The notes beneath the pieces were generated by a model that worked only from the letters and a program-made list of their open reading frames with translations, made no database searches and was not told where the DNA came from. Below, one piece after another: positions 1 through 64,000 of a stretch of 64,000 nt of DNA. Source of the DNA: Thermoplasmata archaeon. Lineage in GTDB: Archaea > Thermoplasmatota > Thermoplasmata > RBG-16-68-12 > JAGMCJ01. The DNA is taken from contig JBHIFJ010000001.1 in NCBI GenBank assembly GCA_046761045.1, positions 11,795-75,794 on the forward strand. Direction: 5' to 3'. Each line of letters starts with the position of its first letter. Positions within the stretch are counted from its first letter, which is position 1. The position numbers were made by a program, and so were the translations under genes.

Positions 1-71
1 ATAATAATCATTGAGAATAACTAGACAGAAAGATTTTTATTAATTTCACCCGATTTGACGCCAGTGATGCG

Positions 72-590
72 ATGGACGTTCTGGATGCTATGAAAGGGAG
101 GAGGAGTGTGAGAAACTACCAGCCCACTCCCCTCTCCGCAGAGCTGATCCAACGGATTTTCAACACGGTCAGAATGGCTCCATCCGTCGACAATCTGCAA
201 CCATGGAGGTTCGTTCTCGTCAATGACGAGGACATCAAGAGACAACTGGCTGCAGCCTCGAACAACCAGAAATGGATTGCGGAAGCACCATTGGTGGTTG
301 TGGCCTGTGGGTTGTTGGATGAGGCACAGGGCATGATTGGGGGTTATATGAACAGCTATCCGGTGGACGTGGCAATGGCCATGGCCTACCTGACTCTGGC
401 GGCTCACAATGAGGGTCTTGGGACCTGCTGGGTGAGCGCCTTCAATGAGGAGAAGGTGAGGGCGGCTATCGGCGCACCGGACGATGTGAAGGTCGTGGCC
501 CTTACGCCCCTCGGCGTGCCCCGAGGAGACCCAGAACCATCTGGGAGAAAGCACCTAAACGAAATCGTGTGCTACAATAGGTATGAGTAA
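72..590 (+). CDS. Nitroreductase-family flavoprotein
   Basis: 172 aa; N-terminal RRSVRNY motif typical of NfnB/nitroreductase fold; compact size; ATG with upstream purine-rich stretch. Confidence 0.7.
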   Translation: MDVLDAMKGRRSVRNYQPTPLSAELIQRIFNTVRMAPSVDNLQPWRFVLVNDEDIKRQLAAASNNQKWIAEAPLVVVACGLLDEAQGMIGGYMNSYPVDVAMAMAYLTLAAHNEGLGTCWVSAFNEEKVRAAIGAPDDVKVVALTPLGVPRGDPEPSGRKHLNEIVCYNRYE

Positions 591-608
591 GCCTCAGAGA
601 GACAGAAG

Positions 609-1742
609 ATGATACCCAAGGCCAGGTTGAGCGATCAGAAGCTGTACTGCTCCTTCTGCGGGACCGAAGTTAGGGAGGAGGAGATCAGCTGCAGCAATTG
701 CGGGTCCGATTTCAGGGACGAGATTGAGGCTGATCGCTGCACCTCCTGTCTATCCCTCATCCGTGCTGGTCTGGATGAATGCCCCAACTGCGGAACGGAA
801 GTGATACTTCTCGATGGCGAGCCCCCTCGCGAAGACGAAAAGCTCGAGGAAGATTTCCTAAGGGAGCTTGTGGAAAGCACATCCCTCGTGGACGCCTCTC
901 ATCGAATTTGGGAGCTGGCGGAGCCTTTCCAGAGAGTCATTAGGCTGAGGAGAAAGAAGCTCGAGCAAATGAACTCTCTTCTCGACTCGGCCCAGAGGAG
1001 AATCGCGGAACTCGAGAACGCCACAAACGAGGTCGAAATGATGGAGAGGGCTGAGCTGGAACGACAGGTGGCTCAGCTGACGGAGGAGAGGAATGAGATC
1101 TTGGAGATAGAGAGGGGAATCATCGAGATGGAGAAGATATACAGAAACCTGCTGTCACTTCAAGAAACCGAGCTCAAGAGGAAGGAGGACAACCTGAAGC
1201 TTAGGCTCGAGGTCTTCAGAAAGGAAATCGAACGGAGGGACAGGGAGAAGAAGAGGCTTCTTCAGTGGGAACGGACCCTGAAGGAGAAGGAGAGAACATT
1301 GCACGAAAAGGCCGAGGAAGTGGAGAGGAGACAGGAAGCATTGGAGAAGCGCAAGAGGGAATTAGAGGCTTCGGAACGACGCATCGTTGAACAACTTGAA
1401 GCCAACCAGGCGGAATCCGGAGAGGCGAGAACGGCGGAAGGAGAACTCTCACAGCTCAAGGATGCCGCCGACAGAGAGCATCGTGAGGAAGGGAACGAGA
1501 AGATTGCGTCACTTGAGAGCAGGATAGGAGATCTCGAGAGCGAAATGTCGAGAATAGTCAAAGCCAAGGAGGTTCTTGAGCAGCAGGCCCTCCAACTTTC
1601 CGATCAGAACCACGAGATGAAGTACGTTCTCAAGAAACTCGATGCACTGCTTGGAGAGTTGCCCGACAACGTCATTCAGGAGTTCGCCAAGTCGAAGGAC
1701 TTCAAGAAGTATGAGAAGGTCATCGAGAGCTGCGAAGGGTAG
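609..1742 (+). CDS. Double zinc-ribbon plus coiled-coil protein (hypothetical)
   Basis: 377 aa; two CxxC..CxxC pairs in first 70 aa (CSFCG..CSNCG; CTSC..CPNCG) followed by ~300 aa heptad-like E/R/K/L-rich segment; 8 nt upstream of giant coiled-coil ORF. Confidence 0.6.
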   Translation: MIPKARLSDQKLYCSFCGTEVREEEISCSNCGSDFRDEIEADRCTSCLSLIRAGLDECPNCGTEVILLDGEPPREDEKLEEDFLRELVESTSLVDASHRIWELAEPFQRVIRLRRKKLEQMNSLLDSAQRRIAELENATNEVEMMERAELERQVAQLTEERNEILEIERGIIEMEKIYRNLLSLQETELKRKEDNLKLRLEVFRKEIERRDREKKRLLQWERTLKEKERTLHEKAEEVERRQEALEKRKRELEASERRIVEQLEANQAESGEARTAEGELSQLKDAADREHREEGNEKIASLESRIGDLESEMSRIVKAKEVLEQQALQLSDQNHEMKYVLKKLDALLGELPDNVIQEFAKSKDFKKYEKVIESCEG

Positions 1743-1750
1743 TGTGAATC

Positions 1751-4700
1751 ATGGGTCTGAGAGAGAGAGCCAAAGAGATGCTTTCTGAGGGCGTCGAGGC
1801 GGAAGAGGTCGAGGTCTACGATGAGACTGAGGAACTCAGAGAAGAGATCGAGAGATTGAAGGAGGAACTGAAATCAGTCCGTGGGGAGATGGATTCCCTT
1901 CGCGATGAGCTTGAGGAGCGGGAGAAGGAGATTTCCACACGTGAGAGACAGATTAAGGAAGCCGAGGAAGAACTCGCAGCCACAAGGAGGCAGCTCAAGA
2001 AGGCCGAGAAGGCATCCGAGCGGTTCACAAAGGACGAGAAGAGAAAGCTGGAGGCTGAGATCAAGAAGCTGAAGGCCGACCTGGAGAAGAGTGAGGGGCA
2101 CCTCAAAGAACTGGAGGAGACGCTCAAATCCACGCGTGATGAACTTGGACTCAAGGCCAAGGAGGCGAAGAAAGCCAACAAGCTGGCCGAGGAAGTCAAG
2201 AAGCTGCAGGATCATCTGAAGAGTGTTGCGAAGGAACGGGAGCAGGAGGAGAAATCCCGCTCAGAGCTTGAGGAGAGGGCGTCAGAGCTTCAGAGCGAGA
2301 TTGAAGCAAGGGATAAGCGAATCTCGGAACTGGAGAAGGAGATTGAGGAGAGAGAGAGCAAACACAGGTCGTTCGACAAAGATGCCGAGTCTCTGGAGAG
2401 AAAGAAAAAGGCCTTGGAACGGAAGAGAAGAAAGATCAGAGCTGTCGAAAAGGAATTGCGGTCAAAGGAGAAAGACGTGCGTGAGTTGGAGCAGTCTCTC
2501 AAAGAGAGGGAGAAGGAAATCGAGGAGAAATGGAGAGAGACTGAGGAAGAGCTGGAGAGGACAAAGAAGGAGTTGGAGACAAGGGAAAAGGAACTGATCG
2601 ATAGGGAGGCCGTTCTTGCTGAAGAGCGCAAAGATCTGGAAGGCATCCGCAATGGCATGAGCCTGACGAAGGAAGAGCTCGGTGAGAGGGAGGCCCAACT
2701 GCTCAAGAGGTGGGAGGAGGCAGAGGCCAAGGTCAAGGAGATTGAGCGTCGTGAAACCATGCTGAAGGAGGCCATGAAATCCTTCTCCGAGGAGTCCAAG
2801 AGATCGTCAAGCAAGAAGAGGTCACTCACCCTCAGAGAGAAGAACCTTCAAAGGAAAATGGAAGAATTCGAGCAGAATCTCCAGTCTTGGAAACAAGAGA
2901 AAAAGGCAATGAAGGCCCAAGAGAGAAAGTTGAAAAAGAGCATGGAGCAGGAGAGAAGGGCCCTAGACCTCGGGAAAGCAGAACTGGAGAAGCGCGAGGA
3001 ATCCGTAGCCGCGAAGGAGAAGGAACTCAGGCAGGCTGTGAAGGATCAAGAAGCTGAAGGGAAGAGACTTGACCAGGAGGGCAGGGACATCTTCAAGCGA
3101 AAGGAGAAACTCGAGAAGTGGCGGGAGAAACTCTCTGACAAGGAGGTCCAACTGAAGGAGAGGGAGATCCAGCAGAGGAAACAGGAGAAGTTCCTGACAT
3201 CCAGGGAGAAAATGCTTGAGGCCAAGTACACCGAACTCGCGGAGCTGGAAGCGAATCTGGAAATCCAAAGAGAGACACTGCTGGCTAGGGAGAAAAGAGT
3301 GAAGCGAATTGAGGCCGAGAGTGAGGATCAGCTGTCGATTCTGAAGGATAAACAGAAGGCGATTTCCGCCAAGGCGAAGGAACTGAAGAACAAGGACCGA
3401 AGGATAGCAAAGAGGGAAAAGGAACTCCTCGCCAAGGAAGACGAGTTGTCATTCAAGTTCGATGAGATATCCGAGATTGAGGAGTCCCTGATTGCCTACA
3501 GGGAAAGGCTCAAATGGATGGAGGAGGAGATGCGAAGCAGAGAAAAGGACCTGAAGGATGTTGAGGCCCGCTTGGCCAGTGAAAGGGAAGAGATGGGAAG
3601 GGAGAAGGAGGCGTTGAAGGAACGAGAGTCCATAGTTGTGAAGAACGAAGACGAGGCTAGCACGAGACTCTCCGAGGTCAGAAAGAGGGAGAAAGCTCTG
3701 CAACAAGAGACAAGGCAACTCGAGAAAGAGAGATTGGAGCTGGACAAAAGCCTGAGGAATCTGAACAAGAGTGTGGAGGTCTTTGAGCGGGAGAAGTCAA
3801 GGACAGAGAGAAGCCTCCATAAACAGCAGGAGGAGATCAATCGAGAACTCGTGAAGATCAGGAAGGAGAAGGACCTCCTGGGCAAGAGGAAGAGGGGACT
3901 CAACGTACTGGAGGGAGAGATCGAAGGAAAGAAGATTGCGATAGACGAAATGGAAAAAGAGATGGCAAGAAAAATGGACAGACTGAAATCCGATGAGGAA
4001 GACCTCAAGAAACGAATGGACTATGTGGAAAAAAGGGAGGCGGAGATATCTGAGTTCGAGGCGGATCTTGTGGGTAGGGAGGACGAGGTCAGCCTCCAGC
4101 GCACGGAGCTTGAGAAGAAGAAATCTGCCCTGCAGGAATTGGAGGAACGCCTAGCGGAGGAAGAGAAGCGGATGGCAAAGGAGAAGCTGAAGCTCGACGA
4201 ACTCTGGAAGAACCTTGGGCGGGAAGGCAAACGCCTGGAAGGTCTCAGAAGAGCAACCCTGGAGGAGGAGAAGACCATCAAGGAGAAGAGAAAGAAGCTT
4301 GACAAGAAGGCAGAGAAACTGCTTGAGTCGGAGACCAAGCTCAACCTGAAGAAGAAGGAATTGGAGAGCAGAGAGGAAGAACTCCGCGAGGGCATAGAGA
4401 AGATAGGAAGGGATCAAGAGGAGCTCAGGTCAAGGGCAGAAGAACTCGGGCAGTTTGAAAGGAAGCTCTCAAAATGGTCCAAAGAGTTGGAGGAAAAGCA
4501 GAACAGCCTGGATCAGCGTAGTGTGGAGCTCGAGGCCGAGCGAAAGAAGCTTGAGAACTTGGAGACGGAACTGCCGACGAAGCTCAGCTCTCTTGAGGCC
4601 AAGGAAAGGGCTCTTGCCGAGAAGACTCTTGAACTGGAGAGGACATCCAAGCTGATTGATCAGGAGATGAGCAGATTCGAGGACGAGAGGGAGGATCTTA

Positions 4701-5338
4701 GGGAGAGAGAGAAAGAAATCGCAGAGATGAAGAAGACATCAGCCTCGCTGCTGGAATACGCGGAATCCTTGGTCGAGAGCAAGAAAACCAAGATGAAAGA
4801 GGAGATTGAGGAAGCCCTCCTGGAACTCGAGTCGAGGCAGAAGGAAGTTGACGAGAAGATGAGGATTGCGGAGGAGGCCTTGGCAAGGAAGGCCGAGGTC
4901 GAGGATTCCATCAAGAGCCTCAAAGAAAAGGAATCAGAGATGCTCGTCCTGAAGAAAGAGCTCGAGCTCGAAAGAGAATCCCTTCGAAAGGAACGAAAGA
5001 GCGTAAACGAAATGCTGAGTAGGATCGAGAGGGAAAGCCAGAATCTCTCTGAGCGGGAGAAGAGATTGGAGAAGGAGGTTGAGAGGGCCCTAGCCAAGGA
5101 GAGAAAGAGGCTGAAAGCCGAATCCAAGAGGCTGAAGGAAGAGCAGAGGGAAGTTTCGAAGACCTTGGAGGAGCTCAGGGTCAGGGAGAAGAACCTCGAA
5201 AGGAAGGAAAAGGAGATATCCTCTCTCGAAGAGAAGAACCGCAGGAGAGAGCGGGAGCTTCTGAAGGCCCGAGAGGAGGTTGAGACGAGGTCAAAGCGCA
5301 TCGATGAGATGAGGGCCAGATTGTCCAAGATCCTCTAG
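1751..5338 (+). CDS. Giant coiled-coil protein (1195 aa), E/K/R-rich, no NTPase motifs seen
   Basis: Single uninterrupted ORF; composition dominated by E,K,R,L with recurring heptad-like periodicity from residue ~20 to the C-terminus; no GxxxxGK[ST] P-loop; opposite-strand ORFs are low-complexity Ser/Leu artefacts. Confidence 0.7.
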   Translation: MGLRERAKEMLSEGVEAEEVEVYDETEELREEIERLKEELKSVRGEMDSLRDELEEREKEISTRERQIKEAEEELAATRRQLKKAEKASERFTKDEKRKLEAEIKKLKADLEKSEGHLKELEETLKSTRDELGLKAKEAKKANKLAEEVKKLQDHLKSVAKEREQEEKSRSELEERASELQSEIEARDKRISELEKEIEERESKHRSFDKDAESLERKKKALERKRRKIRAVEKELRSKEKDVRELEQSLKEREKEIEEKWRETEEELERTKKELETREKELIDREAVLAEERKDLEGIRNGMSLTKEELGEREAQLLKRWEEAEAKVKEIERRETMLKEAMKSFSEESKRSSSKKRSLTLREKNLQRKMEEFEQNLQSWKQEKKAMKAQERKLKKSMEQERRALDLGKAELEKREESVAAKEKELRQAVKDQEAEGKRLDQEGRDIFKRKEKLEKWREKLSDKEVQLKEREIQQRKQEKFLTSREKMLEAKYTELAELEANLEIQRETLLAREKRVKRIEAESEDQLSILKDKQKAISAKAKELKNKDRRIAKREKELLAKEDELSFKFDEISEIEESLIAYRERLKWMEEEMRSREKDLKDVEARLASEREEMGREKEALKERESIVVKNEDEASTRLSEVRKREKALQQETRQLEKERLELDKSLRNLNKSVEVFEREKSRTERSLHKQQEEINRELVKIRKEKDLLGKRKRGLNVLEGEIEGKKIAIDEMEKEMARKMDRLKSDEEDLKKRMDYVEKREAEISEFEADLVGREDEVSLQRTELEKKKSALQELEERLAEEEKRMAKEKLKLDELWKNLGREGKRLEGLRRATLEEEKTIKEKRKKLDKKAEKLLESETKLNLKKKELESREEELREGIEKIGRDQEELRSRAEELGQFERKLSKWSKELEEKQNSLDQRSVELEAERKKLENLETELPTKLSSLEAKERALAEKTLELERTSKLIDQEMSRFEDEREDLREREKEIAEMKKTSASLLEYAESLVESKKTKMKEEIEEALLELESRQKEVDEKMRIAEEALARKAEVEDSIKSLKEKESEMLVLKKELELERESLRKERKSVNEMLSRIERESQNLSEREKRLEKEVERALAKERKRLKAESKRLKEEQREVSKTLEELRVREKNLERKEKEISSLEEKNRRRERELLKAREEVETRSKRIDEMRARLSKIL

Positions 5339-5368
5339 ACCGGAATTTTTCGTCAGGCTTTTATAGGT

Positions 5369-5376
5369 AAAGTGCA
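5369..5376 (+). promoter_or_regulatory. Putative TATA box (TTTATAGG) upstream of ABC-transporter operon
   Basis: AT-rich TATA-like octamer ~38 nt upstream of GTG start at 5414, followed by strong SD GAGGAGG at 5400-5406. Confidence 0.35.
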
Positions 5377-5413
5377 TTTTACTTTCATAAAGTCTGCTTG
5401 AGGAGGCGGAAAT

Positions 5414-6340
5414 GTGGCTCAAAGGACAAGTGCTGCGCTAGTGGCGATGATTGTTGCAGTCGTGTTCCTCGCTGGGTTCTCAATGGGGTACCTGGCGGCT
5501 CCTTCCCTCCAAGGAGGTGGTGGAACGAGAGGGGAACGCGTCACCGACGACTTCGGGAGGGAGGTCATCGTTCCACAGCCCGTTGAGCGGATCGTCTCGC
5601 TAGCTCCCAGTAACACAGAAATCTTGTTTGCTTTGGGTCTTGGCGATCGCGTCGTCGGTGTGGACCAGGCCTCAGACTACCCCCCGGAGGCTCTTGAGAA
5701 GACTGTCGTGGGTGGCTACTTCGGCGGCTACAACATGGAAGTGATCTCTGTTCTTGATCCCCAATTGATACTGGCTTCATCAATCAACGATCCACAGCTG
5801 ATTGGGGAGCTTGAGAACAAAAGCTTCGCCGTGGTGGTTCTGGACGCTTCGGACATTGCTGGAGTCTTTCGAGATATAGAACTGGTGGGTAACATCACTG
5901 GCGCTTCGGCCGCGGCCAATGCGCTCGTTGCTAATCTTACCCAGAGAGTGGAGAATGTTACCGGCCTGACACTGGAGGGTGGTGCAGGGACTCCCAGGGT
6001 CTATGTCGAGCTCGATTTCAACCTGTGGACATACGGTCCTGGCTCGTTCGGTGATAACCTCCTCGGGCTTGCTGGGGGAGAGAATATCGCTGGAGACCTG
6101 GGCCATCCGTATGTACAGCTCGACGAGGAGTTTGTTGTGGCCTCCGCCCCAGACATCATAGTATCCGTCTTCACGCCTGTGGAGGACATCAAGTCCAGGC
6201 AAGGTTGGTCCGACGTTCCTGCCATCCAGAGCGACAGAGTGTACGCAATTGATGGCGACCTAATTTCTCGTCCAGGTCCCAGAGTCGTTGATGGTCTTGA
6301 GGAACTGGCCAGGCTAATACACCCCGAGCTATTTCCATGA
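5414..6340 (+). CDS. ABC transporter substrate-binding protein, iron-siderophore/cobalamin (BtuF/FecB) type
   Basis: 308 aa; N-terminal hydrophobic anchor; motif IVSLAPSNTEILFALGLGDRVVGVD typical of periplasmic-binding-protein family 2; SD GGAGG 6 nt before GTG start; overlaps permease by 4 nt. Confidence 0.7.
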   Translation: MAQRTSAALVAMIVAVVFLAGFSMGYLAAPSLQGGGGTRGERVTDDFGREVIVPQPVERIVSLAPSNTEILFALGLGDRVVGVDQASDYPPEALEKTVVGGYFGGYNMEVISVLDPQLILASSINDPQLIGELENKSFAVVVLDASDIAGVFRDIELVGNITGASAAANALVANLTQRVENVTGLTLEGGAGTPRVYVELDFNLWTYGPGSFGDNLLGLAGGENIAGDLGHPYVQLDEEFVVASAPDIIVSVFTPVEDIKSRQGWSDVPAIQSDRVYAIDGDLISRPGPRVVDGLEELARLIHPELFP

Positions 6341-7413
6341 CAGGAAGACCCTCATCCGAGCCGGACATTGTGAAAAGGATCCGCTTGAGACGGACCCTTT
6401 CAATTGGTCTGTTTCTTCTATTGCTGGCCTCGGTGTTCCTGTCTCTGATGTTTGGGACCGTGGGTCCAATAGGCCCCGATATCCCTGAGAGGAAAGGCTG
6501 GGGACAATTCTTCGATTCAGTCATCGGGTCAGGTCCCAGTTTCGATGAGAATATGAGAACAATCCTGCTCGAAATGCGGTTGCCAAGGATTCTGCTTGCC
6601 TGCCTCGTGGGGGCAGCGCTTTCCATCTCTGGTGCCGTTATGCAGGCCCTGTTTAGGAACCCTCTGGCCGAACCATACATTCTGGGCATCTCCTCAGGCG
6701 CTGCCGTGGCGGTCTCCCTGGGGTTGGTCTTGGGTCTCACCTTCTCCGTCCTTTCCATTCCAGCCCTCGCATTTTCCGGGGCTCTTCTCACCGTCGCGGC
6801 TGTCTACGGCATTTCTCAGGTGAGAGGGCGGATCAAGACAGACACTCTCTTGCTTGCTGGTGTTGCTATCGCATCATTTCTTTCAGCGGTGAGTTTCTAT
6901 ATCCTCTACGCGGCCGGCAAGGACAGGGACCTGATAATCTCGTGGATAATGGGCAGCTTCACCATGACGACCTTTGACGAAGTGCTCATCACGTTCTCGG
7001 TTGTGGCGGTTGGCGGGCTCCTTGTTTTCCTCTTCGCGAGGGATATGAATGTGATGCTCATGGGGGAGGAGACCGCGAAACAGCTCGGGGTGAACGTGGA
7101 TTTTGTCAAGCTTGTTGTTCTGGCCACGGCTTCGATTCTTGCAGCAATCGCGGTTTCCTTTGTCGGCATAGTGGGATTCGTTGGACTGATAATCCCCCAC
7201 GTGGTCAGGATGATTCTGGGTCCTGACAACCGCATTCTCATACCCGCGAGTGCTTTTGCAGGTGGAACGTTTCTCATCTGGATGGATGTTTTGGCTAGGA
7301 CTCTCATGGGCGGGCAGGAGATCCCCATTGGGATAATCACCGCGTTCTGCGGGGCTCCCTTCTTCGTCTACCTCCTCCGCTCAAGGAAAACGGGTTATTC
7401 ATATGCTGCTTAG
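6337..7413 (+). CDS. ABC transporter permease, FecCD/BtuC family
   Basis: 358 aa polytopic membrane protein with the FecCD signature region (GAALSISGAVMQALFRNPLAEPYILGISSGA); translationally coupled to flanking genes. Confidence 0.8.
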   Translation: MTGRPSSEPDIVKRIRLRRTLSIGLFLLLLASVFLSLMFGTVGPIGPDIPERKGWGQFFDSVIGSGPSFDENMRTILLEMRLPRILLACLVGAALSISGAVMQALFRNPLAEPYILGISSGAAVAVSLGLVLGLTFSVLSIPALAFSGALLTVAAVYGISQVRGRIKTDTLLLAGVAIASFLSAVSFYILYAAGKDRDLIISWIMGSFTMTTFDEVLITFSVVAVGGLLVFLFARDMNVMLMGEETAKQLGVNVDFVKLVVLATASILAAIAVSFVGIVGFVGLIIPHVVRMILGPDNRILIPASAFAGGTFLIWMDVLARTLMGGQEIPIGIITAFCGAPFFVYLLRSRKTGYSYAA

Positions 7414-8212
7414 GGTTGACAGGATTGAGTGCAGATACGACAGCATCAAGGTCTTGGAGGATGTGACATTCGAAGTACCGTCCGGAGCCATATTTGGCGT
7501 GGTCGGACCTAACGGGTCTGGAAAGACGACGCTCATACGGTGTATGAGCAAGGTTCTTGAACCGGCAAGGGGCGTTGTCTGGCTCAACGAGGAAAACCTC
7601 TCACACATGAGCTTCCGCGACGTGGCCAGGAATGTTGGTGTCGTCCCTCAGACCACCCGCCCTGGGTTCGCCTTCACCGCCTACGAGATCGTCGCAATGG
7701 GTAGAACCCCCTACATCGGCCGCCTCCAAGTGGAGACGAAAGAGGAATTCGATGTCATCAAGGAGGCAATGGTCTCCGCTGACTGTTGGAACCTGAGGTC
7801 GAGGCTATTCTTCGAACTCAGCGGCGGAGAGCAGCAGAGAGTCATAATTGCCCGAGCCCTGGCTCAGAATCCAGGAGTGCTCCTGCTTGACGAGCCAACG
7901 TCACACCTGGATCTCGGCTACCAATTGGAGATGATGGACATGATCGAGGGGCTGGCGGAAGAGAGGAATCTCGTCGTCATCGCAATATTCCACGACCTCA
8001 ATTTGGCGGCCAGATACTGCAAGAACATCGCCCTTCTCAGCAAGGGAAAGATAGAGAGAGTCGGCAAGACCTTCGATGTGCTCACCGACAAGAACATCAA
8101 GAAGGTCTACGGTGTTGATGTTGTCATTGAGGAAAGTGATGCAACGGGCTTCAAGACCATAATCCCGATGAGAACAAGAGCGACCCAGAGAAATATCCAT
8201 GGACGTGATTGA
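7403..8212 (+). CDS. ABC transporter ATP-binding protein (BtuD/FecE-like)
   Basis: Walker A GPNGSGKTT, ABC signature LSGGEQQRV, Walker B LLLDEPTSHLD, H-loop; 269 aa. Confidence 0.85.
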   Translation: MLLRVDRIECRYDSIKVLEDVTFEVPSGAIFGVVGPNGSGKTTLIRCMSKVLEPARGVVWLNEENLSHMSFRDVARNVGVVPQTTRPGFAFTAYEIVAMGRTPYIGRLQVETKEEFDVIKEAMVSADCWNLRSRLFFELSGGEQQRVIIARALAQNPGVLLLDEPTSHLDLGYQLEMMDMIEGLAEERNLVVIAIFHDLNLAARYCKNIALLSKGKIERVGKTFDVLTDKNIKKVYGVDVVIEESDATGFKTIIPMRTRATQRNIHGRD

Positions 8213-9007
8213 TTGACCTTGCTTAGGGACCTTAGAGAGACAACTAAGCTCCTCATCCTGCTGGAGATGATTAGACGGGAGCATTCCAAGCTCAAGACGC
8301 TTGCCGAGAGATTTGGAATGACCGTTCAGGGTGTCTCCGACTACCTGAGGATGATGACCTCCGAAGGCTTGGTTCACAACATCGGGGGCATGTACAAACC
8401 CACGAAACGAGGTGTTCAGTTCTTGCACGACGGATTCTCCGAACTGAAGAGATTCATCGAATCATCTGCGAAAGACCTGGCAATAATAGATGTCTGCTGG
8501 GCAATCGCTGCATCGGACATCAAGAAGGACGAGAGGGTGGGGCTTGTCATGGAAAACGGCTACCTGATAGCACACCCGAGAAAGAAATCACCCTCGACAG
8601 GGCGAGCATTGTTCGACGGCAAGAAAGGCCAGGATATCGCGGTGACAGAACTGGATGGCATCGCCAGTCTCAAACCAGGCAGAATAGTGATTGGGAAGAT
8701 CCCCGGAACTGAGCGGAAAGGCAGTAGAGGAGCGAGCATTCCCAAACTGAGACGCCTGATGAAGGAGGAGAGTCCAGATCTCGTTGCCATTTCGGGTGCC
8801 TCAGCGAAGGCTCTTGTCAAGAGCGCAGGGCTGAGACCCGACATCGAGTTCGCGTCTTTGGCGGCTTCGCTGGAAGCGAGCGAGAAGGGTCTGAATGTGC
8901 TCTATCTTTGCGGGGAAGAGCACTGCAATGAGGTCATGTCGCATATTCTCGAGAGGAATTCGAGTTCCGAGGATGCGATAGATTTCGAGGTAGTTTCGCT
9001 GGCATGA
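8213..9007 (+). CDS. Winged-helix transcriptional-regulator-like protein with uncharacterised C-terminal domain
   Basis: 264 aa; N-terminal ~70 aa resembles a wHTH (LKTLAERFGMTVQGVSDYLRMMTSEGLV); starts 1 nt after ABC ATPase stop (TTG start, alternative ATG downstream). Confidence 0.4.
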   Translation: MTLLRDLRETTKLLILLEMIRREHSKLKTLAERFGMTVQGVSDYLRMMTSEGLVHNIGGMYKPTKRGVQFLHDGFSELKRFIESSAKDLAIIDVCWAIAASDIKKDERVGLVMENGYLIAHPRKKSPSTGRALFDGKKGQDIAVTELDGIASLKPGRIVIGKIPGTERKGSRGASIPKLRRLMKEESPDLVAISGASAKALVKSAGLRPDIEFASLAASLEASEKGLNVLYLCGEEHCNEVMSHILERNSSSEDAIDFEVVSLA

Positions 9008-9079
9008 CTCATTTGGTCACGCCTGAGAAAACGGACAAAAGAGTTAAATCGAACCTGAGATTCTTATGCGAGTGGTATC

Positions 9080-10270
9080 ATGAAGGCGGTCATTCTTGCA
9101 GCTGGCGAGGGGAGCAGACTCTGGCCTTTCACATATTCCAAACCAAAGGTCATGATTCCCGTGGCAAACAAGCCTATCTTGGAGTACGTCGTGAGATCAT
9201 TGGTCTCGAACGGAATCAATGACATCATTATGGTTGTCGGATACAAGAAAGAAAGGATAATGACGTACTTCGAGGACGGACGCAGTTTTGGGGCTCGCAT
9301 TGACTATGTTGTGCAGAAGAAGCAGCTCGGCACTGCCCATGCTCTATTGGCTGCCAGCAAGAGGACGAAGGGTGCCTTCATAGTCCTTCCGGGCGATAAT
9401 GTGATTGATTCCCAAGTAGTCGACGACTTGCTTTCTGCGGGTGAGTGTCCATGCGCTCTCATTACCGAGAGCGAGATACCTTCGAAGTACGGCGTCGTCC
9501 AGATTCAGGAAGGAAAGGTTGCCGACATAATGGAGAAGCCCGAGGAGATGATTGGCAATCTCATAAGCACTGGCATATATATGATGGGAAGTGAGGCATT
9601 CTCGAGAATCAGATCACAATCAAGGAAGGGAGTGCATGATCTCACTTCCATAGTAAGGGACATTGCGGCAAGTGACGATGTCGTTGCTGTACACACAAGC
9701 GGGAAGTGGATAGATGCTGTCTATCCGTGGGACCTCCTGAGAGTCAATGAGACAGTCCTCCAGGATGTTGGGGAAATGAAGTCCGGGAAAATCGAGAAGA
9801 ACGTCATGGTCAACGGGCCAGTTTTGATGGGGGAGGAATCCCTGCTGAGGTCCGGAACCTACATCTTGGGTCCCGTCGTCATCGGAAGCGGTTGTGAGGT
9901 AGGTCCAGGAGCCGTGATATATCCTTCGACGAGCATCGGGGACAACGTCAGGATATCCGCGAATTCCGTGATCGAGGAGAGCGTGATAATGTCAGACGCC
10001 ACAATCGGTCCAGGATCCCATCTCTCGCACTGCGTCGTGGGAGAGGGCGCTTTCTTGAGATCGAGGTTCTCCTCCAGTTCATCGGTCTCAGCAATAGAAG
10101 TCGAGGGCGAGTTCCACAAAGTGAGCAATATCGGGGCCTTTTTAGGGGAGGACGTCCTGTGCGAGGATGGTGTCGTTGCCCTGCCAGGTTCCATCGTGGG
10201 AGCGAAATCCAGGGTCGGCGCGATGAAGGTCCTCAGGGGCAACATTCCTGACAGAAGCATCGTGGTGTAG
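9080..10270 (+). CDS. glmU: Bifunctional sugar-1-phosphate nucleotidyltransferase/acyltransferase (archaeal GlmU-like)
   Basis: 396 aa; N-terminal NTP-transferase motif MKAVILAAGEGSRLWPFT..KPKVMIPV; C-terminal left-handed beta-helix hexapeptide repeats; directly upstream of glmS. Confidence 0.7.
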   Translation: MKAVILAAGEGSRLWPFTYSKPKVMIPVANKPILEYVVRSLVSNGINDIIMVVGYKKERIMTYFEDGRSFGARIDYVVQKKQLGTAHALLAASKRTKGAFIVLPGDNVIDSQVVDDLLSAGECPCALITESEIPSKYGVVQIQEGKVADIMEKPEEMIGNLISTGIYMMGSEAFSRIRSQSRKGVHDLTSIVRDIAASDDVVAVHTSGKWIDAVYPWDLLRVNETVLQDVGEMKSGKIEKNVMVNGPVLMGEESLLRSGTYILGPVVIGSGCEVGPGAVIYPSTSIGDNVRISANSVIEESVIMSDATIGPGSHLSHCVVGEGAFLRSRFSSSSSVSAIEVEGEFHKVSNIGAFLGEDVLCEDGVVALPGSIVGAKSRVGAMKVLRGNIPDRSIVV

Positions 10271-10272
10271 AG

Positions 10273-12063
10273 ATGTGCGGGATTGTGGGCTACACAGGAT
10301 TCAGAAAGGCTGCACCTCTGCTTCTCGAGTCCCTCAAGAGGCTGGAGTACAGAGGATACGACTCTGCGGGAGTCGCCATAGTCGAAAAGAGGCTGAGAAT
10401 CTATAAGGACAAGGGGGAGATCGACAAGCTCAGGGAGACCATGCCAAACATCCCAGGTACGTCTGGAATAGCTCACACAAGGTGGGCGACGCACGGTCAA
10501 CCCACCAAGGCCAACGCTCATCCTTTCGCTGATTGCAGGGGCGAGATTGCCGTAATCCACAACGGCATCATTGAGAACTACATGGATCTGAAGCAATCAC
10601 TCTTGAAGAGAGGGCACAAGTTCAAGTCGGAGACGGACACAGAGACCTTCGTCCATCTGCTTGAAGAGAACTATGACGGAAGCCTGGAATCGACATTCAG
10701 GAAGGTTCTGCCAAGCCTTGACGGTTCCTTTGCTTTTGCCGCGGTGCACCTCAAAGAGAGGGGCAAGATTGTCGTTGCCAGAAAGGAGAGCCCGCTCGTA
10801 GTGGGCATGGGAGAGGGTGAAAACTTCGCGGCATCTGATGTTCCCGCTCTGCTCAAAGAGACCGACAGAGTGATAAGCCTTCATGATAATGAGATGGCGG
10901 TTCTGACTCCCGATTCGATTGAGATAACGACCTTTGACGGGAAGAAGGTTACCCGTCAGCCCAAGAGAATAAGGTGGACCATTGAGGATGCCAAGCGGGG
11001 CGGATACGAGCATTTCATGCTGAAAGAAATCTTCGAGCAACCCCAAGCGGTCCACAGCACACTACTGGGAAGGATTGCCGACTTTGACGTCAACCGCTTC
11101 GGCCGAGGTGCCTTCTCCTCCGTCAAGACCGTGGCATGTGGGACATCCTATCACGCGGCCTTGGCGGGGAAGTACATACTCGAGGATATAGCCAAGGTGC
11201 CTACGGAGGCCCAGCTGGCTTCCGAGTACCGATACTCTACAGCCGCCTTCGGAGAACCTCTGGTCGTTCTGATAACTCAAAGCGGTGAAACAGCCGATAC
11301 GCTCGGGGCTGCAAGGGAGGCTCGGAAAAGGGGACGGAGGACATTGGCCATAACAAACTACGTGGGAAGCTCGATTACCCGGGAAGTCGGGGATGTAATG
11401 TACACCCGCGCGGGACTCGAAATTGGCGTGGCAGCCTCGAAGACTTTTCTCACTCAGCTCATCGCCCTCTACATTCTATCCATCCAGCTCGGACTCGCTA
11501 GGAGAACCTTGAGCCTCGATGAGTCTAGGAAGATGAAGGAAGAACTCAGACTCATGCCGCGGGTGGTTCAGGGCGTTCTTGATGAGCACAAGCAGATTGA
11601 GAAGATTGCGAAGAAGTACCATAATGTCCGTGACATATTCTTCCTTGGTCGGAATGTGAACTACCCCACAGCCCTTGAGGGGGCCCTCAAGATGAAGGAG
11701 ATTTCCTATATCCATGCAGAGGGCTATCCCGCCGGGGAACTGAAGCACGGACCGCTGGCATTGATAGGAAAGGAGACACCGATAGTTGCCATTGCCGTCA
11801 AAGACCATACCTATGGGAAGATGCTCGGAAACATCAAGGAAGTCAGCGCAAGAAACTCTCCTGTCGTGGCAATTGCCTCCGAAAGCGACAGAGACATCGA
11901 GAAGTATGTTGACCACGTGCTGCACATTCCTGATGTTCCGCCGATTTTCACACCCATTCCGGCAACAGTTGTGCTGCAACTTCTCGCGTACTACGCCGCC
12001 AGAGAGCGGGGATGCTCTATAGACAAACCCAGACATCTCGCAAAGAGCGTCACAGTGGAGTAG
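10273..12063 (+). CDS. glmS: Glutamine--fructose-6-phosphate aminotransferase
   Basis: 596 aa; N-terminal MCGIVGY catalytic Cys (class II amidotransferase), two SIS domains, C-terminal ..KSVTVE. Confidence 0.9.
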   Translation: MCGIVGYTGFRKAAPLLLESLKRLEYRGYDSAGVAIVEKRLRIYKDKGEIDKLRETMPNIPGTSGIAHTRWATHGQPTKANAHPFADCRGEIAVIHNGIIENYMDLKQSLLKRGHKFKSETDTETFVHLLEENYDGSLESTFRKVLPSLDGSFAFAAVHLKERGKIVVARKESPLVVGMGEGENFAASDVPALLKETDRVISLHDNEMAVLTPDSIEITTFDGKKVTRQPKRIRWTIEDAKRGGYEHFMLKEIFEQPQAVHSTLLGRIADFDVNRFGRGAFSSVKTVACGTSYHAALAGKYILEDIAKVPTEAQLASEYRYSTAAFGEPLVVLITQSGETADTLGAAREARKRGRRTLAITNYVGSSITREVGDVMYTRAGLEIGVAASKTFLTQLIALYILSIQLGLARRTLSLDESRKMKEELRLMPRVVQGVLDEHKQIEKIAKKYHNVRDIFFLGRNVNYPTALEGALKMKEISYIHAEGYPAGELKHGPLALIGKETPIVAIAVKDHTYGKMLGNIKEVSARNSPVVAIASESDRDIEKYVDHVLHIPDVPPIFTPIPATVVLQLLAYYAARERGCSIDKPRHLAKSVTVE

Positions 12064-12922
12064 GCTCCTCCCTCGTCCAGGACGCGAGGATTACGGCGGT
12101 GAGAATGAGCAGTCCACCAAGCACCAGAGCTGTCGTAATTTGCTCACCGAGGAAGAATATCGATAGCAGAATCGCGAACAGGATTTCCGCTGTCAGGAGG
12201 ATGGAGGAGACCGTTGCGCCAACCCTTGTGAGCCCTAGTACATATATGAAAAGGGCCAAAGTCGTGCACACAAATCCAAGGTATAGAATGCCCATCCAAC
12301 CCTCCAGTGCTATGCCTGTCCCAGGGTAGAACAGGAGAAAGGGAGAGAGAATGAGCGCCGTTTCCGCAACCACGACCATCGATAGGTCCACAATTCGGTG
12401 GTTCCCTAGACACCTCTTTGTGAGGACTATGTAGGCCGCCCATGAGAGTCCTGCAGCGAGGATTATCACTTGACCCAATAGCTCTTGTGAATTAGGATGG
12501 GATATATCTCCCTTCGTCACGAGAATCAGAATCCCAACCACACCGAGTGACAGGGCTATGGCCTTCAGGGCGGTCACCCTCTCCCTAAGGAGATATGCAG
12601 CAAGGATCGCGACGAAGATTACGTTGACGTTGATTAGGAGAGCGGATTCCGAAGCGAGAGCGAATTGCATCCCGATGTGCTGAAGGCCGTACCCGAGCGC
12701 ATTGAGACCTGAAAGCGCCCAGATTGCCTTACTCCTGAATGCGCTAGTGCGCGAGAATCTGAGGACGAAGATGAATCCCCCAGCACCTGCGATGAGCATC
12801 CTCATGGACGTCAAGAAGTAGGGGTTCACCAGGTCCAACGTAACCTTGATGAGGGGGAAGGATGAACCCCATAACAAGGCCGATGCCAATATCAGCAGGC
12901 GAAAAGTCTTGCTTGACCCCAT
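12050..12922 (-). CDS. EamA/DMT-family transporter
   Basis: 290 aa, ~10 predicted TM helices, duplicated EamA-like halves; convergent 14-nt overlap with glmS. Confidence 0.7.
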   Translation of the reverse strand: MGSSKTFRLLILASALLWGSSFPLIKVTLDLVNPYFLTSMRMLIAGAGGFIFVLRFSRTSAFRSKAIWALSGLNALGYGLQHIGMQFALASESALLINVNVIFVAILAAYLLRERVTALKAIALSLGVVGILILVTKGDISHPNSQELLGQVIILAAGLSWAAYIVLTKRCLGNHRIVDLSMVVVAETALILSPFLLFYPGTGIALEGWMGILYLGFVCTTLALFIYVLGLTRVGATVSSILLTAEILFAILLSIFFLGEQITTALVLGGLLILTAVILASWTREEPTPL

Positions 12923-12966
12923 TTCCCATGCGAAAGCCAGCCCTCCTCTATTACGTTTTTCGTGAA

Positions 12967-12976
12967 AACCTTTAAG
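12967..12976 (+). promoter_or_regulatory. Putative TATA box (CTTTAAGT) for hisS
   Basis: AT-rich element ~30 nt upstream of ATG at 13001; lies inside the GTG-extended ORF-track call, arguing for the downstream start. Confidence 0.3.
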
Positions 12977-13000
12977 TCAACGCTGCTCAATCGGCCGGCA

Positions 13001-14269
13001 ATGATTCACCGCCCGAAAGGCACCAGAGATTTCTCGGTCGAGGAAATGGATAGGCACAACCAGGTCGAGAGTCTGTTTCGAGATGTGTGCAGGCGCTTTG
13101 GCTTCAGGGAGATCCGGACGCCGACCTTCGAGCATACCGAACTGTTCACCGCCCGCTCTGGGCCCGGAGTCGTGAGAGACATGTACTCCTTCAAGGACAA
13201 GGGTGGGAGAGAGATCTCTCTAAGGCCAGAGGTCACAGCATCCGTGTTTCGCTATTTTGTCAACGAAATGAGGAATGCGCCCAAACCGCTCAAGTGGTTC
13301 TACATGGCGAACTGCTTTCGATATGAGGAGCCTCAGATGGGACGGTACAGGGAGTTCTATCATTTCGGGGCCGAGCTCATAGGGGCCAAGCCTCTCTATG
13401 GGGACGCTGAGATAGTGTCTCTCGCTATGGATTGCCTGTCCTCGACCGGAATAAAGAGAATGGATGTCCGCGTAGGCAACATAGGCGTCCTCAGAGGAAT
13501 CCTCGACATTCCCCGCGAAGAGCAGACGAGGTGTCTGCAGTTGCTGGACAAAAGGGACTTCGATGGTGTCAAAGCAAGGCTTGAATCGTTGGGCAGAACC
13601 GAGTTGTATGGGACATGCGTCGATCTGGTGAACCTTCGCGGCGGAGAAGAGATTATTGACGAGGGTTGCGAACTCGTTTCCTCAGAGTCTGTCAAGACTC
13701 AACTCGAGTATCTTCGTGCCCTTGAAGGGAGACTGAGGAACTATGGAGTGGAGGATTTCGATCTGGACCTTGGTGTCATAAGGGGACTGGACTACTACAC
13801 GGGAATGGTCTTCGAAGTGGACTCTCCAGACCTCGGGGCAGAGAAGCAGATATGCGGCGGAGGATCGTATTCCTTCGCGGATGCTATTGGAGGCGGAGAC
13901 ATCTTCTCCACCGGATTTGCGATCGGCTTTGACAGGGTCCTTTTGGTTCTTGAGAAGCAAGGAATCGAGATGCCATCTTCAAAGCTCGACGCATTTGTAG
14001 TACCCATCGGGAAAAGCATGCAGGAGAGCGCTCTGCAAGTCCTTCGTAAGTTGCGAGAGGCCGGATTGTCCTCTGACATCGATCTGAACGAAAGGGGTCC
14101 CTCCAAGAACTTGGACTATGCGAACTCTGTCGGTGCAAGATTTGTGGTTCTCGTTGGTGAGGATGAGTGGTCCAGAGAATCGGTGTCCGTCAGAGAGATG
14201 GAATCTGGCGATCAGAAGGAGGTCCCAGTTGAGCGGTTGGTGGAGGAGGTCTCCACCATGCTCCATTAG
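13001..14269 (+). CDS. hisS: Histidyl-tRNA synthetase
   Basis: Class II aaRS motifs: motif1 region EIRTPTFEHTELF, motif2 FRYEEPQMGRYREFYHFGAE, motif3 GGGSY; C-terminal anticodon-binding domain; start moved to ATG 13001 (MIHRPKGTRDF) from GTG 12962. Confidence 0.85.
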   Translation: MIHRPKGTRDFSVEEMDRHNQVESLFRDVCRRFGFREIRTPTFEHTELFTARSGPGVVRDMYSFKDKGGREISLRPEVTASVFRYFVNEMRNAPKPLKWFYMANCFRYEEPQMGRYREFYHFGAELIGAKPLYGDAEIVSLAMDCLSSTGIKRMDVRVGNIGVLRGILDIPREEQTRCLQLLDKRDFDGVKARLESLGRTELYGTCVDLVNLRGGEEIIDEGCELVSSESVKTQLEYLRALEGRLRNYGVEDFDLDLGVIRGLDYYTGMVFEVDSPDLGAEKQICGGGSYSFADAIGGGDIFSTGFAIGFDRVLLVLEKQGIEMPSSKLDAFVVPIGKSMQESALQVLRKLREAGLSSDIDLNERGPSKNLDYANSVGARFVVLVGEDEWSRESVSVREMESGDQKEVPVERLVEEVSTMLH

Positions 14270-14342
14270 CGCCCCGAACGGAATTTGAATCCGTGTCCCG
14301 AGCTCGACAGGCTCGGATGATAGGCCGCTACACCATCGGGGC
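14270..14342 (-). tRNA. tRNA-Asp (anticodon GTC)
   Basis: Reverse complement folds as a cloverleaf: acceptor GCCCCGA/TCGGGGC, anticodon stem CGAGC/GCTCG with loop CTGTCGA (GTC), T-arm CGGATTCAAATTCCG, discriminator G; no encoded CCA; TATA-like CTTAATATT ~30 nt upstream on the minus strand. Confidence 0.8.
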
Positions 14343-14430
14343 TTCCCTAAGAGATTCCCTTTCCGAATATTAAGGTTTGTCTGGGGCCAACCATCCAATG
14401 GAATGTGCCAACTGATCTCGCCAGGTCCGA

Positions 14431-14985
14431 TTATCGAGGAAAGATGGATAGAAACAGCAATGAGATGAGGAACAGGATGGAGAAGAACACGGCGCTCCAG
14501 ATGCTTGTTGCACCAAGTGTTGATTGCACTGCGACTGTGTAAAGGAGAATGGACAAGAAGTAGGCGGATGCACCGGCAAGGGTCAACCTGGCGAATGAAC
14601 TCCTGAGCACGGAACTGCTTTCGCTCAACATCTCTGCATCTCCCTTCATTGACTCAATGATTTCCCTGAAGAAAGTTCTTTGTCTGGCAAGGAGAAAGAC
14701 GTAGATTGCGATTGTGACGAATGAGAAGAGCATGGTCGGTGGCTTGGGGAGAATGAACACGTTCTGCATGAGAAACACAGCTGCGATGAGTGAAAGCGAA
14801 GTCGTTTCCACGGAGTTCCTGTCGGTGACTAGACCAAACAACGCCAGAGAGGCTGCCAGGACAGTGATGGCCATCGCAGGCGGGACGAACTCACTGTCAA
14901 AGCTGGCTGCGAGAGAATGGATCGTCCAACCACAAAGTGTGAGGATGAGAGAGGCCTCAATCAGCGGCAGAGCCCTCAGCATCAC
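14431..14985 (-). CDS. Polytopic membrane protein (hypothetical), last gene of MoxR operon
   Basis: 184 aa, 5-6 hydrophobic helices; 4-nt overlap with upstream DUF58 gene. Confidence 0.4.
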   Translation of the reverse strand: MMLRALPLIEASLILTLCGWTIHSLAASFDSEFVPPAMAITVLAASLALFGLVTDRNSVETTSLSLIAAVFLMQNVFILPKPPTMLFSFVTIAIYVFLLARQRTFFREIIESMKGDAEMLSESSSVLRSSFARLTLAGASAYFLSILLYTVAVQSTLGATSIWSAVFFSILFLISLLFLSIFPR

Positions 14986-16244
14986 CTTCGTCCTGGGTAT
15001 GGTCTCACCCCCTTCAGTGCTGCAGCGAGTGGTCTGGAGGTTTCCCAGTCCACTACGTTCGCATATCTTCTCAGTCTTCTGATGATGTTGTCCCGCTCCA
15101 TGGATAGTGTCAGTCTGGCCACGCTTTCTGGTGAGTCTTTAGCGGCTTCCCCGAACTCTAGCGGAGAAGGAGAGATGATGAGGACGTCATGTCCCCTGGC
15201 ACAGAGGTCAATCACACAGCCAACTGCCTTCTTGTCTATCAATGGCGTTATCATGATTATCTGGGACTGAGCAGGGAAGAATCTCGACACCACCCAAGTG
15301 ACGTGTTCGAAGGGCCATCTTCCACCTGGACGAACGCGAACGAGTGCATCGATGATTCTGAATAGCTGCTTCCGTCCGTAGCCTGGATAGACCCAGTCGA
15401 GAACATCTCTTTGAATCACGAGTCCGACACGATTTCGTGTTTCAAGGATTTTCGCCGCGATGCTGACAGCAGCTCTTATGCCACTCTCCAGAGTGGTTCT
15501 CTGGGCGAGTCCAACATCGGACTCCTTTCTTGCGTCAAGTACGATTATGGCGTCACCGCTCCTCTCACCCTCGAACTGGTTGCAGAATAGCTTGTCGAAT
15601 CTTGCCGAGGCCTTCCAGTTGATTTTCCTCAGATCGTCCCCTGCGTAGTATTCCTTGATTCCCCAGAAATCCGTTCCGACTCCTGCCCTTCTGGACCTCA
15701 CTTGTCCAAACCACATTCTCGTCTTTCTCGGACTGATCTTGAGCTTTCTTATGTCCTCACTTTTCGGTGTGACTGTGATGGCGTCCCAGCTTGGAAGGAT
15801 TCTCTCATCGTAGGTCGTTCCCATCAGGCTCCAGGTCCTCAGGACCGTGGGTCCAATCGTGTACCTGCCCTTCCTGAGACACTCAACCTTGTAAAAGAAA
15901 TCCCTCCTCTCATTGGGAGCCAGCTTCGTGGCGAAGTGGTTGCTTCCCTCCTTGACTCGGAGGTCGGCGGGGAGCACGTCGAAAACCTCAAGAATGGAGA
16001 TTCTTGGCCCCTTGTTCTCAAGTCGAATGTAAATTTCGATGGTTTTCCCCTCTGGAAGTCTCCTTGAGTCCAGGCCCCTTGCTACCCCCACATCCAACCT
16101 CGGGGCCGAGAAGATGATGAAAAGAGCGATGAAGGTGACGAAGGGGATAGTGAGGGTCAGGAGCAGCCAGTTGCCTGTAAAGAGACTCACGATTAGCAGG
16201 ATGGCAACGATGGTAGTGAACCAGGAAGATACCGGCGTTCTCAC
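14982..16244 (-). CDS. DUF58-family protein (vWA-like), MoxR partner
   Basis: 420 aa; N-terminal two TM helices then DUF58-like region (GTDFWGIKEYYAGDDLRKINWKASAR); immediately downstream of and coupled to MoxR ATPase, the canonical arrangement. Confidence 0.75.
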   Translation of the reverse strand: MRTPVSSWFTTIVAILLIVSLFTGNWLLLTLTIPFVTFIALFIIFSAPRLDVGVARGLDSRRLPEGKTIEIYIRLENKGPRISILEVFDVLPADLRVKEGSNHFATKLAPNERRDFFYKVECLRKGRYTIGPTVLRTWSLMGTTYDERILPSWDAITVTPKSEDIRKLKISPRKTRMWFGQVRSRRAGVGTDFWGIKEYYAGDDLRKINWKASARFDKLFCNQFEGERSGDAIIVLDARKESDVGLAQRTTLESGIRAAVSIAAKILETRNRVGLVIQRDVLDWVYPGYGRKQLFRIIDALVRVRPGGRWPFEHVTWVVSRFFPAQSQIIMITPLIDKKAVGCVIDLCARGHDVLIISPSPLEFGEAAKDSPESVARLTLSMERDNIIRRLRRYANVVDWETSRPLAAALKGVRPYPGRR

Positions 16245-17201
16245 CTAATCGACCTTTGGAACGGGAACCTTTTCAAGGATTTCGGAGACGATGCTCTCGG
16301 TCCTGACGCCCTTGATCCATGGATCCGGCTTGAGAATTATCCGGTGGGCTAGACCTGGCACGGCAACATCCTTTACATCATCAGGGATGACGAAGTCTCT
16401 GCCATGAATCGCTGCTCTCGCCTTCGACAACTTGAAGAGGGCTAGCGACCCCCGCGGACTTGAGCCTATCTCGACCTGGGGATGCTGTCGTGTCCTGCTA
16501 ACGACCTCGACGATGTACTCCTCTATGCCATCATCCACGTGAATGTCCTCAACGGCAGACTGCATCTCTATCACAAGCTCTGGACTTGCGATCTGGTCAA
16601 TGTCAACCTCGTCCTTGCGCCTGGTCTTCCTTCTATCGATGATGGCCTTTTCCTCAACACGGGTCGGATAGCCAATATCGATTCGCATGAGGAACCTGTC
16701 GATCTGAGCCTCTGGAAGAGGGTACGTTCCCTCATACTCAATCGGATTCTGGGTCGCGAGAACGATGAATGGTTCGGGCAAGGCAATGGTTTCCCCGCCA
16801 AGGGTCGTTTGCTTCTCTTGCATGGCCTCGAGCAGTGCAGCCTGAGTCTTGGGCGGGGCCCTGTTTATTTCGTCTGCGAGAAGGATGTTCGTGAATACTG
16901 GTCCTTCTCTGAGCACGAAGTCGCTCGTCTTCCTGTCGAAAATGTGAGTTCCTGTTATGTCCGCCGGTAGGAGGTCTGGTGTGAACTGTACGCGTGTGAA
17001 CTTGCAGCCGAGAGACGCGGCGAAACTCTTGGCCATCAGTGTCTTTGCCAGTCCAGGGACATCCTCAAAGAGGAGATGCCCATTGGAGAGTATCGTTATT
17101 AGAACCTTTTCCAGAACCTTCTCCTTGCCTACTATTGCCTTTCCCACTTCCGTGTTGAGCCTGTCCACAACATGCGTGAGTTCCTCGATTCTCATCGCCA
17201 T
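16245..17201 (-). CDS. MoxR-family AAA+ ATPase
   Basis: 318 aa; Walker A variant EDVPGLAKT, LLADEINRAPPKTQAALLEAMQE sensor region, VLATQNPIEYEGTYPLPEAQIDRF; stop abuts the DUF58 start. Confidence 0.9.
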   Translation of the reverse strand: MAMRIEELTHVVDRLNTEVGKAIVGKEKVLEKVLITILSNGHLLFEDVPGLAKTLMAKSFAASLGCKFTRVQFTPDLLPADITGTHIFDRKTSDFVLREGPVFTNILLADEINRAPPKTQAALLEAMQEKQTTLGGETIALPEPFIVLATQNPIEYEGTYPLPEAQIDRFLMRIDIGYPTRVEEKAIIDRRKTRRKDEVDIDQIASPELVIEMQSAVEDIHVDDGIEEYIVEVVSRTRQHPQVEIGSSPRGSLALFKLSKARAAIHGRDFVIPDDVKDVAVPGLAHRIILKPDPWIKGVRTESIVSEILEKVPVPKVD

Positions 17202-17857
17202 TCCTCCATCTTCTCAAGAATGTGAAGAACATTCTGGTTGAAGCTCCGTGAGGCCCCCAGCGAGCTCATTATCGGAAGCTTCTCCTTGATTATTGATGAC
17301 CAGTTTGAAAGGTCCTTCTCGCTTTGCAGCAGAAAGTCGGCCACTTCCTCATCATCGAGAAGCCCGACCAACCTACTCCTATCATGGAGTATTCCTTCCA
17401 TCTCGTCCTCGTCGATATCCCGTTGCGTTTGAATAGTCTCGACTATCGCTGTCCTTACTCTCTCCACCGCGGTGAGCTGGCTATACGGGTAGTTCTTCTC
17501 CGCCCTTCTCAGCATCCGAATCAGCCTTGCGACCTCGTTCCACTGCTTCTTTTCCTGGGCGGGGGGTGAAGAGAGCCGTTCTGGAGCGGATGTCTTCCGT
17601 GAGGCTATGAAGGCAATGCCGAACGCTGTTGCAGATACGAGTAGCACCACGATTATCCATCTCAGTTTCCCGCTGAATTGAGCGTAGAACAAGAGCACTG
17701 ACAAGAATCCGAGAAGCAGGGCCACCGTGATGTAGAATCCGGTGATATTCATTCTGGATGCAACGTACCCGCCTCTAGCGTCCTTTCCGGGGACGTACCC
17801 ATGAGTGGCGCGGAGAAGGCTCTCCGACCGGTGGTCCATGTCGCTCTTCATTCTCAT
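17192..17857 (-). CDS. MoxR-operon membrane protein (hypothetical)
   Basis: ~222 aa from ATG 17857 (ATGA overlap with upstream stop, SD GGAGGAGGG); two TM helices then a soluble helical domain; overlaps MoxR start by 10 nt. Confidence 0.4.
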   Translation of the reverse strand: MRMKSDMDHRSESLLRATHGYVPGKDARGGYVASRMNITGFYITVALLLGFLSVLLFYAQFSGKLRWIIVVLLVSATAFGIAFIASRKTSAPERLSSPPAQEKKQWNEVARLIRMLRRAEKNYPYSQLTAVERVRTAIVETIQTQRDIDEDEMEGILHDRSRLVGLLDDEEVADFLLQSEKDLSNWSSIIKEKLPIMSSLGASRSFNQNVLHILEKMEEWR

Positions 17858-18768
17858 CCGCCCTCCTCCAATTCTGACTGAATCTCTTTGAGGCTGCAAA
17901 TCGCCATGTCCCTCTGCTCCTCAGAGATGTCGTGATCGCTGTATCTTGCGATTTCGAAAATGCCAGTGAGAGTCGCAATTGAGTCCTCTGAAAGGCCCGC
18001 TTCTTTCCGTGCAATGACCTCGAATTCCCTCGGAGTCAACGAAGGATGGCCCTCCACTCCTGTGCTGAGAAGTATGAAGCACATGTCTGAGTAGCATCTT
18101 AGGACAGTCGACCGAAAATCCCCTCCAGACTCGAGCCCGCTTATGGTCCTTCTCACCTTCCTGGCGAGGATTCTCCTCCTCCTCGCCCTTTCCCGCCCCT
18201 CGGCCAGGACAGCGTCTTTGAACGAAGGGAGGAAGTGGTACAGGAACAGCGAGGTCAGAAGTACGAGGCTGGCCAATAGGGTGATGGTGAAGTAGATCGG
18301 GAACTCCCGTGTCGTCTTGATTCCCCCGCCTGGACCCGTTGGCCCTCCGCCCTCTGCAGGCTCGCCGAAGGAGAAGTACTTAATCAAAGCCTCAAAGGAC
18401 CCCGATATATCGTGAAAGAAGAGGACCGCACCTATGATGAATGCAATGGCGAGGATTCCGCCGAGGAATTCAAAAAGGGGGAGATATTCTCCCAGGTTCT
18501 CTCCTCTGTAGATCGCGTAGGCAATACCAGTGACTATGACCACCAGGAGACAAACAAAGAAGGCAATGAAACCGACTTTCAGAACTTCCGGATCCGCACC
18601 AAACGCTGTCCCGTTGACTTCCTCCGGCCTTTCAGAAGGAAACTCGGGTATGACCTCTTCTCCCGTGACCACGTTTGCCACGTTGAAGGAAAGGTTTCCT
18701 ATGGCGACCGCTGAAAGCAAGAGAAGGGAAATGGAGATTACCGGAGCGAAATCCCTCCGTATGTCCAT
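17854..18768 (-). CDS. Membrane protein, possibly DUF4129-like, first gene of MoxR operon
   Basis: 304 aa; four TM helices, Gly-rich linker, C-terminal soluble domain (TPREFEVIARKEAGLSEDSIATLTGIFEIARYSDHDISEE) reminiscent of DUF4129 found with MoxR/DUF58. Confidence 0.4.
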   Translation of the reverse strand: MDIRRDFAPVISISLLLLSAVAIGNLSFNVANVVTGEEVIPEFPSERPEEVNGTAFGADPEVLKVGFIAFFVCLLVVIVTGIAYAIYRGENLGEYLPLFEFLGGILAIAFIIGAVLFFHDISGSFEALIKYFSFGEPAEGGGPTGPGGGIKTTREFPIYFTITLLASLVLLTSLFLYHFLPSFKDAVLAEGRERARRRRILARKVRRTISGLESGGDFRSTVLRCYSDMCFILLSTGVEGHPSLTPREFEVIARKEAGLSEDSIATLTGIFEIARYSDHDISEEQRDMAICSLKEIQSELEEGG

Positions 18769-18849
18769 GTCTTGGAATATTCCGCTGACACTATTTAAGT
18801 TGATATCTGGGGTGGCCGCGTGGTCGAAGCGATTGGAAAAGAGCGGGTC

Positions 18850-19494
18850 TCACTTCGGAATCTTCTCGTAATCTTCGAGGAACTTCCTGATTCCCACATC
18901 CGTCAGTGAATGCCTCACCATTTTCTGTAGGACGTTGAAGGGGACAGTGGCGATGTGGGCGCCCACCAGGGCGGATTCGACCACATGAATCGGATGCCTC
19001 ACACTTGCGACAATGATTTGTGTGTCGAAATCGTAGTTCTCGAAGATGGCGACGGTTTCTCTGATGACGTCCATGCCAACCTGGCCCTGGTCGTCGAGCC
19101 TTCCAATGAAGGGACTGACAAACGCGGCTCCCGCCTTCGCTGCGAGAAGCGCTTGATTCGAGGAGAATATCAGAGTCACATTTACCTTGATGCCCTCCTT
19201 CTTGAGCGCCTTTGTCGCCTTCAGACCGTCGGGAGTCATCGGAATCTTTATGACAATGTTCTTGTGAATCCTCGCCAGCTCTCTGGCTTCCTTTACCATG
19301 CCTTCCCAGTCCTCGCTTACGACTTCCGCGCTGATGGGGCCATCGACGATTTCGCAGATTTCCTTGACGACCTCCTCAAAGTTTCTCCCCTCCTTTGCGA
19401 TCAACGTCGGATTCGTGGTCACGCCATCGATTACTCCCCAGCTATTGGCCTCGCGTATATCGTCAACGTTTGCTGTGTCCAAGAATATCTTCAT
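18850..19494 (-). CDS. tal: Transaldolase / fructose-6-phosphate aldolase (type 3B)
   Basis: 214 aa; [23 protein letters not shown]-terminus and Lys-containing IKIPMT region typical of short TalC/Fsa. Confidence 0.85.
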
Positions 19495-20453
19495 AGACCT
19501 CCACCCTTCCTTCTCATGACGTCGTGTGCAGCCTTGATTACGTTTTCGGCTGTCAATCCGTACTTCTCCATCAGCTCGTCCGAGTCCCCAGACTCTCCGA
19601 AAACGTCGGGAATCCCCACGCGCTTCATCGGAATATGTGCGTTTTCAGCTAGGTCCATGGCAACTGCAGCACCCATTCCTACCATCACACTGTGCTCCTC
19701 CGCCGTCACCACGGCGCCCGTTTCTCTTGCTGCCTTTATCACCGCCTCTTTGTCCAATGGCTTGATTGTGCTCATGTTCAAGACCCTGGCATCTATTCCT
19801 TCTTTGGCCAGTTCGTCTGACGCAATCAGACACCTCGAAACCATGATGCCCGTGCCTATGAGGGTGACGTCGTCACCGTCCCTCAGAACCGTTGCCCTAC
19901 CAAGCTTGAATTCGTCCTCAGTGGACATGATTGTTGGGACATCTGCGCGACCCATCCGAAGGTATACAGGGCCCACATAGTCGGCCACAGCCTTTATCGC
20001 CAGGTATGTTTCCGGTGCGTCGGCCGGGACAACAACCGTGATGTTGGGAAGGGCGCGCATCAGTGCCACGTCCTCAACGATTTGGTGAGTCGCTCCGTCA
20101 CCGCCTACAGTTATCCCCGCATGAGTCGCTATTATCTTTACGTTGAGCTTGGGGTAAGCGATTGACTGCCTTATCTGATCATACACTCTCCCCGTTCCAA
20201 AGGCTGCGAAGGTGCTGGCGAACACGGTCTTTCCAGATGCTGCCAAGCCGGCTGCTATGCTCATCATGTTCTGCTCTGCGATTCCAACATTGAAGTGCCT
20301 TTCTGGGAACTCGTCCGCGAACAAGGACGTCTTCACAGACGTTGACAGATCCGCACTCAGAACCACGATGTCCTTTCTTTCCTTACCGAGTTCCACAAGA
20401 GCTCTTGCCCACAAGGCTCTCTGGCTCTCCTTCTTCCATGAACCGTAGTTCAT
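19491..20453 (-). CDS. Transketolase, C-terminal (pyrimidine-binding) subunit
   Basis: 320 aa; split-tkt arrangement, 4-nt overlaps with neighbours; transketolase pyr/C-terminal domain features. Confidence 0.85.
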
Positions 20454-21286
20454 GGCTCACCTCCGAGTTCGATCATGGCCTGTTTGTATTGCTCCTCGTC
20501 CGGCGCCTTGCCGTGAAATGCCACAGAGCCCTCCATGAAGCTGACGCCCTTTCCCTTGAGGGTTCTTGCGATTATCACCGTAGGTCTCCCTTTGACAGTT
20601 TCGGCCTTGTCGAAGGCCTCCAGTATCTCCTTGAAATTATGCCCGTCGATTTCGATGACTTTCCAGCCGAAGGCTTTCCACTTGTCAGCGAGCGGTTCAA
20701 GCGACATTATCTGCTCCGTTGGGCCGTCGAGCTGCATCAGATTCCTGTCAACGATTGCGCAAAGGTTGTCCAGTCTGAAGAATGCCGCTGCCATGGCGGC
20801 CTCCCATGTCTGGCCACAGTCGTTCTCCCCGTCACCAACCATGACATAGACACGGTAGTTGCGTCGGTCCAGCCTTGCAGCCAGGGCAATGCCGATGCCG
20901 ACGGAGAGCCCCTGCCCCTCAGATCCAGTGGAGGCCTCGACTCCCGGCGTTTTCCTCATGTCGGGATGACCCTGAAGTCTGCTCCCGGTTTTCCTGAGCG
21001 TGTCCAGCTCCGCAACGGGAAAGAACCCCCTCTCAGCAAGGGCTGCGTACCATGCGGGACAGGCGTGGCCCTTGCTCAAGACAAACCGATCTCTGTCCTC
21101 CCAGGAGGGGTTCTTTGGGTCCACATTGAGAACATGAAAGTAGAGGGCCGTGATCACGTCCGTGGCAGAGAGGGACCCACCAGGATGTCCTGATCCGGCC
21201 TGATACACCATTCGAATGATGTGCTGGCGAATCTTGCGGGCTTCGTCTTCGAGTTTGCCTATGAATTCCTGACTGTACCTGGCCAT
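20450..21286 (-). CDS. Transketolase, N-terminal (TPP-binding) subunit
   Basis: 278 aa; [10 protein letters not shown] and GDGENDCG(E) TPP-binding motifs. Confidence 0.85.
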
Positions 21287-21414
21287 GAAGTGTCCTCCCC
21301 ACCTCCTGAGTGGGTAAAGGGCTCAAATGTAATAAGATTTGGCGTTTTGGCCCTGACCTCGTTTCGAGACGGGGCCTCAAAAGTCTTTAATAACGACCGG
21401 ACATTAGCCGGAAT

Positions 21415-22077
21415 GTGGTTAAGATAGCACCTTCCATACTGTCTGCTGACTTCTGCAGGTTGGGCGAGGAAGTCATCGCCGCGGAGAAGGGCGGCGCCGA
21501 CATGATTCACATAGATGTCATGGATGGCGTCTTCGTGCCAAACCTCACGATCGGGCCTCCTGTTGTCAAGGGGATTAGGAAATGCACAGCGCTCGAGTTC
21601 GACTGCCATCTCATGGTTCAATCACCGGGGCCCCTCGTAGCTGACTTCATGAAAGCGGGGTCAAACCTCATCACGGTGCACGCAGAATCAGAAGGCGATA
21701 TTGGCAAGGTCCTCAGAGAGATCAGGTCAGGCGGGAACAGGGCTGGCCTGTCTCTGAATCCTCCAACACCCCTTTCGAGAGCCGAGCCTTTTCTTGAGAT
21801 GTTGGACCTTCTACTGGTCATGACAGTCAATCCCGGTTTCAGTGGACAGAGATTCATGCCCGAGGTTATTCCCAAGATCGAAGAGGCCCACAGGCGGATT
21901 GAGGATCTTGGAGTAGGAATCGACTTGCAGGTCGACGGCGGGATAAGCCCCGAGACAGCACACTCTGTCGTCAGGGCGGGCGCCAATGTGCTTGTGGCGG
22001 GTTCCGCAATCTATGGTGGCAACGTAGCCGAAAGAATCGCGCTACTCAGAGAGGCAGCGGAATCCGAAACTTATTAA
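21415..22077 (+). CDS. rpe: Ribulose-phosphate 3-epimerase
   Basis: 220 aa; KIAPSILSADF..GADMIHIDVMDGVFVPNLT and C-terminal LVAGSAIY motifs; GTG start. Confidence 0.85.
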   Translation: MVKIAPSILSADFCRLGEEVIAAEKGGADMIHIDVMDGVFVPNLTIGPPVVKGIRKCTALEFDCHLMVQSPGPLVADFMKAGSNLITVHAESEGDIGKVLREIRSGGNRAGLSLNPPTPLSRAEPFLEMLDLLLVMTVNPGFSGQRFMPEVIPKIEEAHRRIEDLGVGIDLQVDGGISPETAHSVVRAGANVLVAGSAIYGGNVAERIALLREAAESETY

Positions 22078-22107
22078 GGTCTAGGTACAATAAAAGGACG
22101 ACTCTGC

Positions 22108-22290
22108 ATGGATCCAAACGGAGCAAAGTTCGCACTACTCACCATGTCGGTGATTGTTCCCCTACTCCTCATTATGCTGGGAGTCATATTCGATTTTGGC
22201 GGGATCCTGTTGGTCCTGGGAGCACTTATCTGGATGGGCTCCTCTCTGATAGTATTCCTTCCATTCCTGGAGGAAGAGAAATCCCTGTGA
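22108..22290 (+). CDS. Small two-helix membrane protein (hypothetical)
   Basis: 60 aa, two hydrophobic helices; only ORF in a 255-nt gap; no further support. Confidence 0.25.
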   Translation: MDPNGAKFALLTMSVIVPLLLIMLGVIFDFGGILLVLGALIWMGSSLIVFLPFLEEEKSL

Positions 22291-22332
22291 TGCTGTTCTA
22301 GGTGACACGCGCCTCAGGTTCGTGGTCCGTGC

Positions 22333-24729
22333 CTAGGCTCTTGCCTTGAAGGCCTTCATCGTCTTGTTGAATTCCTTGTCCGTCACTTCTGACATAATCT
22401 TGTGCATTTCCTTCATCTTCGATGCGAATCTCTCGGCCTCCGCAGCTGAAATCCATTCGAGCTGGAGCCTGTTCGGGTCTATTCCCATCTTCTCCAGTTT
22501 CCTCTTCCATCTCTTTACTCTCTTGAGGGTCTGTTGGTTCGCATTGATATAGTGACAATCCTGGAGATGGCATCCCGAGACGAGCACGGCAGCAGCTCCC
22601 CTCTCAAACGCCCTCATGATGAACTTCTCTGCAACGCGGCCTGAGCACATTGTCCTGATGACGCGGGAGGAACTCGGATACTGCATCCTGGACACTCCGG
22701 CCAGATCTGCACCTGCGTAGGAACACCAGTTGCAGGCGAAGACGAGAACCTTATTGTGCGGGTCCCGCTCGAGCGCATGGTCGATTTGCGAAATGATTTG
22801 GTCATCCGTGAAATGTCTCATAGTTATGGCATCGTTGGGGCACTGAGCCCCACATGTTCCGCAACCTGCACAGGCCGCTTCCACAACGAACGCGAGTTTG
22901 GCATCCTTGTCCGCGGTTATCGCACCATAGGGGCACACCTTCTCGCAGGCGCCGCAGCCAGTACATCTCTCCTCATCCACTATGGGGGTGAGAGCCTCCA
23001 CCGTGACCTCTCCGCGTATCATGAGCCTGTTCGCCCTTGCTGCCGCGGCGGAGGCCTGAGTGACGCTCTCCTTTATGTCCTTGGGGGCCTCAGCACTTCC
23101 CGCCAGGAAGACTCCCCCGGTCGGCGTGTCAATGGGCTTGAGCTTCGGATGGGCTTCCAGGAAGAAGCCGTTCGAATCTGTCGATATGTTCAGAAGCCTC
23201 TGAATCTCCTCCTTGTCGTCCTGCGGTTCCAGTCCAATGGAGAGAATCACCATTCCGAAATTGGTGTCATAGATCTCCTGGAGCGTCGTGTTTTCTCCTC
23301 TGACTCTGAGAGTTCCGTCAGGATTCAGCTTGATGTCGAATGGCAGTCCCCTTATGAATCTGACCCCCTCCTCCTTGGCCCTCTTGTATAGGTCTTCGAA
23401 TCCCTTTCCGAAGGCTCTGATATCCATATAGAACACGGTGATATCGATTTCCGGCCAGTGCTCCTTGATCAAAAGAGCATCCTTTATCGTCTCCATACAG
23501 CAAACATTGCTGCAATACGGGTTTCCTCTGTCCTCGGTTCTCGAACCCACGCACTGTACGAAGGCCACGTTTCTTGGTTGCTTCGCATCGCTGGGCCGTA
23601 TGAGATGACCCTCTGTGGGTCCTGATGCGTTTATCAGCCTCTCAAATTCCAACGTCGTAAGCACATCTGGGTACTTTCCATAGCCATATTCCTCGAGGTC
23701 GCGCGGATCAAATGATTTCATCCCTGTCGCGACTATTATCGTCCCCACTTCGAGCTGAACCTCCTTCTCTGGTTCCATGTCAAAGTCAATCGCCTCCCTT
23801 TCGCAGGCTTCGATGCATTTGGCACAAGCCCTGACGTTCGGCTCGTTCAAGCAGAGGTCCATGTCAACGATGTAGCTGGAGGGGACGGACTGCGGGAAGG
23901 GTATGTATACTCCCTTTCTCGTCGTGAGTCCGAGGTCGAACTCGTTCGGCGACGTGACAGGGCAAACATCTGAGCAATCCCCGCAGGCCGTGCAATCGGC
24001 GGTGACGTAGCGGGCTTTCTGCATGACAAGAGCGCTGAAATTGCCGATGTAGCCATCGATGTGCTCTACTGTAGCGTTTGTCAGCACCTCGACATTCGGA
24101 TGTCTGCCGACTTCCGACATCTTTGGGGCGAGTATGCAGATTGAACAATCCATCGTGGGAAAGGTCTTGTCGATCTGTGCCATCCTTCCGCCTATGCTCG
24201 GCTCCTTCTCAACGAGATAGACTTGGTATCCACAGTCACCCAGATCGAGAGAAGCCTGAATTCCGGCCACGCCTCCACCGATGACCAGCGCGCTCTTTCT
24301 TACGGGAACCTTCTTCTCCACCTGCGGCTTCAGCAGTCGAGCCTTGGCGACAGCCATGGCAACAAGGTCCTTCGCCTTCTCCGTCGCTCCTTCCTTGTCG
24401 TGGAGATGAACCCAGCTGCAGTGCTCCCTGATGTTGGCCATCTCGAGAAGGTATCTGTTCAGCCCCGCCTCCTCGCAGGCATTTCTGAACGTCTCCTCAT
24501 GAAGTTTGGGCGAGCAGGAAGCAACGACGACCCTGTTGAGCCCATGCTCCTTTATGTCGTCCTTTATCTTCTGTTGTCCTGGCTCAGAGCAGGTGTACAT
24601 GTTGTGCTCCGCATAGACCACATCATCCAGAGTCTTTGCATGCTCCGCGACTTCCTCGCAGTGAACTGTTGCCCCTATGTTGAGGCCGCAGTGGCACACG
24701 TAAACGCCAATTCTGATCTCCTCTTTCAT
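22333..24729 (-). CDS. hdrA: Heterodisulfide reductase subunit A fused to MvhD-like domain (HdrA-MvhD)
   Basis: 798 aa from ATG 24729 (MKEEIRIGVYVCHCG); N-terminal 4-Cys domain, FAD GxGxxG (ALVIGGGVAGIQ), inserted and C-terminal 2x[4Fe-4S] CxxCxxCxxxCP motifs; last ~140 aa match MvhD (VFACNWCSYAGADLAG..CSGRV..GCHLQDCHY); start 4 nt after hdrBC stop. Confidence 0.85.
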   Translation of the reverse strand: MKEEIRIGVYVCHCGLNIGATVHCEEVAEHAKTLDDVVYAEHNMYTCSEPGQQKIKDDIKEHGLNRVVVASCSPKLHEETFRNACEEAGLNRYLLEMANIREHCSWVHLHDKEGATEKAKDLVAMAVAKARLLKPQVEKKVPVRKSALVIGGGVAGIQASLDLGDCGYQVYLVEKEPSIGGRMAQIDKTFPTMDCSICILAPKMSEVGRHPNVEVLTNATVEHIDGYIGNFSALVMQKARYVTADCTACGDCSDVCPVTSPNEFDLGLTTRKGVYIPFPQSVPSSYIVDMDLCLNEPNVRACAKCIEACEREAIDFDMEPEKEVQLEVGTIIVATGMKSFDPRDLEEYGYGKYPDVLTTLEFERLINASGPTEGHLIRPSDAKQPRNVAFVQCVGSRTEDRGNPYCSNVCCMETIKDALLIKEHWPEIDITVFYMDIRAFGKGFEDLYKRAKEEGVRFIRGLPFDIKLNPDGTLRVRGENTTLQEIYDTNFGMVILSIGLEPQDDKEEIQRLLNISTDSNGFFLEAHPKLKPIDTPTGGVFLAGSAEAPKDIKESVTQASAAAARANRLMIRGEVTVEALTPIVDEERCTGCGACEKVCPYGAITADKDAKLAFVVEAACAGCGTCGAQCPNDAITMRHFTDDQIISQIDHALERDPHNKVLVFACNWCSYAGADLAGVSRMQYPSSSRVIRTMCSGRVAEKFIMRAFERGAAAVLVSGCHLQDCHYINANQQTLKRVKRWKRKLEKMGIDPNRLQLEWISAAEAERFASKMKEMHKIMSEVTDKEFNKTMKAFKARA

Positions 24730-24733
24730 CTCA

Positions 24734-25849
24734 TCACGACTCCAACGACTCAGCCAACATGACGAACAGATCCTTGACCTCCGTGTTGACATCGCTCGGC
24801 TCATCCAAAGCGCACCTGAAGTGTATCAAGCATTTCGGGCACGCGGTTATCATCACATCGGCAATCTGAGATGCTTCCTTCAAGCGGCTCACCTGAATTC
24901 TCTTTGAGTCTTGATCGCAGTTCATCCAGCAGGAGGTCCCACAGCAGACTGACTTCTTTCTGTTGTCCTCCATCTCCACCAGTTCCAGGCCAGGAACCGA
25001 AAGCAATAGCTCTCTCGGGGCCTCGTAGATTCCTTGGAACCTTCCCAGTCTGCAGGAATCCTGATATGTGACCTTCTTTCCGTTCTCCTTGAACCTCAGG
25101 TCATCAAGTCTCTTCTCCAGGAAGTTAGACAGGTGGTGCAGCTCGATATCCTCCCTGAGGTCCACATAGTCCTCCTTGAAGGTGTTGTAGCATTCTGGGC
25201 AAGTGAAGACGATTTGCTTCACCTTGGACCGATTGATCATGGCAGTGTTCAGCTCGGCCAGCTCCGCAAACGTGTCTGTCTCTCCAGACCAAAGCATATC
25301 ATGACCACAACACACCTCATTCCTGAGAAGTCGTGGCTTGATGCCGATGCTGTTGAGCAGCGTTATCGCGCTCTTGGTAATCTCGGTGTGACTCCCCACG
25401 TCGCCTAGAATCAGGTCGTAGTAGGGTGCACAGCCTACAAACAGAAGAGTGGTGCCTCGGGTGTCTGTTTCCAATGAATCATCCAGCCATCCCAGTCTCT
25501 TCTGCTTCAGCTGACCGCTTGCCATTAGTCTCGCCATCGAGTGGAGAATCCCAGCGTGGGCACAGTCGCCATGGTCGTCACGCTTGACCAGTATCGCTCT
25601 GATTTCCCTCACAAAGACAGGGTAGTGAACGTCGGACGGACAATACTGGGAGCACGCCTCACATGTGAGACATTCCCACATCTCATTGGGATCGATTCTC
25701 TTCTCGCCGTAGGCGAGAATCCTCTCGACGATTCTTCGCGGGGAGTAGATGTTTCCGTTGTATGTGAGTGGACAGGCGAGCGTGCACTTGCCGCACGAGT
25801 AGCACATCTGGACCCGGTTTTCCTTGATGACCTCACCCAGTTCCATCAC
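24734..25849 (-). CDS. Heterodisulfide reductase HdrC-HdrB fusion (ferredoxin + two CCG domains)
   Basis: 371 aa; N-terminal 2x CxxCxxCxxxCP (CYSCGKCTLACP; CLTCEACSQYCP) = HdrC; C-terminal CCG motifs (NEVCCGHD; KSVCCGTSCW) = HdrB. Confidence 0.8.
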   Translation of the reverse strand: MMELGEVIKENRVQMCYSCGKCTLACPLTYNGNIYSPRRIVERILAYGEKRIDPNEMWECLTCEACSQYCPSDVHYPVFVREIRAILVKRDDHGDCAHAGILHSMARLMASGQLKQKRLGWLDDSLETDTRGTTLLFVGCAPYYDLILGDVGSHTEITKSAITLLNSIGIKPRLLRNEVCCGHDMLWSGETDTFAELAELNTAMINRSKVKQIVFTCPECYNTFKEDYVDLREDIELHHLSNFLEKRLDDLRFKENGKKVTYQDSCRLGRFQGIYEAPRELLLSVPGLELVEMEDNRKKSVCCGTSCWMNCDQDSKRIQVSRLKEASQIADVMITACPKCLIHFRCALDEPSDVNTEVKDLFVMLAESLES

Positions 25850-26265
25850 TTGCCGCCTCCCAATGGGTTGGGACCCTTGTTCTTGATCTCCTTGACGAAC
25901 TCCTTGACAACCTCAGCGAATCTTGTCCCCTCTGAGGCCGAAATCCATTCGAGGCGGATGCGGTCAGCACCCAGCCCGATGACATCGGCAACCTTTCTGG
26001 CATTCTCCATCCTGATCTCTGCTTTTTCGTTTCCGGAGTTGTAATGGCAGTCACCTGGGTGGCAGCCAGCGACCAGAACGCCATCGATGCCCTTCTCGAA
26101 AGCGCGGAATATATGACCCGGGTCGACACGACCTGAGCACATCACTCTGACTATCTTGACATTGGCTGGGTATTGGAGTCTGGAGGTCCCTGCAAGGTCA
26201 GCCCCAGAATAGGCACACCAGTTGCAGCAGAACGCAAGGATTCTTGGCTCGAACGGTTTCTTCAT
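25846..26265 (-). CDS. mvhD: MvhD-like [2Fe-2S] electron-transfer protein
   Basis: 139 aa; FCCNWCAYSGADLAG, CSGRVDP, GCHPGDCHY - canonical MvhD signature. Confidence 0.85.
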   Translation of the reverse strand: MKKPFEPRILAFCCNWCAYSGADLAGTSRLQYPANVKIVRVMCSGRVDPGHIFRAFEKGIDGVLVAGCHPGDCHYNSGNEKAEIRMENARKVADVIGLGADRIRLEWISASEGTRFAEVVKEFVKEIKNKGPNPLGGGK

Positions 26266-29253
26266 CTAAGCCCATCCCTCCAGACTCTCGATGATTCTGT
26301 CAAGCTGATCGCTCGTGCATCCGTAGACATCCAGCGCGCCAGTTGGGCACGCAACAACACAAGCACCACATCCCTTGCAGAGCACAGTATTCACCATTGC
26401 TGTTTTGATGTCTTCCGACTCCACAACCTCGATTGCGCCGAAATCGCAGACCTCAACACACCTACTGCACCATCTGCATCGTGATTCATTGACGTGAGCG
26501 ACCAAGGGCTCGACTTCTATTCTGTCCTTGGAGAGTAGCCCGAGAGCTTTCGTCGCAGCTCCTCTGCCTTGGGCAATGCTCTCGTCTGAAGGCTTCGCGG
26601 AATGGGCGAAGCCACATAGGAAGATGCCGTCGGTCGCGAATTCAACCGGCCTGAGCTTTCGGTGTGCTTCCAGGAAGAAGCCGTCCCCGCTCAGGGGGAC
26701 CTTCAGTATCTCGGACAGCTTCTCGTTGTCCGGATTCGGTCTTATGCCCGCGCTCAGAATCAGGTATTCCGGTTCGAGGAGAACATCCTCCATCAGGAAT
26801 GTGTCCTTCACGACGACATGCAGCTTCCCCTTCTCCTCCCTCACCTCGGGGGGATTCTCATCGTTGTATCTCAGGAATATGACGCCCCTCTTGGACGCCT
26901 CTCGATAGAACCTCTCCCTGAATCCATACGTCCGTATGTCCTTGTAGAGGACATAGACGGGCGTATCATGATATTTCCTCTTCACCCACAAGGCGTTCTT
27001 GATGGATGTGGAGCAGCATATGCGACTGCAGTTGTGATACTCGGGCACGCGAGAGCCCACGCACTGTATTATCACTATGCTCCTGGGATTGAAGTCCTCG
27101 TGGAGCATCCTCTCCTCCAGCTCGAGCTGGGTCATGACGTGGTCGCTCCTTCCGTACAGATACTCGGTGGGTCTGTACTCGACCGCGCCCGTGGCGACTA
27201 TGACGACCCCGTGATCGATATCGCTCCCATCCGCAAGCGTGGTGTGAAAGTTCCCAACGAATCCGTCGAGGGACTCGACCTCCGTTCCCATGTGCAATGT
27301 GATTCTGTCGTTGCTCCTCACACTCTCTATCGTGTCCGTGAGGAGCTTCTGAGGATCCATTCCCCTCAGCGTATGCGTTATCCTTCTCAGGTTCCCGCCA
27401 AGCTCGTTCGTCTTCTCGACGAGATGCGTCTTTATTCCGTGCTCCGCGAGGGACAGCGCGGCTGTCATCCCCGACAGTCCGCCTCCTATCACGAGGGCGG
27501 TCCTGTTGACGGGGACGGATACCTTCTGGAGGGGTTCCAGAAGCCTTGCCTTCGCGATCGCAGCCGCAACGAGTCCCTTGGCCTTCTCCGTCGCCTTCTC
27601 AGGCTCCTTGGAATGTACCCACGAACAGTGCTCGCGTATGTTCGCCATCTCGAAGAGATAGGGATTCAGTCCCGCCTCCCTTATCGTCTCCTGGAAGAGT
27701 TTCTCATAGGACCTTGGTGAGCAGGATGCAACGACGACCCGATTGAGGTCATGCTCCCTTATGGACTCCTTGATCCTCTCCTGGGTCGTGACGGAGCATG
27801 TGTACAGATTGTCCTCAGCGTGAACGACGTTGGGCAGCGTCCCAACGTACTCGACGACGGAGGGAACGTCCACGACACCGCCTATGTTGATTCCGCAGTG
27901 GCATACGAAGACACCGATGCGGGGGGCTTCCACTTCAACCGAGGTCCCCTCTGGCGAATCCTTGCGAGCTTTGACCTCTTCGAAAACGGGGGTGACCAGA
28001 GAGGCTGCCGATGACTGGCACACCGAGTCCGGGATGTCCTTCGGTTCAGCTATGGTTCCCGCAACGTATACGCCGGGTCTCGTGGTCTGAAAGTTCTCAA
28101 AGGAGATCGTCCTGAAGAAACCATAATCGTTGAGTTCCGCGCCAAGGACCTTGCTGAGCCCTTCCGCGTCCTTCGGCGGTCTCATCCCAACCGACAACAC
28201 GACAAGGTCGAACTCCTTGTCCTCAATCTTGTCATTCTCAGGATACCTGGTGAGGACTGCACCGCTAGGGGCGGGCTCGAGTGCCGAGACCCTATTCCCT
28301 CTGTAGATTCTTATGCCGTGCTCCTCTTCGGCCCTCATCCTGAAGTCTTCGAACTCCTTGCCAAAAGCCCTCAGGTCTATGGAGAAGATGTGGATGTCGA
28401 CTGACGGGTTATGCTCCTTCGCCACAATCGCCTCCTTCAGCGCGTACATGCAGCACACGGAGGAGCAGTACTCTCCTCCGTATACGACGGATCTGCTTCC
28501 CACGCACTGAATGAACGCGATGTTCTTGGGCTCCCTTCCGTCGGAGGGCCTCACCACCCTTCCCTGTGTCGGACCGGATGCGCTGAGGAGCCTCTCGAAC
28601 TCGAGGCTCGTTATGACATTCGGAAGGACGCCGTATCCGTACTCGTGTATCACGGAGGGATCGAAGACATCCGCTCCGGATGCGATTATGACGCTTGCCA
28701 CCTCTATCCTCGTCTCCTCCTCTCTCTGATCGAACTCTATGGCCTGCGCCTCGCAGAACTTCTCGCAGGCCCTGCATTTTCCCGTCTTGAAGTAGATGCA
28801 GTTGTCCCTGTCTATGACATATGTGGAGGGAACGGATTGCGGATATGCCCTATATATCGCCTTTCTGATGGAGCTGCCGGCATCGAACTCATTGAGCACC
28901 TTGGCGGGACACTTCTCGGAGCAGATTCCGCAGGCGACGCACTTCTCCTCGTTCACATACCTGGGATTCCTCCTTATCACGGCGGTGAAGTTCCCCCTCT
29001 CTCCCTCGAGCGCCATGAGCTCGGCGTTTGTGAGAAGCTCTATATTGGGATGTCTTCCCGCCTCCACGAGCTTGGGAGAGAGTATGCACATTGAACAATC
29101 ATTCGTGGGAAAGGTCTTGTCAAGCTGAGCCATCCGACCGCCGATGAATGGGGAGCTTTCGAGAATCGTCACCTGTGCGCCAGCGTTGGCTATATCAATG
29201 GCGCTCTGGATGCCAGCGATTCCTCCTCCTATCACAAGGATGCCCTTGTCCAA
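26266..29253 (-). CDS. Tandem-duplicated HdrA-like flavoprotein (995 aa)
   Basis: First module (aa 1-~430): FAD motif VIGGGIAGIQ, inserted ferredoxin, lacks N-terminal Cys cluster; second module (~aa 440-995): VFVCHCGINIGG Cys-cluster domain, second FAD motif LVIGGGLSGM, C-terminal 2x[4Fe-4S] (CRWCSRCVEVC; CKGCGACVVACP). Begins 1 nt after korG stop. Confidence 0.8.
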   Translation of the reverse strand: MDKGILVIGGGIAGIQSAIDIANAGAQVTILESSPFIGGRMAQLDKTFPTNDCSMCILSPKLVEAGRHPNIELLTNAELMALEGERGNFTAVIRRNPRYVNEEKCVACGICSEKCPAKVLNEFDAGSSIRKAIYRAYPQSVPSTYVIDRDNCIYFKTGKCRACEKFCEAQAIEFDQREEETRIEVASVIIASGADVFDPSVIHEYGYGVLPNVITSLEFERLLSASGPTQGRVVRPSDGREPKNIAFIQCVGSRSVVYGGEYCSSVCCMYALKEAIVAKEHNPSVDIHIFSIDLRAFGKEFEDFRMRAEEEHGIRIYRGNRVSALEPAPSGAVLTRYPENDKIEDKEFDLVVLSVGMRPPKDAEGLSKVLGAELNDYGFFRTISFENFQTTRPGVYVAGTIAEPKDIPDSVCQSSAASLVTPVFEEVKARKDSPEGTSVEVEAPRIGVFVCHCGINIGGVVDVPSVVEYVGTLPNVVHAEDNLYTCSVTTQERIKESIREHDLNRVVVASCSPRSYEKLFQETIREAGLNPYLFEMANIREHCSWVHSKEPEKATEKAKGLVAAAIAKARLLEPLQKVSVPVNRTALVIGGGLSGMTAALSLAEHGIKTHLVEKTNELGGNLRRITHTLRGMDPQKLLTDTIESVRSNDRITLHMGTEVESLDGFVGNFHTTLADGSDIDHGVVIVATGAVEYRPTEYLYGRSDHVMTQLELEERMLHEDFNPRSIVIIQCVGSRVPEYHNCSRICCSTSIKNALWVKRKYHDTPVYVLYKDIRTYGFRERFYREASKRGVIFLRYNDENPPEVREEKGKLHVVVKDTFLMEDVLLEPEYLILSAGIRPNPDNEKLSEILKVPLSGDGFFLEAHRKLRPVEFATDGIFLCGFAHSAKPSDESIAQGRGAATKALGLLSKDRIEVEPLVAHVNESRCRWCSRCVEVCDFGAIEVVESEDIKTAMVNTVLCKGCGACVVACPTGALDVYGCTSDQLDRIIESLEGWA

Positions 29254-29802
29254 CTAACTCGCCACCGAGTTCTTGCCGTACTCGTAGCCCTTCTCAAAGG
29301 CTTCGAGATTGAGCTCTTCCGTTCCCTTTGGAACCGAGTCAAGAATCGACTTCCTCATCGCATCATAGCCGACAACGTCCGATACTGCTGTGAGAAATCC
29401 AAGCATAACGATGTTGGCAACGATCTTCTTTCCGAGGTCTTCCGCCATTCTGGTGGCGGGAGCCTTGTATATCTTGTTCTTTCCACTGAACGATGAGACA
29501 TCGACGAGATCTTCATCGACAATCAGTATCGCATCATCGGCGGCCCTTACATGATATTGATTGTAGGCGTCCTGGGACATTAGAACCAGCACGTCAGGGG
29601 CAGTTCCCATCGGATAGTTGATGTCCTCGTCGCTAATGATGACATCAGCATGGCAGGCTCCGCCCCTCGCCTCTGGACCGTAGGATTGAGTCTGGACCGC
29701 TTCCTTCCTTTCATAGAGCGCGACAGCCTTTCCCAGGATGAAGCCCGCCAAGACAATGCCTTGCCCCCCGAAACCGCCCAGACGGACCTCCTTCCTGCTC
29801 AC
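29254..29802 (-). CDS. 2-oxoacid:ferredoxin oxidoreductase, gamma subunit
   Basis: 183 aa from GTG 29802 (GTGA overlap with korB stop); VRLGGFGGQGIVLAG gamma-subunit N-terminus; the ORF track's upstream extension is an overlap artefact. Confidence 0.8.
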   Translation of the reverse strand: MSRKEVRLGGFGGQGIVLAGFILGKAVALYERKEAVQTQSYGPEARGGACHADVIISDEDINYPMGTAPDVLVLMSQDAYNQYHVRAADDAILIVDEDLVDVSSFSGKNKIYKAPATRMAEDLGKKIVANIVMLGFLTAVSDVVGYDAMRKSILDSVPKGTEELNLEAFEKGYEYGKNSVAS

Positions 29803-30671
29803 TTTATCACACCCTTCGCTTTGAGCATCTCCCTTTCGAGCTCGCAGTAGGTGGGTCGCTCTATGTCTACAAAATCGCCCACGACAATGGGCTCCCCTCC
29901 TCTCATATGAAGCACAAGCTCGTCCCAAGAGGCATCGTTCTTTATCACGGACTTCTCCCTGTAGTAGCGCAGTTCCTGAAGCCCTTCTCCGAGCTTGTTT
30001 GGTCTTCCGAAGCCTGTGGGGCATGGGGAAATAATCTCGATGAACGTGAACCCCTTCTTCTTGAGCGCTTTCTCCATGGACTTCTCAAGCTGGCGGCAGT
30101 GCAAAGTTGTCCATCGTGAGACATAGACCGCTCCCACAGCAGCCGCCAGGTACGGAAGATTGAATGGATGCTCAAAGTTCCCGTAGCGGGTCGTCGTGGT
30201 CTTCGCTTCCACTGGTGTCGTTGGACCCTGCTGACCGCCGGTCATGCCATAGTTGAAGTTGTTTACACAGATTACATTGATGTCGATGTTGCGCCTGGCG
30301 GCGTGAAGGAAGTGGTTTCCCCCTATTGCGAAAAGGTCGCCATCGCCGCTGAATACAGTGATGCAGAGTTCGGGGTTGGCAATCTTGAGCCCAGTTGCGA
30401 ATGGGATGGGCCTACCGTGAGTGGTGTGATATGAGTCGATCTTGACATATCCCGCGATCCTTCCTGTACACCCGATTCCAGATAGGAGCACCTGCCCCTC
30501 AATGGGAATGTCGACCCTTTCCAACGCCTGCGCATAGCAGGTCATCGCAGATCCAAGGCCACAGCCCGAGCACCATATGTGAGGAAGCCGGTCCCGTCTC
30601 AAAATGTGGTCGAGCGGATGCTCCTCTCCAACTTCGATCCTAGTACCATCAGGCGCTTCTCGAACGCTCAA
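29799..30671 (-). CDS. 2-oxoacid:ferredoxin oxidoreductase, beta subunit (TPP-binding)
   Basis: 290 aa from TTG 30671 (SD GGAGGTG 6 nt upstream; overlaps korA stop); CSGCG..GIGC Fe-S Cys, GDGD TPP-binding motif. Confidence 0.85.
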   Translation of the reverse strand: MSVREAPDGTRIEVGEEHPLDHILRRDRLPHIWCSGCGLGSAMTCYAQALERVDIPIEGQVLLSGIGCTGRIAGYVKIDSYHTTHGRPIPFATGLKIANPELCITVFSGDGDLFAIGGNHFLHAARRNIDINVICVNNFNYGMTGGQQGPTTPVEAKTTTTRYGNFEHPFNLPYLAAAVGAVYVSRWTTLHCRQLEKSMEKALKKKGFTFIEIISPCPTGFGRPNKLGEGLQELRYYREKSVIKNDASWDELVLHMRGGEPIVVGDFVDIERPTYCELEREMLKAKGVIK

Positions 30672-31804
30672 GTTGCCACCTCCCTTATCTTGTGAAGAAT
30701 GGCCTCCGGGGACATCATGCCTCCACCTGGGTGAGTGACGCTGAGGACCCTCCCACTTGCGAACCTCTCGACCTCCCTGGAAATCTGTCCCATGTTTATT
30801 TCTGGGACAAGGAACGCCTTGGCGCTCTCGGCCAGCTCTCTTATCCTCGCCTCGGGGAAGGGCCAAGCCGTGATTAGTCGAAGGAGACCCGCCCTCATTC
30901 CCTCCTCTCTCGCGAAATTCACCGCCCTGCCAGCAGATCTTGAAGCAGCTCCATAGGAAACGACAATGATGTCAGCATCCTCCGTCTGGCTCTCCTCGAA
31001 TTCCCATATGTCCGGCGCGTGTTCTCTTATCTTTCTAATAAGGCGTGTCACCATCTCGTGCTGGACCTCTTCGTTTATTGCAGGATAGCCACGGATGTCA
31101 TGGGTCAAACCGGTGACGTGTATCCCATATCCCTCTCCAGCGATCGCCATTGGCGGAATGAGGTCCTCATCGGGTTCGTAGGGCAAGAAGTCCTTCTTGT
31201 GTGTTGGCCTCTTTCGGGACGCGATTTCTATCTCCTCGGGCTCGGGAATGACGACCCTCTCCACCATGTGTCCGATTATCTCGTCCGCCATTACGAGGAC
31301 TGGCTGGCGGAACTTCTCGGATGTGTTGAAGGCTCTAATCGTAAGGTCAAACATCTCCTGGCACGAGTTAGGAACGTAGGCAATGGCTTCGTAGTCACCG
31401 TGGGAACCCCACCGTGCCTGCATCATGTCTGCTTGTCCTACCAGAGTGGGCAATCCCGTTGACGGTCCTCCTCTCTGGACGTTGACTATGACACACGGCG
31501 TCTCCGTCACTATCCCGAGTCCGATGTTCTCCTGCATGAGGCTGAATCCGGGTCCAGAGGTTGCCGTCATTGCCTTAACCCCAGCGCATGAGGCGCCGAG
31601 GACGGCGGCGAGGCTTCCGATTTCATCTTCCATCTGAATATAGTGACCGCCAACCTGTGGCAGCCGCAAGGCCATCCTCTCGGCAGTCTCTGTCGCAGGC
31701 GTAATGGGATAGCCCGCAAAGAACCTGCAACCGGCTGCTAGAGCTCCCTCCGCGGCAGCGATATCGCCCATCATGAAATGCCTGCCAGTCAGCACCGGCT
31801 TCAT
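30668..31804 (-). CDS. 2-oxoacid:ferredoxin oxidoreductase, alpha subunit
   Basis: 378 aa from ATG 31804 ([39 protein letters not shown]); ATGA overlap with korD stop. Confidence 0.85.
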
Positions 31805-32073
31805 TCCTCCTCCTCCGTGTATATCGCGAACTCGGGGCATACTAGCATGCAGAAATTGCAGTTTATGCAGCCATCCTCCTTCCCGTCCTTTATCATTGGT
31901 GGGTGATATCCCTTCCTGTTGATCTCCCTGGACTGCTCCAGAATGCCTTTCGGACAAAACTCGATGCAGAACCCGCACCCCTTGCACCTGTCTGGGATTA
32001 AGTATACTCGCCCTTTCGGCGTCTTGACCTTGTTCCTGTCAAGCGGGGTGCGCCAGTATTTCACGAACACCAT
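31801..32073 (-). CDS. 2-oxoacid:ferredoxin oxidoreductase, delta subunit (2x[4Fe-4S] ferredoxin)
   Basis: 90 aa; [12 protein letters not shown] and [12 protein letters not shown] motifs. Confidence 0.8.
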
Positions 32074-32185
32074 CCTCCGTGACTGTTACGCCTTCGGTCC
32101 GCACGAGGTCCTGAAGTTTCACTTCTGTCCCCTTGCGAAAAGAAAGTACTGGATGGGTTGTGGAACAGACATTCATTATAGGACC

Positions 32186-32205
32186 TCGTCTCCAAAAGGA
32201 GACGA
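32186..32205. promoter_or_regulatory. Perfect 8-bp inverted repeat TCGTCTCC-AAAA-GGAGACGA in divergent kor / regulator intergenic region
   Basis: Read directly in sequence; sits between minus-strand korD start (32073) and plus-strand tandem-HTH regulator gene (32368), flanked by AT-rich TATA-like elements. Confidence 0.35.
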
Positions 32206-32367
32206 CTCGAATTACATTTCAAGAAGTATATAAGCCTTATTTGGTCATTCATGTGAAGCCATTGGATTTCTCGTGATATGGGAACGAATGGCGTTGCCTG
32301 CTTTCCCGAATGACGAATTGCGCAATCCTGATAGGAAATATCGGGATTTCAAAAGCAAACCTTTTTC

Positions 32368-33456
32368 TTGAACTCCTTCATACTGACAAGCGTGCGGAGA
32401 GGCGTGCTTTCAGACAACGAGAAGCGGGTGCTTCACGGCCTGGTTCGCCATACAAATCTGAACGATCGCGAGCTGAGCAGCGTGCTCGACATGAAGCACT
32501 CCACGGTGACGACAATCAAGCACAGACTGGCGAAGAACGGCTACTTCACCAGGAAGAGAGTCCCATTCCTTCAGAATCTCGGATGCGAAATGCTCGGCGT
32601 CACCTATGCGGATTTCAACCCAGCTGTGTCTGCTGAGGCGAGGGTTGAAAAGGCGAGGGAGAAGATTGAGATCTACGACGAACTCTTCTATTCAGTCGGG
32701 GAGACGAACAACGGGTTCTCGCTGAGTTTCTCGAGGAACTACACCAATATCGAGAAGATAGGAGATATCAGGACGCAACTCTTCGCCGAGCTTGGGTTGC
32801 TGGAAGGCAACTTCCCAACACAGGTGGTCTTTCCCTTTGAAACGAGTGAAATACTCAGGTTTCTCGACTATTCGAAATTGCTCGCCCATGACTTCGAAAT
32901 CGAAGAGGATGAGAAGGAAGAGGAGAGGCAATTCGTGAAAGGGGACCCAGTCACATTGAAGAAGCGAGAAAGAATCGCTCTGTATGCCCTTGTGAAGTTC
33001 CCTAACGCAAGAGATGTGCTCGTGGCCGAGAGAACGGGTCTCTCAAGGCATACAATCTCCAACCTCAGGCGGAAACTGGAAGAGCGAGGGCTAATGAGGA
33101 CGATAGTGATACCAGATCTTGGCAAGCTGGGGTTTGAGATTCTCTGCTTCACTCACACGAGACTCAGTCCGAAGACGCCTTTTGATCCAGAGAGCATTGA
33201 CATGAGCTTCCTGAATACCGATTCGGTGATATTCCTGGCGGCCAAGAGATTCGAGAACATCATGCTCTCCATCTATCGGACCTATGAGGATTTCAAGGTG
33301 GAGAATTCGACCCTCGTGCGCTATTTCAAGGAGAACGACATGATTGCAGATATGCCCCTAGTTCGACTCTATAGCATTAGGCGTATGATAACCATCAAGA
33401 ACCTCGTCTTCGGACCCTTCGTCAAGCAGTTACTCGGCCTGAACGTGGACTTCTAG
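32368..33456 (+). CDS. Transcriptional regulator with two winged-helix HTH domains
   Basis: 362 aa; two HTH-like segments (SDNEKRVLHGLVRHTNLNDRELSSVLDMKHSTVTTIKHRLAKNGY and KKRERIALYALVKFPNARDVLVAERTGLSRHTISNLRRKLEERGL) each followed by a helical/beta region. Confidence 0.5.
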   Translation: MNSFILTSVRRGVLSDNEKRVLHGLVRHTNLNDRELSSVLDMKHSTVTTIKHRLAKNGYFTRKRVPFLQNLGCEMLGVTYADFNPAVSAEARVEKAREKIEIYDELFYSVGETNNGFSLSFSRNYTNIEKIGDIRTQLFAELGLLEGNFPTQVVFPFETSEILRFLDYSKLLAHDFEIEEDEKEEERQFVKGDPVTLKKRERIALYALVKFPNARDVLVAERTGLSRHTISNLRRKLEERGLMRTIVIPDLGKLGFEILCFTHTRLSPKTPFDPESIDMSFLNTDSVIFLAAKRFENIMLSIYRTYEDFKVENSTLVRYFKENDMIADMPLVRLYSIRRMITIKNLVFGPFVKQLLGLNVDF

Positions 33457-33719
33457 CTGCTAATCTCTCTTCTGAGTTCGAACACGACCGGGTTTCTCGC
33501 GTCTGGGCAGCAGACAACGGTCCTGTCTGGATCATCCTCCCATGGGAATGAGCCGCCAAATTGCAGAACTCTCACAGCGGGGAAGATTGAATGCATCGCG
33601 CTTGCGCATACCTTCTCTCTGTCATCTGGATAAATGAACTCGTCGCCCACGGAATGCCCAAGGGGGCATTCACCCTTTTCAAGGATTCCTACGATTCTCA
33701 TCCTGACCTTTGAACTCAC
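33453..33719 (-). CDS. Small Cys-containing protein, TIGR04076-like (hypothetical)
   Basis: 88 aa; pattern GECPLGH..GDEF...C.....P....GG.FPWE......CPD..NPVVFELRR recalled as TIGR04076-type; 4-nt overlap with upstream regulator end. Confidence 0.35.
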   Translation of the reverse strand: MSSKVRMRIVGILEKGECPLGHSVGDEFIYPDDREKVCASAMHSIFPAVRVLQFGGSFPWEDDPDRTVVCCPDARNPVVFELRREISS

Positions 33720-33788
33720 GAAATCACCTCCTATGATGAGACCCAGTCGAGCTGGCAGTTGACAGTTTCGTGGAAGATGCAGAAGGGC

Positions 33789-34310
33789 CTATCCCTCGAG
33801 TATGGGAACGTATCCGTACCAGTCTCCTTCGGTCTCAAGATAGCTGAGATTCTCCTCAAGCAGCTTTCGATGGGACTCCTCGAAGCGAGACAGTTTCTCG
33901 AATAGCTCCTTGGCAGACCCCACACTCGTCATCATTCCACATGCAGAGTAGAACTCTATCGACCTCTTCTCTATTTCGAGTGCGAACTTCGTCGCCTCAA
34001 TCGAATCCATGCTTTTGGTTATCTCGTCCTTCTTCGAGAAGACCACCCTGGGGTTTGGCAGATCGATGTTCAGACTCTCATCTGTCATCTTGCCCTCGCT
34101 GATTTCCTTCCCAAGGTTGTCGTGCTCTGCCTTGAGCCATTCCCTATGGTCTACTTCCTGATTCGCAAGGAACTCAAATAGAGCCTTGCCTTTCTCGCTC
34201 TCGACAAACTCGCGGACTTCCCTGTAGAGGCTGTAGCCATACTCCTCCAGTTCCATGGCCGTCCTCAGCGCGTCGAGAAGAGTGGATTCACTGCCCTTTT
34301 TGGCATCCAT
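33789..34310 (-). CDS. Ferritin-like / rubrerythrin-family diiron four-helix protein
   Basis: ~174 aa from ATG 34310 (SD GGGGGT upstream); paired E...ExxH motifs (ELEEYG...EVDH and EIEKRSIEFY...EESH). Confidence 0.55.
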   Translation of the reverse strand: MDAKKGSESTLLDALRTAMELEEYGYSLYREVREFVESEKGKALFEFLANQEVDHREWLKAEHDNLGKEISEGKMTDESLNIDLPNPRVVFSKKDEITKSMDSIEATKFALEIEKRSIEFYSACGMMTSVGSAKELFEKLSRFEESHRKLLEENLSYLETEGDWYGYVPILEG

Positions 34311-34461
34311 GATACGACCCCCTTGCCTCATTGCCGTGCTCATAGATAAGGATGTTGTGGAACGAAGCAAGCCCGCCAGCCCTTCATTCATAACGTTGAT
34401 ATAGAACGAACTGCATAATGTCATACACTGAATCGAACCAGACAGTTAGGAGGAGGCGGAA

Positions 34462-37197
34462 ATGGGAAGACGGTTTGCTAGTCTGTGGGCAGTAATTGTG
34501 GTTGCGTTGTTCGTCGGCTCAGCCTTTGTTGGTTTCAGCTATATTTCTGAGACCTCCGGGTCCAAGGAAACAACTACCCCTGCTATCGGATGTCGGGGCG
34601 GATCAAGCCCCAGGAAGGTGTTGTTGGAGAAGTTCACAGCCGATTGGTGTCCTCCGTGTGTTTCGCAAGGACACACGATCAAGAGGCTGGAACATGAGTT
34701 TGGCCATGAGAACCTTGTGGTTCTGGTCTACCACACTTCTTCTTCCGATCAGTTCTATGTCACGGATATCTCCACTCGCCCTGGATTCTACGCTGATTCA
34801 GGCTACTATTTCCCGACTGTAATCATCGACGGAGGTGGTCCCTATACTGGGGACAGCAACACGCCCTCGCCGAATGGAGCTGAGCTGTGGGACATTGGCG
34901 GTTCCGTTTCAAACAGATACAACAACTACAACAACGACAGGGGAATGATCGAACAGGAACTCCCGCCCTCGGAAATGAGCAACATCACGATAGAATTGTC
35001 AGGCAACATCACGGGAGACACAGGATACGTGCACGCCCGAATCACGGCCACAGATCCAATCACCGAAACCAACCTAAAGGTCAGATTCATGGTCTATCAG
35101 AACCACAACTATCACAGAGACAGCAATACAGCAGAGAACGCAGCGGGGCACAAGAGGGTGTACGACAGAATCGTGCGCAAGGTTCTGAATGAGGAGAGCC
35201 TTCCTCCAAGCTTCAACATGGGCGATTCAGTGGAGTATCACAAGACCTTCCAGGTGGGTCCATGGAACGGGACATTGCCCGATAGTCACACTCAACCCGA
35301 CAAGAGAAATCTCGGGGTTGCAGTCTTTGTCCAGACGGACAACAGAAATATGTGGCATCACAGTGCCTATGGTAAGGATTTCTACAACGCCCCTGTTCTG
35401 CAGGCCGAGGCATACGACTTTGTCGAGAGCACCGTTCTCCTGGTCAATGGGGACAACACTGATACTCTTGACAATGGCTTTGAGAGATTCGAGGATGTGA
35501 TGGCGAAGGTCGGGGTCCCATACGACGTCTGGGATACCCTCGAACCCGGTGATTCCAATGTTCAGAATCTGAGGACGATGCCAGGACTGGCGGATATCGG
35601 GAAGTACGGGGCACTCGTTTGGTTCACTGGGGAGGCGACATCCACACTGTCGATGACCGACAGGACAAACCTGCAAGCGTATCTGGGAGCCACTGGAAGC
35701 TTGTTCGTCACCGGTGAGGATATCGGCCAGGACGCCCAGAGCAACGGCTGGGCCGGATGGCTACTCACCAATCTCCATGCTAGCTTTGTAACTGACACTG
35801 TCATCTATACTACTGCCGAGGGAGTCCCCGCAGACCCGATTACAAATGGGCTCTCAGGTCTGAATGTGGTCGACTCTTCGCCGAGTCGCATTTCTCCGGG
35901 TTTGGGTGCATATGAGATCCTCCGATACACTGGGACCACGAATGTGGCGGGCATCAGGGCCACTCATGACGCCGATTCGCGGGTGGTCTACATTTCATTC
36001 GACTATTTCGAGGGAACCAACACCTATCCCTCCGATCCGAATGCGGAAGCAGTAATGGACAATACCGTCTACTGGCTTGATGGTGTGGCCCCTCCCACAG
36101 TCCAAATCAGCAAGCCTCAGGCCGGCGACCTAGTTCTTCGTGAGACATGGTACACCATCCAGTGGTCCGCACACGACGTCGATATCCCAGAGGACGGTGT
36201 CGACATCGAGTACAGCACGGACTCCGGCATGACCTGGAATGCCGTTACGTCAGCTGATGTGAACGATGGCGCCCACTACTGGTTTGTCCCTGCCGTCTCC
36301 TCCAGCAACTGCAAGGTTCGAGTCTGCGTGCGGGATTCCAATGGCCAGCAATCCTGTGACGAAACAGGACTCTTCAGGATTGGGACACCGAATCTCCCGC
36401 CCGAACCCCCCATGCTTACAGCCGCCTATCTCAGCGGCGGCTCTCAGGATGTGACTCTCGCTTGGGACAAGTCCGCCGATGATGGTGGGGGATTCAACGA
36501 TGTCGTAGAGTATGACATCTATGCGGCTCCCACTCTTGGGGGCCTCCAGACATACATCGGCAGTGAACCGGCGACGGGCGCTGCAAGCTACACCTGGACA
36601 TGCGTCGGATGCGGTGACGGCGACCCGAACCAGTACTTCTTCTATGTGTGGGCTGACGACGGCGAGGAGGTGACGGCCTCTTCTGTGGTTGCAGGGAAGT
36701 TCGTAAGACCTCTTGCGACTGGATGGAATCTGGTTTCGGTGCCACTAATACAGACAGATACATCTGCAAGCGTTGTCCTTCAGACGGTGAACTCAGGGAG
36801 GGCTGTCTATTACGATGCCGCTGATCAGGCCGACCATTGGAAGGACTACGACACCAACCAGTATGTCAATGACCTGGAGGGCATCGATAGAACCATGGGA
36901 TTCTGGCTGTACAGTCCCGCTCCCGACGATTTCGTTGTTGCGGGGATTGTCCCCGATTCCACTGACGTTTACCTGCAGATAGGATGGAACCTCGTCGGGT
37001 TCCCGTCCTTCAGCACAACCTACACGATCCAGGACATGATGTCAATCACTTCAGTCAATGAGGCGGAGGCATTTGATGCAGTGTCCACACCATATCTTCT
37101 CAAGGCAGTTTCGCCAGCGGGCGCCGACCAGATGGTCCCAGGGGATGGCTACTGGGTCTACGCGACCTCCGTGAGTACGTGGACAGTTCTACAGTAG
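34462..37197 (+). CDS. Large secreted multidomain protein with N-terminal thioredoxin-like (WCPPC) domain
   Basis: 911 aa; signal/anchor MGRRFASLWAVIVVALFVGSAFVG; TlpA/ResA-like WCPPC redox motif at aa ~62; many NxS/T sequons; internal beta-rich Ig/FN3-like segments (duplicated GWNLVxxP motif); strong SD AGGAGGAGG. Confidence 0.65.
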   Translation: MGRRFASLWAVIVVALFVGSAFVGFSYISETSGSKETTTPAIGCRGGSSPRKVLLEKFTADWCPPCVSQGHTIKRLEHEFGHENLVVLVYHTSSSDQFYVTDISTRPGFYADSGYYFPTVIIDGGGPYTGDSNTPSPNGAELWDIGGSVSNRYNNYNNDRGMIEQELPPSEMSNITIELSGNITGDTGYVHARITATDPITETNLKVRFMVYQNHNYHRDSNTAENAAGHKRVYDRIVRKVLNEESLPPSFNMGDSVEYHKTFQVGPWNGTLPDSHTQPDKRNLGVAVFVQTDNRNMWHHSAYGKDFYNAPVLQAEAYDFVESTVLLVNGDNTDTLDNGFERFEDVMAKVGVPYDVWDTLEPGDSNVQNLRTMPGLADIGKYGALVWFTGEATSTLSMTDRTNLQAYLGATGSLFVTGEDIGQDAQSNGWAGWLLTNLHASFVTDTVIYTTAEGVPADPITNGLSGLNVVDSSPSRISPGLGAYEILRYTGTTNVAGIRATHDADSRVVYISFDYFEGTNTYPSDPNAEAVMDNTVYWLDGVAPPTVQISKPQAGDLVLRETWYTIQWSAHDVDIPEDGVDIEYSTDSGMTWNAVTSADVNDGAHYWFVPAVSSSNCKVRVCVRDSNGQQSCDETGLFRIGTPNLPPEPPMLTAAYLSGGSQDVTLAWDKSADDGGGFNDVVEYDIYAAPTLGGLQTYIGSEPATGAASYTWTCVGCGDGDPNQYFFYVWADDGEEVTASSVVAGKFVRPLATGWNLVSVPLIQTDTSASVVLQTVNSGRAVYYDAADQADHWKDYDTNQYVNDLEGIDRTMGFWLYSPAPDDFVVAGIVPDSTDVYLQIGWNLVGFPSFSTTYTIQDMMSITSVNEAEAFDAVSTPYLLKAVSPAGADQMVPGDGYWVYATSVSTWTVLQ

Positions 37198-37216
37198 GGC
37201 CATTGAATGTCCTAGC

Positions 37217-38515
37217 TCATTCGGGAGGCGCTCTTCGGCTCCGTAGCGCAACGACTGCTATCACAAGAACCAACACAATGATCATGACGAGAATGATCCA
37301 AGCCATTGGATCCACTGGCGGATTCCACACGCTCGCGTTGAGAGGGTCGTAGTCCTCCTTGTCGTTGACACCGTCACCGTCCGTGTCCGGATTTCTTGGA
37401 TCCGTGCCCTTCTCATCCTCCTCCTCGTCAGTCAGGCCGTCATCATCATCATCGGTATCCGCGTTGTCACCTATCCCGTCATTATCGGTGTCATTCCACT
37501 CTGTGCTATTAAGCGGGAAGACATCAACGGAGTCGAGGTAGCTGTCGCCGTCCGTGTCAGGGTTCTTCGGGTCCGTCTGCAGCCCGGTTTCTTCGTCATC
37601 CAATAGACCGTCATCATCATCATCGGTATCCGCGTTGTCACCCGTTCCATCGTTGTCGGTGTCGATCCACTCGGTCTGGTTGAGGGGAAGGGCATCAGCC
37701 GAGTCATTGTAGCCATCACCATCCGTGTCAGGATTGATAGGACTCGTGCCTATTGTGGCCTCTTGTTCATCAGTGAGCCCGTCATTGTCATCGTCCTCAT
37801 CCAGGTAGTTGGGGGTCCCGTCATTGTCTGTGTCTATGTCCGCCACCTCGAGGGGGACAAGAGTGCTTCTTGTCATCGTCCTATTCACGACAGTTATGTT
37901 CAGAGTATACGGTCCGTGCTGGTCAGGTGCGGCTATGGCAAATGAAAAGCTGCCATCGTTCTTCGTGAAGGAGTCCCAATTCTCTCCCGTTTCAATGACC
38001 TCAAGGGTGACTGCCGACCCTTCTGCAGGCGCACTGACGTTGGCATCATAGATTGCTGTTCCGTTGACCCAGACAGGGTCGTTGACCACTGGGAAAGCGG
38101 GGTCGGGAGCCGCCGAGACATTTATCCAGTGCACCACAGGGAAGTACAGCTTGTCAGTGCTGTTGATGTTTGACTGTTCGTCCCACGCCTCAATCCTGAC
38201 ATCGCCCCAAGTGCTCCCTGGAATGACACTGTACTGTGCGCCGTAGGTGGAGTCTCCATCTGGGTCCAGCATGCTCACACTGTCGCAAAGCCCTCCAGAC
38301 CAACAGATGTATGCGTCAACATTCGTGATGTTGTCCTGATCAGTGACGGTCGCGTTAAACGTCATGGTCTCGCCCTCCATAGGATACTCCGGTGTCCATG
38401 TGACGTTCGAAATCTCCGGAGCGTAGCTGTCTGCCCGTGCGGCTGGGTATGACGAAGCTATCGCGACCGACGTCAAGACCATGAAACCCAGGATTATTGT
38501 CAGAATGCCTTTCAT
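37217..38515 (-). CDS. Secreted thrombospondin-type-3-like Ca-binding repeat protein with C-terminal TM anchor
   Basis: 432 aa; signal peptide MKGILTIILGFMVLTSVAIA; >=4 repeats of DTDNDGxxDxxDxDDDDDGLxDxEE (DxDxDG Ca-binding); C-terminal TM helix followed by RSRRAPPE. Confidence 0.7.
   Translation of the reverse strand: MKGILTIILGFMVLTSVAIASSYPAARADSYAPEISNVTWTPEYPMEGETMTFNATVTDQDNITNVDAYICWSGGLCDSVSMLDPDGDSTYGAQYSVIPGSTWGDVRIEAWDEQSNINSTDKLYFPVVHWINVSAAPDPAFPVVNDPVWVNGTAIYDANVSAPAEGSAVTLEVIETGENWDSFTKNDGSFSFAIAAPDQHGPYTLNITVVNRTMTRSTLVPLEVADIDTDNDGTPNYLDEDDDNDGLTDEQEATIGTSPINPDTDGDGYNDSADALPLNQTEWIDTDNDGTGDNADTDDDDDGLLDDEETGLQTDPKNPDTDGDSYLDSVDVFPLNSTEWNDTDNDGIGDNADTDDDDDGLTDEEEDEKGTDPRNPDTDGDGVNDKEDYDPLNASVWNPPVDPMAWIILVMIIVLVLVIAVVALRSRRAPPE
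37437..37778. repeat. ~171-bp tandem DNA repeat inside TSP3-repeat gene
   Basis: Near-identical units starting CCGTCATCATCATCATCGGTATCCGCGTTGTCACC at 37437 and 37608, with a degenerate third copy after ~37780. Confidence 0.7.
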
Positions 38516-38661
38516 TGTTATCGACAGTTAATTTCCCGCTGCGGATTTAACCTTTGCCCAAATGCGTGGGCAACCTGACGACTGACAAATCCTTAAAAAA
38601 GGAGAGAGATAGCGTAGCTTCCGCTACCCCTTTCAGGAGTTCGAGAGGCAAGATCGCACGT

Positions 38662-40806
38662 TTACTCTGTCGTTGGCGGCTCCTCTTCCTCGAGAGGCTC
38701 CTCAGGCGGTGCTCCTCCTCGCCTCGCGGCTACCACTGCTGCGATGATAATCACGATGATGATTATCACAGCGATGGCGATGTATATCCACATCATGTCC
38801 AGTGGTGGAGCTTCTCCGCCAACATCGACCTCTATGTCGCCCACGTCGGTAGTCTGATCTTTCTGTATCGTGCCACTGACGTCTCCGACATCCCCGTTCT
38901 CATAGAAGACATCAAAGGTCAGCGTGCCTGGAGCGTGGTCGAACGTGAACTCTCCATTCGCGTTCGTGGTTGCCCAGACAGTTCCATCGCTGTCGCGTAT
39001 CTCGGCGTTTTCGAGTGGCTCTCCGTCCTTGTCCTTGATAACTCCGGACATTGACCCTGGAGTCAGGTCATCAACAACCTGAAGCGCAGTCGTGTTTGAG
39101 TAGTCGAGCAGGTCTGTTTGCAGATCGTGATTGTGGACTCCTCCGCTTCCGTCCGCATCTGTGAGTTCGAAGGCGAACAGGGCCTTGTCGTACTTCGCTT
39201 GTGCTGCGCTGACCTGTGCATCTGTGAATCCTAGATCAGTAGCGTCTGCCAGAGCTTGCTCAGCTGATGTCAGTGCACTCTCCGGGTATGGAACCAGTTC
39301 CTCAAAGTCTGCAGTCCAGTTGGTTACTATTTCGTCCGCCTCTTGGTCGGTGTAGGTTGTGCCTGGTGTCGTGTCGGTGTGGCAAGCGACCGTACATGAG
39401 TTGGGCATGTTGTACTGAATCCCGTGTGCTGGAGTTATCGCCCGGAACGTGTGACTCGAGATGTCATAGCTCAACGCCGATTTGGCAACCTTGGGTGTAT
39501 GGCAATCGACGCAACTCACTGCACCACTCATCCACGGACTTCCTGGAACCTCGGTCAGATTCACATCACCCAGAAGCATCTCCTTCTGGGAATGATCTGG
39601 TGTGTCCCCGGGTCCAGCGCCCTCCATGGTGTGGCAGTCTATGCAGAGCTGATCGGTTGGCAGTCTCAGCTGATGCTCGTTCGGATCTTCGTGGGTGTCG
39701 TGGCAGGCCACGCACTCGATGCCCCACTTCGCCGTTGTGAGATTCGGCTTGCTGCCCTCAGGAGCAAGTCTGTAGTCCGTCGACATGCAGTGCAAGCAGT
39801 CGTCCTGAGCGTATGGCTTGGATACGAGATTCACAAGGGAATCCTTGTGCAGTGACTGATTCCAGTCGTTGAACTGCTGATGGTGGCTCTTCGACGTGTT
39901 CCCATCACCCCAGACGCTTGGGTTGTGGTTGTAGTAGTCATCGATGCTGTCACCTGGCTTGAATCTGCCGTTATTCCATGGATATCCAGGGGCCTTTCCA
40001 GCCACTCCCAGATCGTCCTTCGCAGACCCTCGGATATGGCATTGACCGCAGACCTGTGAATCAGCAGACTTCCATATCTTGGTTGCATCTCCGTTATGGT
40101 CGCTTCCAGGTCCGTGACATGCTTCGCATCCCACGTTCAGTTCGCTCCAACTAGCTGTCCATTCCTGTGTCGTGGTATTGTACGTGATGTTGACCCCGGT
40201 GGAGTGGCAGCCCGCACACTTTCTATCCCAGGATGCGTCCTTGGCTATTGGCTTGGGATTTCCCGATGTGTCGTACCAGTCCGACAGATGGTAGGGTACC
40301 CACTCGCTTGTTGCTGTGTTCCACTGGATGGGCAGAATGTATCTGCTGTTCCCTATCTGAGCCAGGTATCTCTGCTTCCAGGCTGAGCCCAACGTCTTCC
40401 AGACCGTATAGTTGTTCGTTCCCATTGCCACGGTGTAGTTTCCGCTTGTCGAGTTGTACCACAGTTCTATGGTGACGTCCGGAATCCCAGCACCGGTGTC
40501 ATTGAAGACTGGATTCGGCCCAAGGAAATCGCCGATTACCGTCGCTGGGCTTGGGTCTTGAAGCATCTTGCTGTGCAAGGTGTTTGCCCAGTTGTCGTTC
40601 TTGTTGCCCCATGCAGCATTGTTGTGGCACGTAGCGCATGCGTCTGAACCGATATAGGTGGCGGTATCCATGTAGGAGTTGTCCTCCTCGGCGCGCGTTC
40701 CAGCGTCCCCGTCAGCCACCGATGTCGTACCAATGTAGACCAAAGCCAGGATGGCCGCCAAGGCTGCAAAAATGCCTATGGCGAGCACTATCTCTTTTCT
40801 TTTCAT
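38662..40806 (-). CDS. Membrane-anchored multiheme c-type cytochrome (7 CxxCH + 1 CxxxCH)
   Basis: 714 aa; N-terminal signal/anchor; heme motifs CATCH, CAGCH, CEACH, CGQCH, CVACH, CIDCH, CVDCH plus CTVACH (CX3CH) and a CLHCM; numerous N-glycosylation sequons; C-terminal TM helix followed by ARRGGAPPEE acidic Pro-rich tail. Confidence 0.8.
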   Translation of the reverse strand: MKRKEIVLAIGIFAALAAILALVYIGTTSVADGDAGTRAEEDNSYMDTATYIGSDACATCHNNAAWGNKNDNWANTLHSKMLQDPSPATVIGDFLGPNPVFNDTGAGIPDVTIELWYNSTSGNYTVAMGTNNYTVWKTLGSAWKQRYLAQIGNSRYILPIQWNTATSEWVPYHLSDWYDTSGNPKPIAKDASWDRKCAGCHSTGVNITYNTTTQEWTASWSELNVGCEACHGPGSDHNGDATKIWKSADSQVCGQCHIRGSAKDDLGVAGKAPGYPWNNGRFKPGDSIDDYYNHNPSVWGDGNTSKSHHQQFNDWNQSLHKDSLVNLVSKPYAQDDCLHCMSTDYRLAPEGSKPNLTTAKWGIECVACHDTHEDPNEHQLRLPTDQLCIDCHTMEGAGPGDTPDHSQKEMLLGDVNLTEVPGSPWMSGAVSCVDCHTPKVAKSALSYDISSHTFRAITPAHGIQYNMPNSCTVACHTDTTPGTTYTDQEADEIVTNWTADFEELVPYPESALTSAEQALADATDLGFTDAQVSAAQAKYDKALFAFELTDADGSGGVHNHDLQTDLLDYSNTTALQVVDDLTPGSMSGVIKDKDGEPLENAEIRDSDGTVWATTNANGEFTFDHAPGTLTFDVFYENGDVGDVSGTIQKDQTTDVGDIEVDVGGEAPPLDMMWIYIAIAVIIIIVIIIAAVVAARRGGAPPEEPLEEEEPPTTE

Positions 40807-41095
40807 AGTCTCCTCTCTTTGTATGGTGTCTGTGCTATGGGTTTAGATGGTGAATGAAAACATCTCACTTAAAGGTATCGGCAAGACACGTGGGTGGTTG
40901 CTTTCAGATCTCCTCTCGTTTTCGGATTTTTGATGAGTTCTTGGAGGACATAGCGATGTTCTCACGAAATTTGGGGCAATAACGATGTTGTAGTTGAAGG
41001 TCCTCCGGGTCTGGACATGTGTCCCGGGATGATGGCCTCGTGGCGATGGAGGAGACGCTGGGACATCTGGGACCGATTCGTGAGGGAGAAGGGAC

Positions 41096-41773
41096 TCATC
41101 CGTTCTCGGGTGACTGTATCAGGCGCATTCCCCACTCCTTCTTGTCGCTCCCGGGCCATCTTCCGGCTCTCTCGTATCTTCCCCAGGTGCCAGCGAGTGT
41201 GCATGGCTTGCATCCGAGGCTTGCGTAGCCTTCGTCATACAACGGATTGTAAGGAATGGAGTTTGCCTTTATGTAATCCCAGACCTCCTCCTTTGTCCAA
41301 TCCGCAATCGGGTTGATCTTCGTGGGCATTCCTTCGTACTCCTCAACCCTCCTGAGGCCACTCCGGAACCGTGTCTCGTCTCTCCTCAGGCCCGTTATCC
41401 AAGCGTCGAGGTCCTTCAAGAACCTTCTTGTCGGCTCGACCTTCAGAATCTCACAGCACAGTTTGGGATTGCGTGAGTAGAGGTCCTCCCCGTATTCCTT
41501 CTCAAGTTCCTCCTTGATCGTTGACGGATGGATTTCCTTGAGGTTGAGATTCCACTCCTCTCTGAGTCTGTCCTTGAATCTCTCCGTTTCCTCAAAGCCG
41601 TATCCAGTTCTGATCATAAAGACCTTGATCCGTGGATCTATCTGGCGGGCCATGCTCAGAACGGTGATGCTGTCCTTGCCAAAGCTGCAGGCAAGGGCTA
41701 TTCTCTCGAACTCGTCGAGTGCCCACGCGAGTGTCTCCCTTGTAACCTCGAGCTTCTTCTGGAAACCCATCAC
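41096..41773 (-). CDS. Phosphoadenosine-phosphosulfate reductase family protein (PP-loop ATP pyrophosphatase fold)
   Basis: 225 aa; PP-loop SFGKDS, C-terminal Cys pair (CKPC); family-level assignment only. Confidence 0.65.
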   Translation of the reverse strand: MMGFQKKLEVTRETLAWALDEFERIALACSFGKDSITVLSMARQIDPRIKVFMIRTGYGFEETERFKDRLREEWNLNLKEIHPSTIKEELEKEYGEDLYSRNPKLCCEILKVEPTRRFLKDLDAWITGLRRDETRFRSGLRRVEEYEGMPTKINPIADWTKEEVWDYIKANSIPYNPLYDEGYASLGCKPCTLAGTWGRYERAGRWPGSDKKEWGMRLIQSPENG

Positions 41774-41901
41774 AGCAATGAATACACGAATGTGCCCCTC
41801 TTTTCGCCTTACGAAGAAGTCTCAAGTCCTCGATACTGCACAGACCTTGACTGAATGAAGACGACTGGGGAGCGAAGCGGACGGTCCGTTGCAGTCCGAC
41901 G

Positions 41902-43242
41902 CTACGGCAGGGCAAGCTGGATTGCCACCATTAGAAGCAACAAGCCAGTTCCTATGACCAACGTGACAATCATGAACGGGAAGGCCTTGCGCATGAAGCC
42001 TCGGAAGGTTATCGGGTATCCAAACTTCTCGGATATGCCTACAGCAACCATGTTGGCGGACGCGCCAACGAGCGACCCGTTCCCACCGAAACAGGCACCA
42101 ATCGAGAGAGCCCACCACATTGGATTGATGAAGAACTTGTCGAGAACAAACAAGGGTTGCATGGCGAAGATGATTGGAATCATCGTCGCGGTGAAGGGGA
42201 TGTTGTCCAGGAACGTGGAGGCAATCGCTGAAATCCAGAGAATGAACACGAGAGCCACAAACAGGTCCCCTCCTGTGAAATCGGCGAGGGCGGTTCCAAC
42301 AATATCCATTACGCCGACATGAACCAGCCCTCCGACCATGATAAAGAGGGCCGCGAAGAAGAGCAGAGTGGACCAGTGAACATGCCTGAGTGCATCTTCG
42401 GGATGTATCCTTCCCCAAACCAGCAATGCCACCGCCCCGCCAAGGGCAATGACAGAAGGTTCCACACCAAGCGTGTGGTGTATCATGAAGAACAGGACAA
42501 CCAGCCCTGTAACCAGAAGGGATTTCTTGAGCAGCCTCATATTCTTGATCTCGTCCCATTCATTCCTGGCAAGGCTTTCCTCAAGGTTTTGAGGGGCCTG
42601 CTTGATCTCCTCTCTGTACATCCACTTGAGGAGAAGTATCGAGACGAGCATGGTGATTATCACGATGGGTGCTATGTTTATGATGAAACTGATGAAGGAG
42701 ATCTGAGGAACCGCACTGCCTATCATGATGTTTGGCGGGTCCCCCACAAGAGTGGCCGTCCCCCCTATGTTGGATGCCAAGATCTCGGCCATGATTAGCG
42801 GGATTGGGTTCACTTCTAAGCTCTTGGAGATTGATATCGTGACGGGTATGAGCAACAGGACCGTGCTCACGTTGTCAAGGAATGCCGAGGCGGCGGCGCT
42901 GACGACCGCGAACATCAGCATGAGCATCCAGTAGTCACCACCAGCTATCTTGGTCATCCTCACGGCGACGAAGTCGAAGAACCCCGTCTCAGCGATCACG
43001 CCAACAATCACCATCATCCCAAATAGTAGTCCGAGAGTGTTGAAGTCTATCGCGGCCAGGCCCATGGCTGGCGTATACATCTCCTCGCCAGGTTGGAAGT
43101 AGCCCGCAAGGATGTGGGCGATGATCATTGCTGCAGCCCCCAAGAGCGCGACCGTAGTCCTGTGCATCTTCTCCAAGATCATCAGAATGAACGTGCCTAT
43201 GAAGATGACAACGCTGATTGCCTGGATCCAAGCCTCGACCAT
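41902..43242 (-). CDS. ArsB/NhaD-superfamily anion permease
   Basis: 446 aa, ~12 TM helices with internal duplication; resembles arsenite/citrate transporter family. Confidence 0.65.
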   Translation of the reverse strand: MVEAWIQAISVVIFIGTFILMILEKMHRTTVALLGAAAMIIAHILAGYFQPGEEMYTPAMGLAAIDFNTLGLLFGMMVIVGVIAETGFFDFVAVRMTKIAGGDYWMLMLMFAVVSAAASAFLDNVSTVLLLIPVTISISKSLEVNPIPLIMAEILASNIGGTATLVGDPPNIMIGSAVPQISFISFIINIAPIVIITMLVSILLLKWMYREEIKQAPQNLEESLARNEWDEIKNMRLLKKSLLVTGLVVLFFMIHHTLGVEPSVIALGGAVALLVWGRIHPEDALRHVHWSTLLFFAALFIMVGGLVHVGVMDIVGTALADFTGGDLFVALVFILWISAIASTFLDNIPFTATMIPIIFAMQPLFVLDKFFINPMWWALSIGACFGGNGSLVGASANMVAVGISEKFGYPITFRGFMRKAFPFMIVTLVIGTGLLLLMVAIQLALP

Positions 43243-43245
43243 CGT

Positions 43246-44085
43246 CTATCCCCTTTCTCCTCCCACCAGCAGCACAGGGATTGGGGCATAGAGGAGTATG
43301 TTCATTTCGCCTCTCGACAGAGGTAAAGCTCTCATCATCATCTTGAGTTGATCTCTAAGCCTGTACCCTCCTCGACTCATCACAACGAGGTCGAATTCCT
43401 CGAGGAACGTAGGTATCTCCTCCTTCATGCTCCATTCGAATTCCCTTATCTCGAAGTCGACCTTGTTCTGCTCCGCGAGTCGAGAGAACCTCTCATAGAC
43501 TGGTGTTCTTGCCTTCCTTCCCGCGTAGCTCATTCCGCATGTCGCGCCGAACTCCCTGCATAGCGTAATGCCTCGCTCAGCCGCTAGCCAGGACTTCGGA
43601 GAGTCCCCAACCACAATGAATATTCTCTTGGGACGGCGAAGGTTTGGCATCCTGTCGAGAATGAGCACATTCTTGATCCGTGTCCTGAATATCTTCTCTA
43701 GGTGCCAGCTGACATGCGACCGCTTTTGGTCCATTTCCATGGGGGTTTCGGTGGCGACTAGGTCTATTCCCTTACGCCTGACGTAGTTCTCCACAATTGC
43801 CTCAAAATTGCCCTTGTAGAATCCCCTCCTTGCCTTGATGCCCATTTCCTTTAGCGTGTCAATGCAATGGAAGAGGGCCCTCACTGCGCTCCGCTCTATC
43901 GAGTCGTCTATGAAGGAAGTGGCCGACATTATGTCATAGCTGTAGTCCACTATGCTCACCACATGAAATTCCGCATCAGGGAATAGAAGAGGAGTGTACC
44001 TGAGCAGAGAGTCGATGAGCTTGTAGTTCTCAGCAATGATCATTATTCGTTTGAACATGATGGAGCGTCCTGACTCTATGCTCAT
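43246..44085 (-). CDS. Tandem universal stress protein (UspA) domain protein
   Basis: 279 aa (alternative start at ATG 44058, MFKRIMIIAE); two Usp-like alpha/beta halves; 3 nt upstream of the permease gene. Confidence 0.6.
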   Translation of the reverse strand: MSIESGRSIMFKRIMIIAENYKLIDSLLRYTPLLFPDAEFHVVSIVDYSYDIMSATSFIDDSIERSAVRALFHCIDTLKEMGIKARRGFYKGNFEAIVENYVRRKGIDLVATETPMEMDQKRSHVSWHLEKIFRTRIKNVLILDRMPNLRRPKRIFIVVGDSPKSWLAAERGITLCREFGATCGMSYAGRKARTPVYERFSRLAEQNKVDFEIREFEWSMKEEIPTFLEEFDLVVMSRGGYRLRDQLKMMMRALPLSRGEMNILLYAPIPVLLVGGERG

Positions 44086-44154
44086 CCAAGAAGAACTACA
44101 TAAATATCTCCTATCGTGAGTGTATGGCCTGATATGAGAAAAGACTGGTGGCTC

Positions 44155-44385
44155 TCAGCGTCTTGCCGACCTTCTCGCAAGCGCGACGGCGCCCGCCACG
44201 ACAAGAATCACCAGACCCAGTGCCAGGGATGTGAGCCCTGCCGGAAGATACGGCCTGATGGTCATGGTCGAGTTGTCAATAGGATCGGAGGCAACGGTCT
44301 TGACCTCCGTTATCACCTGCCCGAAAATACCGATTACGATAAGGACCGTTGCAGCAGCCAAAAGGATAGCCACCTCTGCCCTCAT
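44155..44385 (-). CDS. Small two-TM membrane protein (hypothetical)
   Basis: 76 aa, two hydrophobic helices, Arg-rich C-terminus; weak support. Confidence 0.2.
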   Translation of the reverse strand: MRAEVAILLAAATVLIVIGIFGQVITEVKTVASDPIDNSTMTIRPYLPAGLTSLALGLVILVVAGAVALARRSARR

Positions 44386-44666
44386 GGGCTCGTCCTCCCT
44401 GCCTCTGACGAATCCGTATTACGCCTTCTGTAGCCTATTGCATATTCTCGGTACATCCTCGACCCCTTTTGCGGGAGCGCTTGAAGTCACTCCCTCTCTT
44501 CAATGATACATAAGGCCCTTCGACAACTTAAACCTTTTCAAGCCCCTATCAAGGATGTCAAGGTTCTCCTAGACCCGATGGCGTTATTGAAGATATGGAT
44601 GGGGAACCGTTGGTTCCGCGAGTCAAAGTGTGATGCATCCATCGCATGCTGCAGTTGTGATGGGAC

Positions 44667-45134
44667 CTATGCCCGTATCATTGCCTTCTCACCGAAGATC
44701 TGCGGAATCACCATCCGCGCCTTTTCGAACTCTGGAATGAAGGCGAACACGAAGTGAATCCAGCCCACCCTCCTAGTGTCAAAGAGGATCTCGCCTCCGC
44801 CGTGGGGATATCTTGTCACCGTGACGGACTTCACGTCCTCGAGGGGGACGGCATAGTTCCACTGGTGGGCCTTGAGCATGTCCTCCGTGCTCTTTCCTTG
44901 ATAGAAGGCCCTCCACTGACTTACCGCCTGAGGGTCTCCGCTCGAGCCCGTGATATCATGAAACAGGCCTGACACCGGATCGGGCCTTTCTCCGATATAG
45001 AGGACAACCACCCTTCTATCGGTGAGAATCACATCATAGTCTTGGTTTCCCTTTCTCATCGTCAGCAGAACGCCTTTGATCTCCTCTTTCTGCGCCTCCA
45101 TGACCGATCCCGCCAAAGGAAACATGGTCCACAT
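44667..45134 (-). CDS. Hypothetical protein
   Basis: 155 aa ORF, no recognisable motifs. Confidence 0.3.
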   Translation of the reverse strand: MWTMFPLAGSVMEAQKEEIKGVLLTMRKGNQDYDVILTDRRVVVLYIGERPDPVSGLFHDITGSSGDPQAVSQWRAFYQGKSTEDMLKAHQWNYAVPLEDVKSVTVTRYPHGGGEILFDTRRVGWIHFVFAFIPEFEKARMVIPQIFGEKAMIRA

Positions 45135-45156
45135 TGATATCGTTTTCTGAGATGTC

Positions 45157-45603
45157 TCAGACCTCGTTGCTGTCCCTCTTGCTCAAGTACACGATCGAGT
45201 CATATGGTTCGTAGCCCAGTTTTCCAAAGAACTCCTCGGAGGCCTCATTAGGTCTCTCGATTAGCGCCCCGATGATTCTGTTCCCTCGCGCTCTCAGCCG
45301 CCTCTCCGCCTCACGCAGCAGCGCGGTCCCGATTCCCTTCCTCCGGTGTCTCGGGTGAACGGCGAGGCGGTTAATCCAGCCTTTGCGCGTGTCATCGGTG
45401 CCTATGATGACGCCGACAAGGTCGGGACCTTCGAATGCCCCGAGGAACAACTCAGGTGTGAGACTCATTTGCCTCTGCATCTCGGGTCGGCTGTCTCTGC
45501 CTCTTGGTCTGTGAGAGAGGCCAGATTCGCGCCAGAGCTCGATGATGGCATCATAGTCCTCAATGGTCAACTCACGAATCTCCATCGGAACACCATCAGT
45601 CAA
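45157..45603 (-). CDS. GNAT-family N-acetyltransferase
   Basis: 148 aa; acetyl-CoA binding motif RRKGIGTALL. Confidence 0.8.
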   Translation of the reverse strand: MTDGVPMEIRELTIEDYDAIIELWRESGLSHRPRGRDSRPEMQRQMSLTPELFLGAFEGPDLVGVIIGTDDTRKGWINRLAVHPRHRRKGIGTALLREAERRLRARGNRIIGALIERPNEASEEFFGKLGYEPYDSIVYLSKRDSNEV

Positions 45604-46111
45604 GCCACTTGCTCATTGCCATGAAATCCACCTTCCACCAATGACGTTTTAGATTGCATTCTGGGACCCATCCCCGCCTGAAGTACAGCCTGACAGCATC
45701 CGTGAGACATGGAAGCGTGACGAGGTGCATCTTGTGACAGCCCTGGCCACGCACGTGTTCCTCGACCTCCTCAAGAAGCTCGCTCGCTATGCCACGATTC
45801 CTAAACTCCGGAGCAACGCCTATCCAGCCGAGATGTGCGAGACCGCTCTTCCCGACTATGCGACCTTGGGCCACGCCGACGATCTTGTCATCCACCTTCG
45901 CCACAAACACAAACCCATCAGGAAGGTCGATGTGTTTTCTGTATTCTTCAGCGGTGTGATGTCTAATGTCGAACTCCAAAGCTTCTCTTGGATAGTGGTC
46001 CCTCTCCCAGCGTTCCCAGGCATCCACCATGCACTCCCTTGTGACCTCTGCCGCTTCCTCGGCATCCTTCTCCCTAAGCTCACATATGCTTGTCATCGGG
46101 GGAATATCCAC
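45596..46111 (-). CDS. GNAT-family N-acetyltransferase
   Basis: 171 aa; motif A RNRGIASELL; 8-nt overlap with downstream GNAT. Confidence 0.75.
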   Translation of the reverse strand: MDIPPMTSICELREKDAEEAAEVTRECMVDAWERWERDHYPREALEFDIRHHTAEEYRKHIDLPDGFVFVAKVDDKIVGVAQGRIVGKSGLAHLGWIGVAPEFRNRGIASELLEEVEEHVRGQGCHKMHLVTLPCLTDAVRLYFRRGWVPECNLKRHWWKVDFMAMSKWLD

Positions 46112-46175
46112 CTCCTACGAAAAAACCTTTTCCAGAATCCGTTGAAAATGCAATCCTCCGGGAAGGAACAGTAAA

Positions 46176-47069
46176 ATGACAGCGATGCCATTGGGGTCTG
46201 TGCCTTCGAGGGCCAATCCTCAGATTGCCATTCCAATCGCCATTATCTCGGTGTCCTTTGCCTCCATCTTCATCAAGTGGAGCGAGGCGCCACCACTCGT
46301 CATTGCATTCTACAGGCTTGCATTCGCAACGGCGATACTCCTGATTCCGACTCTTGCCTTTCAGAGTGGAGACCTCTTTCGACTCTCTCGAAAGGAACTG
46401 CTCGCTTTGACTTTGGTGGGCTTCGCGCTCGCGTTCCATTTCGGGTTCTGGATATCCTCACTCAAGCACACGACTGTTGCGAACTCTGTCATACTCGTGA
46501 GCACACATCCGATTCCGATTGCCTTGATCTCCCACTATAAGATGGGTGAGAGGGTGACCGCCCTTGCTGCGGTGGGAATCGTAATGGCCATATTCGGGCT
46601 GGCAATGATAGGGATTAGCGACGCTGTCCTAACCACGGAGAGCCTCATCGGTGACGTTCTGGCTCTTCTTGGGATGGCAGCCTTGGCGGCATACATCCTT
46701 AGCGGGAGAAGGATCAGGAAGAGGATGTCGATCTTGCCGTATGCCTTTGTCGTCTACCTTGCAACAACGATATTCCTACTGCTGGGTTGCGTTGTTTTCG
46801 GGAGCCCCCTTTATCCCTATCCAGAGGGAGAGTGGATTCTGTTCCTAGCGCTTGCCATCGTCCCCATGATTCTCGGTCACACCTTGTACAATTGGGCCCT
46901 CAGGCATGTCACGGCTCTGATGGTTTCCGTGAGCATTCTTCTGGAACCCATTCTTGCCTCGGTGTTGGCTGTCTTCCTTATTCCTGAGATCCCATCCATC
47001 TTCGTGGTCTTGGGCGGACCCCTCGTTTTGGCGGGCATCTTCCTTGTGGCGCTGAAGGGCGGCAGATAG
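46176..47069 (+). CDS. EamA/DMT-family transporter
   Basis: 297 aa, 10 TM helices, duplicated EamA halves. Confidence 0.75.
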   Translation: MTAMPLGSVPSRANPQIAIPIAIISVSFASIFIKWSEAPPLVIAFYRLAFATAILLIPTLAFQSGDLFRLSRKELLALTLVGFALAFHFGFWISSLKHTTVANSVILVSTHPIPIALISHYKMGERVTALAAVGIVMAIFGLAMIGISDAVLTTESLIGDVLALLGMAALAAYILSGRRIRKRMSILPYAFVVYLATTIFLLLGCVVFGSPLYPYPEGEWILFLALAIVPMILGHTLYNWALRHVTALMVSVSILLEPILASVLAVFLIPEIPSIFVVLGGPLVLAGIFLVALKGGR

Positions 47070-47132
47070 TCCTTTCACTTTCACGAATCCCCTAATGTGT
47101 AATTCAAGAGATTCCTCACGCATGCCCATGAT

Positions 47133-47675
47133 GTGGTCCGACTGAAGGAGATCCATTTGAGGAAGAGCATGGAGGCGTTCTTCGCCGAACATGGCTTTCA
47201 GACATTTCGAGAGGTGAGGATGATGAACAGGTGGGTTGACCTCGTTGCGGTTGGGAACGGAACCGTAGTGGCCATCGAGCTGAAGCTGGAGAACTGGCGG
47301 GAGGCGATAAGACAGGCGGTAGCATATCAGCTTGGGGCGGACTTCTCAGCTGTCGGGATGCCCCTCGGGAATGCGATTGATGCTTATCGAAACAGGTACT
47401 ACTTTCGAAAAGAAGGCGTGGGTCTTCTCGGAGTGAGGGTGAGGACTCCAGAAGTGCGTGTGCTGATCGAACCAGAACCTTCCATGCGCGTCATGCCCAT
47501 GATCCGAGATAGCCTCTTTGAGGTGGTTCATTCCGACGGCGAGACAGTCATCATCCCAAGGAGTTCGAAGCGTATAAAAGAGAGAGACAGAGGCCTCGCA
47601 TTTGTGGAGGCCCGTGATTACAGGACCGGAGATGACAAGGACGAAGGTCAGTCGGCCGAGTCAACAGAGGACTAG
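47133..47675 (+). CDS. PD-(D/E)XK nuclease-fold protein, Hjc-like core
   Basis: 180 aa; N-terminal E..(HGF)..D(LVAV)..E.K pattern (EAFFAEHGFQTF..VDLVAVGNGTVVAIELK) resembling archaeal Holliday-junction resolvase Hjc, with ~60-aa acidic C-terminal extension. Confidence 0.4.
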   Translation: MVRLKEIHLRKSMEAFFAEHGFQTFREVRMMNRWVDLVAVGNGTVVAIELKLENWREAIRQAVAYQLGADFSAVGMPLGNAIDAYRNRYYFRKEGVGLLGVRVRTPEVRVLIEPEPSMRVMPMIRDSLFEVVHSDGETVIIPRSSKRIKERDRGLAFVEARDYRTGDDKDEGQSAESTED

Positions 47676-47938
47676 TAGCTCAGGTCGATTCTTCGGCATT
47701 TCCTGCAGATGAAACCCTCGAGATAGACCATCCCGCTCATCCCGGGATCCTTGATTTTCTCCCCGCCAAGGGCAAGAATGGTCTTCTCCTTGAACCATTT
47801 CATCCCACTGATGAAGCTCTCGCTTCCAAGGAATCCACGTTCCATCTGCCCGCCGCAATTAGGACACTTCCTAGTCTGAGGTTCCTGTTCGGCCAAACGA
47901 ATCCCTATTGCGAAGATGATTACCCATTTATAAGTCAT
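47672..47938 (-). CDS. Membrane-anchored zinc-ribbon protein (hypothetical)
   Basis: 88 aa; N-terminal TM helix, CPNCG...CRKC zinc-ribbon pairs. Confidence 0.3.
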   Translation of the reverse strand: MTYKWVIIFAIGIRLAEQEPQTRKCPNCGGQMERGFLGSESFISGMKWFKEKTILALGGEKIKDPGMSGMVYLEGFICRKCRRIDLSY

Positions 47939-47990
47939 TCGATTCGAGCATCCGAATGACCGTTGAATGGCCAGTCTCCTCGTCTCCTAC

Positions 47991-48710
47991 TCACTTAGTC
48001 GTACCCAGTGTCCTGCCGCTTCCTCCGCAGAACTGCGTGATGTAGGTGATGGTCGTGTCCGCTGCGTCTCTCAGTATTCCCCTCTCAATTCCGGGAACGC
48101 CACACATCAAGGAGAGGACGTTGCTCGTTTGCATGGTCACCTTGGTCGCGTCTGAGTCCCGATAGGGGTAGATGGCGACCAGTTTCTCATCATCGGATAT
48201 CACGATCTCCTTCCCTGTCAGAATCTTCGGGGCATTCATGCCTATTCCTGTGAACTCCTCGTTGGGGGAAGCCCAGCGCATCATTAGGGGACCCCTGAAC
48301 TTGTCGAGGTCGAAGGAACCTATCGCCACGTTATGCTTCATGGAGGCCAGATTGTAGGCGTCGACCGCCGTATTGATAGTCGGGACCGGCTTCCCCTGGA
48401 GCACCCTCCTTATGAGGGCCTCGGATGCAGGTCGGTTTTTTGTCGGGTCGATGCCCAGCCGCCAGAAGAAATCCCTGTACCTCCGAACCCGCTCGTCATT
48501 CCTCAGGGCCTCAAGATCGTATCTTCTGGAGATCTCCTCTGCGACTTCCAGCTTGAGATGTTCCAGAGCGCTGGACTTCTTCTGGACTTTCACATCATTG
48601 ATCTCAAGGGCGACAACTTCCAGATCTGGGAACTTCTCTGTCAGCCGTCCGTCCAGAGTGATCATGAGAGCGTCATCGGGCCCGGGTCTAAAGGCTTTTT
48701 GTGCGGTCAA
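47991..48710 (-). CDS. B3/B4 tRNA-binding-domain protein
   Basis: 239 aa; resembles standalone PheT B3/B4-domain proteins (..NTAVDAYNLASMKHNVAIGSFDLDKF..); assignment by recall. Confidence 0.5.
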   Translation of the reverse strand: MTAQKAFRPGPDDALMITLDGRLTEKFPDLEVVALEINDVKVQKKSSALEHLKLEVAEEISRRYDLEALRNDERVRRYRDFFWRLGIDPTKNRPASEALIRRVLQGKPVPTINTAVDAYNLASMKHNVAIGSFDLDKFRGPLMMRWASPNEEFTGIGMNAPKILTGKEIVISDDEKLVAIYPYRDSDATKVTMQTSNVLSLMCGVPGIERGILRDAADTTITYITQFCGGSGRTLGTTK

Positions 48711-49677
48711 TCGGGACCTTCCTTGCGGTGACCTCTGGGGCTTCCCGCCAGACCTTCGTCATCAAGAGAAAGAGGTAGACGATGTAGGAGACACCGACCA
48801 CGCTCATGCCAAGCATACCATTCGCCTCGTGGATGAAAGAGAGGATGATGAATGGCGTCAATATCCCCGTCACGAGGGCGAAGAGAGCCCTCTCGTTGTA
48901 TCTCCTCCCGGCTGAGTACGCCAAAGCGAGAGAGATGCCAACGCAGAGGAGAGCGAGAAGCGTGATGACGGTGGTCGGTGGAACATCCGATTCGGGAAGA
49001 CCGTAGACAATGACAGAAGCGAAGACCATGAAAAGGAAGCCGAGGAGGAAGAAGTGAATGGGCGGGAGAATGGGCCCCTCGCTCTTCATTCTTGGCCAAT
49101 CCCCTGGAACGCCGTAGGCGAGAAACACGAACATGAGAATCACAAGGAGGGTGAGGGCGTAGACGTACCCATCGGGGCGATATGTGAAGTGAAGAATGCC
49201 TGGCACGAATAGGAGAACAACGATGAGGCCGGGGATGAACAGCTGGATGTCAGAGAGAAGCCTTTCCCGCGTGAGCCTCGGATACATGAGATTGAAGAGG
49301 ATTATCGGGACCGCTATGCTGACTATCCCGTGGAACAAGGTGAGCCAGATTGCCCACACCCAATTGACTCCTGCCCATCTTCCATATTCGCCCAATGCTC
49401 CAAGGTCCTGCCAGGTCGGATCGTAGAAGCTCCTTACTACCAATCCCTCCAAGAAAACGCCGTAGGCGGCACCCAACAGGAGGACCGATGGCCAGCCCTT
49501 TTTCCATTTGACGGCGAGTTCTCTCACCGTCAGAACCCCGCAACCGTACAGGCCAACGAGGAAGAGAAATCCCAGAGGGAAGAAGAACTCCAACGGCGGA
49601 GACGAGCCCGAAAGGAGCTCAGCCGTCAGGGGCGAAAGCAGAACGAGCGCTAGGATTGCGGCCTGCTTGTCATTCAT
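48688..49677 (-). CDS. Polytopic membrane protein (hypothetical)
   Basis: 329 aa, ~9 TM helices; 23-nt overlap with downstream gene start. Confidence 0.45.
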   Translation of the reverse strand: MNDKQAAILALVLLSPLTAELLSGSSPPLEFFFPLGFLFLVGLYGCGVLTVRELAVKWKKGWPSVLLLGAAYGVFLEGLVVRSFYDPTWQDLGALGEYGRWAGVNWVWAIWLTLFHGIVSIAVPIILFNLMYPRLTRERLLSDIQLFIPGLIVVLLFVPGILHFTYRPDGYVYALTLLVILMFVFLAYGVPGDWPRMKSEGPILPPIHFFLLGFLFMVFASVIVYGLPESDVPPTTVITLLALLCVGISLALAYSAGRRYNERALFALVTGILTPFIILSFIHEANGMLGMSVVGVSYIVYLFLLMTKVWREAPEVTARKVPIDRTKSL

Positions 49678-49876
49678 CCGACGTGGTTCTCTCTTTTCTC
49701 CTTCTTATAGTTGTTGGAGTCCCTCACTGCAGAGGGCCCATGAGGGATTTCGAAACGAGACCACATCGGAACATGAGCGCCATTTCTGCGATGCAGTTTC
49801 CTAAGAAGAGTTCCCACCCACCCTATGAGGCTGCCCGATCAGCCTCACCCATGAGCCGTCCAGGAAACCTGGGCCG

Positions 49877-50143
49877 CTACGCGTCTAGGAGGTAGTAAAT
49901 CTTAGTCCAGTGGTCCCTTGGACTCCTCAAACACTTAAGGAGCCTGAGGTTCACGAGGATGTCCAGATTCTTCCTCGTTGTCTTGTTTCCCCATCTGTAT
50001 TTCTTGGCCATGTACTCGGTCAGATTCTTCTCCATCTTTACCTCTCCGTCGAAGTGAGATTCGATCACCCGCAAAAGCATAGCCAGATTCCTCAGCTTCC
50101 TTACGTCACGCACATGTTCTTTCAGAACTTCCCATCTTGTCAT
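49877..50143 (-). CDS. Small hypothetical protein, possible wHTH
   Basis: 88 aa; basic, helix-rich; followed upstream by 460-bp non-coding region. Confidence 0.3.
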   Translation of the reverse strand: MTRWEVLKEHVRDVRKLRNLAMLLRVIESHFDGEVKMEKNLTEYMAKKYRWGNKTTRKNLDILVNLRLLKCLRSPRDHWTKIYYLLDA

Positions 50144-50607
50144 TGTCCATCCTCCGAAAGGTTCGGGGCGGAGCGCGGCGCTTGGAAGTACTGGCCAAAA
50201 AAGCTAGGGCTCGTTCTAAATGCTCCGTAGAACCATTTTCGGATTCTGAAGAGGTGATTCCCAAGTGTGAGAATCCAAAAGCCATCGGAAGGGTCTTTCT
50301 GGTGGACGAGCGACGAAACGTGCACTTCTCCCGCCCTTTCTGCGACTGGCGTTGTGGCTGCAGAATCATTCGACCCGTTTCGGAGCATCGCCGAGTTCCG
50401 CTCACGAACCATGGGTCACATAGAATATCGACGTCGGATATTAAGGGTTGTTCGACATGTAAAATACATGTTGGGGATTCTTGAATTTTTGGAATGTCTT
50501 GAATGTACTCTTTCCTTTTTCACGAGCTACTTCCCCAAGACGACAGTTCCATCATTCAGCGGCGAGAGGGCGGTCGTCTTGCCTGAGTTGTTCGTCCCCT
50601 CATGCAG

Positions 50608-51411
50608 TCAGACACCAAGGATCTCCTTCATTTTGAGCGAGTCCTTGTCGAGAACAGGGCTTTCGCTTATGATAGTAATATCATACTTCCTCTTCAGCAA
50701 GACCTTCGCTAGCTTTGAGAAATCTGGCGACTTCGCCTCCATCTCAAGATGCCTTTTCTCACCCCTTTCTCCGTACTCGATGCAGCTAAAATGGCAGTGG
50801 AGGAAATCTGTTGTGAACTCCTCGTACTCCTGAAGGAAATCCTCGAAATCCCGGATCCTCTTGAATCGACCTTGACCGCGAGCATGGGCATGAGCCCAGT
50901 CAATGACGGGATAGACGCCCTCGACGTTCTGGCATACATTGATGATCTCCTCCAGTGTGCCGAAGCCCGCCAGCTTCCCCGTCAGTTCCAGTCCTATGAA
51001 CACCTCCCAGCCCTCGTCCCGTATCCTTTTGATGCAGCTGGAGAGCCGCTTTCTGATATTCCTTGTGACAACAGACGGCTTCATCCCATGCAGGAATCCC
51101 GGGTGGTGCACCAGTATGTATCCGCCCCAGGCATTCATCATCTCTGCTGCTCGATGAATCCATACACAGCTCTTCCTCAGGACTGCCTTGTCCATCGAGT
51201 TGAGGTTGATGTAGTAGGGGGCGTGGCAGCTTATACGTATGCCATTGTCTCTTGCCAGTTCCCCGAGTCTTTCCGCCGTCTCCAGCTTTGTCTGAATCCC
51301 GTACGTGTACTGGACCTCCATGGCGTTCAGCCCCATCTCCTTCAGCATCGGGAGGCCCTCCTCCATTCCTTTGGAATCCATTGGGTGTCCTGCGGGCCCG
51401 AGATAGAACAT
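50608..51411 (-). CDS. nfo: Endonuclease IV (AP endonuclease, xylose-isomerase-like TIM barrel)
   Basis: ~268 aa from ATG 51411 (MFYLGPAG); metal-binding motifs ISCHAPYYINL, ILVHHPG, IGLE, IDWAHA. Confidence 0.8.
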   Translation of the reverse strand: MFYLGPAGHPMDSKGMEEGLPMLKEMGLNAMEVQYTYGIQTKLETAERLGELARDNGIRISCHAPYYINLNSMDKAVLRKSCVWIHRAAEMMNAWGGYILVHHPGFLHGMKPSVVTRNIRKRLSSCIKRIRDEGWEVFIGLELTGKLAGFGTLEEIINVCQNVEGVYPVIDWAHAHARGQGRFKRIRDFEDFLQEYEEFTTDFLHCHFSCIEYGERGEKRHLEMEAKSPDFSKLAKVLLKRKYDITIISESPVLDKDSLKMKEILGV

Positions 51412-51472
51412 CGCTAGTGAATCAGCGGGCCACCGATATAGCCTTTGTGAGCAATCCTTTTCTAGCGGGAGC

Positions 51473-51970
51473 GTGATTCTCATCATCATGGAATTCGAGG
51501 ATGTACAGATTGAGAAGCCCGATGACGTAAATCTCATTCTGGGTCAGACCCATTTCATCAAGAGCGTGGAGGACATCTACGAGGCTGCGGTGACATCCGC
51601 ACCAGGCATCAAGTTCGGCATTGCGTTCTGCGAGGCCTCTGCGGACCGCCTCATTCGATCCGACGGAACGGACGAAGAGCTTCGCGAGCTGGCGGTCAGA
51701 AACGCCGAGAGGATAGGAGCGGGTCATATGTTCATCCTTTTCATGCGGGAGGCCTTTCCCATCAACATACTCCCTCGGATAAAGGATGTGCCGGAGGTCT
51801 GCAGCATCTTCGCCGCGACTGCGAATCCAGTTCGGGTCGTTGTGGCCAGGACGGAGCAGGGCAGTGGGATCGTGGGAGTCATCGACGGGGAGAGTCCCTT
51901 GGGCACAGAGACCGAGCGGGACATCAAGGAGAGGAAGGAGTTCCTGAGGAAGATAGGATACAAGCGCTGA
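51473..51970 (+). CDS. PF04008-like (adenosine-specific kinase / DUF355 family) protein
   Basis: 165 aa (likely start MEFEDVQIEKP); conserved GQTHFIKSVEDIYEA region recalled from this archaeal family; function uncertain. Confidence 0.4.
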   Translation: MILIIMEFEDVQIEKPDDVNLILGQTHFIKSVEDIYEAAVTSAPGIKFGIAFCEASADRLIRSDGTDEELRELAVRNAERIGAGHMFILFMREAFPINILPRIKDVPEVCSIFAATANPVRVVVARTEQGSGIVGVIDGESPLGTETERDIKERKEFLRKIGYKR

Positions 51971-52341
51971 GCATTGCCGACGCCTCCGTGGAGGCCTGTG
52001 AGGATCAAAGCGCCAACTCAACCCCTTCAGGGAACCGCCGCAAGATGGCATGTCATGCTCGTGCTTTCCTCAAGTGGCGACCTCATCGCTCGGGCTTGCC
52101 CCCCTGCCAATATTCGTGGACCTCTCCTCCCTTCATATCGCGACACATCGGCACTCTCTCATCCATAACGACCACTCTCCCGTCCGGTGTTGGCAAGTAT
52201 CTTCTTTCGCAGCGTGAGGAAGGTTGCGAGGCCAGATGTGTTCTGCCTTCAAACCACAAGGAACTGCCAAAACAAATGCTGCGGAAGCTCCCAGAACTCA
52301 AAGTTTGGTGAGATTGCTCGAAATAATGTCAATTTTTCGCA

Positions 52342-52351
52342 AGCAATCCTT
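52342..52351 (+). promoter_or_regulatory. TATA box (CCTTTTATAG) of tfb promoter
   Basis: Canonical archaeal TATA ~30 nt upstream of tfb ATG 52379, preceded by purine-rich BRE-like GCAAGCAATCC; second TTTTATAT immediately before start. Confidence 0.45.
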
Positions 52352-52378
52352 TTATAGTTGAATATCAGTTTTATATTG

Positions 52379-53302
52379 GTCATGGAATCGGATGAGGGGA
52401 GGACTTTTTGTCCGGAATGTCAATGCGAGAGATTCATTAGGGACTACGAGCGCGCAGAGATCGTCTGCGGAAACTGTGGTCTGGTGCTCTCTGATTCCAT
52501 CATAGACGAGGGTCCCGAGTGGAGGGCCTTTGACTCCGACCAGAGGGAGACTCGTGAAAGAACGGGACCGCCCTTGAGCATAATGTCCCACGACTACGGG
52601 CTTTCCACACAGATCGGCTGGAGGAATCAGGACGCCTACGGGAAGGCAATCCCGCACAAGTCGAGATCGCAGATCTACAGGTTGCGGAAATGGCAGCACA
52701 GGATCAGGACATCGAAAGCGGGGGAGAGAAGCCTGGCGCAGGGCTTGACCGAGATCAACACCATGGCCTCCAAGATGGGCCTTCCAAGACATGTTAGGGA
52801 GACAGCCGCCGTCTTCTACAGGAAGGCGTCCTCGAAGAACCTCGTTAGGGGAAGGAGCATCGATGAGGTTGTCGCGGCGACGCTCTATGCGGCGTGCCGG
52901 AAGTGCCAAGTGCCCCGGACACTGGATGAGATGGCAAACGAGGCCAGGGTGGATAGGAAGAGCATCGGGAGAACATATAGGACGATTGCCCGGGAACTCA
53001 ACCTAAGGCTGATGCCGCAGAGCCCGGCGGACTATATCCCGCGGTTCTGCAATAGGCTCAGGCTGGGCATGGATGTCCAGAGGAGGAGCAAGGAGATTCT
53101 TGAGGAAGTTGAGCAGGCCGAGCTTGCCTCCGGCGTCGCGCCCTCTGGAGTTGCAGCGGCGGTCATCTATATCGCCTCGGCAATATGTGGTCAGCCATGT
53201 ACGCAGAAGGATGTCGCCGAGGTTTCTGGTGTCACAGAGGTGACCATTAGGAACAGGTACAAGAGGATAATATCCAGTCTCGACCTGAACTTCAAGAGCT
53301 AG
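52379..53302 (+). CDS. tfb: Transcription initiation factor IIB
   Basis: 308 aa from ATG 52379; N-terminal Zn ribbon CPECQ..CGNCG, B-finger, two cyclin-fold repeats. Confidence 0.9.
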
Positions 53303-53351
53303 CTGGCAAAACGTTTTATGTCAATTCTCATATCCGACCCCAGGTGCTCCA

Positions 53352-54188
53352 ATGGCCGAGGAAGCTGAACTGACCGTTTTGGATGGCGACCTAGTCTATG
53401 TCGACTACGATGTGTGGATAGTGCACCCCGACGGTAGGGAAGACCTTTTCGACACGACAAACAAGGAGCTCGCCGAGAAGCATGAGAAGTACGACAAGAC
53501 GAGGGTCTACGCGCCTCAGCCACTTGTCATCGGCAAAGGCAGGATATTCCCCGGGTGGGAGGACTCGCTGAGGAACACGAAGGTGGGAGTGAAGACGACA
53601 ATCGAGATTCCCCCGGAAAAGGCGGCGGGTGAGAGGGACCCAAGACTCGTGGAACTGCATTCCATCAGGGAGTTCGTGAGAAAGGAGATAACCCCTGAGG
53701 TTGGGAAGGAGGTCATCCTCGGACAGAAGAAGGGCATCATCACTGCAGTCACGGCGGGCCGCGTTCGAGTGGACTTCAACAGCCCTCTTGCTGGAAGGAC
53801 GCTCAGATACGAATACACGGTCACGAAGAGGGCCGAATCGCCCGAGGAGAAGGTCAAGGCGGTCATAGAGATGGACTATGGCAACCCTGAGGAGTTCGAT
53901 GTGAAGGTTGTTGGCGATGGTGTCATCATCAAGTTGCCGGATGTCTGCAAGTATGACGAGCTTTGGTTCGTCTCCAAGTACCGGGTCATCAGCGATTTGA
54001 GGGACATCGCCGGAGTCGAGACGATTCGCTTCGTCGAGGAGTATGTGAGGAAAGAGAGGCCGAGCGAAGAGGCCGAAGAGGAGGCTGAGTCCGAAGAAGA
54101 CGAAGAGGAGGACGAAGAGCCAAAGCCTTCCGAGGAGGCGATCGTGCCCGAAGAGCTTCCCGCCCAGGAAGCTCCTGAGTCCGAGTGA
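53352..54188 (+). CDS. FKBP-type peptidyl-prolyl cis-trans isomerase (long archaeal type with IF domain and acidic tail)
   Basis: 278 aa; DGDLVYVDYDVWI, LVIGKGRIFPGWEDSL, IF-insert and second domain; C-terminal E/D-rich tail; TATA-like TTTTATG ~35 nt upstream. Confidence 0.85.
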   Translation: MAEEAELTVLDGDLVYVDYDVWIVHPDGREDLFDTTNKELAEKHEKYDKTRVYAPQPLVIGKGRIFPGWEDSLRNTKVGVKTTIEIPPEKAAGERDPRLVELHSIREFVRKEITPEVGKEVILGQKKGIITAVTAGRVRVDFNSPLAGRTLRYEYTVTKRAESPEEKVKAVIEMDYGNPEEFDVKVVGDGVIIKLPDVCKYDELWFVSKYRVISDLRDIAGVETIRFVEEYVRKERPSEEAEEEAESEEDEEEDEEPKPSEEAIVPEELPAQEAPESE

Positions 54189-54206
54189 TGGGGCACTCGA
54201 CAGGAT

Positions 54207-54214
54207 TTTATAAC
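54207..54214 (+). promoter_or_regulatory. TATA box (TTTTATAA) for tRNA-Arg
   Basis: Located 22-29 nt upstream of tRNA 5' end at 54236. Confidence 0.45.
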
Positions 54215-54235
54215 CTCATGCATTTTGCGTCAATG

Positions 54236-54310
54236 GGACGTGTGGCCTAGCCTGGATATGGCACCAGCCTCCTAAGCTGGCAGTCGGGGGTTCGAATCCC
54301 CCCACGTCCG
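54236..54310 (+). tRNA. tRNA-Arg (anticodon CCT)
   Basis: Cloverleaf: acceptor GGACGTG/CACGTCC, anticodon stem CCAGC/GCTGG loop CTCCTAA (CCT), T-arm GGGGGTTCGAATCCCCC, discriminator G; no encoded CCA. Confidence 0.85.
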
Positions 54311-54312
54311 TC

Positions 54313-55248
54313 TCACATCGACGTTTTTCCGAAGATCTTCCTGGCCGCCGTGTGCGGATCGATTTCCTTCTTGGCGATCATCCCCACGAGTTCCTCGAAC
54401 TGTGCGCGAAGCTCAGGCTTCTCAGATATCACGAGGAACAGATGGCGAGAGAGGGCCGTGCGGAGCTCGTCCTTTGCCCGCTTGATTTGCTCCTCTTCCA
54501 GTCTGCCGCTTTTCTTGAGGAACTCGAAGTGCTCCTCTATCAAGTCCGCCAGCTCAGGCACACCCTTGTCCTCCGTCGCTACGGTGAGCTGAATCTTCGG
54601 CTTCCAGCCGCTGGGCTTTTCCTGCTCGATTACAAGGCTCAGATTGGCCAATGTGCTGTCCACGCCATCGAGGTCGGCCTTGTTTATGACGAATATGTCC
54701 CCAATCTCGAGGATGCCGGCCTTCATGGCTTGGATGTCGTCGCCAAGACCAGGCATTTCGACGACCACCGATGTGTGTGCGATCTTCGCTATCTCCACCT
54801 CGGACTGCCCGGCTCCTGCTGTCTCTGCGAAGATCTTCTGCATTCCCATCGCATCCAGAACCTTCAGGACATCGGCCGTTGACCTCGAAGTCCCTCCAGT
54901 ATGGCCTCGCGTTCCCATGCTTCTGATGAAGACGCCCTCATCGAGGGTGAGGCCGCCCATTCTAATTCTGTCGCCGAGAAGCGCCCCGCCGGTGTATGGT
55001 GATGTGGGATCGATTGCCACTATTCCCACCTTCATGCCTCTCCTTCTGAACTCCTTTGTCAGGGCGAACACAAGCGTGCTCTTTCCCGTACCAGTCGGTC
55101 CCGTTATCCCGATTATGTGCGCATCTCCAGTGTGTGGATAGATCGCTCCAAGAATCTCGGATGCCCTCCTGTCATCATCCTCTAACATCGATATCGCTTT
55201 GGCGGCCGCCCGCCTATCTCCTTTCAGGAGACGATCGACTAGGTCCAT
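54313..55248 (-). CDS. meaB: Methylmalonyl-CoA mutase-associated GTPase MeaB/ArgK
   Basis: 311 aa; P-loop GITGPTGTGKST, NKAD G4 motif (VINKADL). Confidence 0.85.
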   Translation of the reverse strand: MDLVDRLLKGDRRAAAKAISMLEDDDRRASEILGAIYPHTGDAHIIGITGPTGTGKSTLVFALTKEFRRRGMKVGIVAIDPTSPYTGGALLGDRIRMGGLTLDEGVFIRSMGTRGHTGGTSRSTADVLKVLDAMGMQKIFAETAGAGQSEVEIAKIAHTSVVVEMPGLGDDIQAMKAGILEIGDIFVINKADLDGVDSTLANLSLVIEQEKPSGWKPKIQLTVATEDKGVPELADLIEEHFEFLKKSGRLEEEQIKRAKDELRTALSRHLFLVISEKPELRAQFEELVGMIAKKEIDPHTAARKIFGKTSM

Positions 55249-55647
55249 TCACTTCCTCGCGATTCTCTCGTGGAACTCGACTATTTCCTGAAGAGGCGTT
55301 CCAGGACCGAATACGGCGGCTATACCCATCTTCTTGAGCTTCGGGACGTCCTCATCTGGGATTATCCCCCCGCAGGTCACGACGATATCTTTGATTCCCT
55401 TCTCCTTGAGGATGTCCATCACGCTCTTGAAGAGGGTCATGTGAGCCCCCGAGAGACAGCTCAATCCAATCGCGTTCACGTCCTCCTGGATGGCGGCCTC
55501 CACTATCTGCTCAGGCGTCTGATGGAGGCCGGTGTATATGACTTCCATCCCTGCATCTCTCAGCGCGCGGGCGACGACCTTCGCTCCTCTATCATGGCCA
55601 TCCAATCCGGGTTTTGCGACTAGCACTCTCAACTTCGCCATTGACAC
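55249..55647 (-). CDS. Methylmalonyl-CoA mutase, B12-binding subunit
   Basis: 132 aa; DxHxxG cobalamin-binding motif ([12 protein letters not shown]), GLSCLSG; 1 nt after meaB. Confidence 0.85.
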
Positions 55648-55650
55648 ACC

Positions 55651-57345
55651 TCAGTAGATGATGGGTTCCTTGTACTCCCCAAATACTTCCCTGAACACTC
55701 CACATGTCTCCCCGAGTGTTGCATACGACCGCACACAGTCCAGTATGTGAGGCATCATGTTCTCTTCGCCCTTTGCGGCCTTCCTCAGCTTGTCCAGATT
55801 CCTTTCGACCTTCTTCTGGTCTCTCTTCTCTTTGACTCTGCTGAGCCTCTCGAGATGCCTCCTTTCGCCTTCAGGATCCATCTTGATAAGGGCAATCTCC
55901 AAGGGCTCCTCCTCGACATACTCATTGACACCCACGACTATTCTTTCCTTCTCGTCCGTCTCTTTCTGGTACCTGTATGCCGCACGGGCGATTTCCTTCT
56001 GGAAGAAGCCCTTGTTTATCGCAGCTATGACTCCTCCGAGGGCCTCAATCTTGTCGAAATACCCGTAGGCCTCTTCCTCCATCCGGTCGGTCAGGTACTC
56101 GAGGAAATAGGAGCCGCCGAGCGGGTCGACGGTGTTTGTGACCCCACTTTCATGCGCGATTATCTGTTGCGTTCTCAGTGCAATCTTGACCGCCTTCTCC
56201 GAAGGAACAGCGTAGGCTTCGTCCATGGAGTTTGTGTGGAGTGACTGCGTCCCGCCAAGGACCGCTGCGAGCGCCTGGACAGTGACCCGAACGATGTTGT
56301 TCTCGGGCTGCTGAGCGGTGAGGGAGCATCCTGCAGTCTGCGTGTGGAACCTCATCCACCAGGATCTTGGCTTCTTTGCTCCGAACGTCTCCTTCAGCTC
56401 CCTCGCCCAGATCCTCCTTGCCGCTCTGTACTTTGCAATCTCCTCAAAGAGGTCATTGTGGGCGTTGAAGAAGAAGGATAGGCGGGGGGCGAACTCGTCC
56501 ACATCCAGGCCCCTTTCCATTGCTGCACGCACATACTCGAATCCATCGGCGAGGGTGAAGGCAAGTTCCTGCACCGCAGTTGAGCCTGCTTCACGAATGT
56601 GATAGCCGCTGATTGAGATCGTGTTCCAGAGCGGGACCTCCTTCGAACCGAATTCGAACGTGTCCACGATGAGCCTCATGGACGGTTCTGGAGGGAAGAT
56701 ATATGACTTCTGTGCGATGTACTCCTTCAGGATGTCATTCTGTATCGTCCCCCTTATCTTCGTAGACGGGACACCCTGCTTTTCTGCGGCGACTATGTAC
56801 ATCCCCCATATGACGGAAGCAGGACCGTTTATCGTCATGCTCGTGCTTATCTCGCCGAGAGGAATGCCCTCGAAGAGAATTTCCATATCTTTCAAGGAAC
56901 TGATCGCTACACCGCATTTCCCGAACTCCCCCTTTGCCATGGGATGGTCTGTGTCGTACCCATACAAGGTGGGGAAATCGAAGGCGACGCTCAGGCCAGT
57001 CTCACCGTGCTTGAGGAGGTACTTGTATCTCTGGTTGGTCTCCTCTGCTGTTCCGAAGCCTGAGAACATTCTCATGGTCCAGAGCCTGCTTCTGTACAGC
57101 GTCGGATGCACGCCTCTCGTGAAGGGATATTCCCCGGGCAGGCCAAGCTTCTGTATGTAGTCGAAATCGGGGAGATCATCCGGCGTGTAGAGCCGATCGA
57201 CAGGAGCGCTTGATGTCGTCATGAACACATCCCTCCTTTCCGGAAGGATGTCGAGGGACCTCTTCAGCATCTTGCGCTCCCACTCCAGTTTCCTCTTCCT
57301 GATCTCTTCGAGGTCTTCCTTGAGCATCGACAAGCCCCTTGCCAT
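55651..57345 (-). CDS. Methylmalonyl-CoA mutase, large (catalytic) subunit
   Basis: 564 aa; TIM-barrel mutase domain; 3-nt gap to B12 subunit. Confidence 0.85.
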
Positions 57346-57423
57346 TCATGAAAAGTGAAGTCTGCTTATCTAGTTTGCGGGGAACTAGGACACATAAATA
57401 GATGTTGACCGATTCACGGCCCA

Positions 57424-57990
57424 ATGACCGAATATTACTTCGATATTGAGACAGTCGGAACGGACCCGCTGATGGACAAGATAGTCACGATTCAGTACCA
57501 GCAGCTTGTGGATGGTAACCCTATTGGCGATTTTCGCGTTCTCAAGGAATGGGAGGAGGGCGAGAAGAGAATCATCGAAAGAATCATCGGGGAGAAGCTT
57601 CTCCAACCACACTGGGACTTCGTACCGATCGGAAACAACCTCAGATTTGACATCATCTTCCTGATGGAAAGGGCACAGCAGTACGGGCTGGAGAAATGGG
57701 ACGCTGGAGAGATCAAGCAGTACTTCTTCCTGAAGCCCATGATAGACATCCGTCCCGTCCTCATACTCATGAACGCTGGGAGGTTCAAGGGCTCGGGTTT
57801 GGACGCATTCACGGGGAAGGAGAAGGGTGTTCAGGTCCCGATATGGTACGCGGAGCAGAAGTACGATGAAATACTCAGCTACGTGGAGACGGAACGGGAG
57901 GAGGCCATTGCACTGTACAGGGAGATAGCGAGCCTTCTGGAGGCCTTTGGCAGGAGGAAAAGAGAATCCTCCAGGATGCCGAATCCGTAG
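57424..57990 (+). CDS. Predicted RNase-H-fold 3'-5' exonuclease (PolB-exo-like)
   Basis: 188 aa; N-terminal YFDIETVG (Exo I DxE), downstream conserved acidic residues; family-level call. Confidence 0.45.
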   Translation: MTEYYFDIETVGTDPLMDKIVTIQYQQLVDGNPIGDFRVLKEWEEGEKRIIERIIGEKLLQPHWDFVPIGNNLRFDIIFLMERAQQYGLEKWDAGEIKQYFFLKPMIDIRPVLILMNAGRFKGSGLDAFTGKEKGVQVPIWYAEQKYDEILSYVETEREEAIALYREIASLLEAFGRRKRESSRMPNP

Positions 57991-58239
57991 AGGTTCTTGG
58001 ATATTCTGCTGGCAGGCGTTCAGCGCAAAGAGCCAGATAGGGATGGCGATTCTTGGGAAAAACATAAATACATCCATATGAATCGAAACATCGGAGGATA
58101 AGGGCGAAGCATTATCGAGACTCGAAAGGGGGATTCGTGATAGCGATGACATCGCTCTCGGGCGCAACCTACTCCTTTCTTCGGATTCTGTCTAAAGGGC
58201 TCGCTGGCGGTTGGGGTCCCTCACGAGGAGGCGGTTCAG

Positions 58240-59310
58240 TTGAGGTCGACTGGCACCGGGAAGCTTGAGGGCACAAGGCGAAGTGCTGACGAGGGTTTCG
58301 CCAGGGCATCCGTGCAGGAACTCAGGTCTGTCATCGAGGAAGCCAACAGTCTCGGAATAGAGGCTCCCGAGCTGGAAGAGATGCTACAAGAAAGCATCGA
58401 AGCCCTGGAGGGGCTCTCAAACGAAGACCTCGTTCCATCCTATTCGGCTGCCGCCCAGATTGCAGCGGAGGGAATCAAAGAGGGGCGGCGCTTAGTATCC
58501 TCCTATCTTGAGGCCTCGAACGCCATTGAAAGAACAGAGGACCTCATACGGACCGAATACGAGAATCAGGGGGACATTCATGGCAATGTCTTCCAGCATC
58601 TCATACTGTCGCCGAGCCTTGAGCTTCTAGATGAGTCGAAGTCGTGCCTCACCGACGGGGAGATCCAACGGGTTCAAGAGATTCTCAATCAGATAAGGAA
58701 TCTCCCCAGGAGGGTCAGGAAGGAATGCCAGGAGAACGCTGAGGTGTACCGCTACTGCGAGACTATTCTGGACGAACTGAAGAGCGAGGGGGTCGTGGCC
58801 CAGGAGATCGAGGATATACTTAGGATAGCGAGGACCGCCTTCCTGAATGGTAGATTCGAGCGCGTCAAGGAACTCTCCGAGGTGATTGAGAAAAAGGCCA
58901 TAGAGCTGAGGGAGAGGCACAGGTCAGCAATCCGTGAATTGAAACGAGCGAAAAGCGCTTCCATCTCACTGAAGAAGATCAATGTCCGTTCTGAGGAGGC
59001 GGAGGAGACGTTGGTCGAAGCGTGTGTCTCCATGAAGGACGGTGACTACGAGAAATGCATCCAGCTCGCAAGGGAGGCAATCTCATTGGCCAGCGGAATC
59101 CGTAAGAGGTACAGGACGCTTGTGGAAAGATTGGATGCATTGAAGCGCGAGATGAAACTGATTCAGAGGTCCGGGAAGGATATTCCGAGGGACATCGAGG
59201 GCATGGTCAAGAGGGCCGAGAGTCAGCTCAAGAAAGGGAACCATGAGGGCTCTGAGGCGGAGATTGAGATAGCCTCGTTGCTGCTGAACAGATTTGAGCC
59301 CTCGTTCTAG
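58240..59310 (+). CDS. Alpha-helical hypothetical protein
   Basis: 356 aa from TTG (alternative internal ATG starts); helix/coiled-coil-rich, no motifs. Confidence 0.35.
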
Positions 59311-59360
59311 TCTGCCAAGCTTTTTTAGGAGCGTATCCTTTTCAGTCGAGGGGTGAGAGG

Positions 59361-60506
59361 ATGGATTTCGAGTTGACAGAGGAACAGATGATGCTTAGGA
59401 AGATGGTTCATGATCTTGCGGAGAGGGAGCTCAAGCCGGTCGCCGCAGAGATCGACAGGACAGGAGAGTTCCCGTGGGACAACATAAGGAAGATGGGAGA
59501 ACTCGGTCTGATGGGCATGACGATTGCACCGGAGTACGGCGGGGCTGGCATGGACACAATCAGCTACGCCATCGCAGTGGAGGAGGTCTCTCGTGTCTGT
59601 GGTTCCACAGGTCTCATAATGGCCTCTCACAACTCGCTTTGCTCGGAGCACATCAACATCGCGGGCAGTGAGGAGCAGAAAAGGAAATACCTGCCCGACC
59701 TGGCTGGAGGCAAGGTCATGGGCTCCTGGGGACTCACAGAGCCCGGGGCCGGGTCCGATGCTGGCGCAGTGGCAACTACCGCCGAATCGAAGGGTGGGGA
59801 GTGGATACTGAACGGGAGAAAGGTCTTCATAACGAACGGTCACGAGGCCAAGACATTCGTCATCATTGCATCCACGGACAAGTCCAAGGGAAGCAGGGGA
59901 ATGAGCGCCTTCGTGGTGGAGAGGGACGCACCCGGGTTCAGTCTCGGAAAGAAGGAGGAGAAGCTCGGACTCCATGCTTCGGTGGCATCAGAGATTATTC
60001 TCGAGAACTGCGCTATCCCCGAGGAGAACCTCCTGGGTGAGAAGGACCAGGCGTTTCGGGATGTGCTCAAGGTGTTGGACGGAGGAAGGATAAGCATCGG
60101 TGCGATGGCCTTGGGAATCGCGCAGGGATGCTACGAAGCCTCGCTTGAGTACTCCAAGACAAGGGAGCAGTTCGGGCAGACAATCAGCAGTTTCCAGGCA
60201 ATCCAATGGATGTTGGCGGATATGGCAATGGAGATTGATGCGGCCAGACTCCTTGTGTACCGAGCTGCATATCTCAAGGACCAGGGTAAGAGGTACAAGA
60301 AGGAGGCCTCCATGTGCAAGCTCTTCGCATCCGAAGTGGGCATGCGGACGGCCACCAAGGCCATCCAGATTCATGGCGGGTACGGATACACGAAGGACTA
60401 TCCAGTCGAGCGGATGTTCAGGGACGTCAAGCTCACTGAGATAGGTGAGGGAACGAGTGAGATCCAGCGAATGGTGATCGCTCGAGAGATCCTGAAAGGA
60501 AGGTAG
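59361..60506 (+). CDS. Acyl-CoA dehydrogenase
   Basis: 381 aa; ACAD N/M/C domain order, FAD-binding [13 protein letters not shown] and C-terminal catalytic Glu region ([11 protein letters not shown]). Confidence 0.85.
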
Positions 60507-60612
60507 ACGCCGGAGAAGGGAAGCAGGCCTTCGAGAAAACCAGATAGGAGGCTAAGCCCCTCGCAGAGCTATCCGAAGAATCAGGAGCAGGGAATCCCGG
60601 CCGCTCAAGCCA

Positions 60613-63600
60613 TCATAGGCGGGTGAAGTCCCTTCCTTCGTCCTTGGCAGGCCTGTCTCGCTTCGCTGGTTGTTCTGTCGTCGCGGGTTTCGGCCTGAGC
60701 ACAACATCCTTCTTGAGTGGTCTCTGACAATAGGGGCAGAAGTCCTCATCCTTTGTGCATGCGTTGCAGAGGAACTCACCGCAGTCGTGCTTCATCACGG
60801 CCATGCCGTCGTGCATCCTGCACCGTTTCCCCTCAAGAGGAGACCTCTTGCCGCGAGGTTTCACCTCTTTGGCGGGCTTCTTGGCCACCTCTCCATGGTA
60901 GTCCTCTCCCATCAGAGATCTGACCCGAACAACCTCGGGCGGCAGCTCCTCCGGCGCGAACTTCTTCAAGGACGCCTCAAGTCGCTTTGCTTTATAGATT
61001 CCTATGTTGAAGTTCTTGACGAGATTGAGAAGCGTCCGCTTCTCCGGCGGGAGCGTCAGCGCCTGTCTCAGCAGGGAATCCATTTCAGCATCGTATCCTG
61101 CTTCCACCCTCATGCCGTCGACCTTCTCGATGTAACTGAGGATTCTTCTTGCCCTCTCTATGTCGTACTGCGGGAAGTTGGCCGTTATGTCGCAGAGTCT
61201 CAAGCCGTAGGTGCCCCCAGTCTCGATGCACCGCCTCAGGACGGGGATGGAGGCCCGCTCAAGATCCTCCAGATCCGCTGAGGGCAATCTCTCTACGTCG
61301 ATGGGTTCCCTCTCACGAAGGTAGCCTATGACCTCATCCAGATAGTCGAAGGGGATGTTCAGGTCGCGGAATGCTTCCTCCTTCGTAATTGCCCTACCGT
61401 TCCGGTACTCGAACTCCAGGACCTTCCTGCCGTAGTCCCCCAGCTTCTTCTTCCGCTTCTTTTCCTCGCAGATTCTCTTCCCCTCTATGGAGGATTCATA
61501 GTTCGGGTCGATGGCCAGGGCGCTCTCGAAGGCCCTCTGAGCGCTCTCGTACCTCCCCTGATGCATGAGTGCCAGGCCTTTGCTGTTCCAGGGGACTTTG
61601 TCTTTCGGGTCGAGACCTATTGCGCGGTCATAGGCAGCGATGGCCTCCTCCCAGTTGTTCATCTTCTCGAGAGTGAGACCCATGAGCTGCCAGATCCCCT
61701 TGTCGTCCTCCCTGATCTCCGAGGCCCGCTCATACGAGCTCAGCGCGTTCTCGTAGTCGCCCATTTTCGCCGACAGGAGACCTTTCTCCCGCCACGCGTC
61801 GAAATTGTGGTAGTTGAGGTCAATGACTCTGTCATAGCTGCTGTCAGCCTCCTCGTATCTCTTCATGTTCTCGAGTATTCTTCCCCTTTCGAGCCAAACC
61901 TCGGGAATGTCTTCCCTGATGCCAAGTGTGGAATTGAGAACGTCTAGGGCATCGGGATATCTGCTCCTCTCCGTGAGTATCTTGCCCTTCGTGAGGAGCC
62001 CCTCGATGTTCTTCGGGTCCTTTGAGAAGACGTCCTCGGTCACTGCCAACGCTTCTTCGAACCTCTCCATTTTGGCCAGAGTGAGGGCCTTGCGATTCAG
62101 GAGGTTCGTGTTCTCTCTGTCCATCGTCAGAGCATCTTCGTAGGCTTTCAGGGCCCGCTCATATTTGCCCAGCGTGAAGAAGATATCTCCCCTTTTCCCG
62201 AATGCATGGGAGTTCCCCGGGTCAATCTCCAGGACCTTGTCGTAGCTCTGAATCGCCCCTTCGTAGTTCTTCATCACAAGGAGCGCATCGCCCCTCATGT
62301 TCCACGTGCTCTTGTCCATCGAGTCCATGGAAACAGCTCTGTCGAAGCTTTTGAGAGCCTCCCCGTACTTGCCCATCTTGGCGAGAGCGTATCCCTTCTT
62401 CCTTATCGTGGCGAGATGTTCTGGCTGCATCTGGAGAATGTAGTCGCACAACTCAGTGACGCCCTCATAGTCTCCCATGAGTTCGAGGATGTCCCTCTTC
62501 GCCTCGAAGAGCCTGAGGTCCTTCGGGCTTATGGAGATCGCCGATTCAATTGCGCTGAGGGCGTCATCGTTCCACCCGAGATTCCTTGCGGCAAGCGACT
62601 TCTCATACCAGCCCTCCATGCTTCCATAGTCGATGGTCGTCATGAGGTCTGCCGCCTCGTAGGCTCCTTTCCAGTCACCCAGCCTCTTGAATGTGTCCTT
62701 CTTTGCCCTGGCTACACCAATGTCATTCGGGTCGATCGCGAGAGCGTGGTCGTAGGAACCAAGGGCCTCTTTGTCCCTTCCGAGCTTGACGAGGGCCTCG
62801 GCCCTTCTCACATGGGCAAGCTTGTTGGAGGGATCGAACTCCACCACTTTGTCGAAGGCCTCTCGGGCATCGTCAAACCGCTCGAGTGCCATCAGTGTCA
62901 AACCCCTGCTGTACCAGACGTTCTTGTCCTTTGGGCCGAGCTTGAGCGCCTTGTCGTACGCGACGAGGGCCTCCTCGTAGTTCTTTAGACCCTCGAGAGC
63001 CAGGCCCTTGCTGTACCAGGTGACCCTGTCTGTGGCATCCAGCTGAATCGCCCTTTCGAGACTCTCCAGCGATTGCTCGAAATGGCCTAGTCTTCCCAGC
63101 GATTGCCCTCGATGCTTCCAGGCCTTCGCATCCTTCGGATTGACCTTGATCGCCTCATCGTAGGCCGAGACGGCCTTCTCGTAGTCCCGCATCCTCTCGT
63201 ATATCGATGCCTTCTCCATCCATGCTGAGTAGTCCTTTGGCTTGAGCACCAGGGCCCTGTCAAGGGATGTCAGAGCATCCATGGGGCGTGAGAGGAGGCT
63301 CATTGCGGTCCCTCTGTCCCTCCAAGTCTCCGCGTCGTTGGAGTCGAGGGCCAAGATCGCGTCCGCGCAGGATACTATCTGCTCATTCGCTCGTAGCCCC
63401 TTCAGAACCATGAGCTTCTTTCTCAGCAGCTCGAGGTCCCTCGGCTTCATCTCCAGAGCGATATCGAAGGCATCCTTCGCCTCTCTCAGCTCGCCCAGCT
63501 CGAGCAGGGCGACGCCCTTGTCATGGAGGGCTTCGCTGTTTGAAGGGTCCGACCTCAGGATGTAGTCGCAGACGTTGACGACCTCCCTCCAGTCCTCCAA

Positions 63601-64000
63601 TTCGATGAGGGCTTCCTTCTTGCCCGTTAGAGCATCGATGCTCTCCGGGTTGATCTTCAGGATACCATTGTATGCCCTTATGGCGTTCTTGTACTTCTTT
63701 AGCTTCTTGTATGCATCTCCCATGTCCATGAAGCTCTCTGCGTCATTCGGGTCGAGCCTGGTAATAGACTTGCTCACCTTGACGATCTCCTCCCACTTCT
63801 CCATGGCAACGAACGAACTCTTCTTCCCCCTCAGAGCCTCCAGAGAGTTCGCGTTGACTGCGAGGGCATCATCGAAGGCCTTGACTGCAGCCTCGAAGCT
63901 ATCCGCTTCGAAGAGTATCCTTCCCCTCCAAAGGTGACTCTCCTCGTCCCCCGGCCTGTATATCAGGGCCTTCTCGAAGGACTCCAGTGCCTCCTTGCCT
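60613..64000 (-). CDS. Giant TPR-repeat protein with C-terminal Cys-rich Zn-finger-like domain (5' partial, continues past window end)
   Basis: >1100 aa; >25 consecutive 34-aa TPR-like units (W..G.A......Y..A...Y..A); C-terminal C..C..C/HDC..C..C..C cluster; minus-strand frame upstream of Met at 63804 stays open and TPR-like to position 64000. Confidence 0.8.
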   Translation of the reverse strand, partial: GKEALESFEKALIYRPGDEESHLWRGRILFEADSFEAAVKAFDDALAVNANSLEALRGKKSSFVAMEKWEEIVKVSKSITRLDPNDAESFMDMGDAYKKLKKYKNAIRAYNGILKINPESIDALTGKKEALIELEDWREVVNVCDYILRSDPSNSEALHDKGVALLELGELREAKDAFDIALEMKPRDLELLRKKLMVLKGLRANEQIVSCADAILALDSNDAETWRDRGTAMSLLSRPMDALTSLDRALVLKPKDYSAWMEKASIYERMRDYEKAVSAYDEAIKVNPKDAKAWKHRGQSLGRLGHFEQSLESLERAIQLDATDRVTWYSKGLALEGLKNYEEALVAYDKALKLGPKDKNVWYSRGLTLMALERFDDAREAFDKVVEFDPSNKLAHVRRAEALVKLGRDKEALGSYDHALAIDPNDIGVARAKKDTFKRLGDWKGAYEAADLMTTIDYGSMEGWYEKSLAARNLGWNDDALSAIESAISISPKDLRLFEAKRDILELMGDYEGVTELCDYILQMQPEHLATIRKKGYALAKMGKYGEALKSFDRAVSMDSMDKSTWNMRGDALLVMKNYEGAIQSYDKVLEIDPGNSHAFGKRGDIFFTLGKYERALKAYEDALTMDRENTNLLNRKALTLAKMERFEEALAVTEDVFSKDPKNIEGLLTKGKILTERSRYPDALDVLNSTLGIREDIPEVWLERGRILENMKRYEEADSSYDRVIDLNYHNFDAWREKGLLSAKMGDYENALSSYERASEIREDDKGIWQLMGLTLEKMNNWEEAIAAYDRAIGLDPKDKVPWNSKGLALMHQGRYESAQRAFESALAIDPNYESSIEGKRICEEKKRKKKLGDYGRKVLEFEYRNGRAITKEEAFRDLNIPFDYLDEVIGYLREREPIDVERLPSADLEDLERASIPVLRRCIETGGTYGLRLCDITANFPQYDIERARRILSYIEKVDGMRVEAGYDAEMDSLLRQALTLPPEKRTLLNLVKNFNIGIYKAKRLEASLKKFAPEELPPEVVRVRSLMGEDYHGEVAKKPAKEVKPRGKRSPLEGKRCRMHDGMAVMKHDCGEFLCNACTKDEDFCPYCQRPLKKDVVLRPKPATTEQPAKRDRPAKDEGRDFTRL

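Follow-up and report, generated by a model that had tools for sequence, protein, structure and literature searches.

Why would an archaeon of the Thermoplasmata encode a 1195-aa protein that seems to hold nothing but coiled coil, directly behind the gene for a smaller protein with two zinc ribbons? Outside the actin, tubulin and ESCRT families, the cytoskeletal and scaffolding proteins of archaea are poorly understood. Many Thermoplasmata have no rigid wall, and the organization of the interior and the shape of these wall-less cells are an open question. Our literature search found neither a published description of the gene cluster nor a characterized coiled-coil-only giant in archaea. We therefore analyzed the locus, which lies at the beginning of a 64-kb stretch of genomic DNA (the window), and find a conserved Thermoplasmata cluster that is most likely a scaffold or tether rather than a machine of the SMC/Rad50 type.

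Organization and conservation of the gene cluster

The ORFs of the small protein and the giant have the positions and lengths given in the original prediction, including the 8-nt gap between them (Table 1). The question of whether the two are conserved as neighbors can be answered clearly, as in every one of the 42 related loci having downstream sequence the giant lies directly 3′ of the small gene, in most clades spaced by −4 to +8 nt. The description as a two-gene module was too narrow. A nitroreductase-family gene is located upstream on the same strand and ends within 200 nt of the small gene in 37 of 37 loci with a usable upstream flank; the gap is 18 nt here. The conserved unit is thus three genes with the nitroreductase first, and the latter is probably the first gene of an operon. 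No ATPase gene belongs to the conserved cluster, and the pair is not part of an SMC, Rad50 or archaellum locus, in agreement with the earlier view that it does not obviously belong to such a known system.

The cluster sits within conserved housekeeping synteny, also in clades diverged to 22–28% identity in the small protein, and synteny downstream is not conserved in distant clades. A T5 run and a TATA-like element are placed between the giant gene and the ABC-transporter genes and may mark the end of the transcription unit. As neighbors, the nitroreductase and the ABC transporter give no hint of function.

Orthologs of the giant were gathered via homologs of the adjoining small gene. Full-length, collinear orthologs are 55–67% identical and come from independent assemblies. 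Tandem repeats and long direct repeats are likewise missing from the DNA, so the giant is not an assembly artifact, which settles an initial worry about a fusion caused by assembly collapse. A 100% match to ACE5QF_00065 of the NCBI MAG "Thermoplasmata archaeon" confirms that the source is archaeal. The linkage of the small gene and the giant persists where the giants are only 24% identical (BLASTP E 0.49). That the gene order is kept even though the giants have lost detectable similarity implies selection on an architecture made up of end peptides, heptad rod and joints.

Table 1. Features of the three-gene cluster and its downstream flank (window coordinates).
Feature	Position	Strand	Evidence
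Nitroreductase-family gene, 172 aa	72–590	+	Pfam Nitroreductase, 8.4e-30
Small gene, 377 aa, adaptor-like protein	609–1742	+	ORF, Pfam, alignments, AF2
Two zinc ribbons, residues 14–31 and 44–61, 4 × CxxC	648–791	+	Pfam, alignment A2, AF2
Conserved central helical block, residues ~80–225, EEDFLREL...ELAEPFQRVIRLRRKKL...EMEKIYRNLLSLQETELKRKE	846–1283	+	Alignments A1 and A3
C-terminal motif of ~40 aa, LKKLDALLGELPDNVIQEFAKSKDFKKYEKVIESCEG, helix-turn-helix-helix	1620–1739	+	Alignment
Giant gene, 1195 aa, head-less heptad coiled coil	1751–5338	+	ORF, heptad analysis, AF2
N-terminal peptide of the giant, MGLRERAKEMLSE, then an acidic linker without helix up to residue ~28	1751–1789	+	Alignment, AF2
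Most conserved internal patch of the giant, residues ~940–990, around its only proline, P942	4568–4718	+	Conservation, AF2
C-terminal heptads of the giant, ending ...IDEMRARLSKIL-COOH	5246–5335	+	C-terminal consensus
T5 run (5346–5350) and TATA-like TTTATA (5360–5365)	5346–5365	+	Read from sequence

The giant has an interrupted heptad pattern

The giant is dominated by charged residues and leucine (23.9% E, 15.4% K, 11.5% R and 12.3% L), with E, K and R together making up 51% of the residues, and it contains one Pro and no Cys. The Pfam search at E ≤ 1 returned no family except CCDC-167 (16.6 bits), and in particular no SMC_N, AAA_23, SMC_hinge or Rad50_zn_hook. No P-loop (G....GK[ST]) was matched in the 1195 aa, no transmembrane segment was detected and no relative was found among PDB sequences. 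Sequence searches of Pfam and the PDB likewise gave no homology to crescentin, FilP, Scy or the intermediate filament rod (PF00038). The AF2 model, calculated from the single sequence (pLDDT 59.5, pTM 0.23), is helical over ≈96% of its length and shows neither strand nor globular part. With low confidence it places the helix at residues 29–1194 and leaves residues 1–28 as coil. Pfam, motif scan and model therefore all agree with the original prediction that globular, P-loop and SMC head or hinge motifs are absent.

A phase-coherent coiled-coil signal was obtained from the heptad analysis that had been proposed as a check, with a periodicity peak at 3.51 residues (power 15.1, compared to a maximum of 2.0 in shuffled sequences) and a register path score of 214 (36 ± 8 in shuffles). 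Positions a and d are hydrophobic in 58–63% of cases, compared to 8% at other positions, and the strong hydrophobics (21–23% of the residues) lie on this a/d seam. The phase is kept through stretches of 319 and 369 residues, and of 582 residues at the related locus L008. With ≈40% of the d positions charged and Glu abundant at e as well as at g, there is no clear preference for a simple parallel homodimer in register. Pairs of E/D at i with K/R at i+4 are slightly enriched (108 vs. 88 ± 7, less than 3 sd). Long internal protein repeats were considered as well and rejected, as only multiples of the heptad and weak lags of 144 and 151 were seen and BLASTP of the giant against itself gave no off-diagonal matches.

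The earlier description of one continuous E/K/R-rich coiled coil fits the composition and the heptads, but not the continuity. The giant is divided into seven register segments by six discontinuities (three stutters, one stammer and two skips), whose positions are common to its close orthologs. In addition, AF2 predicts about seven helix breaks, at residues 130, 207, 303, 354, 463, 808 and 948, and none near the midpoint (~598). Four or five of the helix interruptions are conserved, and the surface patches with the highest conservation fall at the breaks. In the most conserved of the internal patches the b, c and f positions reach a conservation of 0.84–0.90 against a mean of 0.63; AF2 predicts the break here at 941–956, and P942 is conserved in the orthologs.

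The rod of about 170 nm that had been proposed is reproduced by simple arithmetic, as 1166 helical residues of 0.1485 nm give 173 nm under the assumption of full extension. This value is a maximum, because the heptad discontinuities and helix breaks would allow the rod to fold back.

Both ends of the giant are conserved. The N-terminal motif MGLRxKAKK (consensus M100 G92 L100 R97 x K73 A100 in 38 giants) has a counterpart at the start of the giant in 42 of 42 loci, and the C-terminal consensus L..LR..LE.LL is present in 23 of the 26 complete giants. The length between these ends is not fixed. Giants of 1195, 1224 and 1252 aa suggested a molecular ruler of fixed length, an idea rejected in view of the variation from 942 to 1801 aa among the 26 complete giants.

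Architecture of the small protein

The small protein had been described as two zinc ribbons followed by the same kind of coiled coil. Both elements are present, but a central block and a C-terminal motif have to be added. The order is a double zinc ribbon, an acidic linker, a conserved helical block, a variable coiled-coil spacer and a C-terminal LP motif. The family comprises 441 profile matches with ~40 full-length cluster representatives; an exact look-up of the window's own protein returned no entry. Foldseek comparison of the AF2 model with the PDB gave nothing at E ≤ 1e-3, and searching the family against PDB sequences returned generic coiled coils only.

The Cys residues of the ribbons are arranged as C14-x2-C17-x10-C28-x2-C31 and C44-x2-C47-x10-C58-x2-C61, and all eight are invariant or nearly so in an alignment of 20 diverse relatives (A2). 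Pfam reports Zn_Ribbon_1 with 26.0 bits (cut-off 25) whereas DZR, at 26.4 bits, narrowly misses its cut-off of 27.3, and AF2 predicts short strands at the ribbons. Zinc ribbons frequently bind nucleic acids; nucleic-acid anchoring through the ribbons of this protein would be pure conjecture.

The central helical block stands out by dense invariant columns in alignments A1 and A3, and AF2 gives a pLDDT of 85–95 over residues ~130–260. The only clade in which it is missing or diverged is the one with a different C-terminus of the giant. The EMExIYRN block of the small protein thereby co-varies with the C-terminus of the giant at clade level, which, coming from a single clade, effectively amounts to one evolutionary event.

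The C-terminal motif follows the pattern LDxLLxxLP...FAxS..F..YE, in which D345, L348, L351, P352, F359 and Y368 do not vary within the family. It occurs as a single copy in the window. Elsewhere in archaea and bacteria it recurs in many unrelated proteins, as a solitary motif, in tandem copies or within different architectures. The motif matches no named family in NCBIfam or in a Pfam copy without PF27359. Precomputed matches of PF27359 (TP_0179) on the small-protein family are flagged as "weak" or "faint" only, and comparison by eye shows the same ending, LLEALPxEKIQEFAsSxYFxMYKKL, in the bacterial PF27359 proteins P0188–P0191. In the literature TP0179 is merely an uncharacterized treponemal ORF with no function given. 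The recurrence of the motif alone, in tandem and fused suggests a mobile, docking-type module for protein-protein contacts that has not been described before and may have a common partner. The LP motif may thus matter more than the giant.

Possible roles of the pair

Automatic annotation points in a different direction from a purely structural role, as JGI pipelines name family members SbcCD or chromosome-segregation ATPases, and the giant matches NCBIfam SMC_prok_B (5.5e-26), ASRP (1.6e-9) and PADLOC JetC (9e-13). The pair could accordingly be a degenerate, split SMC/Rad50-like DNA organizer, in which a giant folded back into an antiparallel coiled coil, like the arms of SMC proteins, and a zinc-ribbon "head" acting in trans bridge or compact DNA without ATP. 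The conserved helix interruptions could then be elbow- or joint-like sites, and nucleic-acid binding is common for zinc ribbons. Yet the SMC, Rad50 and JetC matches cover only the coiled-coil portions of the profiles and attain at most 16% of the curated cut-off; NCBIfam SMC, for which 567 bits are required, gives 90.7 bits at the coiled-coil profile positions 741–939. Such sub-threshold matches and the misleading names can be explained by a coiled-coil composition like that of SMC, Rad50 and ASRP. The giant has neither P-loop nor hinge and cannot have a CxxC hook, as it contains no Cys. Head halves would find no space, as the non-helical residues are limited to 28 at the N-terminal end. The predicted breaks avoid the midpoint, and the conserved cluster brings no ATPase. 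We consider this reading improbable, and the routine mis-annotation of the family as SbcCD or SMC ATPase is worth correcting.

The high charge could also mean that the giant is largely a single α-helix of the ER/K type, a monomeric stiff spacer between two binding peptides. The E, K and R content, the charged d positions, the Glu-rich e and g positions and the slight excess of i/i+4 pairs would all fit. Against this, the excess stays below 3 sd, the strong hydrophobics follow one seam (58% at a/d compared to 8% elsewhere), and a single helix offers no reason for phase coherence over hundreds of residues. A largely single-helical giant is therefore very improbable. Weak matches to PHROGs tape-measure proteins (E 7.6e-5 to 3e-3) and to PADLOC LmuB and JetC might point to a mobile element, a defense system or a phage-derived, tape-measure-like protein. 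These matches are compositional, partial and confined to the coiled coil, whereas the context is housekeeping and syntenic across diverged clades. Together with the collinear orthologs and the lack of DNA repeats, this effectively refutes such an origin as well as an assembly or annotation artifact.

The nitroreductase has to be considered separately. It is the most constant neighbor and the best conserved of the three genes (49–86% identity across related loci), and the intergenic gap is short. The pair might therefore scaffold or regulate this enzyme in a redox- or stress-linked process instead of being a general cytoskeletal element. However, the small gene lies farther from the nitroreductase than from the giant, and at a more variable distance, and the linkage could be plain synteny within one class. 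We know of no precedent for nitroreductase-fold enzymes working with giant coiled coils, and the literature search found no such link. A role centered on the enzyme thus has a low probability in our view. The invariant linkage is nevertheless left unexplained by a purely structural model.

The structural role suggested in the original prediction remains the most reasonable reading, and we hold it at about even odds that the pair forms a cytoplasmic module in which coiled-coil rod and zinc-ribbon adaptor serve as tether, scaffold or filament. The giant would be a long, probably two-stranded coiled-coil rod without enzymatic domain, with short conserved peptides at both ends and a few conserved interruptions that could serve as joints or for docking. 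Presumably co-produced from the tightly coupled genes, the 377-aa protein would be its adaptor. The helical block of the adaptor might bind one of the conserved stretches of the rod, perhaps the C-terminal heptads, while the paired zinc ribbons would bind some target and the LP motif would connect the complex to a common cellular partner. Rod and adaptor might then act over a long range as tether, scaffold or filament, in the manner of coiled-coil-rich proteins. The analysis shows the architecture and heptad character, the lack of heads, hinge and transmembrane segments, and the conservation of gene linkage and of the termini. This function, the complex itself, its oligomeric state, extended geometry and ligands and any part played by the nitroreductase are inferred.

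A bolder proposal, which we consider unlikely, is an unrecognized archaeal cytoskeletal or tethering system, in which a giant rod and its zinc-ribbon adaptor are linked to a hub and the LP motif is a widespread docking code. The rods would be 140–270 nm long when extended, the Thermoplasmata would have an organizing principle like that of intermediate filaments and lamins or of golgins, and many archaeal and some bacterial proteins would reach the same hub through this code.

Comparison with known systems

Golgins and EEA1 resemble the pair as a design analogy only, being very long rods with short terminal motifs or zinc domains for specific contacts; EEA1 has its zinc finger at one end. They share no sequence relation with the giant, and here the zinc ribbons belong to a second polypeptide and no domain for membrane binding was found. 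From SMC, Rad50 and ASRP the giant differs in having no Walker A/B heads, hinge, zinc hook or partner ATPase. With respect to a link to ESCRT, the module is absent from the work of Makarova et al. (2024; PMC10936438).

Within the archaea, the haloarchaeal RdfA-Sph3 system is a similar case of two adjoining genes, one for a small partner and one for a large coiled-coil protein, with an implied role in cell shape (PMC10869688). Unlike the giant, Sph3 resembles SMC proteins and has ends of the ATPase type, and RdfA is not a zinc-ribbon coiled-coil protein.

Coiled-coil-rich proteins (CCRPs) have been discussed as cytoskeletal elements (PMC10869688). Crescentin, FilP and Scy of Streptomyces and the cyanobacterial CCRPs are likewise long cytoplasmic heptad rods with stutters and no enzymatic domain, and are taken to be structural. 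Scy, with ~1300 aa, is also similar in size to the giant. The system described here is set apart from these proteins by its archaeal host, its obligate zinc-ribbon partner gene, its nitroreductase neighbor and its conserved end peptides.

Sequence Integrity and Other Features of the Window

The two coiled-coil genes, encoding a zinc-ribbon protein (the small protein) and a much longer coiled-coil protein (the giant), have the coordinates and sizes given in the original prediction, as judged from the ORF list and the sequence, and the 8-nt spacer between them reads TGTGAATC. The sense strand at ~1000–5300 is strongly purine-rich (GC skew near +0.3, AT skew near +0.45), which fits its GAR, AAR, and AGR codons. 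The numerous long ORFs on the antisense strand across both genes, with much S, L, and F, are not genes, since they are by-products of this purine-rich strand, which leaves few stop codons in the antisense frames. Tandem Repeats Finder and a repeat finder gave just short compositional matches, roughly 70% identical, and a repeat-driven assembly collapse or fusion, named beforehand as a refuting condition, is therefore unsupported. A hypothetical protein on a 236-kb contig of the NCBI MAG "Thermoplasmata archaeon" matches the small protein at 100% identity.

Features of the window considered in this study
Feature	Position	Strand	Size	Remark
Nitroreductase gene	72–590	+	172 aa	
Small protein gene	609–1742	+	377 aa	ORF list
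C-terminal motif of small protein	1620–1739	+	~40 aa	
Giant gene	1751–5338	+	1195 aa	ORF list
Antisense ORFs, region	1216–5328	-		
Antisense ORF	2290–2829	-	179 aa	Overlaps coiled-coil genes
Antisense ORF	3496–4008	-	170 aa	Overlaps coiled-coil genes
Antisense ORF	4660–5328	-	222 aa	Overlaps coiled-coil genes
DUF7839 protein	8213–9007	+		
ORF	12962–14269			End abuts tRNA-Asp call
tRNA-Asp (GTC)	14269–14342	-		ARAGORN; Rfam tRNA model below gathering score
HdrA/FlpD-like Fe-S flavoprotein	22333–24804	-		
HdrA/FlpD-like Fe-S flavoprotein	26266–29253	-		
Large uncharacterised ORF	34462–37197	+	911 aa	No Pfam family at E<=1e-5
Multihaem cytochrome c protein	38662–40806	-	713 aa	Paired_CXXCH_1, Cytochrom_C552, Cytochrome_C554; CarboxypepD_reg domain
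tRNA-Arg	54236–54310			Sole one of the two tRNA sites reaching Rfam gathering score
TPR protein	60613–63804	-	1062 aa	TPR repeats almost throughout

The multihaem cytochrome and the nearby HdrA/FlpD-like genes make up a notable redox set for a Thermoplasmata MAG.

A Conserved Three-Gene Unit

In the close relatives (loci L001–L003) the gene order is nitroreductase, small protein, giant; their giants (1252, 1195, and 1718 aa) are collinear with that of the window at 55–67% identity, and the small proteins share 57–73%. A genome scan revealed four further Thermoplasmata MAGs, plus a Methanomassiliicoccales-labelled MAG (L008) in which the small protein is 32% identical and a giant of 1224 aa starts 4 nt past the small gene. 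This giant has 24% identity to ours (BLASTP E 0.49) and still shows both the N-terminal motif and a coiled-coil character, with a heptad run unbroken for 582 residues. Loci L009, L011, and L014 (22–28% identity) hold the nitroreductase, the small protein, and a giant of 1526–1626 aa without a Pfam match.

A metagenome scan added 38 loci. A giant starting MGLRxKAK follows the small gene in 42 of the 42 loci where 60 nt or more of sequence lie beyond it, which answers the proposed check on whether the pair is conserved as neighbours in related genomes, and a same-strand nitroreductase of 172–173 aa is found in all 37 loci with real upstream flank; these counts include near-duplicates, and the independent lineages are fewer, perhaps 10–12 distinct sequence groups. 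The three apparent nitroreductase misses are contigs that start inside the small gene. Directly upstream of the zinc-ribbon gene and 49–86% identical, the nitroreductase extends the conserved unit to three genes. One short metagenome contig (L032, 1075–1762) has a normal giant start (MGLRQKAKRSVEEE...) and a frame broken after about 100 codons; the cause could be a frameshift or contig chimerism, or the gene may be a pseudogene.

In most clades the small gene and the giant are spaced by -4 to +8 nt, suggesting translational coupling; the most distant clade has a spacing of 87–109 nt. What lies downstream differs between clades (ABC-transporter genes in the window's clade vs. an AdoMet synthase on the opposite strand in the distant clade), and the window giant is followed by a T5 run and a TATA-like TTTATA, from which we infer a three-gene transcription unit with the giant last. 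The DUF7839 gene follows the Peripla_BP_2/FecCD/ABC_tran genes downstream of the giant, and its synteny (L001, L002) is limited to the window's clade.

The Giant Is a Segmented Coiled Coil

The giant consists of 23.9% E, 15.4% K, 11.5% R, and 12.3% L, with a single Pro (P942) and no Cys. In line with the proposed lack of globular, P-loop, or SMC head and hinge motifs, a Pfam search returned no domain, the P-loop pattern is absent, and no relative was found among PDB sequences. NCBIfam gave SMC_prok_B (5.5e-26, 90.7 bits vs. a cut-off of 567), SMC_prok_A, ASRP, and Rad50, in each case with the best stretch in the coiled-coil part of the profile, as also for PADLOC (JetC, LmuB) and PHROGs (tape measure). 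The automatic labels of six family members (P0007, P0011, P0012, P0176, P0180, and P0191), "DNA repair exonuclease SbcCD ATPase subunit," "chromosome segregation ATPase," and "pilus assembly protein FimV," are misnomers due to coiled-coil composition, since ATPase motifs are absent.

The Fourier spectrum of strong hydrophobics peaks at 3.51 residues with a power of 15.1, where 100 shuffles reach 2.0 at most; the heptad phase thus stays coherent along most of the protein, and the predicted coiled coil holds. A Viterbi register assignment (score 214 vs. 36±8 for shuffles) needs just seven segments (1–93, 94–141, 142–319, 320–638, 639–1007, 1008–1113, and 1114–1195), with two skips, one stammer, and three stutters at the junctions, all of them classical coiled-coil discontinuities. 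Segment lengths of 369, 106, and 82 are identical in orthologues. AlphaFold2, run on the single sequence with low confidence (pLDDT 59.5, pTM 0.23), predicts about 96% helix and no strand, with residues 1–28 as coil and breaks at 130–132, 206–209, 301–306, 349–359, 462–465, 803–814, and 941–956. The proposal of one continuous coiled coil thus stands for the coherent phase, but not for continuity. Likewise, the rod of ~170 nm is reproduced as about 173 nm if fully extended, which is an upper bound because fold-back at the helix breaks is possible. In neither protein does any 19-residue window come near transmembrane hydrophobicity.

The N-terminal consensus of the 38 giants compared is M-G-L-R-x-K-A-K/R-K/E, and 23 of the 26 complete ones carry a C-terminal L..LR..LE.LL. 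Their lengths range from 942 to 1801 aa. In the longest (L017/L018), autocorrelation shows a sharp peak at a 179-residue lag (z = 23), where composition-corrected BLASTP reports no repeats. The periodicity suggests recent tandem duplication of coiled-coil segments within the protein, and such duplication may underlie the spread of lengths in the family. It is thus unlikely that the giant serves as a ruler of fixed length. Among giants of the window's clade, conservation is just slightly higher in the core (0.71) than at the surface (0.60–0.67); the best-conserved surface patches (residues 1–35, ~288–330, ~449–470, ~806–830, and ~946–990) fall at predicted helix breaks, so that the rod may carry conserved joints or docking sites.

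The Small Protein and Its Mobile C-Terminal Motif

As predicted, the small protein opens with two zinc ribbons (residues 14–31 and 44–61, each CxxC-x10-CxxC), with Pfam Zn_Ribbon_1 over and DZR slightly under the cut-off. Alignments of 15 close and of 20 diverse relatives (20–61% identity) give one common layout: eight invariant or nearly invariant Cys residues, an acidic linker after the ribbons, a conserved helical block (~80–225; ELAEPFQRVIRLRRKKL ... EMEKIYRNLLSLQETELKRKE), a variable coiled-coil spacer (~226–300), and a C-terminal motif, LDxLLGxLPxxxIxxFAxSxxFxxYEKVL, with D345, L348, L351, P352, F359, and Y368 invariant. From the alignment of 15 sequences, AlphaFold2 (pLDDT 76) predicts short strands (1–62), long helices (93–134, 141–267, and 277–350), and a small helix-turn-helix-helix cap (353–376). 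Foldseek of this model against the PDB gave no significant match, and a PDB sequence search gave generic coiled coils and nothing else. One clade combines a giant without its C-terminal motif, a small protein without the EMExIYRN block, and a long intergenic gap; this single evolutionary event is compatible with contact between the giant C-terminus and that block.

A search of 1.84 billion cluster representatives with the small-protein profile gave 441 matches, about 40 of them full-length relatives (350–480 aa), and reveals the C-terminal motif as a mobile module. It stands alone in proteins of 65–140 aa, occurs in tandem (P0083, P0089, and P0097), is found at the N-terminal, cytoplasmic end of one membrane or extracellular protein (P0118), and ends other coiled-coil proteins (P0120, P0153) and acidic bacterial proteins with Pfam PF27359 "TP_0179" (P0188–P0191); P0105, P0121, P0138, and P0143 are further carriers. 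The motif has no named family in the Pfam and NCBIfam copies searched, and TP0179 is uncharacterised in the literature. Of all the leads, this reusable, putative docking motif holds the most promise.

Possible Function and Comparison With Known Systems

That the pair is a real, conserved, and head-less coiled-coil pair is highly probable. The giant would be a structural rod and the small protein its adaptor, and we give about even chances to a tether, scaffold, or filament function, so that the originally proposed structural role is kept as the favoured reading. The invariant nitroreductase linkage is left over by this model, as are the charged d positions of the heptads. A function centred on the nitroreductase, to which that linkage points, appears unlikely. 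About equally unlikely is a split, ATP-independent SMC-like DNA organiser: SMC profiles match the coiled coil, but SMC or Rad50 membership fails every testable defining feature, as originally expected. The helix predicted at 29–1194 leaves no room for head halves, none of the predicted breaks is close to the midpoint, and a zinc hook would need Cys, which the giant lacks.

A single-alpha-helix spacer is more doubtful still. E/D(i) to K/R(i+4) pairs are mildly enriched (108 vs. 88±7), but the a/d seam is 58% strongly hydrophobic (63% with Ala) vs. 8% elsewhere. The a position is rich in Leu/Ile, d is about 40% R/K/E, and e and g are both Glu-rich, and we take the giant to be a genuine coiled coil with a weak core. 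With the linkage found across clades and just short compositional repeats at the locus, we hold a mobile-element protein or an artefact to be extremely improbable.

No description of the three-gene module was found in the literature, whose incomplete coverage makes this absence of evidence only. Bacterial coiled-coil-rich or IF-like proteins are among the closest kinds to the rod and its adaptor, and the closest in archaea is the RdfA-Sph3 gene pair (PMC10869688). We rate the system as one of coiled-coil-rich structural proteins, of which the strictly conserved adaptor and the operon are the distinctive part.

Follow-up and report, generated by a model that had tools for sequence, protein, structure and literature searches.

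A related gene cluster, tfrBA-hdrCB-korDABC-hdrA-flxDCBA, was reported by Rubin-Blum et al. 2019 from tubeworm symbionts and Thioflavicoccus mobilis, where direct bifurcation to OGOR was proposed and the expression of the cluster genes exceeded the genome median (PMC6315080). In the class II benzoyl-CoA reductase of Geobacter metallireducens, BamDEF comprises a fused HdrA dimer (BamE), an MvhD-like protein (BamF) and an HdrBC fusion (BamD); the bifurcating FAD lies in the N-terminal half of BamE, and the inserted ferredoxin domain feeds the ferredoxin-like BamC of the low-potential catalytic module (10.64898/2026.04.10.717634). The tandem, or fused-dimer, HdrA proteins have been described as a class (PMC12054007, PMC9012536). 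In the Hdr-Fmd/Fwd supercomplexes of methanogens, a CO2-fixing enzyme receives the low-potential electrons, and not free ferredoxin (PMC13518236).

Organization of the operon

The window, meaning the whole 64-kb stretch of Thermoplasmata DNA that was analysed, contains eight minus-strand genes spanning positions 22333-32073. Products were identified by Pfam and NCBIfam profile searches, with bit scores compared with the model cut-offs, and all eight names given in the initial annotation were confirmed. The operon and its upstream region comprise the following features:

32368..33456, plus strand: divergent gene for a TrmB/MarR-type HTH regulator (Pfam TrmB, MarR and HTH matches)
32074..32367, minus strand: 294-nt intergenic stretch ahead of korD, presumed to hold the promoter and 5' leader (sequence reading)
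31801..32073, minus strand: korD, delta subunit, 90 aa, 2x[4Fe-4S] ferredoxin-like (Fer4_7 and Fer4)
30668..31804, minus strand: korA, alpha subunit, 378 aa (POR_N and PFOR_II)
29799..30671, minus strand: korB, beta subunit, 290 aa, predicted TPP and [4Fe-4S] binding (TPP_enzyme_C)
29254..29802, minus strand: korG, gamma subunit, 182 aa (POR domain)
26266..29253, minus strand: tandem HdrA ("type II", fused-dimer), 995 aa, two FAD/TrxR modules
25846..26265, minus strand: MvhD-like [2Fe-2S] adaptor, 139 aa (FlpD, 186 bits)
24734..25846, minus strand: HdrC-HdrB fusion (HdrCB), 370 aa, two cubane clusters and two CCG motifs (Fer4_8 and two CCG domains)
22333..24729, minus strand: HdrA2-type ("type Ia") HdrA with a C-terminal MvhD domain, 798 aa (NF040770 and FlpD)

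With boundaries re-derived from the sequence, the junctions from korD to hdrA2 measure -4, -4, -4, 0, 0, -1 and +4 nt, in line with the tight packing noticed earlier (overlaps or gaps of at most 7 nt). One detail is corrected: the korG stop, previously placed 1 nt before hdrA, directly abuts its start (TAG TTG), leaving a 0-nt gap at 29253/29254. The korA gene is joined to the korD stop by an ATGA overlap, korB starts with a TTG at 30671 that overlaps the korA stop (TTGA), korG starts with a GTG at 29802 within a GTGA overlap with the korB stop, and the tandem hdrA starts with the TTG at 29253. The hdrA2 start was placed at ATG 24729, which agrees with profile position 1 and with the Logan gene call. 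A GGAGG/GGTGG-like motif lies upstream of most of these starts. Sense-strand runs of at least five T were absent from 21900-32400, and terminator-like matches across the operon region occurred at chance level only. Independent Logan assemblies show the genes from korB through hdrA2 in identical order, and the korG call on Logan contig L001 is likewise 182 aa. Translationally coupled junctions and the lack of an internal terminator signal make a single operon the best explanation for the eight genes, as judged from sequence, and also favor the coupled-module reading discussed below.

At the promoter-proximal end, the region upstream of korD contains A/T-rich TATA-like stretches (ttatata near 32230 and tataat near 32180), and an Rfam search of 32074..32367 returned no family match. 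The divergent HTH gene is a candidate for regulating the operon, and on the related contigs L165 and L174 a homolog of this regulator occupies the same divergent place upstream of korD. The other end of the operon faces a convergent rpe gene.

Window content was assessed by Pfam scans of the main ORFs, which covered about 48 of the 56 mapped. As noted earlier, methylmalonyl-CoA mutase and acyl-CoA dehydrogenase are present, together with the B12 subunit of the mutase and MeaB. The reported lack of a hydrogenase also held: the scanned window ORFs yielded neither a hydrogenase nor a formate dehydrogenase. Recognised donor modules (Mvh, Flx, GltD-type, Fdh or ETF) were likewise missing from these ORFs, as were AOR-family and NuoEFG-like genes, the FlxABC NADH module, TfrA and ATP citrate lyase. 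Formylmethanofuran dehydrogenase is absent here, and CoM/CoB biosynthesis and Mcr genes are absent from the 64-kb window.

The oxidoreductase and Hdr subunits

The oxidoreductase is of the four-subunit Kor/Oor type, with separate alpha, beta, gamma and delta genes carrying POR_N/PFOR_II, TPP_enzyme_C, POR and 2x[4Fe-4S] domains, respectively. KorA scored 566 bits on NF006412 (cut-off 411) and KorG 249 bits on NF006323 (cut-off 235). All three 2-oxoglutarate-specific models (alpha, beta and delta) scored under their cut-offs: NF007206 for KorA (392 bits, cut-off 579), NF007207 as the top NCBIfam match of KorB (2-oxoglutarate ferredoxin oxidoreductase beta, 240 bits, cut-off 364) and OGOR_delta/OorD as that of KorD (59 bits, cut-off 125). 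The closest solved structures to KorA are 1yd7/4wbx (2-keto acid:ferredoxin oxidoreductase alpha), 8ys5 (2-oxoglutarate synthase alpha) and 6n2n. By eye, KorB contains a GDG...NN TPP motif and CxxC...C...C cysteines, and the KorD translation contains two CxxCxxCxxxCP motifs. Among the Kor relatives, contexts with sucC/sucD, glutamate dehydrogenase, fumarase and a Frd-like flavoprotein favor 2-oxoglutarate, and the enzyme is probably a 2-oxoacid:ferredoxin oxidoreductase specific for this substrate.

When the tandem HdrA was aligned to M. wolfeii HdrA (5odc_A), residues 5-372 matched the TrxR/FAD domain with the inserted ferredoxin domain, residues 442-615 the N-terminal Fe-S domain and the first part of a second TrxR domain, and residues 855-989 the C-terminal ferredoxin domain. 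The two halves thus show the type II pattern, with GxGxxG modules at residues 9 and 590 and complementary accessory domains: the cysteine pair and the inserted ferredoxin domain in the N half, the N-terminal Fe-S and C-terminal ferredoxin domains in the C half. The N half carries Cys53/Cys56 (C194/C197 of 5odc_A) and Lys273 (K409), and the cysteine/lysine map of the translation places Lys752 in the C half. The hdrAA-mvhD pair is the conserved unit in most of 80 related genome loci. These loci hold the closest genomic relatives of the tandem HdrA, at 46-56% identity, and in none of them did a kor gene lie 10 kb away or less, which indicates that the Hdr module is promiscuous and that the link is a property of the Kor clade alone.

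The PDB match of HdrCB is 5odc_C for the HdrC part and 9ojn_A for the CCG part. Both CCG motifs are complete, with five cysteines each (ten in total) spaced C-X39-CC-X35-CxxC and C-X35-CC-X33-CxxC in the translation. The top NCBIfam match is TfrB (142 bits, cut-off 385), and the protein fails the methanogen equivalogs for HdrB (TIGR03288, 28 bits, cut-off 345) and HdrC (TIGR03290, 46 bits, cut-off 160); by these profiles, the CCG part is distant from methanogen HdrB. The last subunit exceeds the curated HdrA2 cut-off of NF040770 (1244 bits, cut-off 1100; profile positions 1-775 of 777), and its FlpD domain occupies residues 686-804 of the long ORF.

Recurrence of the kor-hdr linkage

The initial annotation had called for a synteny comparison across archaeal MAGs. 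We surveyed metagenomic KorA relatives at 58-68% identity, which yielded 37 informative loci, grouped at 80% identity into 19 informative KorA clusters. An Hdr gene lay within 500 nt at 23 of the 37 loci, and within 6 kb on the same strand at 33; by cluster, the latter linkage was present in 18 of 19. It also occurs in NCBI MAGs labelled Thermoplasmata and Anaerolineae, so that many archaea and bacteria known only from uncultured material share the pairing. Gene orders among the relatives include kor-hdrAA-mvhD-hdrCB-hdrA2, kor-hdrA2-hdrCB, hdrA2-kor and hdrCB-kor-hdrA-mvhD, a variety that suggests selection on the association itself rather than one inherited block. L098, L166, L169 and L171 carry the minimal set korDABG-hdrA2-hdrCB, and L146 and L111 carry hdrC-hdrB-korDABG-hdrA-mvhD. 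Together with operon structure, gene content and cofactor motifs, this recurrence is a direct observation, and the linkage looks functional, not accidental.

Several relatives contain additional redox modules. In L147, MvhG/MvhA (the small and large subunits of a NiFe hydrogenase) follow mvhD in a cluster that includes Kor, and in L128, L134 and L172 GltD-type NAD(P)H modules (Fer4_20 and Pyr_redox_2) stand beside Kor. High-potential partners are present too, namely ETF in L169 and L098 and an FAD_binding_2 fumarate-reductase-like flavoprotein in L146. In L168, from the same KorA clade, a GltD-like flavoprotein alone follows korDABG. Close relatives have a catabolic-looking neighborhood that includes sucCD, 5-oxoprolinase genes and glutamate dehydrogenase.

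Proposed mechanism and alternatives

We consider it somewhat better than an even chance that the operon encodes a four-subunit Kor, most likely acting on 2-oxoglutarate, coupled to an HdrA-type flavin-based electron-bifurcating module. This reading draws support from the recurrence of the linkage in varying gene orders, from the high-potential partners of relatives and from the bifurcating-half features that the tandem HdrA shares with those assigned to BamE; Rubin-Blum et al. put forward the same logic for korABCD-hdrABC-flxABCD. We infer complex formation, the arm assignment, the carrier and the direction as follows. The two [4Fe-4S] clusters of KorD would stand in for free ferredoxin, bridging the KorAB TPP/[4Fe-4S] site and the low-potential branch of a bifurcating FAD assigned to the N-terminal half of the tandem protein HdrA; the bridge would run via the inserted ferredoxin domain of that half. 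In the Methanospirillum complex, the low-potential electrons go to a CO2-fixing enzyme in place of free ferredoxin. HdrCB would form the high-potential branch and act on either a thiol/disulfide or a partner of the ETF type, and MvhD and the HdrA2-type subunit would tie the flavin to an intermediate-potential two-electron carrier, HdrA2 being the likely entry or exit point of electrons. By analogy with Methanosarcina HdrA2B2C2, F420H2 is a candidate carrier.

The device would be reversible in principle. In the forward direction, the conversion of succinyl-CoA and CO2 to 2-oxoglutarate (about -500 mV) would be driven by the downhill passage of the second electron; backward, low-potential electrons from 2-oxoglutarate oxidation and high-potential electrons would together reduce the intermediate carrier. 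Mechanistic precedent gives a slight lean, close to even, to the reductive direction, against which the catabolic-looking context of close relatives weighs.

The coupling might instead be metabolic, not physical: separate Kor and Hdr enzymes would be co-transcribed for a common ferredoxin pool, Kor reducing free ferredoxin and an HdrA2B2C2-like enzyme re-oxidising it with reduction of a disulfide and/or F420. Shared free-ferredoxin enzymes, if co-expressed, would give identical synteny, and this counts against the coupled module, as do the lack of a recognised donor module among the window ORFs scanned, the promiscuity of the Hdr module and the distance of the CCG part of HdrCB from methanogen HdrB. 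HdrA2 scores above its NCBIfam cut-off, Methanosarcina HdrA2B2C2 works with free ferredoxin, as do Kor enzymes of this family in characterised organisms, and the Hdr module stands without kor at 80 other genome loci. However, the korG-hdrA junction is included in the run of stop/start overlaps, the association survives several rearrangements and extends across domains, and a shared ferredoxin alone seldom holds genes so interleaved as in L146 and L111. We regard two separate enzymes as plausible but unlikely. Mere juxtaposition of two unrelated operons in this Thermoplasmata lineage would suit the kor-less Hdr clusters of other Thermoplasmata (L007, L014, L015, L023 and L027), yet it is already disfavoured and highly improbable given the linkage in nearly all informative KorA clusters, in differing orders and in both Thermoplasmata- and Anaerolineae-labelled MAGs, the 0-nt korG/hdrA gap and the independent report in Gammaproteobacteria (PMC6315080).

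The initial annotation had an Hdr-like bifurcation or confurcation complex wired directly to 2-oxoacid oxidation or its reverse. In the corresponding picture, Kor is the electron input replacing the Mvh hydrogenase: 2-oxoacid electrons would travel via MvhD to the HdrA flavin, from which a disulfide at HdrCB and ferredoxin would receive them, with or without bifurcation. The linkage itself stands as functional-looking; the role of Kor as a substitute donor is in need of revision, since relatives keep separate donors. An input role would suit the absence of any other donor enzyme from the operon and the window ORFs scanned, the position of MvhD, the usual donor-module adaptor, directly after the tandem HdrA, and the catabolic neighbors of relatives, which fit 2-oxoglutarate oxidation. 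Against it, a donor at about -500 mV reduces ferredoxin with no need for bifurcation, and a genuine donor accompanies Kor in relatives (Mvh in L147, GltD-type in L128 and L172) and, as Flx, in the published bacterial clusters. Kor is thus probably not a stand-in for a hydrogenase or electron donor, and we rate that picture as improbable. The separate conventional donor modules, L134 included, leave Kor with the ferredoxin role, and it fits better on the low-potential arm of the coupled module, where it would take over from free ferredoxin.

Comparison with known systems

MvhADG-HdrABC and the Hdr-Fmd/Fwd supercomplexes share HdrA flavin-based bifurcation and the MvhD adaptor with the present locus, the best PDB matches being 5odc, 8rvu and 7bkb, but their hydrogenase, formate dehydrogenase or formylmethanofuran dehydrogenase is absent here; HdrCB has the CCG cysteines of methanogen-type HdrBC but falls outside the HdrB and HdrC equivalogs. 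The F420H2- and ferredoxin-dependent HdrA2B2C2 of Methanosarcina acetivorans resembles the HdrA-MvhD fusion, which exceeds the HdrA2 cut-off and adjoins an HdrC/HdrB-type gene; the present locus, in contrast, has divergent B and C parts in one fused protein, an attached Kor and, as a second HdrA, the tandem one. PadEFGHI, the NADH-dependent phenylglyoxylate dehydrogenase, likewise combines an OFOR core with an extra FAD/Fe-S subunit linking it to pyridine nucleotide (compare L168), but enzymes of this type perform a simple two-partner transfer, as opposed to the three-arm layout of HdrA, MvhD and CCG subunit.

The BamDEF trio of fused HdrA dimer, MvhD-like adaptor and HdrBC fusion has its counterpart at 24734-29253. 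Judged by the paper's description of BamE, its cysteine pair 59/62 and Lys 280 correspond to 53/56 and Lys 273 of the tandem HdrA, and the inserted and C-terminal ferredoxin domains occur in both. The differences are a tungsten AOR-type catalytic module (BamBC) in place of Kor, a selenocysteine-containing BamF more than 100 aa longer than the MvhD found here, a degraded distal cluster in BamD, whereas HdrCB retains all ten CCG cysteines, and Gln at the second flavin of BamE where Lys752 stands here. BamGHI is the input in benzoyl-CoA reductase, and no equivalent of the BamBC/BamGHI association was found among the window ORFs scanned.

The cluster of Rubin-Blum et al. likewise interleaves a four-subunit Kor with hdrA, an MvhD-like gene (flxD) and hdrB/hdrC on one strand, and its layout is nearly identical to those of L111 and L146; the published case is based on genomics and transcript levels only. 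It differs in being bacterial, in lying inside an ATP-citrate-lyase rTCA cluster and in having a single HdrA, separate HdrB and HdrC, the FlxABC NADH module and TfrA, whereas in the window HdrA is tandem, HdrC and HdrB are fused, an HdrA2-type subunit is added, and genes for Flx, TfrA and ACL are lacking. The initial annotation was not aware of this as a described standard arrangement; a related one is on record in that report, and the idea itself is not wholly new; what is new is the archaeal form, free of Flx and equipped with a tandem HdrA, an HdrCB fusion and HdrA2.

Organization of the kor-hdr Operon

Eight minus-strand genes occupy positions 22333–32073, and Pfam and NCBIfam searches gave all eight products the same names as the initial annotation.

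Products of the kor-hdr operon, in gene order
KorD: 90 aa, (−), CxxCxxCxxxCP motif present twice
KorA: 378 aa, (−), POR_N and PFOR_II domains; NF006412 at 566 bits (cut-off 411)
KorB: 290 aa, (−), TPP_enzyme_C domain
KorG: 182 aa, (−), NF006323 at 249 bits (cut-off 235)
Tandem HdrA (hdrAA): 995 aa, (−), two FAD modules
MvhD: 139 aa, (−), FlpD at 186 bits
HdrC-HdrB fusion (hdrCB): 370 aa, (−), HdrC-like dicluster domain and two CCG domains
HdrA-MvhD fusion (hdrA2): 798 aa, (−), passes the curated HdrA2 model at 1244 bits (cut-off 1100)

Gene starts were reset from the sequence before the junctions were measured. The kor-internal junctions are ATGA, TTGA and GTGA overlaps, and the korG stop codon TAG directly abuts the TTG start of the tandem hdrA (0 nt, in place of the 1 nt annotated initially). 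The tandem hdrA and mvhD are likewise separated by 0 nt, mvhD and hdrCB overlap by 1 nt, and hdrCB is followed by hdrA2 after 4 nt. The close packing proposed earlier, a continuous eight-gene operon, is confirmed, with every junction an overlap or a gap of no more than 4 nt. A GGAGG/GGTGG-like motif precedes most of the starts. No sense-strand run of five or more T was found in 21900–32400, an Rfam search of 21000–34000 matched no family, and scans with intrinsic-terminator and sigma-70 models, which are ill-suited to archaea, gave matches at or below chance.

Of the 56 ORFs mapped in the window, the main ones, about 48, were scanned with Pfam. The scans recovered methylmalonyl-CoA mutase and its B12 subunit together with MeaB and an acyl-CoA dehydrogenase, the mutase and the dehydrogenase having been reported initially. 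The same ORFs included no hydrogenase, an absence that the initial annotation had stated for the operon, and no formate dehydrogenase, Flx, ETF or GltD-type protein.

Other features of the window, which is archaeal
1751–5338 (+): ORF of 1195 aa with no Pfam match
14431–18768 (−): MoxR AAA ATPase, DUF58 and DUF4129 string, typical of MoxR-vWA-type systems and unrelated to the operon
18955–19980 and 20342–21193: longer opposite-strand ORFs with no Pfam match, probably spurious
19491–20453 and 20450–21286 (−): C-terminal and N-terminal halves, respectively, of a split transketolase
21415–22077 (+): ribulose-phosphate 3-epimerase, converging on the operon end and forming its border
32368–33456: divergent TrmB/MarR-type regulator at the other border
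34462–37197 (+): ORF of 911 aa with no Pfam match; a 910-aa counterpart holds the same relative position in L165, a KorA-related metagenomic locus
38662–40806 (−): multihaem cytochrome c of 714 aa with seven CXXCH and one CXXXCH motifs, a hydrophobic segment at the N terminus, and domain matches to Cytochrom_C552, Paired_CXXCH and CarboxypepD_reg; the related contig L174 has a 706-aa homologue at this position
52358–53302: TFIIB gene, which marks the window as archaeal
54313–57345 (−): large and B12-binding subunits of methylmalonyl-CoA mutase, with MeaB; about 22 kb separates them from the operon

The cytochrome is a hint of electron transfer of an extracellular or periplasmic type. In the metagenomic locus L169, too, a MeaB gene (1684–2622) is found, about 6 kb upstream of kor-hdr, and the proximity of MeaB or mutase genes to kor-hdr loci may reflect a link through succinyl-CoA.

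Recurrence of the kor-hdr Linkage

GTDB genomes scanned with the tandem HdrA as a query returned 80 loci from Bathyarchaeia, Thermoplasmata, Methanomassiliicoccales, Desulfobacterales, Syntrophobacterales, Chloroflexota, Asgard archaea and others. The hdrAA-mvhD pair is conserved across these loci and often repeated, two to three times head to tail in some Thermoplasmata, Bathyarchaeia, Methanomassiliicoccales and Desulfobacterota loci (L005–L084, e.g., L007, L016 and L075). None of the 80 carried kor within 10 kb, which first suggested that the kor-hdr adjacency was a lineage-specific accident.

This suggestion was overturned by the scan from the Kor side, in which KorA was used as a query against metagenomes and returned 80 loci with 58–68% identity. 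Thirty-seven loci were informative, having a complete korDABG set with 1.5 kb or more of sequence to either side. An HdrA, MvhD or HdrCB gene lay on the same strand within 500 nt in 23 of them and within 6 kb in 33. When KorA loci were grouped at 80% identity (33 clusters), 18 of 19 informative clusters were Hdr-positive, as were 11 of 12 at 70% identity. Among the NCBI labels of cluster members are Thermoplasmata, Anaerolineae and Acidobacteria, and NCBI holds the exact KorA sequence of the window under a Thermoplasmata MAG. Sister contigs with 83–85% KorA identity keep the synteny upstream of the window operon. The synteny comparison called for initially therefore shows the linkage recurring; the adjacency is meaningful from the Kor side, not from the Hdr side, and the arrangement appears widespread. 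Comparative genomics renders a functional kor-hdr link, as first proposed, well supported.

Gene Orders and Accompanying Modules

Gene orders vary among the KorA-related loci.

Kor-hdr gene orders in the window and in KorA-related metagenomic loci
korDABG-hdrAA-mvhD-hdrCB(-hdrA2): window arrangement
korDABG-hdrC-hdrB-hdrAA-mvhD-hdrCB-hdrA2: L123
korDABG-hdrA2-hdrCB with a second korABG set: L166, L171
korDABG-hdrA2-hdrCB with ETF gene(s) and a further CCG protein: L169, 8683–18659 (etfB, etfA); L098, 8096–18239 (etfB-like)
hdrA2-korDABG, preceded by an Fe-S/NAD(P)-type flavoprotein: L125
hdrC-hdrB-korDABG-hdrA-mvhD, then an Fe-S protein and a fumarate-reductase-like flavoprotein: L146
hdrC-hdrB-korDABG-hdrA-mvhD, then a Fer4_22 Fe-S protein and a 274-aa ORF: L111
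korDABG-hdrA-mvhD, then NiFe hydrogenase small (Oxidored_q6) and large (NiFeSe_Hases) subunits: L147, 9574–17177
korDABG, an HdrA-like protein of ~1070 aa with an inserted GltD module, mvhD, hdrCB: L128 (hdrA2 next); L172 (no hdrA2)
korDABG, then a GltD-like flavoprotein only: one Acidobacteria contig

Kor and an Mvh-type hydrogenase share a single Hdr cluster in L147. The ~1070-aa protein occupies the slot of the tandem HdrA in L128 (12799–15999) and L172 (11609–14836) and also occurs in L173 (10993–14247), a locus that ends after an unassigned 226-aa ORF; the GltD module of the protein (Fer4_20 and Pyr_redox_2) suggests an integral NAD(P)H site. We read the 274-aa ORF of L111 as a putative Flx-like protein. 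The additional CCG protein beside HdrCB in L169 and L098 has 600–750 aa and also carries Fer4.

Domain Structure of the Tandem HdrA and the HdrC-HdrB Fusion

Alignment to Methanothermobacter wolfeii HdrA placed a thioredoxin-reductase/FAD domain with an inserted ferredoxin domain (Cys105–167) in residues 5–372, including the Cys pair C53/C56 (C194/C197 in M. wolfeii) and Lys273 (K409). Residues 442–615 correspond to an N-terminal Fe-S domain and, after it, the start of a second FAD module, in which neither a Cys pair nor an inserted domain is present; a C-terminal ferredoxin domain occupies residues 855–989. Since the two halves are complementary, the chain probably behaves as a built-in heterodimer, which places it in the 'type II', or fused, class of HdrA. 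Both CCG motifs are complete in the HdrC-HdrB fusion, but the protein is only distantly related to methanogen HdrB, and among curated models TfrB scores best without reaching its cut-off.

Substrate of the Kor Module

KorA and KorG pass only generic 2-oxoacid:acceptor models of NCBIfam, and 2-oxoglutarate-specific models come next for the Kor subunits, below their own cut-offs. The nearest solved KorA chains are 1yd7/4wbx (2-keto acid:ferredoxin oxidoreductase alpha), 8ys5 (2-oxoglutarate synthase alpha) and 6n2n, which we take to be OGOR, the structure table naming the chain only generically. In KorA relatives the neighbors of kor include 5-oxoprolinase genes lying between sucC and sucD, as well as genes for glutamate dehydrogenase, fumarase, MeaB and a Frd/TfrA-like flavoprotein. 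These neighbors suggest the C4–C5 dicarboxylate branch and hence 2-oxoglutarate as the substrate, as context and not as proof.

Proposed Wiring and Energetics

In MvhADG–HdrABC, a mid-potential donor delivers electrons via MvhD, the high-potential acceptor is reduced at HdrB, and ferredoxin is the low-potential acceptor; in methanogen supercomplexes, formylmethanofuran dehydrogenase stands in ferredoxin's place. For the window we infer a hard-wired KorDABG–Hdr supercomplex in which Kor would replace ferredoxin on the low-potential arm of the HdrA flavin, as part of a widespread modular family, a joint reading to which we give about an even chance. The ferredoxin-like delta subunit of Kor would be the docking point to HdrA. 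The HdrA2-type subunit would be the only candidate site in the window for an intermediate-potential donor or acceptor; its Methanosarcina counterpart reacts with F420H2. Across uncultured archaea and bacteria, Mvh, GltD-type, Flx and HdrA2 modules would be interchangeable as donors, and HdrBC, ETF and fumarate reductase on the high-potential side.

Reductive carboxylation of succinyl-CoA and its reverse run near −500 mV, at the edge of the reach of cellular ferredoxin, with the 2-oxoglutarate/succinyl-CoA + CO2 couple at about −500 mV, F420 at about −340 mV, NAD(P) at about −320 mV and fumarate at +30 mV. The heterodisulfide has been placed at −140 mV and recently revised to −281 mV. ETF lies near 0 mV (Appel et al. 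2026, 10.64898/2026.04.10.717634). With these potentials, bifurcation from a mid-potential carrier to Kor and a high-potential acceptor would be feasible, and so would its reversal.

The initial annotation had pictured Kor as the donor module, in the place of the hydrogenase. We consider this improbable, because relatives pair Kor with a recognizable donor module (L147, L128, L134, L172 and, likewise, the published Flx clusters); placing Kor in the ferredoxin position is parsimonious for the same reason. Kor and Hdr could also be coupled only through free ferredoxin, the low-potential acceptor of MvhADG–HdrABC, a reading that we regard as rather unlikely. That the adjacency carries no meaning, as the Hdr-side count alone might imply, is scarcely credible given the Kor-side recurrence.

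For the direction of the supercomplex, precedent and the published rTCA case favor synthesis of 2-oxoglutarate in the reductive sense; catabolic oxidation with confurcation is favored by the sucCD/5-oxoprolinase and gdh surroundings in close relatives and by the mutase and acyl-CoA dehydrogenase of the window, at least 22 kb from the operon. If the wiring is correct, Kor on a bifurcating flavin would explain 2-oxoglutarate synthesis in anaerobes without an obvious low-potential ferredoxin source, and in reverse the low potential of 2-oxoacid oxidation would be harvested to drive an otherwise uphill oxidation. A central-carbon enzyme would then join the short list of HdrA-wired catalytic modules, backing the view of HdrA modules as interchangeable building blocks. 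The comparative set offers concrete test constructs, including Mvh-, GltD-, ETF- and fumarate-reductase-containing variants, and the simpler korDABG-hdrA2-hdrCB forms suit expression better than the eight-gene operon.

Comparison with Known Systems

Tubeworm symbionts carry tfrB-tfrA-hdrC-hdrB-korD-korA-korB-korC-hdrA-flxD-flxC-flxB-flxA (Rubin-Blum et al. 2019, PMC6315080 and Text S1), Thioflavicoccus mobilis has the same kor-hdr-flx-tfr genes together at one locus, and their expression in the E. laminata symbiont exceeds the genome median (PMC6315080). The concept thus has a published bacterial precedent, of which the archaeal form is a variant. The literature searched contained no later test of the Rubin-Blum proposal of direct bifurcation to OGOR and, the main HdrA review (Appel et al. 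2021) aside, no description of an archaeal kor-hdr arrangement. The initial remark that this is not a described standard arrangement agrees with the literature searched for the archaeal form; a related bacterial arrangement has been described.

We know of no biochemistry of type II, or fused, HdrA beyond BamE. Such proteins are known from ANME and other archaea (PMC12054007, PMC9012536). Deltaproteobacterial hdrCB-hdrAA-mvhD loci were considered as true bamDEF and dropped; the one checked, L046, has no flanking AOR. This locus (3654–20175) combines a CooS-type CO dehydrogenase, hdrCB-tandem hdrA-mvhD, an HdrA-like protein and a molybdopterin (Fdh-like) subunit, and is another case of a low-potential enzyme adjoining the same Hdr module.

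BamE of class II benzoyl-CoA reductase is a fused HdrA dimer whose bifurcating FAD sits in the N-terminal half, with Lys280 and Cys59/62; its inserted ferredoxin domain passes electrons to the ferredoxin-like BamC and on to the catalytic BamB, BamBC being one precedent for a catalytic module in ferredoxin's place, and the HdrBC-fusion BamD delivers high-potential electrons to ETF (10.64898/2026.04.10.717634). The ETF genes of the L169 and L098 clusters, with the extra Fer4 and CCG protein beside HdrCB, recall this docking of ETF on BamD. The proposed supercomplex would make 2-oxoglutarate synthase/oxidoreductase the third such enzyme on the low-potential arm, after Hdr–Fmd and class II benzoyl-CoA reductase. 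Judged from the description in the preprint, the tandem HdrA of the window agrees with BamE almost residue for residue in numbering, but keeps a lysine, Lys752, at the second flavin in place of the Gln of BamE.

Follow-up and report, generated by a model that had tools for sequence, protein, structure and literature searches.

The gene at 26266–29253 of the 64-kb window (the whole 64,000-nucleotide stretch of archaeal DNA that was analysed) is genuine and encodes two differing HdrA-like flavoprotein halves in a single chain. It belongs to the BamE/type II HdrA family and is probably a true single-chain fused HdrA dimer, that is, a complementary pseudo-heterodimer with its wiring predicted to be as in BamE. 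The gene is an ordinary further member of a known family that is common in anaerobic archaea and bacteria. Its sole local peculiarity is its operon, in which a 2-oxoacid:ferredoxin oxidoreductase (OFOR), the fused HdrA, MvhD, an HdrD-like protein, and an HdrA2-type protein are conserved together within a Thermoplasmatota lineage.

Integrity and domain architecture of the fused gene

The open reading frame occupies 995 codons on the minus strand and is unbroken, with zero in-frame stops; its TTG start abuts the TAG stop of the upstream OFOR-gamma gene. Translation and phmmer both bear out the sequence-only reading of this DNA, which had described a 995-aa ORF with two HdrA-like FAD modules in one chain. 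That reading also raised the concern that a frameshift or mis-assembly at about 27540–27980 had merged two neighbouring hdrA genes. Tandem split versions do occur in ANME genomes (HdrA5/6 and HdrA12/13; PMC9012536), and the linker at the junction is poorly conserved. However, the frame is continuous across the region, an identical 995-aa ORF is borne by an independently assembled Logan contig (L085), 113 homologues (protein clusters) of 985–1020 aa cover 97–100% of the query, and colinearity over residues ~1–990 extends to 80 genome loci in a wide range of archaea and bacteria, among them loci in genomes of the isolates Desulfosarcina variabilis and Desulforhopalus singaporensis. Moreover, BamE has been purified and structurally solved as a fused protein (bioRxiv 10.64898/2026.04.10.717634), and the sole frameshift observed runs the opposite way, splitting the ortholog on contig L002. 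Because of the identical Logan ORF, the homologues of the same size, and the colinear loci, the fused HdrA is not an assembly or frameshift artefact, and we give a merger of two genes virtually no chance. TAG readthrough or selenocysteine insertion at the junction of OFOR-gamma and the fused HdrA is likewise unsupported, as the stop is TAG and both gene callers and relatives keep the two genes separate.

Domain equivalences were taken from phmmer against the PDB and from a MAFFT alignment to HdrA (5odc_A) and the canonical HdrA that the window itself encodes. By phmmer, residues 5–372, 442–615, and 855–989 match HdrA residues 146–510, 2–175, and 513–647, respectively. The resulting map is as follows:

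26266..29253, minus strand: whole fused double HdrA gene (BamE-type / type II HdrA), 995 aa; ORF, translation, and BamE colinearity
28969..29253, minus strand: module 1 FAD (TrxR-like) domain, first part, aa 1–95; alignment, with GGGIAG at 9–14 and Cys53/Cys56
28720..28968, minus strand: module 1 inserted 2x[4Fe-4S] ferredoxin domain, aa 96–178; aligns to HdrA 246–303
27994..28719, minus strand: module 1 FAD domain, second part, aa 179–420; alignment and conservation
27931..27993, minus strand: inter-module linker, aa 421–441; low conservation and low pLDDT, frame continuous
27535..27930, minus strand: module 2 HdrA N-terminal cluster domain, aa 442–573; aligns to HdrA 2–133 with 224.7 bits
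26527..27534, minus strand: module 2 second FAD (TrxR-like) domain, aa 574–909; alignment and conservation, with GGGLSG
26266..26526, minus strand: module 2 C-terminal 2x[4Fe-4S] ferredoxin domain, aa 910–995 plus the stop codon; aligns to HdrA 568–647

In module 1, Cys53 and Cys56 align with C194 and C197 of M. thermolithotrophicus HdrA and with Cys59 and Cys62 of BamE, and are invariant across the 113 homologues together with G9–G11 and G14. The same holds for all eight ligands of the inserted ferredoxin (Cys105, 108, 111, and 115; Cys152, 160, 163, and 167). Glu220 corresponds to E356 of HdrA and Lys273 to K409 (BamE Lys280), residues whose roles have been described (PMC12054007; bioRxiv 10.64898/2026.04.10.717634), while the module's own cluster cysteines (Cys250, 263, 267, and 268) correspond to HdrA C386, 399, 403, and 404; E220, K273, and these four cysteines are 100% conserved. 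By sequence, module 1 has the Lys/Glu pair (K409/E356) beside the TrxR-domain [4Fe-4S] cluster expected of a bifurcating site, in which the Lys is positioned by the Glu at N5 of the flavin. The "EAHPKLRP" motif is degenerate in the second part of its FAD domain. The linker that follows has a conservation of 0.19 over its 20-residue block in the 113 homologues, with pLDDT <50 at residues 424–436.

Module 2 opens with the N-terminal cluster domain, whose five ligands (Cys451/453 in CHCG, Cys486, Cys511, and Cys543) are invariant among the 113 homologues, as are the glycines G590, G592, and G595 of its FAD domain and the eight ligands of its C-terminal ferredoxin (Cys926, 929, 932, and 936; Cys959, 962, 965, and 969), a domain that matches Pfam Fer4_7 and Fer4_21. 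The FAD domain contains cluster cysteines Cys731, 742, 746, and 747, as well as Thr749, Lys752, and a Glu aligned to E356. Thr749 occupies the position of BamE Gln768 (numbering from the BamE alignment), which is Q in 62 of the 113 homologues and T in 20. Lys752 is kept in 88% of the family, 13 of the 113 relatives having Ala, Gly, or Asn instead, while K273 shows no replacement at all; by the precedent of BamE, conservation of Lys752 in module 2 is by itself undiagnostic of bifurcation.

Pfam and alignment find on one chain a pair of stretches matching Pyr_redox_2 / FAD_oxidored and a pair of GxGxxG motifs, and the alignment places each accessory domain in one half. The Cys pair and the inserted ferredoxin are confined to module 1 and the N-terminal cluster domain and C-terminal ferredoxin to module 2, a pattern invariant in the family. 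All 31 predicted cluster cysteines, along with C53/C56, K273, and E220, are invariant in the 113 full-length homologues. The halves are complementary and are predicted to provide seven [4Fe-4S] sites and two FAD sites. Aligning each half with characterised HdrA and mapping the cysteines, as the sequence-only reading had proposed, located the ligands in both modules and modified its description of them. Module 1 indeed lacks the N-terminal Cys-cluster (CHCG) domain while keeping the FAD motif and inserted ferredoxin, and is truncated further than described, as the C-terminal 2x[4Fe-4S] domain is also missing. Module 2, described as a complete HdrA, has the CHCG and C-terminal 2x[4Fe-4S] domains but shows a deletion of ~75 residues in place of the inserted ferredoxin and is also without the Cys194/Cys197 pair. 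The label "tandem-duplicated" is not supported: the two FAD cores are only 26–29% identical to each other, and Lyu et al. (2025) infer a fusion of distinct HdrA classes.

An AlphaFold2 model of the 995 residues reached a pTM of 0.80 and a mean pLDDT of 81.6, with low confidence solely in the Cys-pair loop and the linker. The model implies that the two halves have a defined mutual arrangement, because a pTM of 0.80 is attainable only with such an arrangement. By sequence and by fold, the PDB copies searched, which do not hold the BamE entries 29QY, 29RC, and 29RN, returned only ~650-aa single HdrA chains. The asymmetry of the halves had been anticipated, and the chain is plausibly its own heterodimer partner.

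Family distribution and comparison with known HdrA systems

The architecture had been called unusual; the same colinear protein is found in hundreds of genomes, spanning Thermoplasmata, Bathyarchaeia, Asgard archaea, Methanoperedens (47% identity to the query), Desulfobacterales, Geobacter, and others, and fused HdrAs have been described in four publications (PMC9012536; PMC11237513; PMC12054007; bioRxiv 10.64898/2026.04.10.717634). A 2024 bioRxiv paper on HdrA evolution makes no mention of fusions. Among 84 loci, 75 have an MvhD gene adjoining the fused HdrA and 30 encode an HdrD-like protein.

Our reference BamE is the gene in a bamBCDEFGHI cluster on a Geobacter contig, the identity of which was checked by Pfam (neighbors: AOR-type BamB, BamC, CCG-type BamD, FlpD-type BamF, and NuoE/F-like BamG and BamH). 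It is 45% identical to the fused HdrA (66% positives; residues 5–990 against 9–1011) and belongs to the same length class (1018 vs 995 aa). Both have the domain order TrxR1 (Cys pair, inserted ferredoxin), N-terminal-type cluster domain, TrxR2, and C-terminal ferredoxin, both have seven clusters and two FADs (predicted for the query), and both adjoin MvhD-like (BamF) and HdrBC-fusion (BamD) homologues. In contrast to the bam cluster, the window lacks AOR-type BamB, BamC, and NuoEF-like BamGHI, so the locus does not qualify as a class II benzoyl-CoA reductase; searching the complete window by tblastn with the Geobacter proteins BamB, BamC, BamG, and BamH returned no match at E <= 1e-5. Further differences are the short 139-aa MvhD, where BamF has extra domains and a selenocysteine; Thr749, where BamE has a Gln contacting the non-bifurcating FAD; the OFOR and HdrA2-type protein, which the bam cluster does not contain; and the archaeal host. 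Cryo-EM of the Geobacter metallireducens class II benzoyl-CoA reductase depicts BamE as a fused HdrA dimer with FAD in both TrxR domains, of which only the N-terminal one, at TrxR1 (Lys280, Cys59-Cys62), bifurcates, while the FAD at TrxR2 (Gln768) lies off the branch point; the C-terminal ferredoxin domain houses clusters E1/E2, the path to BamD runs via E4, and that to the low-potential output via E3/E5/E6 (bioRxiv 10.64898/2026.04.10.717634).

Type II HdrA (A3/A4 and derivatives) is an established class in methane- and alkane-metabolising archaea, inferred to be a fusion of two distinct classes and not a duplication followed by fusion (Lyu, Yu, and Lu 2025, PMC12054007). Like the query, it has two thioredoxin-reductase domains per chain with a complementary N-terminal domain and Cys197, and such complementarity was already published for HdrA3/HdrA4 of ANME (Chadwick et al. 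2022, PMC9012536). The N-half of the query resembles class A6 in lacking the N-terminal domain and C-terminal ferredoxin, and in the account of Lyu et al. (PMC12054007), too, the N-half is the A6-like one. Chadwick et al. (PMC9012536) write the opposite, that the N-terminal-domain module comes first; a novel module order was therefore considered but rejected, as that of the query recurs in BamE and in homologues from Methanoperedens, Bathyarchaeia, Asgard archaea, and Desulfobacterales. Type II clusters may also contain an additional HdrA and an HdrD. Their typical components are HdrBC, FdhB, and an inactive molybdopterin protein, all absent from the query operon, and the clusters are interpreted as F420H2-dependent.

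The best sequence and fold matches are to canonical HdrA of MvhAGD-HdrABC (M. thermolithotrophicus 5ODC, M. marburgensis 8RVU, and M. hungatei 7BKB). Each domain of the fused protein has a counterpart there, with conserved ligands and equivalents of K409/E356 and C194/C197. However, canonical HdrA, a four-domain protein of ~650 aa, pairs symmetrically with a second copy of itself, so that each domain is present twice, whereas the fused HdrA spreads a single copy of each accessory domain over two covalently linked FAD cores. The Moorella thermoacetica HdrA (MetFV-HdrABC-MvhD) is set apart by description, its partners MetFV and HdrBC being absent from the query operon.

Operon context

The fused HdrA belongs to a tightly packed eight-gene operon in which genes abut stop to start or overlap by 4 nt:

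29254..32073, minus strand: four-subunit OFOR, immediately upstream of the fused HdrA; Pfam POR_N, PFOR_II, TPP_enzyme_C, and POR, and NCBIfam
31801..32073, minus strand: OFOR delta; OGOR_delta-like (NCBIfam)
30668..31804, minus strand: OFOR alpha; NCBIfam NF006412, 566 > 411
29799..30671, minus strand: OFOR beta; member of the OFOR set
29254..29802, minus strand: OFOR gamma; NCBIfam NF006323, 245 > 235
25846..26265, minus strand: MvhD ([2Fe-2S] adaptor, 139 aa; BamF-like); Pfam FlpD, 3.2e-55
24734..25849, minus strand: HdrD-like protein (HdrC-type 2x[4Fe-4S] and two CCG domains, 371 aa; BamD-like); Pfam CCG x2 and Fer4_8
22333..24729, minus strand: HdrA2-type HdrA-MvhD fusion, 798 aa from the ATG at 24729; NCBIfam and Pfam

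MvhD starts with an ATG immediately behind the stop (TAG) of the fused HdrA, and the protein is 49% identical to the N-terminal part of BamF. The HdrD-like protein is 33% identical to Geobacter BamD over its full length (E 5e-59) and reaches no NCBIfam equivalog cut-off, its best match being TfrB, below cut-off. A separate HdrA-MvhD fusion had been predicted in the operon and is confirmed: the last gene scores 1243.9 bits against NCBIfam NF040770 HdrA2 (cut-off 1100) and has all four HdrA domains and a C-terminal Pfam FlpD; its mechanical ORF runs to 24804.

The order OFOR-HdrAA-MvhD-HdrD-HdrA2 recurs on three independent metagenome contigs (L002, L085, and L086) at 77–100% identity. OFOR linkage is not family-wide: across 86 loci, OFOR genes are adjacent just in these close relatives and nearby in L025 and L019. 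Searches of the 64-kb window for hydrogenase (including mvhAG and frh), FdhB/FrhB, ETF, AOR, NuoEF-like, and mcr genes found none, and our literature searches found no characterised enzyme from this archaeal clade.

Predicted electron routing and alternative readings

By analogy with BamE, we infer a pseudo-dimer geometry, a bifurcating FAD, and likely electron partners for the fused HdrA. The two HdrA-type modules diverged anciently and are connected by a short flexible linker. Besides an FAD domain that includes Cys53/Cys56, Lys273/Glu220, and a [4Fe-4S] cluster, module 1 brings the inserted ferredoxin with its two clusters; module 2 brings the cluster domain found at the N-terminus of HdrA, the other FAD domain, likewise equipped with a cluster, and the two-cluster ferredoxin at the C-terminus. 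The product would be a pseudo-heterodimer with one set of input/output domains, as opposed to the two-fold symmetric (HdrA)2 of methanogens. From homology to BamE, the module 1 FAD is predicted to be the electron-bifurcating or confurcating flavin, with a high-potential branch running from the module 1 cluster to the HdrD-like subunit and a low-potential branch that uses the cluster of the N-terminal domain, close to Cys53/56, together with the inserted ferredoxin; a mainly structural role is predicted for the FAD of module 2. In this lineage, the co-transcribed OFOR is the probable partner of the low-potential side, linked via ferredoxin or directly, and the HdrA2-type protein may act as a second flavoprotein partner. 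An asymmetric bifurcating site, suggested from the sequence, agrees with the cryo-EM description of BamE, in which the TrxR1 FAD alone shows features of bifurcation. That module 1 has the only such site is extrapolated from a bacterial homologue of 45% identity, known from a preprint; as a counterpoint, module 2 retains Lys752 and the Glu equivalent to E356, and has Thr where BamE has Gln768.

These residues, together with the invariant FAD glycines of module 2, could indicate that both FADs are catalytic, giving two bifurcation sites per chain as Lyu et al. (2025) propose for type II HdrA, where both residues occur in 75% of sequences (PMC12054007). Yet TrxR2 of BamE keeps the equivalent Lys (CCSQSIK) and its FAD is reported as non-bifurcating, and module 2 has neither the Cys pair nor an inserted ferredoxin, tolerates replacement of its lysine, and shares just one N-terminal-domain cluster and one HdrD-like partner with module 1, so we regard two sites as improbable. 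Bifurcation might also be absent altogether, the complex then removing the low-potential electrons of the OFOR by linear transfer from ferredoxin to a (di)sulfide or to ETF; the OFOR is the only substrate-level enzyme in the operon, and the window contains no mid-potential donor module. The strict conservation of the bifurcation toolkit (Lys273/Glu220, the Cys pair, MvhD, and three separate cluster branches) argues against this, and partners may be encoded elsewhere in the genome, making a linear route possible but unlikely.

It is very improbable that the protein is the HdrA subunit of a true methanogenic CoM-S-S-CoB heterodisulfide reductase from a Methanomassiliicoccales relative. In favour of that role, the NCBIfam models it matches best are those for HdrA2 and HdrA, MAGs of Methanomassiliicoccales and Methanoperedens contribute some of the homologues, and the operon contains an HdrA2-type gene. 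However, scores fall under every curated cut-off (993.9 < 1100 for NF040770 HdrA2, and 756.4 < 1400 and 728.5 < 1300 for the other two models, NF041778 and NF041891), each in three separate stretches; HdrB and HdrC models give only weak matches at the operon, far below the NCBIfam cut-off, a fused HdrD/BamD-like protein standing in their place; mcr, mvhAG, and frh are missing from the window; and the family is abundant in non-methanogens, sulfate reducers and Geobacter included.

We retain a BamE-like, complementary pseudo-heterodimer as the preferred reading. A bolder extension of it, which we consider distinctly unlikely, is an OFOR-Hdr supercomplex in which the four-subunit OFOR would occupy the position of BamBC in benzoyl-CoA reductase, or of formylmethanofuran dehydrogenase in the Hdr supercomplexes of methanogens, and be wired directly to the inserted ferredoxin, while the HdrA2-type protein would share the single HdrD-like subunit, the whole driving carboxylation or confurcating. 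The evidence for it consists solely of the packed eight-gene operon on three independent contigs, a linkage absent in most of the family. If true, coupled HdrA-type flavin modules would drive reductive carboxylation (2-oxoacid synthesis) or confurcate 2-oxoacid-derived electrons.

Single-chain asymmetric HdrA dimers are already known from comparative genomics (2022–2025) and the 2026 BamE cryo-EM preprint, and this gene, from an uncultured Thermoplasmatota archaeon, in itself adds little for the field. It is a reminder for annotation that ~1000-aa HdrA family proteins are to be taken neither for methanogenic heterodisulfide reductases nor for mis-assemblies. It also shows the BamDEF-type module (fused HdrA, MvhD, and HdrD-like protein) to be a portable, presumably bifurcating cassette, distributed well outside aromatic degradation and methane metabolism. 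The lineage-specific, conserved coupling to an OFOR and an HdrA2-type protein could represent a new input/output pairing for HdrA-type bifurcation.

Architecture of the fused HdrA

The fused HdrA is encoded by a single unbroken reading frame of 995 codons (26266..29253, minus strand) in the translated window. Its TTG start abuts the TAG stop of the preceding gene, which encodes the gamma subunit of a 2-oxoacid:ferredoxin oxidoreductase (OFOR), and its own TAG is directly followed by the ATG of an MvhD gene. By Pfam the protein has two distinct pyridine-nucleotide-disulphide/FAD stretches and ends in a di-cluster ferredoxin. A phmmer search against all PDB chains, with the HdrA of M. thermolithotrophicus (5odc_A) as reference, resolves three HdrA-matching pieces: residues 5-372, 442-615, and 855-989, corresponding to 5odc_A residues 146-510, 2-175, and 513-647, respectively. 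Aligning each half with this HdrA (rebuilt from the phmmer output), as the sequence-only reading had proposed, and with the four-domain HdrA of the window mapped the ligands of both FAD domains and of the clusters.

Features of the two HdrA-like modules
Module 1, residues 1 to ~420: FAD fold with GGGIAG
Module 1: Cys53/Cys56 pair, equivalent to HdrA C194/C197
Module 1: inserted ferredoxin domain with eight Cys
Module 1: TrxR-domain cluster ligands Cys250, 263, 267, and 268
Module 1: Glu220, equivalent to E356, and Lys273, equivalent to K409
Module 2, residues 442-995: N-terminal domain with CHCG and three more conserved Cys
Module 2: second FAD fold with GGGLSG
Module 2: its own cluster ligands Cys731, 742, 746, and 747, and Lys752
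Module 2: C-terminal 2x[4Fe-4S] domain

[quoted passage not shown] Module 2 carries a deletion of ~75 residues at the site of the inserted ferredoxin, and neither its C194 nor its C197 position is a Cys. The earlier description of two HdrA-like modules, the first without an N-terminal domain but with its FAD motif and inserted ferredoxin, thus stands, but the second is not the complete HdrA it was taken for. Because the accessory domains and ligands of the two modules differ in this way, the halves are complementary rather than truncated plus complete, and each chain has sites for seven [4Fe-4S] clusters and two FADs. The FAD cores of the two modules are only 26–29% identical, which points to diverged paralogues that were fused long ago and speaks against a recent tandem duplication; the initial label 'tandem-duplicated' is not supported.

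An AlphaFold2 model built with a 113-sequence alignment has a mean pLDDT of 81.6 and a pTM of 0.80, with low confidence mainly at residues 45-53 (the Cys-pair loop), the linker at 424-436, and short loops. The Cys-pair loop is mobile in HdrA and BamE. For a two-module chain, this pTM indicates a defined mutual arrangement of the modules, and the model is consistent with a pseudo-dimer. The asymmetric covalent pseudo-dimer envisaged from sequence is supported as a putative arrangement. In the PDB, with releases through April 2026, Foldseek matched only single HdrA chains (5odh, 5odc, 8rvu, 7bkb) and no solved fused HdrA.

Integrity, conservation, and distribution

A frameshift or mis-assembly joining two adjacent hdrA genes, the concern raised by the sequence-only reading, is refuted by several observations. 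An identical (100%) 995-aa protein with the same neighbors occurs on a Logan contig from an independent assembly (SRR29324587; L085). Moreover, 113 of the 120 best database clusters are 985–1020 aa long, with 97–100% query coverage and 53–80% identity; no predicted cluster ligand varies among these 113, nor do C53, C56, K273, and E220, and the inter-module linker is the least conserved stretch. We also scanned one genome per GTDB species, which gave at least 600 stretches of similarity. The 80 best loci are all colinear with query residues ~1-990 at 45–53% identity, except two closer partial contigs at 75–83%. The sole frameshift observed works in the opposite direction: the 77% identical ortholog on contig L002 (9498-12478) is called as two overlapping genes of 179 and 825 aa, probably because L002 itself contains a frameshift or sequencing error.

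Cysteines at positions ~380 and ~398 (nt ~28060-28115), outside the canonical cluster ligands, are kept in ~95% of the family, and that at 380 also in Geobacter BamE; they are Phe and Ala in the query and in its closest relative, P0002.

Archaeal hosts among the matches listed in the GTDB-species scan are Thermoplasmata, Methanomassiliicoccales, Bathyarchaeia, Archaeoglobi, Methanoperedens, Promethearchaeia, and Nitrososphaeria; bacterial hosts include many Desulfobacterales, Syntrophobacterales, Thermodesulfobacteriota, Dehalococcoidia, Desulforudis, Geobacter, and Syntrophorhabdaceae, with the isolates Desulfosarcina variabilis and Desulforhopalus singaporensis. Some bins carry unlikely taxonomic labels (L044, Bacteroides salyersiae; L012 and L104-type contigs, Chloroflexi and 'Patescibacteria') and may be mis-binned. 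The closest genome among the matches listed is a Thermoplasmatota MAG fragment (83% identity), and together with the TFIIB encoded in the window this places the host as an archaeon of the phylum Thermoplasmatota.

The first description of the architecture as unusual is therefore not supported. Tandem and fused HdrAs have been described in ANME, along with the HdrA of Moorella MetFV-Hdr (Chadwick et al. 2022, PMC9012536). In Asgard and TACK archaea a genome may carry as many as six double-HdrA fusions, and 17 of 54 such proteins are further joined to MvhD (mSystems 2024 survey, PMC11237513). 'Type II HdrA' was defined from 176 sequences by Lyu et al. 2025 (PMC12054007), who proposed that it arose by a single ancient fusion and also noted gene clusters adding another HdrA and an HdrD. 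With the BamE preprint discussed below, these papers mean that the concept, architecture, and structure of fused HdrAs are all already published. The fused HdrAs of Methanoperedens (ANME-2d; L033 7845-11114 and L076 7995-11057) align colinearly with the query and begin with the Cys-pair module, whereas Chadwick et al. 2022 (PMC9012536) give HdrA3/4 the opposite module order in their text; the two may belong to different classes, or else the published wording is inverted.

Further variants occur among the relatives. Two or three paralogous fused HdrA genes (~1000 aa) stand in a row on the Thermoplasmatota-like contigs L003 (10001-21747) and L001 (10001-18748), alongside a 544-aa MvhD-HdrD fusion and a 334-aa MvhD that carries an HTH_20 domain and recalls the enlarged BamF. 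The close relatives P0003 (L004 1986-5687), P0005, P0019, and P0021 (70% identity) are triple HdrA-HdrA-MvhD fusions (1233 aa), and one relative of 1697 aa has additional GltD/NfnB-like domains (PF14691).

Comparison with BamE

Geobacter sp. contig L073 encodes a series of an AOR-type protein (654 aa), a ferredoxin (176 aa), a CCG protein (383 aa), a fused HdrA (1018 aa), and FlpD/MvhD-like, [2Fe-2S] thioredoxin-like, and Nuo51-like proteins, which makes it a bamBCDEFGHI cluster, encoding class II benzoyl-CoA reductase. Its BamE is 45% identical to the query (66% positives; residues 5-990 versus 9-1011), its BamD is 33% identical over its full length to the HdrD-like protein of the window, and the N-terminal part of BamF is matched by the window MvhD. 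No homologs of BamB, BamC, BamG, or BamH were found in the window, so the fused HdrA is not part of a benzoyl-CoA reductase.

According to a 2026 cryo-EM preprint on this enzyme from Geobacter metallireducens (bioRxiv 10.64898/2026.04.10.717634; PDB 29QY for BamE), the FAD of the N-terminal TrxR1 domain of BamE shows the hallmarks of a bifurcating flavin, with Lys280 at N5 and a Cys59-Cys62 pair, while the second FAD, contacted by Gln768, has no bifurcating-flavin features and is considered structural. Electrons enter through clusters E1/E2 of the C-terminal ferredoxin domain; E4 leads to BamD, and the low-potential output is reached through E3, E5, and E6 (same preprint). Mapped through the query-L073 alignment (the L073 protein lies 2 residues behind G. 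metallireducens numbering), Cys59/Cys62 correspond to query Cys53/Cys56, Lys280 to Lys273, and Gln768 to Thr749, a position with Gln in 62 and Thr in 20 of the 113 relatives. BamE TrxR2 also retains a Lys five residues past its CC motif, like query Lys752, so conservation of this Lys alone is no sign of a second bifurcating site.

Operon context and predicted function

The fused HdrA belongs to an operon of eight minus-strand genes that abut, overlap by 4 nt, or lie a few nt apart; it includes the separate HdrA-MvhD fusion already recognized from sequence.

Genes of the operon
32073-29254, minus: OFOR delta, alpha, beta, and gamma (generic OFOR; alpha and gamma above NCBIfam cut-offs)
29253-26266, minus: fused HdrA
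26265-25846, minus: MvhD
25849-24734, minus: HdrD/BamD-like protein
24729-22333, minus: HdrA2-type HdrA-MvhD (NCBIfam HdrA2, 1243.9 > 1100)

At 29251-29256 (minus strand) OFOR gamma and the fused HdrA share one frame, parted only by TAG and then TTG, an abutment also called on L085 and L086; no support for readthrough of this TAG was seen in the window, L085, or L086.

Elsewhere in the window, a 714-aa protein (38662-40806, minus) with an N-terminal hydrophobic segment, seven CXXCH motifs, and Paired_CXXCH_1 and cytochrome c552/c554-like Pfam domains is a multihaem cytochrome c in a Thermoplasmatota genome. A PAPS-reductase-domain gene (41096-41773) lies nearby, and a similar cytochrome gene is present on the syntenic contig L002. 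Three large reading frames have no Pfam match at E <= 1e-8: 1751-5338 (plus, 1195 aa), 34462-37197 (plus, 911 aa; its syntenic 909-aa counterpart on L002 also has none), and 37217-38515 (minus, 432 aa). The region 54313-60506 encodes a MeaB GTPase (54313-55248), methylmalonyl-CoA mutase (55651-57345), and acyl-CoA dehydrogenase (59361-60506), which suggests a heterotroph metabolizing acyl-CoA or propionate. Acyl-CoA dehydrogenase normally needs ETF. In the BamE system, ETF is the acceptor of BamD (bioRxiv 10.64898/2026.04.10.717634). [quoted passage not shown]

The operon order recurs on L002 (77% identity), L086 (79%), and L085 (100%). MvhD accompanies the fused HdrA in 75 of the 84 loci examined and an HdrD-like gene in 30, while OFOR is found in only 3, indicating that the conserved core is a BamDEF-like cassette; the pairing with OFOR and HdrA2 is lineage-specific. 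By homology and gene linkage, the best reading is that the fused HdrA would form the core of an electron bifurcation or confurcation in which the low-potential branch may communicate with the OFOR/ferredoxin couple and the high-potential branch may end at the HdrD-like subunit. The one lead with some upside is that this conserved OFOR-fused HdrA-MvhD-HdrD-HdrA2 operon may represent a new pairing in HdrA-type bifurcation.
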